Shown here in pieces: positions 1-26,828 of a stretch of 26,828 bases of DNA. The translations under genes were made by a program, and so were the position numbers. The notes below the pieces were generated by a model. The model saw only the letters and a list, made by a program, of their open reading frames with translations, was not told the origin of the DNA and did no database searches. The number at the start of each line of letters is the position of its first letter. Positions within the stretch are counted from its first letter, which is position 1. Origin of the DNA: Thermoprotei archaeon (GTDB taxonomy: Archaea; Thermoproteota; Thermoprotei; QMSL01; B3-G16); contig QMSL01000001.1 in the NCBI GenBank assembly GCA_003649665.1, positions 1-26,828 on the forward strand. The letters are read 5' to 3'.

Positions 1-77
1 GGCAAGAATGCTGAATATGTTACCACTAATACGATTAGCATTTTGGTTAGCTTAACGTAGTCTACTTGTAGGACCAT
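1..77 (-). CDS. Possible 5' end of a hydrophobic (membrane?) protein running off the left edge
   Basis: ATG at 77 on the minus strand opens a frame MVLQVDYVKLTKMLIVLVVTYSAFL.. with no stop before position 1. It is divergent from rfcS across an AT-rich spacer. Too short to identify. Confidence 0.25.
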   Translation of the reverse strand, partial: MVLQVDYVKLTKMLIVLVVTYSAFL

Positions 78-288
78 TATTCTAGATCTCTAGGCTTTGC
101 GCTTAAATAGATATTGATGCCCTAGCCTCGAACTAAATTACCTTTTAATCCTTCACAACAAACTGTTCCTCTCTTATGGTCAATCGCTAATAATCTTCCC
201 CGCATTTGATATATGTGTATATATGCTACTTCTTATACTAACGCTACGCATTAATATCTGCTAGTCATTTTATGAGATAGGGATCTTA

Positions 289-1275
289 GTGAGCGAGATA
301 CTTTGGGCTGAGAAATATAGACCTAGAACCCTTGACGAAATAGTTGACCAAGAGGAAATAGTCTCAAGATTAAAGCAGTTCGTAAAGGAGAAGAACGTAC
401 CTCACCTGCTATTCGCTGGTCCTCCAGGCACCGGAAAGACAACTGCAGCTCTTGCCCTTGCCCATGACCTATATGGTGAAAGATGGCGAGAGAACGTGCT
501 AGAACTTAATGCATCTGATGAGAGAGGTATCGCTACTATCAGGGAGCGCGTAAAGGAATACGCACGTACTGTAGCGCTAGGAGAGGTTCCATTTAAGTTA
601 ATAATCCTTGATGAAGCCGACAACATGACTGCTGATGCACAGCAGGCCTTACGTAGGATAATGGAATTATACACCGTAACCGCAAGGTTCTGCCTTATAG
701 CAAACTATCCCTCTAAGATAATTGAGCCCATTCAGTCAAGATGTGCCTTCTTTAGGTTCAAACCTCTTAGTAAAGAACACGTATTCCAGAGACTTAGATA
801 TATAGCTGAGCAAGAGGGTGTTAAAGTGACTGAGGAGGGTCTAGAAGCCATATGGGAGGTAAGCCAAGGCGATATGAGGCGAGCTATAAATACACTTCAG
901 GCGGCTGCTGCATTAGGTGTGGTGACCGCGGAGACAGTATACAAAGCAGTGGGAATGGCTAAGCCTAAAGAGGTACAGGAGATGTTAATGTTAGCGCTTA
1001 AGGGAGACTTCTTAGGAGCTCGGGATAAACTAAGGGAGCTCACGATAAATTACGGTCTCTCTGGAATTGACATAATAAAACAAATCCACAGGGAGATATT
1101 TAATCCGAGATCTTCAATAAAGTTACCTGAGGACATAAAGGTGGAAATTGCAGATCTAGCAGGTGAAGTTGAATTCAGGATGGTTGAGGGAGCTGATGAC
1201 GAAATACAACTATGCGCATTTCTGGCAAAACTTGCGCTTATAGGGAAGAAGTTAAGATATGGAGGGAAGTCATGA
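289..1275 (+). CDS. rfcS: Replication factor C small subunit
   Basis: WAEKYRP, Walker A GPPGTGKT, ELNASDERG, Walker B LIILDEAD, SRC motif (IQSRC). 328 aa, no intein. Confidence 0.97.
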   Translation: MSEILWAEKYRPRTLDEIVDQEEIVSRLKQFVKEKNVPHLLFAGPPGTGKTTAALALAHDLYGERWRENVLELNASDERGIATIRERVKEYARTVALGEVPFKLIILDEADNMTADAQQALRRIMELYTVTARFCLIANYPSKIIEPIQSRCAFFRFKPLSKEHVFQRLRYIAEQEGVKVTEEGLEAIWEVSQGDMRRAINTLQAAAALGVVTAETVYKAVGMAKPKEVQEMLMLALKGDFLGARDKLRELTINYGLSGIDIIKQIHREIFNPRSSIKLPEDIKVEIADLAGEVEFRMVEGADDEIQLCAFLAKLALIGKKLRYGGKS

Positions 1276-2582
1276 GCTTAAGGATTCCTTGGGCTGAGAA
1301 GTATAGACCTAAGCGATTAAATGAGATAATCGGAAATAGGAGGGCAGCCTTAGAGCTATACCGTTGGGTTCTTCAGTGGACTAAAGGTATTCCCGATAAG
1401 AAGGCAGCGCTCCTCTACGGTCCTCCAGGTACCGGGAAGACAACTGCTGTATACGCTGTAGCAAATGAACTTGGATATGAGGTCATAGAAATGAATGCTA
1501 GCGACCTACGTCGTGCTCAAGATATAGATCGCGTTATAGCAAGGGCTGTTAGCGTAGGCTCTCTCTTCGGAGCTAAAGGACGAATAATCCTTCTTGACGA
1601 GATAGACGGTATGAGTGGAACTGAGGATAGGGGTGGCCTCTCTGAGATACTCAGAGTAATAGAGGTAACTAGAGTTCCGATAGTCATGACCGCTAATGAT
1701 CCATGGGATCCCAAGTACAGACCTCTAAGGGATGTCTCAGTTCTCATAAGGTTTAACAGAGTTAATAAAAACATAGTAACGAAAATACTCCAGAACATAT
1801 GTATGAAAGAGGGGATAAAGGCCGATTTAAGTGCGCTGAGGTTAATAGCAGAGCTTTCTGAGGGTGACGTTCGTTCAGCTATAAACGACTTACAAGCGAT
1901 AGCTGAGGGTCGTAAAGTGGTAACTGTGGAGGATGTTAAAGCATTAATCGCAAAAAGGTATAGGGAGTACGATGCATTCACTGTACTAAAGCTCCTCTTC
2001 TCATCTAGAACTTCTGAACAGGCGAGAGCAGTTCTGAGTCAGTCCTCATTAGATTATAATGATCTAAAGGAGTGGATACATGAGAACCTTCCCTATCAAT
2101 ACTCTGATCCTGAAGAACTCGCTGAAGCCTATGATGCTTTAGCGAAAGCTGACGTCTATTTAGGTAGGATAGTCAAATCTCAGGACTGGGGCCTACTTAG
2201 CTATGCAATAGACATGATGACTGCTGGTGTTGCTATGGCTAGGAGACATCCCTACCACTTCGTAAAGTATAAATTCCCAAGCAGAATGCTAATTTTATCT
2301 AAGACTAAGGAAGTACGTCAGATAAGAGATAGAGTGCTTGAACGCATAGCTCGTAAGGCTCATATATCAAAACGAGGTGCAGCTACTGAGTATCTACCGT
2401 TCCTTCGTGTGATATTCCGTGCGAATCCTAAGATGGCGGCAGGAATAGCTAAGTGGCTTGAGCTTAACGAAGAGATGATAGAATACGTGGCGGGCGATAA
2501 GTCTATAGCTAAGAAGATAGTAGAATTCATAAAGCCTCAGGCTAAGACAAGGAGGAGAAGAACTCAAAGGACTCTGTTTTAG
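1272..2582 (+). CDS. rfcL: Replication factor C large subunit
   Basis: PWAEKYRP, GPPGTGKT, EMNASD, ILLDEIDG. Start set at ATG 1272, which overlaps the rfcS stop (ATGA); the track start at 1212 looks over-extended. Confidence 0.95.
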   Translation: MSLRIPWAEKYRPKRLNEIIGNRRAALELYRWVLQWTKGIPDKKAALLYGPPGTGKTTAVYAVANELGYEVIEMNASDLRRAQDIDRVIARAVSVGSLFGAKGRIILLDEIDGMSGTEDRGGLSEILRVIEVTRVPIVMTANDPWDPKYRPLRDVSVLIRFNRVNKNIVTKILQNICMKEGIKADLSALRLIAELSEGDVRSAINDLQAIAEGRKVVTVEDVKALIAKRYREYDAFTVLKLLFSSRTSEQARAVLSQSSLDYNDLKEWIHENLPYQYSDPEELAEAYDALAKADVYLGRIVKSQDWGLLSYAIDMMTAGVAMARRHPYHFVKYKFPSRMLILSKTKEVRQIRDRVLERIARKAHISKRGAATEYLPFLRVIFRANPKMAAGIAKWLELNEEMIEYVAGDKSIAKKIVEFIKPQAKTRRRRTQRTLF

Positions 2583-3381
2583 TACCGTAGGTGTAAGCAA
2601 CATCTAAAATTTCCTTACTTAATATTCCTCTAATGTATTTGATGCTTCTTAGGTCTACCTTGAAGTTAATATTATCATATGTTATATCCCATAATATAAG
2701 TCCCTCCGGTCTTGCAGGCTTTACTTCAAGCCTTATTTTCCTCTCGAGATGATATCTTAACTCATCTATATCAAGCTCTCCTCTGCCAACTGCTAATATA
2801 GCGCCTATTATCTTCCTTATCAAATATCGGTAGAAGCTACGTCCCCTTATCTCAAAGATGAGAAATTCTCCCTTCCTATTAACACTAATATATATCTCTC
2901 TTACACCACTCCTTCCTGAATCCGGTTTTGCCAAGAATTCATAATCATGTACTCCGCTTAACACATTGCATGCTATCTTAAGGCTTTCTATATCCTCACC
3001 TCGGTATGGAGAAACGTAGCGATATATGCGCATCCTTGCTTTGCGTCGTGGGTCAAAATTATTTGAAACGCGCGAAAATGCCCATAGCATTATGTTAGGC
3101 ATAATCCTTACATTTATCCACATAAGCCCCTCTTCCATCATTCGATCATAAACGGCCGCATCTGTATTAAATGCTATTACCTGCCCTATAGCGCTTACAC
3201 CCCTATCAGTCCTACTCGCGTATCCCCATCTTGCGCTTCTTAGATCATGAAATATCTTCATCTCAGTAAGGACTTCGATGAGTTTATTCTCTACTGTGTT
3301 ACCACCAGGTTGTCTCTGAAATCCATTGAAATATCGACCGTCATAATATACTTTAACTGCTACTCGTACTCTTCCTTTCAT
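2542..3381 (-). CDS. truA: tRNA pseudouridine(38-40) synthase
   Basis: YDGRYFNGFQRQP, ASRTDRGVSA with the catalytic Asp, GRSFYRYLIRKIIG, ARPEGLIL. Start is 3381 (ATG) or 3390 (TTG). Overlaps the rfcL 3' end convergently by 41 nt. Confidence 0.93.
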   Translation of the reverse strand: MKGRVRVAVKVYYDGRYFNGFQRQPGGNTVENKLIEVLTEMKIFHDLRSARWGYASRTDRGVSAIGQVIAFNTDAAVYDRMMEEGLMWINVRIMPNIMLWAFSRVSNNFDPRRKARMRIYRYVSPYRGEDIESLKIACNVLSGVHDYEFLAKPDSGRSGVREIYISVNRKGEFLIFEIRGRSFYRYLIRKIIGAILAVGRGELDIDELRYHLERKIRLEVKPARPEGLILWDITYDNINFKVDLRSIKYIRGILSKEILDVAYTYGTKTESFEFFSSLS

Positions 3382-3640
3382 ACTCCTCAAAGACCTTGAA
3401 GAGATTCTTTAATGCTTTAACCCTAGGATCATCTTCATTTATCCTAAATATTCTAATTCTTCCAAACCTCTTCTCCTCAACAAGTCCTGCTTTCTCTAGG
3501 CTTTTAAGATGAGAAACTGCTGTAGTATGATTTAACTCGGCCCTTTTAGCAAGCTCTGATATATTTAGCTCGCCCTTCTCGCATAATATTTTAAGGAGTC
3601 GTATGCGCCCACGTGAGGAGAGAACATCCTCCACTGGCAT
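3353..3640 (-). CDS. ArsR-like winged-helix DNA-binding protein
   Basis: SRGRIRLLKIL..GELNISELAKRAEL..TTAVSHLKSLEKAGLVEEKRFGRIRIF is a typical wHTH. Starts 3 nt after the cdc6 stop. Confidence 0.85.
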   Translation of the reverse strand: MPVEDVLSSRGRIRLLKILCEKGELNISELAKRAELNHTTAVSHLKSLEKAGLVEEKRFGRIRIFRINEDDPRVKALKNLFKVFEEYERKSTSSS

Positions 3641-3643
3641 GAA

Positions 3644-4864
3644 CTACCTCCTCCTCAAATACTCAACAAGGTGTTTTTCAAGAATTTTAGCAGGTACGTC
3701 TTGTAGACTTATAAGAGTCGTTTTTCCTCTATATCCAACTCCTGAGATCTCCGTCGCTATGATTCCAGCATTCCTAATGTTCTGAAGGTATTCCCATATC
3801 TGCGTATGTCTCCTTGGTCTTTCTCCCCATTCCTCGCATACTATTCTATATTCCTTCTCGACCATGCCGAAGGGCACCATAGCTTTCTCACTCTTTGCAA
3901 GACACCGTGCTATCGCTAAAAGTAATAACTTCTCATGTCTACTTAATCCCTCTATAAGCTCCATGCTTATTATAGGATGAGTATCCTGCTTGGCTTTACG
4001 TACATGTTCTAATGTTATCTTCTCCTTTCCTTCTTGCTCTGCATATTTCCCTGCTCTCCATAGGAGTTCTAATGCATATCTAGCATCTCCTGATCCTCCC
4101 TTATCAACTCCCGTTATCTCTGCGATTAGCTTAATTACTTCTATATCTAAGACTCCAGGGAGAAAAGCCTCTTTGGCTCTCTCGAAGAGAATATCAAATA
4201 TCTGAGATGACGTGTAAGGTGGGAATTTTATGACATTATGCATCATGGAGCTTGTTATACTCCTGTCTAAGAATTCAAAGACGGAGAGATCCCTTGATAT
4301 GAATATATAGCTGAACCTATGCTCTCCTTCTTCCTCTTCCTCTGTAATCCTAATTATATCGTATAGGACATCCTCACCAGATGATCTAATTAGGAAGTTT
4401 ACCTCATCTAGCGTGACTAAGAGGTACATGTTATTCTTCCTTAGATACTCCTTTATAACATGCATCATTTCATATGGCGATAACCCTCTCTTAGGAATTC
4501 CTGCAGAGAGTACATCTCCTATACGTTTAAGTATTAAGAAAAGCGTCCTATCCTTATGGCAATTTACGTGAACATATTTTAAGTTAACGCCCTTCTCTCT
4601 TGCTATCTTTTCAAAGAGGTATCCAAACCTCTTAGAGACTGCAGTCTTACCTGTACCAACATTCCCAACTATAATAACTTTCTGCGATATTATGCCTGGT
4701 GATTTAAGTATCACTCTGAATAGCCTTGCGAGAGCTCTTAACTGCTCTTCTCGATGAGGAAGCCTCTCTGGTACATAGTCTGGAAAGAGCTTACTCTCAT
4801 CCTTAAATATTCCAGATTTCTCAAATTCGTCCTTTATCATCTCGTACACGGATTCATCCTCCAT
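3644..4864 (-). CDS. cdc6: ORC1/Cdc6 replication initiator (Orc1-2-like by gene context)
   Basis: PDYVPERLPHREEQ, Walker A GNVGTGKT, Walker B LVTLDEV, GDARYALELL, C-terminal winged helix (GYRGKTTLI). Confidence 0.95.
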   Translation of the reverse strand: MEDESVYEMIKDEFEKSGIFKDESKLFPDYVPERLPHREEQLRALARLFRVILKSPGIISQKVIIVGNVGTGKTAVSKRFGYLFEKIAREKGVNLKYVHVNCHKDRTLFLILKRIGDVLSAGIPKRGLSPYEMMHVIKEYLRKNNMYLLVTLDEVNFLIRSSGEDVLYDIIRITEEEEEGEHRFSYIFISRDLSVFEFLDRSITSSMMHNVIKFPPYTSSQIFDILFERAKEAFLPGVLDIEVIKLIAEITGVDKGGSGDARYALELLWRAGKYAEQEGKEKITLEHVRKAKQDTHPIISMELIEGLSRHEKLLLLAIARCLAKSEKAMVPFGMVEKEYRIVCEEWGERPRRHTQIWEYLQNIRNAGIIATEISGVGYRGKTTLISLQDVPAKILEKHLVEYLRRR

Positions 4865-4956
4865 TTACTACATATCTTACGTTATTATCCTTAGCATTTA
4901 TAGGTTTCCTTCAGTTAAGGTTACTATTAGTAGAGAGAGGTGACCGAAAGTATTCT

Positions 4957-5514
4957 TCAATCTCTCAAATCCCACCTGGTCTTTTTCCTAAGCATCATAC
5001 ATCTCGGAAATACGCCTATTCCTATTGATTCATCCAATTCGTACAATATTACAACGAAATCCGGGTTACTTAAGCTAACTTTTAAATTACGTCCATGAAG
5101 GCGCCTCAATATTTCCTTACCTAAATACGCCTCTAATCTAGCAGAACCTACATTAAGTCTTCGAAAGTGCCCTTTACATCTAACCCGGAATGTGCAATTC
5201 TTTAACTTTTTCTCGGCTACTTTAACCACAGCGTTACTTAACTCCTTCAAGTCGCTTACATACGCTACCAAGTCCAGCGGAATTACATGGAATATCGTAG
5301 AGGTTATCCTTCCTTGTATCTCCTTCATAACTTTCTCTAACTTATCATCTGATGAAAGCTTAAGTAGAACAATTCCCCTACGAGATGTGGTATGTCTTGA
5401 AACATTCGGATCTATCGGAATTATGCAATCCAATGCCTCTTCATATGCGACCTTCTCCTTTCCTGGCTTCGTTGTTATTAGTATGAAAGGACCAGACAAT
5501 TGCTTATTATTCAT
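4957..5514 (-). CDS. THUMP domain RNA-binding protein
   Basis: LITTKPGKE at the N-terminus; TFRVRCK...LGKEI...KVSLSNPDFVV is a THUMP pattern. The frame is open from 5604, but a GAGGT ribosome-binding site at 5526-5522 favours ATG 5514 (or 5520). Confidence 0.8.
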   Translation of the reverse strand: MNNKQLSGPFILITTKPGKEKVAYEEALDCIIPIDPNVSRHTTSRRGIVLLKLSSDDKLEKVMKEIQGRITSTIFHVIPLDLVAYVSDLKELSNAVVKVAEKKLKNCTFRVRCKGHFRRLNVGSARLEAYLGKEILRRLHGRNLKVSLSNPDFVVILYELDESIGIGVFPRCMMLRKKTRWDLRD

Positions 5515-5694
5515 GATCATTACCTCATGATGTCGATATCTTTCCACTCTCCCTGTTTCTTTAATTATAGAACACACGCTTTCCATTACCTTCCTTATTT
5601 GCACTTAAGGTAATACCCTTTATTTTAAGTATTTTCTTTATCTAATCCCTTCTGCACTTGATCTATAGGAAAACTTGCTTCGAGGTTTTTGCCT

Positions 5695-6885
5695 ATGGAT
5701 GAAATAGATAAGCTCTTCGAGAAAGTCCTTGAGTCAAATATATTCAAAAACAGGGAAGCACTAAGGCCTGATCACGTACCTGATTACCTGCCTCATAGGG
5801 AGAGTCAAATAATGAAGCTTGCAAGCATAATAGCTCCTGCAATAAAGGGTGCTAGACCTTCAAATGTATTCATGTACGGAAAGCCAGGTACAGGAAAGAC
5901 TGCGGTAGCGAAATATGTACTTAGGAGATTAAAGGATAAAGTTAAGGATAGTGTGATTACAGCGTATATAAACTGTAGGGAAGCCGATACTAATTATAGG
6001 GTCTTAGCCGACCTATGCGCAGCAGTTAACGTCTATGTTCCATTTACTGGTCTTTCTACAGCCGAGGTTCTTAGACGTTTCATTAATGGTCTCGAATCTG
6101 AGGGTTGCCTTATGATAGCGGTACTTGACGAAATAGACGCTTTAGTGAAAAAGAGCGGTGATGCAATACTCTATCATTTAACAAGGATAAATGAGCGTTT
6201 AGTCAAGGCTAGGCTATCGATAATAGGAATAACGAACGATTTAAGACTTATGGAATACTTAGATCCTAGGGTTAAAAGTAGTCTAAGCGAGGAAGAAGTC
6301 GTATTTCCACCTTACACGTATGAGGAATTAAAGGATATACTTCAATCAAGAGCTGAGGAAGCATTTAATCCCGGAGTGCTGGAGGATGGAGTTATTCCCT
6401 TATGTGCTGCGATTGCTGCAAGAGAACATGGTGATGCCAGAAAAGCACTAGATCTCTTGAGAATAGCTGGTGAAATAGCTGAACGAAATGGTGATGCCAA
6501 GGTTACTGAACATCATGTGAGACTAGCTCAACGTGAGCTTGAACGCGACCATGTAGTAGACGTTATTAAGACGCTTCCTCTTCATGCTAGGTTAATATTG
6601 CTAGGCCTATACGTCCTCTCGAAAGATGGAAAAAGCACTGTAACAACAGGCGAACTATACGGAAAATATAGAGAACTATGTTCCAAGATAGGTGCAGATC
6701 CATTAACACAAAGGAGGATAAGCGACTTAATAGGAGAACTCGAGTTATTAGGCATAATAGATGCAAAAGTCATAAGTAGAGGACGTTATGGAAGAACTAG
6801 ACGAATAACCTTAGCCATTAGTAATAAAAGCTTAAAGGAAGGTCTTCTACAGAGCAATATAGCGTTAAGGGGCTTTATTGAATGA
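5695..6885 (+). CDS. cdc6: ORC1/Cdc6 replication initiator (Orc1-1-like)
   Basis: IFKNREAL.PDHVPDYLPHRE, GKPGTGKT, AVLDEID, GDARKALDLLR, SRGRYGRTR wing. GAGGT at 5682-5686; start is ATG 5695 or TTG 5689. Confidence 0.96.
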   Translation: MDEIDKLFEKVLESNIFKNREALRPDHVPDYLPHRESQIMKLASIIAPAIKGARPSNVFMYGKPGTGKTAVAKYVLRRLKDKVKDSVITAYINCREADTNYRVLADLCAAVNVYVPFTGLSTAEVLRRFINGLESEGCLMIAVLDEIDALVKKSGDAILYHLTRINERLVKARLSIIGITNDLRLMEYLDPRVKSSLSEEEVVFPPYTYEELKDILQSRAEEAFNPGVLEDGVIPLCAAIAAREHGDARKALDLLRIAGEIAERNGDAKVTEHHVRLAQRELERDHVVDVIKTLPLHARLILLGLYVLSKDGKSTVTTGELYGKYRELCSKIGADPLTQRRISDLIGELELLGIIDAKVISRGRYGRTRRITLAISNKSLKEGLLQSNIALRGFIE

Positions 6886-7457
6886 AAGTCTTAGGAGTAG
6901 AGGATGGTAGTTTTATACCAAGAGTCTCAAGGAAATGCCTTTTAGCGGGAGTGCTAATGGATGATTTAAGAATAGAGAATGTATTTATCAGAGTGATAAC
7001 TGTTGATGGGATGGATGTAACCGAAAAGGTATTGGACATTATTAAGGAATGTAAGGATGTTGATATTATCCTCTCCGGCGGCATTACTTTTGCTGGCTTT
7101 AATGTACTTAATCCATTTAAGATATACGAGGAAACTAACGTTCCCGTGATTATAATTTCGAGGAAGAGACCTAACAATAAGGCTGTATATAGAGCATTGG
7201 TAAGGCATTTCGAGGATTGGCGTATTAGATGGTCTATCATAAACAGGTTAGGCGAACCAGTACCTGTACTAAATTGGAGAGATGGAGTTACGCTTTATAT
7301 TGAACTAGTTGGAATAGGTCTGGAGAACGCTCTGGAAATAGTTGATTCATTAACTTTATGGGGGAAGAGGCCTGAACCACTACGCGTAGCAAGTTTAATA
7401 GCTAAAGGACTAAGCAGGATTATGGAAGTTAAGAACGCTAGTTCTCATATCGCTTAA
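6882..7457 (+). CDS. DUF99 family protein (endonuclease V-like fold)
   Basis: VLGVEDG, VDGMDVT, GITFAGFNV, and a C-terminal PEPLRVASLIA that resembles EndoV PEPxRxA. ATGA overlap with the cdc6 stop. Confidence 0.85.
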   Translation: MKVLGVEDGSFIPRVSRKCLLAGVLMDDLRIENVFIRVITVDGMDVTEKVLDIIKECKDVDIILSGGITFAGFNVLNPFKIYEETNVPVIIISRKRPNNKAVYRALVRHFEDWRIRWSIINRLGEPVPVLNWRDGVTLYIELVGIGLENALEIVDSLTLWGKRPEPLRVASLIAKGLSRIMEVKNASSHIA

Positions 7458-8672
7458 TCTAACGACTGCTACCACTCCTGGAGTTGGCTCAATACCCATA
7501 GTTCTCTGATATGCTGTTTGTCCTTGCCAAGTTCCAGTATTTACAAGCAATATTCCTTTATAACTACCAACTCCATATACATGAACATGACCCATGTGAA
7601 AGACATGTGGGGCCTCATCAATAACTAAGAAGTCTTTATCCAATGGTATTATTGGAGTTTTACCTCCATATATGGGAGCCAAATGTCTTACTTTAAGTAA
7701 ATGTCTCATAGATTTGATAATGCCTTCCTGACTAAAAGAGGCGCCTGGTAGTGCGGAAATTATATCGTCTAAGCTCCTACCATGTGAGATGAGGAACTTA
7801 ACTCCATGGAGCTCTATGAAGAGAGGATCACCAAATACGTGAACATTCGGCATCTCATAAAGTGGCTCTGCGTATTCCCTAAAGATAGTCACGTAGGGAA
7901 CTGCATGTACTGTAGCATCATGATTACCGGGGATAACAATTATCTCTATATGGTCTGGTATCTCGCTCAAGAATGCGGAAAGGGTCTCATATTGCTTGTA
8001 CAGCGAGCTTAACAGAAGTTCCTTATCCTGCCCAGGATATATGCCAACACCATCCACTAAGTCTCCCGCGATTATGATATACTTCACGGTATCCACTAAA
8101 TCTCTTGCCACGTCCACCTCGCCTTTAAGCCATTTTATGAAATGTCTGAACGATTTTTCGAAAAACATTTTACTTCCAACGTGCAGGTCAGAGATCAACA
8201 CTACGCTTAGATCAGGTACATCATGAGGACGTGGAGGCGCCTTTATATCCGGGAATATTATATCTTCTGCATATAATGTGCCATTTTTCATACGCCCCTC
8301 TATACCGATGCATGAATCATTTAATACATCCATAGCTTTAACGAAGGCCCTTGATGCATTCGTTACCACTACATCTACCATCCCCGTCTCATCTTCTAGC
8401 GTAAGCACTATTGCACTCTTACCTAATACTCGCTTATCGTATACTAGCCCCACTATCTTAACGTGCTCTCCTTCTCTCTTAGCTTCGGCTATGCTTCGTA
8501 CATCGTACATATCACCACGTCCCAACATTATCCTCCTTAATGTTCTGAGCCTATCAAGGAAGTATTCCCTAAATCCATCAACAGAGGCCTTAACTACTAT
8601 GTCCTGCTGTGGGCATTTTAGAACCCTTATCTCCTCCTCGTATTCTGATGCCTTGGGGATCAACCTCATCAC
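7410..8672 (-). CDS. DNA polymerase II (PolD) small subunit DP1, N-terminally short
   Basis: OB fold (VKIVGLV..LEDETG) followed by calcineurin-like phosphoesterase motifs SDLH, GDLVDG, PGNHD, SHG, GHVH; also RHLAPIYG and NTGTWQGQT. An in-frame TAG at 8699-8697 rules out a longer N-terminus. Confidence 0.92.
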   Translation of the reverse strand: MMRLIPKASEYEEEIRVLKCPQQDIVVKASVDGFREYFLDRLRTLRRIMLGRGDMYDVRSIAEAKREGEHVKIVGLVYDKRVLGKSAIVLTLEDETGMVDVVVTNASRAFVKAMDVLNDSCIGIEGRMKNGTLYAEDIIFPDIKAPPRPHDVPDLSVVLISDLHVGSKMFFEKSFRHFIKWLKGEVDVARDLVDTVKYIIIAGDLVDGVGIYPGQDKELLLSSLYKQYETLSAFLSEIPDHIEIIVIPGNHDATVHAVPYVTIFREYAEPLYEMPNVHVFGDPLFIELHGVKFLISHGRSLDDIISALPGASFSQEGIIKSMRHLLKVRHLAPIYGGKTPIIPLDKDFLVIDEAPHVFHMGHVHVYGVGSYKGILLVNTGTWQGQTAYQRTMGIEPTPGVVAVVRLSDMRTSVLNFHNPA

Positions 8673-9217
8673 CTTGGTAATATTAATGTTCCATCTCTAG
8701 CTCGAACCTCTCTATAATTGTTCGTATAATAGAGATATGCTGTTAATGCGGCAAGAATTGCATCTCTCTCATCTTTACTAAGACGTCTCCTCGAAAACTT
8801 AATGCTATATAACCTCATTATCTCTAGGAGATCAACCTTACCAAACTTTTTCATAAGAACTTTTAATGTTGATCTGGGATGAACTTCAATTACTCTAATC
8901 CCCGCCTCCTCTAGGAAACTCTTTAATTTTATACCTCTCTCAGTTAGCCTTCTCATCCCGGGAAATAATGGAGGAAGTACTGGAAGACCAAGCTTATGCA
9001 TGAATTTATCCACCTCTCTTAAATAACCCTCACGAGGCATTGTCAGCGGTGCATCTATAGCAACAATCAAGGGTTTAGGAGTAACAGTTATTTTAACTAT
9101 TTCTTCATCATCATATACCTTTACGACTCGAAGGGTCATACTCTGGCAATCGATCTCGGCAATCCCAGTAGGTCTCTTAGCAGAACCTGCTAAATCTATC
9201 CCTACTAATCTTACCAT
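8669..9217 (-). CDS. DUF429 family predicted RNase H-fold nuclease
   Basis: GIDLAG, AIDAPL, IEVHP, DAILAAL acidic motifs. AAGGAG site favours ATG 9217 (or 9223). The stop overlaps the DP1 start (GTGA). Confidence 0.82.
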   Translation of the reverse strand: MVRLVGIDLAGSAKRPTGIAEIDCQSMTLRVVKVYDDEEIVKITVTPKPLIVAIDAPLTMPREGYLREVDKFMHKLGLPVLPPLFPGMRRLTERGIKLKSFLEEAGIRVIEVHPRSTLKVLMKKFGKVDLLEIMRLYSIKFSRRRLSKDERDAILAALTAYLYYTNNYREVRARDGTLILPR

Positions 9218-9301
9218 ATTCATCTCCTTAACGTGCAATGAACTTTTTTACTAACGTTAAACTCTTTCAGTTATTCTCGGTAAAAATGTGAGAGGATTAA
9301 G

Positions 9302-9309
9302 TTTAAATG
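9302..9309 (+). promoter_or_regulatory. Candidate TATA box for speD-speE
   Basis: TTTAAATG in the divergent spacer upstream of speD. Confidence 0.5.
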
Positions 9310-9324
9310 CTTAGTCGTGTAGAT

Positions 9325-9357
9325 ATGTGCGAAAACGGCCGGGGGCGGGCATCATGA
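9325..9357 (+). other. Candidate 10-codon upstream ORF (MCENGRGRAS) overlapping the speD start
   Basis: ATG TGC GAA AAC GGC CGG GGG CGG GCA TCA TGA. The TGA (9355-9357) overlaps the speD ATG (9354-9356). Whether it is transcribed is uncertain. Confidence 0.3.
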
Positions 9358-9731
9358 GGGGGGCTCGTGAATTAGGTAGACATATCATAGCTGAATTTAT
9401 AGGATGTCCACGAGAGATATTAGACGATGTAGAGCTATTAAGAAACCTCCTCATCGAGGCAGCGAATAGAGCAGGCTCTCAGGTTGTTACTGAGACCTTC
9501 TTCAAGTTCAGACCACAAGGTGTCAGCGGCGTTGTAGTTATTAAGGAATCTCACCTCTCAGTACACACTTGGCCAGAGTATGGCTACGCCGCCATTGATA
9601 TATTTACGTGTGGAAGCAATGTCGACCCATGGAAAGCTTATGGCTTTTTAAGAGAGCGCTTAAAGCCCTCTCATGTCTCCGTTATAGAAGTTAGAAGAGG
9701 TGTTGATGTTGGAGGGAAGCAGCGCCAATAA
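9354..9731 (+). CDS. speD: S-adenosylmethionine decarboxylase proenzyme (pyruvoyl-dependent)
   Basis: LGRHIIAEF, GVSGVVVIKESHLSVHTWPEYGYAAIDIFTCG with the E|SH self-cleavage site. It is adjacent to spermidine synthase. The arginine decarboxylase paralog cannot be fully excluded. Confidence 0.88.
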   Translation: MRGARELGRHIIAEFIGCPREILDDVELLRNLLIEAANRAGSQVVTETFFKFRPQGVSGVVVIKESHLSVHTWPEYGYAAIDIFTCGSNVDPWKAYGFLRERLKPSHVSVIEVRRGVDVGGKQRQ

Positions 9732-10650
9732 TGATGGCTCTCGTTGGCGCGTGATCATGGAGACAGTGACCCCCGCCCTTAAGCTAGTGTACTTTATAAG
9801 GAAAGTTATCTATTCAGGAAGGACAAGATTTCAGGAAGTCGACATAGTAGATATCAGTGATTTTGGGAAGACATTATTTATTGACGGTAAGTTACAATCC
9901 TCAGTCAATTGGGAGTGGACATACCATGAATCCTTAGTACATCCCGTAATGATCACCCATCCAAACCCAAAACGCGTACTTATAATAGGTGGTGGGGAAG
10001 GCGCTACGTTAAGGGAAGTGCTAAGACATAATACAGTAGATGAGGCTATAATGGTTGACTTAGACGATGAGATTATAGATATTTGTAAGAAGTTCCTCCC
10101 AGAATTACATCAGGGATCTTTTGATGACCCACGTGCAAGACTATACATTTCGGATGGAAGGAAATTCCTTGAGGAGCAAAGTGAGGGCTCATACGATGTG
10201 ATAATCGTAGATCTCACAGATCCCTTAAAAGGCACTCCATCCGTATACTTATATACATTAGAATTCTATAAGCTCATCTTTAGGGCATTAACCCCTGATG
10301 GTCTATTCGTAACTCAGGCTACATCCATTACGCATACCCCCGACATAGTTGCTTCAATCCATAAGACTGTGGCAAACGTCTTTCCTATTGCTAGGATTTA
10401 TCATGCCTGGATCCCATGTTTTAGCGCCCTATGGGGCTTCGTAGTCGGTTCAAAGAAGTACGATCCCGCAATGTTAGCCCGTGAGGAGATAGCTTCTCGC
10501 ATTAGGGAAAGGAACCTCTCAGGCAAGCTTAAATTCTATGACGAGATCATTCATGAAGCTATGTTCCATTTACCAAAGTATATAAAGGAGTGCTTAGTCA
10601 ATAAGGGAAGGATATCGACGGATAGTGATCCCGTATGCCTATTAGAATAA
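9706..10650 (+). CDS. speE: Polyamine aminopropyltransferase (spermidine synthase)
   Basis: YHESLVHP, VLIIGGGEGATLRE, VDLD, DGRKFL, YDVIIVDLTDP. Start uncertain (9700, 9706 or 9709). Confidence 0.94.
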   Translation: MLEGSSANNDGSRWRVIMETVTPALKLVYFIRKVIYSGRTRFQEVDIVDISDFGKTLFIDGKLQSSVNWEWTYHESLVHPVMITHPNPKRVLIIGGGEGATLREVLRHNTVDEAIMVDLDDEIIDICKKFLPELHQGSFDDPRARLYISDGRKFLEEQSEGSYDVIIVDLTDPLKGTPSVYLYTLEFYKLIFRALTPDGLFVTQATSITHTPDIVASIHKTVANVFPIARIYHAWIPCFSALWGFVVGSKKYDPAMLAREEIASRIRERNLSGKLKFYDEIIHEAMFHLPKYIKECLVNKGRISTDSDPVCLLE

Positions 10651-10699
10651 AGCTTATCACCCCCAACTTAGCTATTTTATTTGGCTCTGGTTACATTAT

Positions 10700-10816
10700 G
10701 CCGGGGTGGCCGAGCCAGGACTAAGGCGCCGGCCTCGAGATCCGAAACCTCCATTGGGGCTAGAAAGCCGGTGCCCCCCTCGGGGCGCGCGGGTTCAAAT
10801 CCCGCCCCCGGCGCCA
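10700..10816 (+). tRNA. tRNA-Ser(CGA) with 26-nt intron at 37/38 (10740-10765), CCA encoded
   Basis: Acceptor stem GCCGGGG/CCCCGGC, G73, CCA. Anticodon stem CCGGC/GCCGG with CGA at 10736-10738. Long variable arm GCCCC/GGGGC, T-loop TTCAAAT, BHB-like fold. Confidence 0.95.
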
Positions 10817-10831
10817 TGAGGTGCTCCTCAT

Positions 10832-11263
10832 ATGTCTAGTAAGGAATTCGAATACTTAGAACACACCGCTGATGTCTACATAGTTGCTTACGGTAAGGAC
10901 TTAAACGAGGCATTTGAAAACGCTGCAAAGGCAATGTTTAATGTGATGACCGACATTGATAAGGTGGTTCCATCTGTAAAGAGGGAGATAAACGCAGAAG
11001 GCGTTGATTTAGAACAACTCCTTTATAACTGGTTAGAGAATCTTCTTATACTCTTCGATACCGATGGCCTTGTCTTCTCTAGATTTAAAGTCAGTATCCA
11101 GAAGAAGGATGATCATTATGTGCTAAAGGGCGAGGCCTGGGGAGAACCATTTAATCCCAGCAAACATCCCTCAAAGACTGAGGTAAAGGCGGTAACGTAC
11201 TCCCTCATGGAAATCCATGATGAGAAAGGGAACTCGTATGTGAAATTCGTTCTCGACATTTAG
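10832..11263 (+). CDS. Archease (RtcB activator)
   Basis: FEYLEHTADV at the N-terminus and EVKAVTY..FVLDI at the C-terminus. Lies upstream of rtcB. Confidence 0.95.
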   Translation: MSSKEFEYLEHTADVYIVAYGKDLNEAFENAAKAMFNVMTDIDKVVPSVKREINAEGVDLEQLLYNWLENLLILFDTDGLVFSRFKVSIQKKDDHYVLKGEAWGEPFNPSKHPSKTEVKAVTYSLMEIHDEKGNSYVKFVLDI

Positions 11264-11300
11264 TTCCATTGGAGTTGTCACGGGATTAAAAATTTAAACC

Positions 11301-11314
11301 ACCTATGAATAGGT
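11301..11314. promoter_or_regulatory. Inverted repeat ACCTAT-GA-ATAGGT next to the candidate rtcB TATA box
   Basis: Perfect 6-bp arms, 2 nt downstream of TTTAAA (11293-11298) and 17 nt before the rtcB ATG. Confidence 0.4.
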
Positions 11315-11331
11315 TAATCTAGGTTTTGAAT

Positions 11332-12780
11332 ATGGTCCCTCCATTAAAGAGAATCTCTGAATTCGTATGGGAGATCCCGCAGAAGTATAAGCGAGAAATG
11401 AGAGTTCCAGCTAGGATATTCTCCGATGAAGTACTATTAGAGAAGATGAAGAGCGATCTAACCCTTGAGCAAGCCGCTAACGTAGCCTGCTTACCCGGCA
11501 TCTATAAATACTCTATAGTCTTACCTGATGGTCACCAAGGCTATGGCTTCCCAATAGGAGGCGTTGCTGCGATAGACTATGAAGAGGGCGTTGTTAGTCC
11601 TGGCGGTGTTGGTTATGACATAAACTGCGGTGTCCGTCTCCTAAGGACTGACTTAAGTTATGAGGACGTAAAGCCGAAGATAAAGGAGTTAATAAATACG
11701 CTATTTAGAATGGTTCCATCAGGTCTTGGTTCTAGAAGCCACCTTAGACTAAGCTATGGCGAACTTGACGAGGTACTAGCCTCAGGAGTAGAGTGGGCTG
11801 TTGCTCATGGCTATGGATGGGAAGAGGATCTTGATAGAATAGAAGAACGAGGAAGCATGAAGCTTGCTGATCCCGATAAGGTATCTGACACTGCTAAACG
11901 AAGGGGAAGCGCACAGCTAGGAACTCTTGGAAGTGGTAATCACTTCTTAGAGGTACAGGTTGTAGACAAAATATACAATCCGGAAGTCGCTAAGGTGTTT
12001 GGAATAACGCATGAAGGTCAAATAACCGTAATGATACATACTGGAAGCAGGGGCTTAGGTCATCAGGTATGTAGCGATTACTTAAGGATAATGGAACGTG
12101 CTGTGAGAAAATACGGTATAAGACTACCTGATAGAGAGTTAGCTGCTGTACCTGTAAAGAGCAAAGAAGGAGAGGACTATCTTGCCGCAATGGCTGCTGC
12201 CGCAAACTTCGCATGGACTAACAGGCAAATGATAATGCATTGGGTTAGAGAGGCATTTAGAAAAGTATTTGGTCAATCTCCAGAAGATCTTGGAATGCAT
12301 CTAGTATACGATGTAGCTCACAATATTGCTAAGATAGAGGAACATACAATAGATGGTGGAACCAGGAAAGTAGTAGTTCATAGAAAAGGAGCTACAAGAG
12401 CGTTCCCAAGAGGGCATCCAGCAATACCCGCTATTTATCGTAGCGTTGGTCAACCGGTCCTAATTCCCGGAAGCATGGGCACAGCCTCATGGGTTCTCGT
12501 AGGTACTGAAGCTGCTATGAAAATAACATTTGGCTCTACAGCACATGGTGCCGGTAGGTACTTAAGTAGAGCTGCAGCTGTAAGAACATGGAGACCTAGG
12601 GATGTCGCAGCAGAACTTGAGAGAAAAGGCGTAGTGCTTCGTGCTGCAAACGCTAGAGTCATAGCAGAAGAAGCACCCGGTGCTTATAAGGATGTTGATC
12701 GTGTAGTGGAGGTATCCCATAGAGTCGGGATAGCAACTAAGGTTGCAAGGTTAGTACCAATAGGCGTAACTAAAGGTTAA
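11332..12780 (+). CDS. rtcB: tRNA-splicing ligase RtcB
   Basis: [73 protein letters not shown]. No intein. Confidence 0.98.
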
Positions 12781-12849
12781 ACTCTACTTAAGACGAAGTT
12801 TTTAACTATCACGTTCTTTAAACGTCCTTCGTTTTGAGCAGTTATCCTA

Positions 12850-13464
12850 CTATCTAGATGCGGCTGCTATACGCTCTATCTCGTCCTTCTGCCTTATCGC
12901 ATAGCTCTTTGGATCGTTATTAGCAGCTAGGATTATCTCTTCAGCTAAGCACTCCTCTATGGACTTAGGATTACTAAACGCCGCCATTTTAGCTCCTTCT
13001 GCTATGAACCTAAGAGCAAGATCTACACGCCTTTGAGGAGAGACATCTACAGCTACGTGATAGACTATACCACCGTAAGCTATCCTAGTAGTCTCCTCAC
13101 GAGGAGCGGCATTCTGAATTGCGTCTACCAGAACCTGTATTGGGTTCTTTCCTGTCCTTAAGTATATTATATCGAATGCTTTCTTCACTATATTATATGC
13201 TAAGTGCTTCTTTCCAGTGTTCCTACCTCCCCTCATGAGCTTATTTATTAGCCTCTCTACTATATTGACTTCTGCCTTCCCAAAACGCTTCTTTGCATGT
13301 CTTCCTCCACTATGTGGAAGGTATACTGGCTTTAAGCATATGTACTTCTTAAGCCCTGGATCCCTTACTTCAATTCCTTCCCAATCCCATTTTCCAAAGA
13401 GCTTTATCCCCTTCCCCTTTAATAGCTTATATTTTTCCTCCTCTACGACGCTTCCCTCGCTCAT
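12850..13464 (-). CDS. rps7: Ribosomal protein uS7
   Basis: [66 protein letters not shown]. Confidence 0.98.
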
Positions 13465-13537
13465 AAGGGACGCCTTCTAGTATGAACTATGTAAATTAAA
13501 TATAAAGCTTCCGTCATATTTAATAGCGGGGGTTCAA

Positions 13538-14488
13538 GTGGATGTCATATGCGTTGGAGAGATAGTCGTTGACTTCATACCGATTGATGACTTCACGTAT
13601 AAGGCCTGTTTTGGCGGTGCACCTATGAATTGTGCAATTGCATGTTCTAAATTAGGACTTAAGGTTGGCGCTATAACTGCCGTGGGAAATGATGCGTTTG
13701 GTAGGTTCTTGATCAATACCTTGAATGAACATGGCGTAGATACATCTCATGTGAAGATAATTAAAGGTACTAGAACGACATTAGCATTTGTTGTAAAGTT
13801 ACCTGGTGGTGAGCGTGAATTCTTCTTTTATAGGAAGCCATGGAGCCTTAGTGCCGATACGGAGTTAAAGCTAACTGATTCTGACGTAGAGTATCTAAGA
13901 CGTGCCAAGGTAGTCCACATATCTGGTTTTGCTTTATCTCAAGAACCATCTCGTTCTGAGATACTTAACATCCTCCCTAAACTCAAGGCCCATAACGTAT
14001 TACTTTCCCTAGATCCAACGTTTAGGATTGATGTATGGGATAGTAAGGAAGAGGCAAGGGAGACGTATAATGAAGTTCTAAAATACGTCGATATATTACT
14101 GGCCACGCTTAAGGAATATTCCCTGCTATTTGAAACGAGCGATATAGGCGAGTGCATAAGGTCTGCTAGCAAAACTGGTATTAAGATCATTGGAATAAAA
14201 ATGGGTGAGAAAGGAGCTGTGCTGTCCAATGGTGATAAGGCCTTCTTCATGAAAGCGTATAAGGTTCCCGTAAAGGATACTGTAGGAGCAGGCGACGCCT
14301 GGAACGCTGGTATCCTCTATAGCTTAATAAGGAAGCTATCCTTAGATCATTCGTTGAAAATAGCAAATGCCGTTGCAGCGATAAAATGCATGCACATAGG
14401 AGCGATAGCAGGCCTACCCACAATCGATGAAGTTGAAAGATTCATTGAGCTTCACAGAGAGAACGTTCCTGAACAATTTCCCTTATAA
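13538..14488 (+). CDS. PfkB-family carbohydrate kinase (substrate unknown)
   Basis: GEIVVDF, GGAPMNCA, AVGNDAFG, DTVGAGDAWNAG anion-hole motif, ANAVAA. Confidence 0.92.
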   Translation: MDVICVGEIVVDFIPIDDFTYKACFGGAPMNCAIACSKLGLKVGAITAVGNDAFGRFLINTLNEHGVDTSHVKIIKGTRTTLAFVVKLPGGEREFFFYRKPWSLSADTELKLTDSDVEYLRRAKVVHISGFALSQEPSRSEILNILPKLKAHNVLLSLDPTFRIDVWDSKEEARETYNEVLKYVDILLATLKEYSLLFETSDIGECIRSASKTGIKIIGIKMGEKGAVLSNGDKAFFMKAYKVPVKDTVGAGDAWNAGILYSLIRKLSLDHSLKIANAVAAIKCMHIGAIAGLPTIDEVERFIELHRENVPEQFPL

Positions 14489-14539
14489 TACAAAACTTAT
14501 TAGAGATAAAATTTAGGTAAACGCCAGTTTATAATAACT

Positions 14540-14956
14540 CTAATCGACTAAACAACACTCCTGTCTCGGTCCGTCTAACACAAGTTTAAGCTTATTCAAT
14601 ATCTCCCTTCCGATTAGGCGCTTACCATAGCCATAATATGGCGCTTCAACATAGACTTCGAATTTCATATTATCAATCTCAGCTATTGCCCTAGCGACTC
14701 TCATAACTATTCTCCCAACGAGGGTCTTATAAGTTCTCCAATATTCTCTAGGTAGTTCTCCTACCATGAAGAATTCATAATCCCTCCTTTGAAGCATTAG
14801 TGAGCCCTCGTATCCTGTATCAATAGGAAACTCTAATTCCTCTGGGAATTCCTCTCCTAAGACATTGTAAAGCTTCATCCTTAATATAGGATAAGGAGCA
14901 AGAATGCTAGACTTATACTTTATGCAGCCTCTAGCTCTATAGCTCCTCCCCACCAT
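14540..14956 (-). CDS. Single-domain clan AA (retropepsin-like) aspartic protease
   Basis: Catalytic IDTGYEG and C-terminal LIGREILNKL..VLDG, the hydrophobic-hydrophobic-G-R pattern of retropepsins. Start uncertain; overlaps the upstream gene by 37 nt. Confidence 0.8.
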   Translation of the reverse strand: MVGRSYRARGCIKYKSSILAPYPILRMKLYNVLGEEFPEELEFPIDTGYEGSLMLQRRDYEFFMVGELPREYWRTYKTLVGRIVMRVARAIAEIDNMKFEVYVEAPYYGYGKRLIGREILNKLKLVLDGPRQECCLVD

Positions 14957-15315
14957 TCCAACTCCTCCTCGATCTTCTTATCATAACCAACTTTAAGGAC
15001 TATAGCATGCTTTAGCTTAGGCCTTAGCCTCCTTAAAGCTTTAGCAACTGCCTCTAAGCTTTCGAACGCACCAATGAAGCTACCCAATGCGAAGACTACG
15101 TACTTGCCCTTGTACTCTGCTAAGTTCTTTTTAAACCTTATGTAAGCTAAATTATTCACGTCTAAATCGGATAACAATGCGCTATTGCTAAGCCATAACT
15201 CAATTGCTTCTTCCACTGCTTGAGAGAGCGTTAGACCTCTCCTAATGGCCTCTGCCTTAAATTCCCTAAGTTTTCTTTCGTCAATCTTCTTAACTACCAA
15301 AGTCACTGAGTTCAC
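14920..15315 (-). CDS. Ribbon-helix-helix DNA-binding domain fused to a DUF5678-like domain
   Basis: N-terminal VTLVVKKIDERKLREFKAEAIRRGLTLSQAVEEAIELWL (RHH pattern). C-terminal YKGKYVVF..GSFIG.FES..AVAKAL (DUF5678-like). TTATATAC lies ~30 nt upstream of the GTG, suggesting a leaderless mRNA. Confidence 0.72.
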   Translation of the reverse strand: MNSVTLVVKKIDERKLREFKAEAIRRGLTLSQAVEEAIELWLSNSALLSDLDVNNLAYIRFKKNLAEYKGKYVVFALGSFIGAFESLEAVAKALRRLRPKLKHAIVLKVGYDKKIEEELEWWGGAIELEAA

Positions 15316-15453
15316 CTAGGTAAACTAATTCATTTAAGTATATAAGAGTTCCTCAATCACTAAGGTTATATCAACATGCTCATGACGTGACTTCAAGGTT
15401 CCTACTCAAACTAAAAGAATCAAAATGGAAGGAAATATCATGAGAGCTCAATC

Positions 15454-16722
15454 TTAAATCTCCACTCCAACTATTACGAAGTCACTATTAAATTCTGGCG
15501 TTTGGAAAATGGTCGTACTTCCCTCCTCTATTATGTCTGGTTTAAATACCCTTCTTGTTTCTAACTCTAAACCCAGCCACTTATAAGAGCCTGCTTCAAG
15601 CCTTAACTTTATCCTCCAAGCATAGGGAACGTAAACCACTACCTTTCCCTTACCTATAGCAACCCTAATCTCATCTGTCTCATTAAGTAAAATCTCGTTT
15701 GAAGGCTTTATATCGAAGAGGTCATATTCCTCGAATAGGCGCTTAGCTAAAGCCGCATCATTTGCTCCCGGGAACTTTAATGCAGTCCTCCAATCAAAAG
15801 AAGGTCCGGCAAATCCCTCTCCAAAGAACTTAGCCCCCCTCCTATGCCAATTCCAAATGCCATTAGCACCATATGCAACTCCAGCCTTAGCTCCAGAAAG
15901 CAAGCTTTGCCATATGGCCTTCCTGACGTTAAACCTATCATGTCTATAGTATCTTCCTCCAGCAAGCCCCTCATAGCATGGCTCGCCATTAATAATAGGC
16001 CTCTTAATAGGCATTTTGTAAAACCTCTGGGCAAGTTCATATGGGCGTACTTTACCGTTATGACCAGATTGAAACATATAGAAGTCATAATACGGGGACT
16101 CAACTATTCTACTAGGAAGCTGCCACAAGCCGCCGGCTAAATGCATTGTAGTTAAACAGCTTGTGCATTTCCTCTTGATTATTTCCAATGCCTTTAAATA
16201 ATATTCCTCCGCTTCAGGAGATTCAAAATTAGTATCACCACTTATTATGAATATGGGATTATACTTACCAAACCTCTCAGCCACATACTCAACATAACTT
16301 TCTAAACACTCCCTAGGAATGATCCTACGGGGCTTAATAAGTCTAGATCCCCATGTGCCAGGTACGTAATTGCACCAAAGCACAACTAAAGCTGGAACAA
16401 ATCCTTTATCTACGGCGATGTCAACCATTTTCTCAGCACGATCAAAGTATTCTTCATTAACTTTACCAAAATCCCAATCACCATTAGGCTTAACAATAAA
16501 GGGATCAATGTAGTAAGGCGACTTGCTTCTATCATGCTGTGGAAGGATATTAATCTGCAGTACATCAAAACCCTGTGACGCCCTGTAATCAAGGTAATAA
16601 TTCCATTCTTCAAACGATACATTCGTAAACGCGCTCCAACAAGTATCAGCAAGATAGAAGAATCTCTCACCATCTCTCAAGAAGTAATCTCGCGTATCTG
16701 AAATAACTAGTTCCCCAGACAT
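15454..16722 (-). CDS. DUF4038 / GH140-like (apiosidase-like) glycoside hydrolase with C-terminal beta domain
   Basis: RDGERFFYLADTCW, YLDYRASQGFDVLQ, ISGDT, FQSGH, PIINGEPCYE, VRKAIWQSLLSGA, YGANGIW. No signal peptide evident. Confidence 0.8.
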   Translation of the reverse strand: MSGELVISDTRDYFLRDGERFFYLADTCWSAFTNVSFEEWNYYLDYRASQGFDVLQINILPQHDRSKSPYYIDPFIVKPNGDWDFGKVNEEYFDRAEKMVDIAVDKGFVPALVVLWCNYVPGTWGSRLIKPRRIIPRECLESYVEYVAERFGKYNPIFIISGDTNFESPEAEEYYLKALEIIKRKCTSCLTTMHLAGGLWQLPSRIVESPYYDFYMFQSGHNGKVRPYELAQRFYKMPIKRPIINGEPCYEGLAGGRYYRHDRFNVRKAIWQSLLSGAKAGVAYGANGIWNWHRRGAKFFGEGFAGPSFDWRTALKFPGANDAALAKRLFEEYDLFDIKPSNEILLNETDEIRVAIGKGKVVVYVPYAWRIKLRLEAGSYKWLGLELETRRVFKPDIIEEGSTTIFQTPEFNSDFVIVGVEI

Positions 16723-16944
16723 ATACCAGATATATAATGCAAAACTTTAATTAACTTAACGTCCGTCACAAAGCTCACTAAAAGCTATATTCTCAAAACG
16801 TTAAAGTTGAGCTCATGAGAATAAATAGTGCCCATAGCTATAGTATGCACGATCCATATAATTAGACATATAATCTCATAAAAATCCCACATGACGAAAG
16901 TGCATGTCATTACGATACCACGAGCTTAGGAAAAAGATTAAACT

Positions 16945-17001
16945 TTGTATACAATATACTTAAATATATCGTAATCGATATTATGGGAAGGGGTGTATAC
17001 A
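16945..17001. promoter_or_regulatory. vapBC promoter with two TGTATACA palindromes flanking the TATA box
   Basis: TTGTATACAA at 16945-16954, CTTAAATA at 16959-16966, TGTATACA at 16994-17001. Confidence 0.55.
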
Positions 17002-17232
17002 TTGAGTGAAGTTTTAAGTATACGAATTCCTAGGGAGTTAAAGAGGAGAATTGATAAATTAAAAGGCTTCGTAGACTGGAAGAATGAGATTATAAGGTTC
17101 CTTGAGGATAGGGTGAGGTATTATGAGAGGGTGAAAATAATTAAGGAAGTTCATAAACTTCTCGAAGCCCATCCTACATTTCCTAGGGGAAGTGTAGTTA
17201 AGGCTGTGAGGGAAGATCGTGTTAGTCATTGA
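17002..17232 (+). CDS. vapB: VapB-type RHH/CopG antitoxin
   Basis: MSEVLSIRIPRELKRRIDKL...WKNEIIRFLE; small protein overlapping a PIN gene. GGGGTG site favours TTG 17002 (alternative GTG 16993). Confidence 0.85.
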   Translation: MSEVLSIRIPRELKRRIDKLKGFVDWKNEIIRFLEDRVRYYERVKIIKEVHKLLEAHPTFPRGSVVKAVREDRVSH

Positions 17233-17629
17233 TGCTTCGAGTCTGGCAAAGTATATAATTAAAGAAGAGGGATGGACTGAAGTAGAGAAGTATCTAACAA
17301 GCGAACAAGTGTATACACTTGATCTTGCAATAAAGGAAGTACTTAACGTCATATGGAAGTATTTAGTCATATTTCGAATGCTTCCATTAAACATAGCTAT
17401 GGAGAAGTACTCCATACTAATGAATCTCATTGAAAATAAAATAGTTAATATAGACGATGAGAAGAGATACCTTAAGGAGGCGTTTAATGTAGCGCTTAAA
17501 ATGAAGTTGACTATTTATGATGCACTGTATATCGCTCAGGCGATAAAACTTAGTGCTCAACTCCTAACAAGTGATGAAGGTCAAGCAAGAGCTGCACAAA
17601 GTTTAGGGCTCAAGGTAATCTTCGTCTAA
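17219..17629 (+). CDS. vapC: VapC PIN-domain toxin
   Basis: VIDASS, KEVLNV, TIYDALYIA, LLTSD: the acidic PIN residues are present. Overlaps vapB by 14 nt. Confidence 0.92.
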   Translation: MLVIDASSLAKYIIKEEGWTEVEKYLTSEQVYTLDLAIKEVLNVIWKYLVIFRMLPLNIAMEKYSILMNLIENKIVNIDDEKRYLKEAFNVALKMKLTIYDALYIAQAIKLSAQLLTSDEGQARAAQSLGLKVIFV

Positions 17630-17907
17630 TAAATTAGTAACACCTTGACTTCTAAACGAGTTATATCATTAGCTTACAGCGTTTCCTTTAAATTGATTAT
17701 TTTGTTATACTGCCTACTATACGTCACTTTCCTCTAATCTAGGTATTCAAGAGAAAATATCTAACATCCCTCATTATTAGATTAAAGCTAGTAACGAGGG
17801 GTTACTATTACGTCACTCATGACTTGAAGCCTCTCTTTTAAACATGTAGACTAGGATTTCGCTATTTCATGAATCTTAAGGGAGAAGTTCATTTGTAAGA
17901 CATGGTT

Positions 17908-18002
17908 TGGCGGGCCGGCCGGGATTTGAACCCGGGACCGCCGGGTTAAGAGCCCGGCGCTCTAGGTGGCGGCTCGCCTCTACCTGGCTGAGCTACCGGC
18001 CC
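17908..18002 (-). tRNA. tRNA-Lys(CTT) with 18-nt non-canonical intron at 22/23 (17979-17962), CCA encoded
   Basis: Minus strand reads GGGCCGGTAGCTCAGCCAGGTAG[AGGCGAGCCGCCACCTAG]AGCGCCGGGCTCTTAACCCGGCGGTCCCGGGTTCAAATCCCGGCCGGCCCGCCA. Anticodon CTT at 17950-17948. AGGT/ACCT helix flanked by two AGA bulges. Confidence 0.93.
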
Positions 18003-18108
18003 TCTTCTAAGGAGAGATAAATACACTGGCTGTATTTAAAGGTTAAGTGTTCTCGTTATGAATTATTTTATGAGGGTAATAAATACTAATTCCTCTGTGG
18101 TGATCATC

Positions 18109-19071
18109 ATGTCTAAGAGGAGAGTTATAGCCTCGGCGCCTGGAAAGGTAATATTAGTAGGCGAACACTTCGTAGTTAGAGGAGAGCCAGCAATCGCTGC
18201 TGCGATAACCTTAAGGGCTAGAGCTATTGTGAGTACAAGGAACGATAATGATATTATAATCTCCTCTGAGGATCTAGGGATTAAGAATGTGATAAATAAG
18301 GAGCCGATAAGTGATGAATTAAGGCCTTTAGCTCACGTGGTAAATAAGCTTGTCAGGCTAAGTGGCTATACTGGTGGTCTTGAAGTTAAGATAAAATCTG
18401 AAATTCCTCCCGCCTCTGGTATGGGTTCGTCTGCTGCTGTCTCTGTTGCTTGTGTCGCAGCTCTTAATGAATTGCTCGACGTTGGACTAGGATTGAATGA
18501 TATATGTAAGATTGCTTATGAAGCTGAGGTTATTGTTCATAAGAAGCCTAGTGGAATAGATAACACCATATCTACTTATGGTGGTGTGATAATGTTTAGT
18601 AAAAGGAGTGGCTTCAAGAGAATTCCCTTCGATTCTAGTAGCTTTAAGCTAATTCTAGCTGATTCTGGAATTCCTAGAAATACTGGCGTTATGGTTTCTA
18701 ATGTGCTTTCTCTTTATGAGCGCTATCCCGAGATCTTACAGCCGATATATCGCTCAGCTGGGATTTTAGCTAATGAGTTCGCAAGAGCGTTAGAGCGTGG
18801 GGATATAGTTGCTCTTGGCGAGTTGATGAATATAAATCATGGTCTTCTCTCAGCTATAGGCGTGTCGAATAAGAAGCTTGAGGAATTGGTGTATATCGCA
18901 AGGACTAGTGGAGCTAAGGGTGCGAAGATAACTGGAGCTGGCGGTGGCGGCTTTATAGTCGCAATAGCAGATGTTGACTCATATGAGCAAGTTGTTAATT
19001 CCTTAAAGAGTATAAGTAACAGAGTTATTGTAGCTGATATTAGTAAAGAGGGCGTTTTAATTGAGGACTAG
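18109..19071 (+). CDS. mvk: Mevalonate kinase
   Basis: SAPGKVILVGEH, GHMP motif IPPASGMGSSAA, PSGIDN, KITGAGGGG. GTGGTGA site favours ATG 18109 over the track start 18058. Confidence 0.95.
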   Translation: MSKRRVIASAPGKVILVGEHFVVRGEPAIAAAITLRARAIVSTRNDNDIIISSEDLGIKNVINKEPISDELRPLAHVVNKLVRLSGYTGGLEVKIKSEIPPASGMGSSAAVSVACVAALNELLDVGLGLNDICKIAYEAEVIVHKKPSGIDNTISTYGGVIMFSKRSGFKRIPFDSSSFKLILADSGIPRNTGVMVSNVLSLYERYPEILQPIYRSAGILANEFARALERGDIVALGELMNINHGLLSAIGVSNKKLEELVYIARTSGAKGAKITGAGGGGFIVAIADVDSYEQVVNSLKSISNRVIVADISKEGVLIED

Positions 19072-19132
19072 AGCGCTAACGCATATTAACGCTAAAGCTT
19101 AATATTCCTGTATCTCATATTCTTATCTAGGT

Positions 19133-19227
19133 GCCGGGGTAGCTTAGCCTGGTAGAGCGCCGGACTCATAAAGCCATTAAGGCATGTAATCCGGAGGTCC
19201 CGGGTTCAAATCCCGGCCCCGGCACCA
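19133..19227 (+). tRNA. tRNA-Met(CAT), elongator type, with 18-nt anticodon-loop intron, CCA encoded
   Basis: Acceptor GCCGGGG/CCCCGGC (G1-C72, so not the initiator). Anticodon stem CCGGA/TCCGG with CAT at 19167-19169. Intron is 19171-19188 (37/38) or 19172-19189 (38/39). Ile2 identity is less likely but not formally excluded. Confidence 0.9.
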
Positions 19228-19228
19228 T

Positions 19229-19933
19229 TTACTTTCTCTTCAGCATTTCAACTCTATCGGGATATCCGACTATGACCTTTGATACATGTCTTCCTGAGAA
19301 TATTCCTACTTCTACTACTCCCGGTATTGTCTTAATTTCTCTCTCCATCGATTCGGGATTCTCTAGTGGCTTAAACTTAGTGTCCAAAATTACGTTGCCT
19401 AGTTCGGTAATTAATGGCCCATATTTGTTGGGTTCTCCCCCTCTTAATCTTACGTCTACAGCTCCCATTTTCATTAACTCCTTAGTTACTCTCTTGATTG
19501 CTATAGGTATTACCTCAATTGGTATGTACCTTTTTTCACATAACTTATTGCTAATCTTTCTGTAATCGACTATCACTATAAAATCTCTTGCTGAGTAATC
19601 GACTATCTTCTCTAAAGTATGTGCTGCTCCCCCTCCTTTTATTAGGTTTAGATGTGAATCCACTTCATCAGCTCCATCTATTGCTATATCGAGGTCGGGA
19701 TATTCATTCAATGATGCGATCTTGAAATTATATTCAGCTAGCAGCTGATATGTTCTAAACGAAGTTGGTATCGTTATTATATCTAATCCTTCTCTCTTAA
19801 TTCTCTCAGCTAATATCTTTATGAATAGCTCTACTGTAGTTCCTGATCCCACTCCCACTATTTGTCCGTCTTTTATGAATTCTACGGCTTTCTTCGCCGC
19901 TCTCTCTTTAGCTAATCTGATATCTTTAGACAT
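19229..19933 (-). CDS. rpiA: Ribose-5-phosphate isomerase A
   Basis: VGVGSGTT, DIAIDGADEVD, LIKGGGAAHTLEKIV, PIEVIP, IPGVVEVGIF. Confidence 0.97.
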   Translation of the reverse strand: MSKDIRLAKERAAKKAVEFIKDGQIVGVGSGTTVELFIKILAERIKREGLDIITIPTSFRTYQLLAEYNFKIASLNEYPDLDIAIDGADEVDSHLNLIKGGGAAHTLEKIVDYSARDFIVIVDYRKISNKLCEKRYIPIEVIPIAIKRVTKELMKMGAVDVRLRGGEPNKYGPLITELGNVILDTKFKPLENPESMEREIKTIPGVVEVGIFSGRHVSKVIVGYPDRVEMLKRK

Positions 19934-20008
19934 ATTCGTTCCCTATTAATGCGATTAGGAAGGTAAAAATAAATCTCTGTTCGCAGAGTAATGAAGGGGT
20001 ATTGCGTA

Positions 20009-20662
20009 ATGCGTTACGATGATTTAATGCATAAAGGCGTTCCGAGAGAATATCTCGCCCAGTACGGATACTACTTCACTCCAGGAGCGACTACGGTGGG
20101 TCTTGTAGCTAAGGATGGTGTCGTACTTGCCTCAGAGAAGCGTGTTACCTATGGTTTTACGCTCATGAGTAAATCCGGGAAGAAGATCTTCAAGATCAAT
20201 GATAGACTTGGTATAGCATGTGCTGGCCTTGTAAGCGATATGCAGAGTATAGCGAGAATTCTCGCTGCCGAGGCAAGGCTTTATGAATTAGAAAATGGTC
20301 GTATAATGCCTGTAAGGGCTGCTGCAAAGCTCCTTTCAGTAGTTCTGTTCAATCAGCGCTTACTTCCTCTCTTAACTGAGACCATAGTAGGAGGAATAGA
20401 TGAGACTGGCCCTCACCTATTCGTGCTGGATGCAATAGGCTCGTTAATAGAGGATAAATATGCTGCTTTAGGAAGTGGGGCTCAAATAGCCATAGGTGTA
20501 ATTGAGAATGCATATAAGGATGGAATTACTGTGGATGAGTGTGAGAAGATAGCGGTTAATGCAGTAAAAAGCGCCATATCTAGAGACGCCATAAGTGGTG
20601 ATGGCGTGGATGTATTAATTATAACGCAGGATAAGGCTCTTGAGAAATTCTATCCTGTTTAG
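20009..20662 (+). CDS. psmB: 20S proteasome beta subunit, probably the non-catalytic paralog
   Basis: PGATTVGLV.KDGVVLASEKR, GLVSDMQ, ALGSGAQIAIG, RDAISGDG. Ala occupies the Thr1 position. Start 20009 (AGGGGT site) or 19991. Confidence 0.92.
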   Translation: MRYDDLMHKGVPREYLAQYGYYFTPGATTVGLVAKDGVVLASEKRVTYGFTLMSKSGKKIFKINDRLGIACAGLVSDMQSIARILAAEARLYELENGRIMPVRAAAKLLSVVLFNQRLLPLLTETIVGGIDETGPHLFVLDAIGSLIEDKYAALGSGAQIAIGVIENAYKDGITVDECEKIAVNAVKSAISRDAISGDGVDVLIITQDKALEKFYPV

Positions 20663-20670
20663 GGTTAGAT

Positions 20671-21636
20671 ATGAGCCTCCCAAAGGAGTTAATAGCTACA
20701 TATAAGAAGCAGGGCTATCATTTTGTTGGGAGATATGGTTTAGTAAAGCCATGTAGGTGGCTTAAGATTAGCTTGAAGACTAGAGGGGAAAGGTACTGTT
20801 ATAAGCAGAAGTTCTATGGCGTGCCTTCTCATAGATGTCTTCAGGCATCTCTATACCCTGGCTGTACGCAGAGATGTCTGTATTGCTGGAGGGCAAGCGC
20901 CACTGATTTAAGGATACCATGGCGTGAGATACCCCCACCAGATGACTTAGATGAACCGGAACAATTGTTAGATGCCATGATAGAGGAGCATCGTAGGATT
21001 TTAAGTGGCTATAAGGGATGGCCGAACATAGATCTCAAGATGTGGGAGGAAGCAAGAAACCCTGTACACTTTACGCCATCACTAGTAGGTGAGCCTACAC
21101 TTTATGGAGCTGAGAGGCTTAGTAGAATATTTGATTACGCGTTTAAAAAAGGCTTTAAGACCGTCTTTCTAGTGACTAATGGTACGCTTCCTGAGGTTCT
21201 TGAAAGTCTTGATGTGCTTCCATCCCAGCTATATATAAGCCTAAGCGCGCCTAATGAGGAGACTTATAAGAAAGTTTGTCGTCCCATTCTTCCAGATGGA
21301 TGGAATAGGGTTATGCATAGTATCGAACTTCTTAATAGCTTTAACATACCCACAGTATTGCGCATAACGCTAGTCGAAGGATATAACATGCATAGTCCTG
21401 AACTTTACGCTAAAATAATACTTCGTGGCGAGCCAACATATGTAGAGGTTAAGGCAGCAATGGCATTAGGCTTCTTTAGAATGCGCCTTCCAGTTGAAGC
21501 AATGCCAAGGCATGAGAAGGTAAAGGACTTTGCACTTAAACTAGCGGAATTGACCGGGTACAACGTAATTGATGAATCGCTGCATTCAAGGGTAGTCTTA
21601 TTAAGCAGACTTAAATCCCCAATAAGGCTTTATTAA
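20671..21636 (+). CDS. taw1: 4-demethylwyosine synthase (radical SAM)
   Basis: N-terminal KPCRW..CYKQKFYGV.SHRC, CxxxCxxC (CTQRCLYCWR), SLVGEPTLY, FLVTNGT, PTYVEVK. Confidence 0.93.
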   Translation: MSLPKELIATYKKQGYHFVGRYGLVKPCRWLKISLKTRGERYCYKQKFYGVPSHRCLQASLYPGCTQRCLYCWRASATDLRIPWREIPPPDDLDEPEQLLDAMIEEHRRILSGYKGWPNIDLKMWEEARNPVHFTPSLVGEPTLYGAERLSRIFDYAFKKGFKTVFLVTNGTLPEVLESLDVLPSQLYISLSAPNEETYKKVCRPILPDGWNRVMHSIELLNSFNIPTVLRITLVEGYNMHSPELYAKIILRGEPTYVEVKAAMALGFFRMRLPVEAMPRHEKVKDFALKLAELTGYNVIDESLHSRVVLLSRLKSPIRLY

Positions 21637-21650
21637 GTTGAGGAACGATC

Positions 21651-22319
21651 ATGAGCGGATATGAAGAGTATATTGAAAGAGTTAAAGAGGCAATTAAGGT
21701 AGTTGAGGAAAAGGACGGGAGACGCGAGCTCCTTATTAGGAAGGGTAGGGATATAATGTCGTCTATAAGGAAGGCAATAAACTACATTCATATGAATAGG
21801 TTAGAGGAGGCGGAATCCCTACTTAACAAAATTAAGGAGTCGCTTTTCTCATTGATGGATGAGGTTGCTAAAATTCCCTCGCTTTTATATAGCGGTACAA
21901 TGAACAACTTAATTCAAGAATACGTAGAGGCTACAACATATTTTATGATAGTAAAGGAGGGCGTAATCCCCTCTTACGAGGAGTATAGGCTTACAGATAT
22001 CGCTCAATATTTTACGGGTTTAGCTGATGTAATAGGTGAGCTTAGGCGTAGGGTGTTGGAGTACATTCGAAAAGGAAAACTTAAGGATGCTGAGCATACA
22101 TTTCACGTAATGGAGTCTCTTTATAGTGCGTTATTAGAGGTTGTACATTACGATCCTGTAGTTCCTGGAATCAGACATAAGTGTGATGTGGCGAGAGTGC
22201 TTGTTGAAAATACTAGAAGTGAAGTTGTTAGAGCTAAGCTAAGTTTTAACGTCATGACCTCTATTAATAGACTGCTAGAAATACTTGAGAAGAGTGTTCA
22301 ACATGAGGACTCTAGATGA
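21651..22319 (+). CDS. Translin/TRAX family RNA-binding nuclease
   Basis: DGRRELLIRKGRDI, QEYVEA and GLADVIGELRR (TRAX-type acidic residues), RHKCDVAR. Confidence 0.9.
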   Translation: MSGYEEYIERVKEAIKVVEEKDGRRELLIRKGRDIMSSIRKAINYIHMNRLEEAESLLNKIKESLFSLMDEVAKIPSLLYSGTMNNLIQEYVEATTYFMIVKEGVIPSYEEYRLTDIAQYFTGLADVIGELRRRVLEYIRKGKLKDAEHTFHVMESLYSALLEVVHYDPVVPGIRHKCDVARVLVENTRSEVVRAKLSFNVMTSINRLLEILEKSVQHEDSR

Positions 22320-22983
22320 TAGGATAAGGCGTATTGCTCCTCCCTGGTTTTCCATTGAAAGGGCTAGGCGCTCCCAGAGAATACTTGCTTCCCTAGTAAA
22401 GGAAGTTGATGAACTTCCAGAGAGGATAAGAACAGTTGGCGGAGCTGATATAGCGTATAAAGGTGATATCGCATATGGTGTAGCAGTACTTCTAGATTTC
22501 CCCTCATTGGTGGTTAAAAAATACGCAGTAAGTTCTATTAAGGTCAAATTCCCCTATATTCCAACTCTCTTAGCATTTAGAGAAGCAGGACCAATAATAG
22601 ATGCTGTCAAAAAACTTGGACAATTTCCTGATATCCTCTTCGTAGATGGTCAAGGTAGGGCTCATCCCTATAGACTTGGTTTAGCTTGCCATGTAGGTGT
22701 AGTACTAGACATACCTACTATCGGTATAGCCAAGAAAAAACTATGTGGTAAAATAGGCCCATTTAAAAATGGTTGGGCTCCCATAATTGATAACGGTGAA
22801 GTCGTAGGTGCTGCTTTAATTACAAAGGAAGGATGTAATCCTATATACGTTAGCGTAGGTCATAAAGTCTCACTTGAAACCGCAATTAAATTAACGCTTA
22901 AATGTATTCGTGGTCATAAACTTCCTGAGCCAGTTCGCCTTGCTCATAACATCGCAACAAGGATTCGTAGGTCGGGATTATGA
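22303..22983 (+). CDS. nfi: Endonuclease V (deoxyinosine 3' endonuclease)
   Basis: GGADIAY, FPYIP wedge, LAFRE, VDGQGRAHP, PIYVSVGH, PEPVRLAH. Confidence 0.95.
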   Translation: MRTLDDRIRRIAPPWFSIERARRSQRILASLVKEVDELPERIRTVGGADIAYKGDIAYGVAVLLDFPSLVVKKYAVSSIKVKFPYIPTLLAFREAGPIIDAVKKLGQFPDILFVDGQGRAHPYRLGLACHVGVVLDIPTIGIAKKKLCGKIGPFKNGWAPIIDNGEVVGAALITKEGCNPIYVSVGHKVSLETAIKLTLKCIRGHKLPEPVRLAHNIATRIRRSGL

Positions 22984-23654
22984 AGGGCGATTTGCTGATA
23001 ACATTATATACCCTCGCCCTAATGGGTGCACATAGAAAACCCATCTTAATTTCAACTACGAAGCTTGCTGAACGGTTAGGAGTTTCGCAACAAACTGCAT
23101 CTCGGAGACTTTTGGACTTAGAGAAAAACGGTATGATTCGAAGGGAACTCTCTCCCCGCGGAAGTCTCATATACATAACTGAAAAGGGGATGAAGGCGTT
23201 ACGAGACCTATACGAAGGTCTTGCTATGATATTCGAGGCTAAGAAAGAGCTGAAAGGTATCCTGACACTCAAAGGTAAGGTATTTACTGGTTTAGGAGAA
23301 GGTGCATATTACGTCACGATCCCGTATTACTATAAGCAGTTCTCTAGGATATTAGGAGGCCCTCCTTATCCAGGAACCCTCAATTTACGCTTAGAGGATG
23401 AAGAAAGCCTAGCTAATAGGAAATTCTTAGACTCAATGCCCGGCATCTACATACCTGGGTTCTCTGATGAACGAAGGAGCTATGGTGGTGTCAAGTGCTT
23501 TAAGGTTCTTATTAATGGTGAAGAAGGTTTATTGCTCTTAATCGAACGTACTCACTATCCTCCTAACGTAATAGAGATAATTTCCAAGAAGAAGCTTCGT
23601 GAGGCCTTAAGCCTTAAGGACGGCGATCTAGTTACTGTTAAGGTCCTTCTCTAA
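22980..23654 (+). CDS. ribK: CTP-dependent riboflavin kinase with N-terminal winged HTH (RbkR type)
   Basis: HTH TTKLAERLGVSQQTASRRL; kinase GKVFTGLGEGAYY, PYPGTLN, ERTHYP, LREALSLKDGD. Confidence 0.93.
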   Translation: MKGDLLITLYTLALMGAHRKPILISTTKLAERLGVSQQTASRRLLDLEKNGMIRRELSPRGSLIYITEKGMKALRDLYEGLAMIFEAKKELKGILTLKGKVFTGLGEGAYYVTIPYYYKQFSRILGGPPYPGTLNLRLEDEESLANRKFLDSMPGIYIPGFSDERRSYGGVKCFKVLINGEEGLLLLIERTHYPPNVIEIISKKKLREALSLKDGDLVTVKVLL

Positions 23655-24335
23655 TAGATCCCTAATTTTATTCAATATGTCATGTGTCTTCGTTAGAGGA
23701 TATTCCTTATAGAGTTCCCTTAATCGAATAATTTTAGCACTTAAACCCCTTTGCTTAATCTCCCTCCTCAATGTCTCCTCATCTATTGGTTGATCTGGTC
23801 CTAATAGCACTATGTCTGGTCTCACTCTCTCCAATATCTTGAATATGTCCTCCTCATCCCCAAGATATGCTTGGTCAACCCACTTCACGTTTTTTATAAC
23901 CTCTAGCCTCTGCGCTTCTGGAACTACTGGCTTTCTGCCCTTAAACTTAGCGACGTTGACATCTCTAGCCACTACAACATGCACTTCTCCAAGTTCCCAC
24001 GCTTTCTTAAGTAGATATAGATGTCCTGGATGTAATATTTCAAATGTACCTGCAACTAATACTTTAGGGAGTCTCTTTCTCTTCGGCCATTTGAATTCTA
24101 TTAGCTTGAGCTCTCTCATTGCATCAAGTATACCTTCCGCATATGATATACAGGCGATTCCCGTGTAATAATCTCCCCTTCTCATATAATATTCCGAATC
24201 GGTTACGTATGCTTTAACTAAATTCACTAGCCTTTGGACTATGTCCTTATTTTTTAGTATTTTCATCCCCTTTAGAACCTCCTTTACACTATCTATGTAA
24301 GCACTCAACCTCGTATGCGGTGTTATCTTCATCAT
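23628..24335 (-). CDS. ribL: DUF357 domain fused to FAD synthetase (RibL, cytidylyltransferase fold)
   Basis: N-terminal AYVTDSEYY...GDY..GIACISYAEGILDA (DUF357). C-terminal VAGTFEILHPGH (HxGH), VVARD, RPDIVLLGPDQ. Confidence 0.85.
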   Translation of the reverse strand: MMKITPHTRLSAYIDSVKEVLKGMKILKNKDIVQRLVNLVKAYVTDSEYYMRRGDYYTGIACISYAEGILDAMRELKLIEFKWPKRKRLPKVLVAGTFEILHPGHLYLLKKAWELGEVHVVVARDVNVAKFKGRKPVVPEAQRLEVIKNVKWVDQAYLGDEEDIFKILERVRPDIVLLGPDQPIDEETLRREIKQRGLSAKIIRLRELYKEYPLTKTHDILNKIRDLLEKDLNSN

Positions 24336-25141
24336 CTAATCACCATATTTAGCACAATATCCTCCGGGGCCTTAGCCAATACCATTAATGCCTCTGCCTC
24401 AGTAAAGTGAAGAGGACCCGGAACTACTATGCAGTGAGGAGGAGGACCAAAGTCTATGTTACTAATTTCACTTAATGTATTGGCTCTTACAAGTACATCT
24501 GGTGATCCTGCACGCGCTATTCCTACTATGAGCCTCTCATCTGTGAATATACCCTCACCTCTTCTTCGTTCAAGTTCTCGGAGTATGTTAATTGCATCGT
24601 TAATCGTCATTATTCTTCCCTCTTCAACCCTTATATCAAGTAAAAGGATTGTATGAAGTTTACATTTAAGATTCTCCTTGGTTACATCATATGGCGTCTC
24701 TGAGTATCTCCCATCTTCTGGAAAAACTACTGTTACTGTTCTGCCGAATTTATACGCATGGAGACCCGTTACTCCTGGGATGGCAGTTAATATCGAAACT
24801 CCATGTATTACCCTCGTCTTTATTCCTTTTCTCTCAGCTTCTATTCTTAAAGCCATATGCGTAGTGGCTATAAAGGGGTCCCCTGGAATCAATATAACGA
24901 CTTTTTTCCTCATTGCCTCTTCTATCACCTTGTATGAGTAATCCTCTAAATCCTTTCTATGTAATTCAATGATATCCTCTCTCTTCAATAGTTCTCTTAG
25001 CCTCTTCATACTAAGCCCTGGCATTATGCTTGTATACCTCTCAATGTATATCACGTCGGCTTTTCTCGCTACCTCTACGGCTTCTACGCTCATCGACTTC
25101 TCTGAGTGAAGTCCCATTCCTATAAATATTAACTCCCCCAT
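24332..25141 (-). CDS. dph5: Diphthine synthase
   Basis: LIFIGMGL, ERYTS, LIPGDPFIATTH, HGVSI, YKFGRTVT, HTILLLDI, DFGPPPHCIVVPG.LHFTE. Start set at ATG 25141; the track start 25204 overlaps aIF2-gamma. Confidence 0.95.
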   Translation of the reverse strand: MGELIFIGMGLHSEKSMSVEAVEVARKADVIYIERYTSIMPGLSMKRLRELLKREDIIELHRKDLEDYSYKVIEEAMRKKVVILIPGDPFIATTHMALRIEAERKGIKTRVIHGVSILTAIPGVTGLHAYKFGRTVTVVFPEDGRYSETPYDVTKENLKCKLHTILLLDIRVEEGRIMTINDAINILRELERRRGEGIFTDERLIVGIARAGSPDVLVRANTLSEISNIDFGPPPHCIVVPGPLHFTEAEALMVLAKAPEDIVLNMVIR

Positions 25142-25181
25142 ACGCTTACCTTTAAATTTGACATTTTTCTCTTTCATTAGG

Positions 25182-26456
25182 GTGTCTCCACTGAAACTCA
25201 ACATTAGTGAAATAGAAAAAATTCAGCCTCTTACGAATATCGGTACTGCTGGTCATGTTGATAATGGAAAGAGCACTCTTGTTCAGGCACTAACCGGAAA
25301 ATGGACTGCGTACCATTCAGAAGAACTGAAGAGGGGGATTACGCTAAAGTTAGGGTATGCTGATTGCACAATACTTAAATGTCCCAATTGCGAAGGCCCT
25401 GAAGCTTATACTACCGATGCGCTCTCACCCGAGGGAGTATGTAAGAAATGTGGCTCTCCACTAGAAGTCGTGAGAAAGGTGTCATTTGTTGACGTTCCTG
25501 GACATGAGATGCTAATGGCTGTAATGCTCTCTGGAGCGATGATCATGGATGGTGCTATATTAGTGGTTGATGCATCTCGAGATGAGCCTTTACCACAGAC
25601 TAGGGAGCACTTTAAAGCACTTGAGATAGTAGGTGTGAGGAACTTAGTGGTCGTTCAGAATAAGATAGACATAGTCTCAAAGGAAAAGGCTATGGAGAAC
25701 TACAAGAAGATACGTGAATTTCTTGAGGGTACTTGGGCAGAAAATGCTCCAATAATCCCCGTTTCAGCGCTTCATAAAGTCAATATTGATGTCCTAGTAT
25801 ATGCTATTGAGAAATACATACCAACCCCTGAGCGTGACTATTCAAAGCCTCCCTTAATGCTGATCGCAAGGAGCTTTGATGTAAATAAGCCTGGTACTCC
25901 TCCTGAAACGCTAGTTGGTGGCGTGATTGGAGGGACATTGATACAAGGTAGACTAAGAATAGGTGATGAAATAGAGATAAGGCCTGGTCTTAGAATGATA
26001 CAGAGAGGTAAAATAGTGTACCGACCCTTATACACAGAGGTCGTTAGCCTTAGAGCTGGTAATGTTTCCGTTGAAGAGGCTTATCCTGGTGGCTTGATAG
26101 GCGTAGGCACGACTCTTGATCCATATCTGACTAAAGCTGATTCCCTTATAGGAAGCATCGCTGGGAAGCCAGGTACACTGCCCCCCATATGGAATGAACT
26201 TCAGCTCGAAGTGCACCTTTTAGAGCGTGTTGTAGGAACTGAAGAAATGGAGAAGGTTGAAAAGATTAGGATTAATGAGGATCTTTTAATAAACGTAGGT
26301 ACTGCTACCACATTGGGAAAGGTTACTTCGATAAGGGGAGAAGAGATACATGTAAAATTAAGGTTACCCATTGCAACTAATGCTGGTGCTAGAGTGGCGA
26401 TAAGCAGGAAGATTCGAGGGAGATGGCGTCTTATAGGATGGGGTATAGTAAAATGA
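25182..26456 (+). CDS. eif2g: Translation initiation factor aIF2 gamma subunit
   Basis: NIGTAGHVDNGKS, EELKRGIT, zinc knuckle CPNC..CKKC, DVPGHE, PQTREH, QNKID, PVSAL, RWRLIGWG. Start uncertain; GTG 25182 lies 31 nt after TTTAAA at 25151. Confidence 0.96.
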   Translation: MSPLKLNISEIEKIQPLTNIGTAGHVDNGKSTLVQALTGKWTAYHSEELKRGITLKLGYADCTILKCPNCEGPEAYTTDALSPEGVCKKCGSPLEVVRKVSFVDVPGHEMLMAVMLSGAMIMDGAILVVDASRDEPLPQTREHFKALEIVGVRNLVVVQNKIDIVSKEKAMENYKKIREFLEGTWAENAPIIPVSALHKVNIDVLVYAIEKYIPTPERDYSKPPLMLIARSFDVNKPGTPPETLVGGVIGGTLIQGRLRIGDEIEIRPGLRMIQRGKIVYRPLYTEVVSLRAGNVSVEEAYPGGLIGVGTTLDPYLTKADSLIGSIAGKPGTLPPIWNELQLEVHLLERVVGTEEMEKVEKIRINEDLLINVGTATTLGKVTSIRGEEIHVKLRLPIATNAGARVAISRKIRGRWRLIGWGIVK

Positions 26457-26460
26457 CTTT

Positions 26461-26828
26461 CTAATATAACTCTCCTTCCAGTTCCAGCTTTTTCCTAGCT
26501 CTTACGAATACTACTGGTATTCCCTCTTTTCTAAGCTTCTTCCTAATTTCCCTATCTCCTGTAGCTACTATTGCCCTCATCTCCTTAGCTATCCTAACTA
26601 ATGCATCATCTACGCGCTCATTTTCCATAAGGGGCACATTAATAATTCTCGCATGCTTTTTTACGAGTTCTAACGCTAATTGCGCTTTTTTCCTCTTAAT
26701 AAACCCCCTCTTCATTATATCCTCGAGCTCCTTAATGCAAAAGCTAGGAACAACTAGTTCGTATTTACCCTCCATGATTCTTTCTAGCCCCTCTATTATA
26801 TTAATTTTAAAGTCATAAGGCGTTAATA
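26461..26828 (-). CDS. Fcf1/Utp24-like PIN-domain protein (5' end outside the window)
   Basis: The frame stays open to the window edge (..LTPYDFKINIIEGLERIMEGKY..). CIKELE, VDDALV, VATGDREIRKKL..GIPVVFVR match the archaeal Fcf1-like PIN family. Confidence 0.82.
   Translation of the reverse strand, partial: LTPYDFKINIIEGLERIMEGKYELVVPSFCIKELEDIMKRGFIKRKKAQLALELVKKHARIINVPLMENERVDDALVRIAKEMRAIVATGDREIRKKLRKEGIPVVFVRARKKLELEGELY

Follow-up and report, generated by a model that had tools for sequence, protein, structure and literature searches.

The window (the whole stretch of DNA analysed, 26,828 nt) holds a tRNA-Ser(CGA) gene that lies downstream of speE and is followed on the same strand by the genes for archease and for RtcB (Table 1). 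RtcB is the tRNA-splicing ligase, and archease is its helper protein, which sets the turnover rate of the ligase.

Rfam tRNA model RF00005 matched 10700-10813 along its full length (model positions 1-71), with 41.8 bits against a gathering score of 29; the alignment carried a 29-nt insert in the anticodon loop and a 14-nt insert representing the long variable arm of a class II tRNA. Default ARAGORN missed this gene, and introns had to be allowed (-i) for tRNA-Ser(CGA) to be called; direct reading places the anticodon CGA at 10736-10738, the discriminator G at 10813 and an encoded CCA at 10814-10816. ARAGORN -i mistyped several intron-rich tRNA-Ser genes as Trp, Cys or Gly; the true type was taken from the acceptor stem and anticodon, and calls were cross-checked by a T-loop motif scan and Rfam. 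The gene is the sole Ser(CGA) found in this metagenome-assembled genome (MAG), and its exons are near-identical in two relatives. Its intron keeps its ends, with an interior of varying length, in L003 and L004. Drawn by hand, the intron would adopt a relaxed bulge-helix-bulge (BHB) fold with three of the four central-helix pairs (one mismatch) and an enlarged 5' bulge; RNAalifold applied to three orthologous pre-tRNAs recovered neither the cloverleaf nor the BHB, owing to GC-rich mispairing. Such introns are common in this organism, occurring in 19 of its 40 tRNAs, and the genome encodes two EndA subunits and an RNase Z (274.9 bits; gene cut by a contig end).

The archease product matched PF01951 over profile positions 1-136 (E 6.8e-51) and PDB entries 1JW3 and 4N2P (E ~1e-31 each). 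Its start is fixed at the ATG at 10832, since an in-frame TGA at 10817-10819 rules out a longer N-terminus, and the N-terminus lines up with those of 13 homologues. In the homologue alignment D14 is invariant and D142 nearly so, making these candidate metal-binding carboxylates. RtcB matched PF01139 (E 9.5e-184) and, over its full length, Pyrococcus horikoshii RtcB (1UC2, E 2.8e-221), retains the motifs of the active-site Cys and the guanylylated His (DINCGVR and HGAGR) and is 92.8% identical to the RtcB of a same-genus relative; we start it at the ATG at 11332, with the TTG (11326) of the ORF list in frame 6 nt upstream. Rfam, ARAGORN -i, PF01951 and direct reading together confirmed what a previous sequence-only reading had reported, namely an intron-containing pre-tRNA whose CCA ends at 10816 and an archease ATG at 10832, which leaves 15 nt between A76 of the tRNA and the start codon.

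Table 1. Features of the tRNA-Ser(CGA)-archease-rtcB locus (window positions)
Feature	Positions	Strand	Basis or remark
BRE/TATA-like motif AAAGCTTATCAC, proposed tRNA-archease promoter	10649..10660	+	matrix score 8.8
tRNA-Ser(CGA)	10700..10816	+	Rfam RF00005, ARAGORN -i
tRNA intron, 26 nt, canonical position 37/38	10740..10765	+	boundaries +/-1 (flanking A residues)
Hairpin AUGAGG-UGCU-CCUCAU, 6 bp, 4-nt loop	10816..10831	+	minimum free energy (MFE) structure
Shine-Dalgarno (SD) site UGAGGUG	10817..10823	+	GGUG starts at -12 from archease ATG
Archease, 143 aa	10832..11263	+	PF01951, PDB matches, alignment
BRE/TATA motif AAAATTTAAACC (consensus), putative rtcB promoter	11289..11300	+	matrix score 10.1
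rtcB, tRNA-splicing ligase, 482 aa	11332..12780	+	PF01139, 1UC2 match

Promoter, terminator and Shine-Dalgarno signals

Promoters were sought with a BRE/TATA weight matrix trained on the promoters of 31 other tRNA genes in the genome (consensus AAAGCTTAAATC; motif start between -57 and -33). The motif proposed to drive the tRNA (genome tail 3.8e-4) precedes the tRNA 5' end by 51 nt and shares bases with the stop codon of speE. From the tRNA start to the archease ATG (10700-10831) the best score was only -2.1, and after the tRNA there is no TTT in the following 25 nt, while 25 of 37 tRNAs of the genome have TTT within that distance downstream; the sole T4 run in 10817-12800 is at 11324. The earlier claim that tRNA and archease leave no room for a promoter or terminator therefore held, and with neither room nor signal for either between the two genes, the tRNA is most likely the 5' part of the archease transcript.

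For rtcB the picture differs. The motif 32-43 nt before its ATG is the top match within 10591-11345 (genome tail 1.5e-4), and a TTTAAA-type box stands at the equivalent place before rtcB in four relatives (L033, L004, L006 and L005). By these motifs rtcB appears to have its own conserved consensus promoter, so that archease and rtcB need not be one operon, and the tRNA would lead archease, not necessarily both ligase genes. The suggestion that the pre-tRNA serves as 5' leader of its own splicing-ligase genes survives for archease, where the DNA makes it the most likely arrangement, and need not extend to rtcB.

The archease SD site sits where this genome prefers it: the GGUG begins at -12 and SD 4-mers peak genome-wide at -11/-12. 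SD sites in the genome mark operon-internal genes, SD-like motifs preceding 44% of the ORFs that have a same-strand gene within 25 nt upstream, compared with 9-17% of other ORFs. Tight packing behind a tRNA is not the default: of the 1040 ORFs in the genome, just 2 lie within 40 nt of a tRNA that runs the same way. A search of the MAG for the 16S rRNA 3' end found model positions 4-828 of the rRNA and no 3'-end match, and the anti-SD pairing assumed here is taken from what archaeal 16S 3' ends generally look like and from the SD statistics of the genome. The 16S fragment has 67.6% GC against 40% for the genome, and the organism, an archaeon of hot vents, is a probable hyperthermophile, its growth range being judged from 16S GC.

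From the gene identities, the geometry, the distribution of promoter and terminator motifs, the SD statistics and the conservation described below, we infer a transcript and its cleavage sites as follows: probably, tRNA-Ser(CGA) and archease form a tRNA-mRNA transcription unit in which archease is read from the tRNA promoter. RNA polymerase would start at the BRE/TATA promoter ~40-50 nt upstream of the tRNA, pass the tRNA, meet no T-rich stop signal and go on into archease, with read-through extending some way into rtcB in addition to initiation at the promoter of rtcB itself. RNase P would cut the tRNA free at its 5' end, and RNase Z, or an activity related to it, at or just after its 3' end; EndA and RtcB/archease would splice out the intron, as in the intron-bearing half or so of the organism's tRNAs. 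The freed archease mRNA would have a leader of 15-18 nt that presents a strong SD almost at once, and would be translated like an operon-internal cistron. Coupling of this kind would be feed-forward, archease synthesis following tRNA-gene transcription, and would not amount to a feedback sensor. Taken with the wider enrichment of tRNA genes beside archease (below), it suggests a simple, hard-wired answer to the problem of matching the archease level to the load of intron-bearing pre-tRNA, namely that the cofactor uses tRNA promoters.

Conservation of the tRNA-archease layout

Conservation of the adjacency had been put forward as a check, and its outcome was positive: in at least seven other lineages archease follows closely behind a same-strand tRNA-Ser. 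The spacer, measured from the discriminator base, is 16-35 nt in G002, G039, G033, G031, L087 and L111 and 47 nt in L042, and each of these seven loci has an SD-like motif and lacks T5. In these loci the best promoter motif lies at -34 to -59 from the tRNA; at the long-spacer loci L039 and L110 a motif is present inside the spacer instead. The complete order speH-speE-tRNA-Ser(CGA)-archease-rtcB is found again in G002, which belongs to another genus, and a same-genus MAG has speE-tRNA-Ser ... archease-rtcB-S7. The pairing also occurs with no rtcB adjacent (L042, L087, L104 and L111), and the upstream tRNA-Ser is intronless in L007, L042 and L110. In two relatives, one of the same genus and one of the same order, a reverse-strand gene has been inserted between tRNA-Ser and archease, which shows that tight coupling is dispensable; in both, an AT-rich region of its own precedes archease.

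Across thermophilic archaea, adjacent tRNA genes are ~27-fold enriched at archease, whichever way they face. Among the papers on archease and RtcB covered by our search, including PMC3973293 and PMC4604427, none mentions tRNA genes neighbouring archease; we found no earlier report of the enrichment, and our literature search returned no archaeal tRNA-archease transcript. One may tentatively go further and suppose, as a possibility that we regard as doubtful, that thermophilic archaea systematically tie the expression of archease to tRNA genes, either by read-through from a tRNA-Ser promoter, with tRNA 3' processing setting the mRNA 5' end, or by a promoter region that also serves a divergent tRNA. 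The amount of RtcB cofactor would then rise and fall with the production of pre-tRNA, and at the present locus the SD hairpin would add a dependence on temperature or on tRNA release.

The hairpin and other readings of the locus

The 6-bp hairpin over the SD that the sequence-only reading had described is real. It is the MFE structure of the region (-6.5 to -7.3 kcal/mol at 37 C, z about -3.5), and sequences folding as well were obtained in 0 of 200 dinucleotide and 4 of 300 mononucleotide shuffles. The 5' arm contains the GAGG of the SD and the loop its UG, such that A76 and the SD pair with an anti-SD-like CCUCAU. Predicted stability falls from -2.6 kcal/mol at 60 C through about -1.0 at 70 C to +0.7 at 80 C, for a predicted melting near 75-80 C. 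Ten other tRNA-Ser-to-archease spacers contained no counterpart and no fold better than shuffles (z -0.4 to +1.5), so the stem covariation that had been proposed as a check was not found. The hairpin thus appears from the comparison to be a recent, genome-specific addition, which at most would dampen translation slightly, in a temperature-dependent way, or give the 5' end some protection.

It is unlikely, in our judgement, that the co-transcript carries this hairpin as a lineage-specific functional add-on, whether as an RNA thermometer that lowers archease translation below the growth temperature or as a stem that shields the 5'-monophosphate mRNA from 5'-3' exonucleases. The 3' arm mimics an anti-SD, the stem would stand at the very start of the processed mRNA, the melting point predicted for it could be near the growth range, and the sequence is invariant in four metagenome runs; yet all of this comes from a single genome with no covariation, relatives do without the hairpin, and 6 bp can arise by drift when one arm is the SD in a 15-nt spacer. 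ROSE and fourU elements are SD-sequestering RNA thermometers of bacteria, and the present hairpin is like them in that an anti-SD-like strand is predicted to pair with the SD immediately ahead of the start codon, and in its predicted temperature-dependent melting. It differs from them in its short stem, in having neither conservation nor covariation and in its archaeal, hyperthermophilic setting.

Archaeal promoters can be weak or atypical, and a cryptic start may lie inside the GC-rich 3' half of the tRNA. Archease could then have a promoter hidden within the tRNA gene, for example in the T-loop ~35 nt before the ATG, and a separate short-leader mRNA, with the adjacency a matter of tight packing only; we think this quite unlikely. 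The T-loop TTCAAAT (10794-10800) is the sole A/T-rich patch upstream and would put the start near 10821-10825, and compact independent promoters do exist, the 30-nt spacer from a tRNA-Leu to an m5C methyltransferase-like gene on C4 containing a TTTAAATA box. The genome's own matrix, however, gives the T-loop -3.8, every tRNA has such a sequence, a start at ~10823 would leave a well-placed SD unused, and the combination of SD and short spacer is seen again in lineages with 16-26 nt spacers.

The sequence-only reading had further proposed that archease translation may be gated in a substrate-sensing feedback loop, by the hairpin and by whether the pre-tRNA still joined to it has folded, been spliced or had its 3' end processed. 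We consider such gating very unlikely. A hairpin that takes in A76 and most of the SD is improbable by chance in a 21-nt stretch, the tRNA does contain an intron, and an SD that begins 1 nt after the tRNA could leave ribosome binding hindered by unprocessed tRNA. Against this, the hairpin is unconserved and, in a probable hyperthermophile, would have barely favourable free energy at 70 C and a positive one at 80 C; the intron is missing from the tRNA-Ser of three relatives and, at the frequency of introns in this genome, would be expected by chance about half the time. Furthermore, rtcB is under its own putative promoter, the layout is broken by the insertions in two relatives, and no element connects intron removal, 50-90 nt upstream, to the SD.

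Finally, an assembly artefact that joined speE and the tRNA 5' part to a tRNA 3' end and archease from a different locus, through shared tRNA-Ser sequence, is extremely unlikely: public k-mer contigs from four metagenome runs, compared over 10400-11600, do break at 10776-10817, a stretch shared by many community contigs, and none bridges the whole tRNA, but contigs of runs X1, X2 and X4 cross the spacer, running from 10788/10789 in the tRNA 3' end as far as archease, the 23-nt overlap has the same T-loop variant, depths match on both sides in X1-X3 (in X4 depth falls from 7.8 to 2.7-6.7 on the side of archease), the gene orders in G002 and the same-genus MAG agree, and even in an artefact the tRNA 3' end would adjoin archease.

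Comparison with known systems

Co-transcripts of tRNA and mRNA are already known in all three domains, and the tRNA-archease unit would thus be a modest advance, not a new principle. The classical bacterial case is the Escherichia coli tufB operon, thrU-tyrU-glyT-thrT-tufB, which likewise places tRNA and a translation-related protein gene under one promoter, frees the mRNA by tRNA processing and makes expression follow tRNA and growth-rate control. It differs in being bacterial, with a sigma-70 promoter, RNase E/P processing, four tRNAs and no introns, and in that EF-Tu is not a tRNA-maturation factor. In mitochondrial tRNA punctuation, too, the cuts by which RNase P and RNase Z release a tRNA decide where the next mRNA begins; such mRNAs have practically no leader (0-3 nt), whereas archease here would keep a 15-nt leader with a canonical SD and so be SD-led. 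The locus offers a clean archaeal test case for RNase Z/RNase P processing that makes a translatable, SD-led mRNA.

A precedent among archaea comes from Thermococcus kodakarensis, where a tRNA-Lys (TKt3) lies inside the 159-nt 5' UTR of TK0306, encoding a DEAD-box RNA helicase (Jager et al. 2014, PMC4247193). There, as is proposed here, an archaeal hyperthermophile has a tRNA within the leader of a gene for RNA metabolism, between transcription start and start codon, and the two are apparently co-transcribed; the tRNA and the protein are different, the start site was mapped in that case while ours is predicted from DNA, and the report describes no cross-lineage conservation, SD logic or hairpin. 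Processing of the kind proposed is on record in Haloferax, in which functional RNAs with tRNA-like elements on either side are set free by RNase P and tRNase Z (PMC4946936). The archease-rtcB pair has been described as a 'tRNA splicing operon' with archease as RtcB cofactor (Desai et al. 2014, PMC3973293; 2015, PMC4604427), and the same two genes are adjacent in the same order here; the difference is that rtcB in the lineage studied here appears to carry its own consensus promoter.

Gene order and expression signals

The sequence-only reading of an intron-bearing tRNA-Ser whose encoded CCA ends shortly before an archease ATG was confirmed by Rfam, ARAGORN, PF01951 and direct reading. The archease start is set by an in-frame TGA (10817-10819) and by alignment to 13 homologues, and RtcB aligns to P. 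horikoshii RtcB along its full length. Upstream of the tRNA lie speH and speE; downstream of rtcB, on the opposite strand, lies the gene for ribosomal protein S7.

Features of the tRNA-Ser, archease and rtcB locus
Feature	Position	Strand	Basis or value
tRNA	10700-10813	+	Rfam, 41.8 bits; 29-nt anticodon-loop insert
tRNA-Ser(CGA)	10700-10816	+	ARAGORN with introns allowed
Anticodon	10736-10738	+	direct reading
tRNA intron, 26 nt, position 37/38	10740-10765	+	direct reading
Discriminator G	10813	+	direct reading
Encoded CCA	10814-10816	+	direct reading
Hairpin	10816-10831	+	-6.5 to -7.3 kcal/mol at 37 C
Archease	ATG 10832	+	PF01951, E 6.8e-51
RtcB	ATG 11332 to 12780	+	PF01139, E 9.5e-184

Public k-mer contigs from four metagenome runs (X1-X4) end within 10776-10817, the T-arm and acceptor 3' strand, where summed k-mer depth rises more than 100-fold (from about 15-70 to 340-13,850) because this sequence is common to many community tRNAs; tRNA sequence shared across the organisms of a sample thus breaks contigs at tRNA genes in such MAGs. 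Contigs of X1, X2 and X4 starting at 10788/10789 hold the tRNA 3' end, spacer and archease on one piece, depth is equal on either side of the break in X1-X3, and another genus (G002) has the same speH-speE-tRNA-Ser(CGA)-archease-rtcB order. On this evidence the tRNA-archease join is taken as genuine.

A 12-nt promoter matrix was built from the sequences preceding the 31 other usable tRNA genes in the same genome; its consensus, AAAGCTTAAATC, is a BRE plus TATA box that begins 33-57 nt ahead of the mature tRNA 5' end. In the + strand from 10591 to 11345 the top match (11289-11300, score 10.1) lies 32-43 nt before the rtcB ATG, with a box at the matching position in four related loci (L033, L004, L006 and L005), and the second-best (10649-10660, score 8.8) lies 51 nt before the tRNA. 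No promoter motif was found within the tRNA and spacer (matrix maximum -2.1; T-loop -3.8). TTT, mostly in a TTTCT-like tract, occurs within 25 nt downstream of 25 of the genome's 37 tRNAs, and is absent from the 25 nt after tRNA-Ser(CGA); the sole T4 run anywhere from the tRNA through rtcB is at 11324. We therefore place one promoter ahead of the tRNA and give rtcB a consensus promoter of its own; between the tRNA and archease, where the sequence-only reading saw no room for a promoter or terminator, no signal resembling either is present.

SD-like 4-mers in this genome are sharply peaked at -11/-12, and the GGUG of the archease leader begins at -12. Such motifs precede 44% of ORFs lying 25 nt or less behind a same-strand ORF, versus 9-17% in other contexts. 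Since its SD is at the preferred position and SD motifs mark operon-internal ORFs, archease looks like an operon-internal cistron with the tRNA as its upstream "gene".

tRNA genes beside archease in other archaea

Among 30 relatives' loci and 80 named loci, tRNA-archease adjacency held up as a conserved feature, with a same-strand tRNA-Ser closely upstream in G002, G039, G033, G031, L042, L087, L111, L039, L047, L104 (labelled Odinarchaeota) and L110 (Hadarchaeales). In all such co-directional tRNAs the acceptor reads GCCGGGG...CCCCGGC-G and the anticodon (CGA, GGA or UGA) is one for Ser; on these two traits we assigned identity, overriding ARAGORN typing. Short spacers, counted from the discriminator base (L111, 16 nt; own genome, 18; L087, 20; L008, 24; L013, 25; L007, 26; L004, 35), lack T5 and carry an SD-like motif 5-9 nt ahead of the start, with the best promoter motif 34-59 nt before the tRNA; L042 follows this pattern with a 47-nt spacer (best motif at -37 from the tRNA). 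In L039 and L110, whose spacers are long, a promoter-like motif lies within the spacer. This two-state pattern is a prediction of co-transcription.

In two relatives an unrelated reverse-strand gene separates tRNA-Ser from archease, which then has its own AT-rich upstream region: a 329-aa gene of no obvious family after tRNA-Ser(CGA) in the same-genus MAG AUK080 (L032 1270-2259 (-)), and, in G004 (L005 831-1241 (-)), a winged-helix regulator-like gene of 136 aa. Insertions may occur preferentially at the 3' flank of the tRNA. On these comparative grounds the coupling is old but dispensable.

In the 80 named loci the 200 nt before archease contain 27 copies of the tRNA T-loop motif, a density of 1.75 per kb; the 200 nt behind archease have 0.70 per kb, the rest of the loci 0.062 and the source genome 0.028. 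A tRNA within 200 nt upstream is about 27-fold enriched at archease, a count to be read with the phylogenetic non-independence of these loci in mind (L032-L111, from thermophilic Thermoproteota and some other archaea, with archease at about position 2500 in most). Of the 1040 ORFs in the source genome, 14 (1.3%) have a tRNA that close upstream. Within 260 nt upstream, nine of the 76 loci with sufficient flank have a co-directional tRNA, always tRNA-Ser in the named loci, and 19 a divergent one. ARAGORN types the divergent tRNAs as, among others, Leu, Gly(GCC), Arg(CCT), Pro, Ser(UGA) and, in Desulfurococcales, Gly(TCC); Rfam confirms the Gly(TCC), Arg, Pro and Ser(UGA) loci, several intron-rich ones being unconfirmed. 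The stretch right behind archease often has a tRNA gene as well: in Desulfurococcales it is tRNA-Phe, and a convergent tRNA begins 1-4 nt past the archease stop in L040, L097 and L105. Such varied identities and orientations imply that the adjacency arose repeatedly. The archease literature searched mentions only protein-coding neighbours and no tRNA genes. In L060, a Methanomethylicia MAG, the region immediately upstream of archease carries, on the other strand (1908-2234 (-)), the SRP RNA gene and a tRNA-like gene.

Probable co-transcript with tRNA excision, and the hairpin

These sequence comparisons make a single tRNA-archease transcript with tRNA excision most likely. Transcription would run from the tRNA promoter through the tRNA into archease, and the tRNA would be cut out; the genome has genes for RNase Z and two EndA subunits. 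Because 38 of the 40 tRNA genes detected encode CCA, 3' cleavage would be expected at or after A76, where Thermotoga RNase Z is reported to cleave, giving an mRNA that would begin at about 10814-10817 with its SD at the extreme 5' end. Mitochondrial punctuation and the tufB operon of E. coli set precedents for such a tRNA-linked mRNA. So does T. kodakarensis TK0306, whose 5' UTR contains tRNA-Lys (PMC4247193). A further precedent comes from Haloferax, where RNAs flanked by tRNA-like elements are freed by RNase P and tRNase Z (PMC4946936). The locus is a real and apparently undescribed case of a known kind, the tRNA-mRNA unit, with good comparative support, its transcript being one that we infer.

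It had also been proposed that the hairpin, or splicing or processing of the tRNA, gates archease translation as a substrate-sensing loop. The hairpin is real, folding better than all 200 dinucleotide shuffles, but gating is not supported. Of 10 other tRNA-Ser-archease spacers, none outperforms its shuffled versions in folding (z -0.4 to +1.5), and by this comparison the hairpin is private to the source genome. The hairpin's predicted dG rises from -2.6 at 60 C through -1.0 at 70 C to +0.7 at 80 C, with melting expected near 75-80 C, and the host appears to live hot: rRNA GC is linked to growth temperature, and a 16S fragment of 67.6% GC in a 40% GC genome points to a hyperthermophile. Introns occur in 19 of the host's 40 tRNAs (ARAGORN -i), and the upstream tRNA-Ser is intronless in L007, L042 and L110, with non-canonical introns elsewhere. 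The insertions in AUK080 and G004 likewise count against gating.

Source genome

The MAG is 1.4 Mb and 86% complete. Metagenomes sharing sampled words of the window are from sediment, hydrothermal vents and seawater, and the closest named relatives are uncultured Thermoprotei of vent-field origin. The MAG's sole 16S piece is a 639-nt 5' fragment at a contig end (C64 6897-7535), too short for its model span (positions 4-828), which suggests an internal gap or unusual structure. All three tRNAs in the window (10700-10816, 17911-18002 (-) and 19133-19224) bear introns.

Elsewhere in the genome, tRNA-Ser(TGA) on C11 (992-1080 (+)) is followed after 34 nt by an ORF at 1115, a 320-aa biotin-protein-ligase-like gene with an SD-like GAAGGTGGA ahead, and the pair may form a second tRNA-Ser-led mRNA. 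Pyrococcus archease is a known partner of a NOL1/NOP2/Sun-type RNA m5C methyltransferase. On C4 a 389-aa ORF whose product, judged by eye, looks like this type of enzyme begins 30 nt after tRNA-Leu(CAG) (16620-16724 (-)), with a TTTAAATA box in the spacer.
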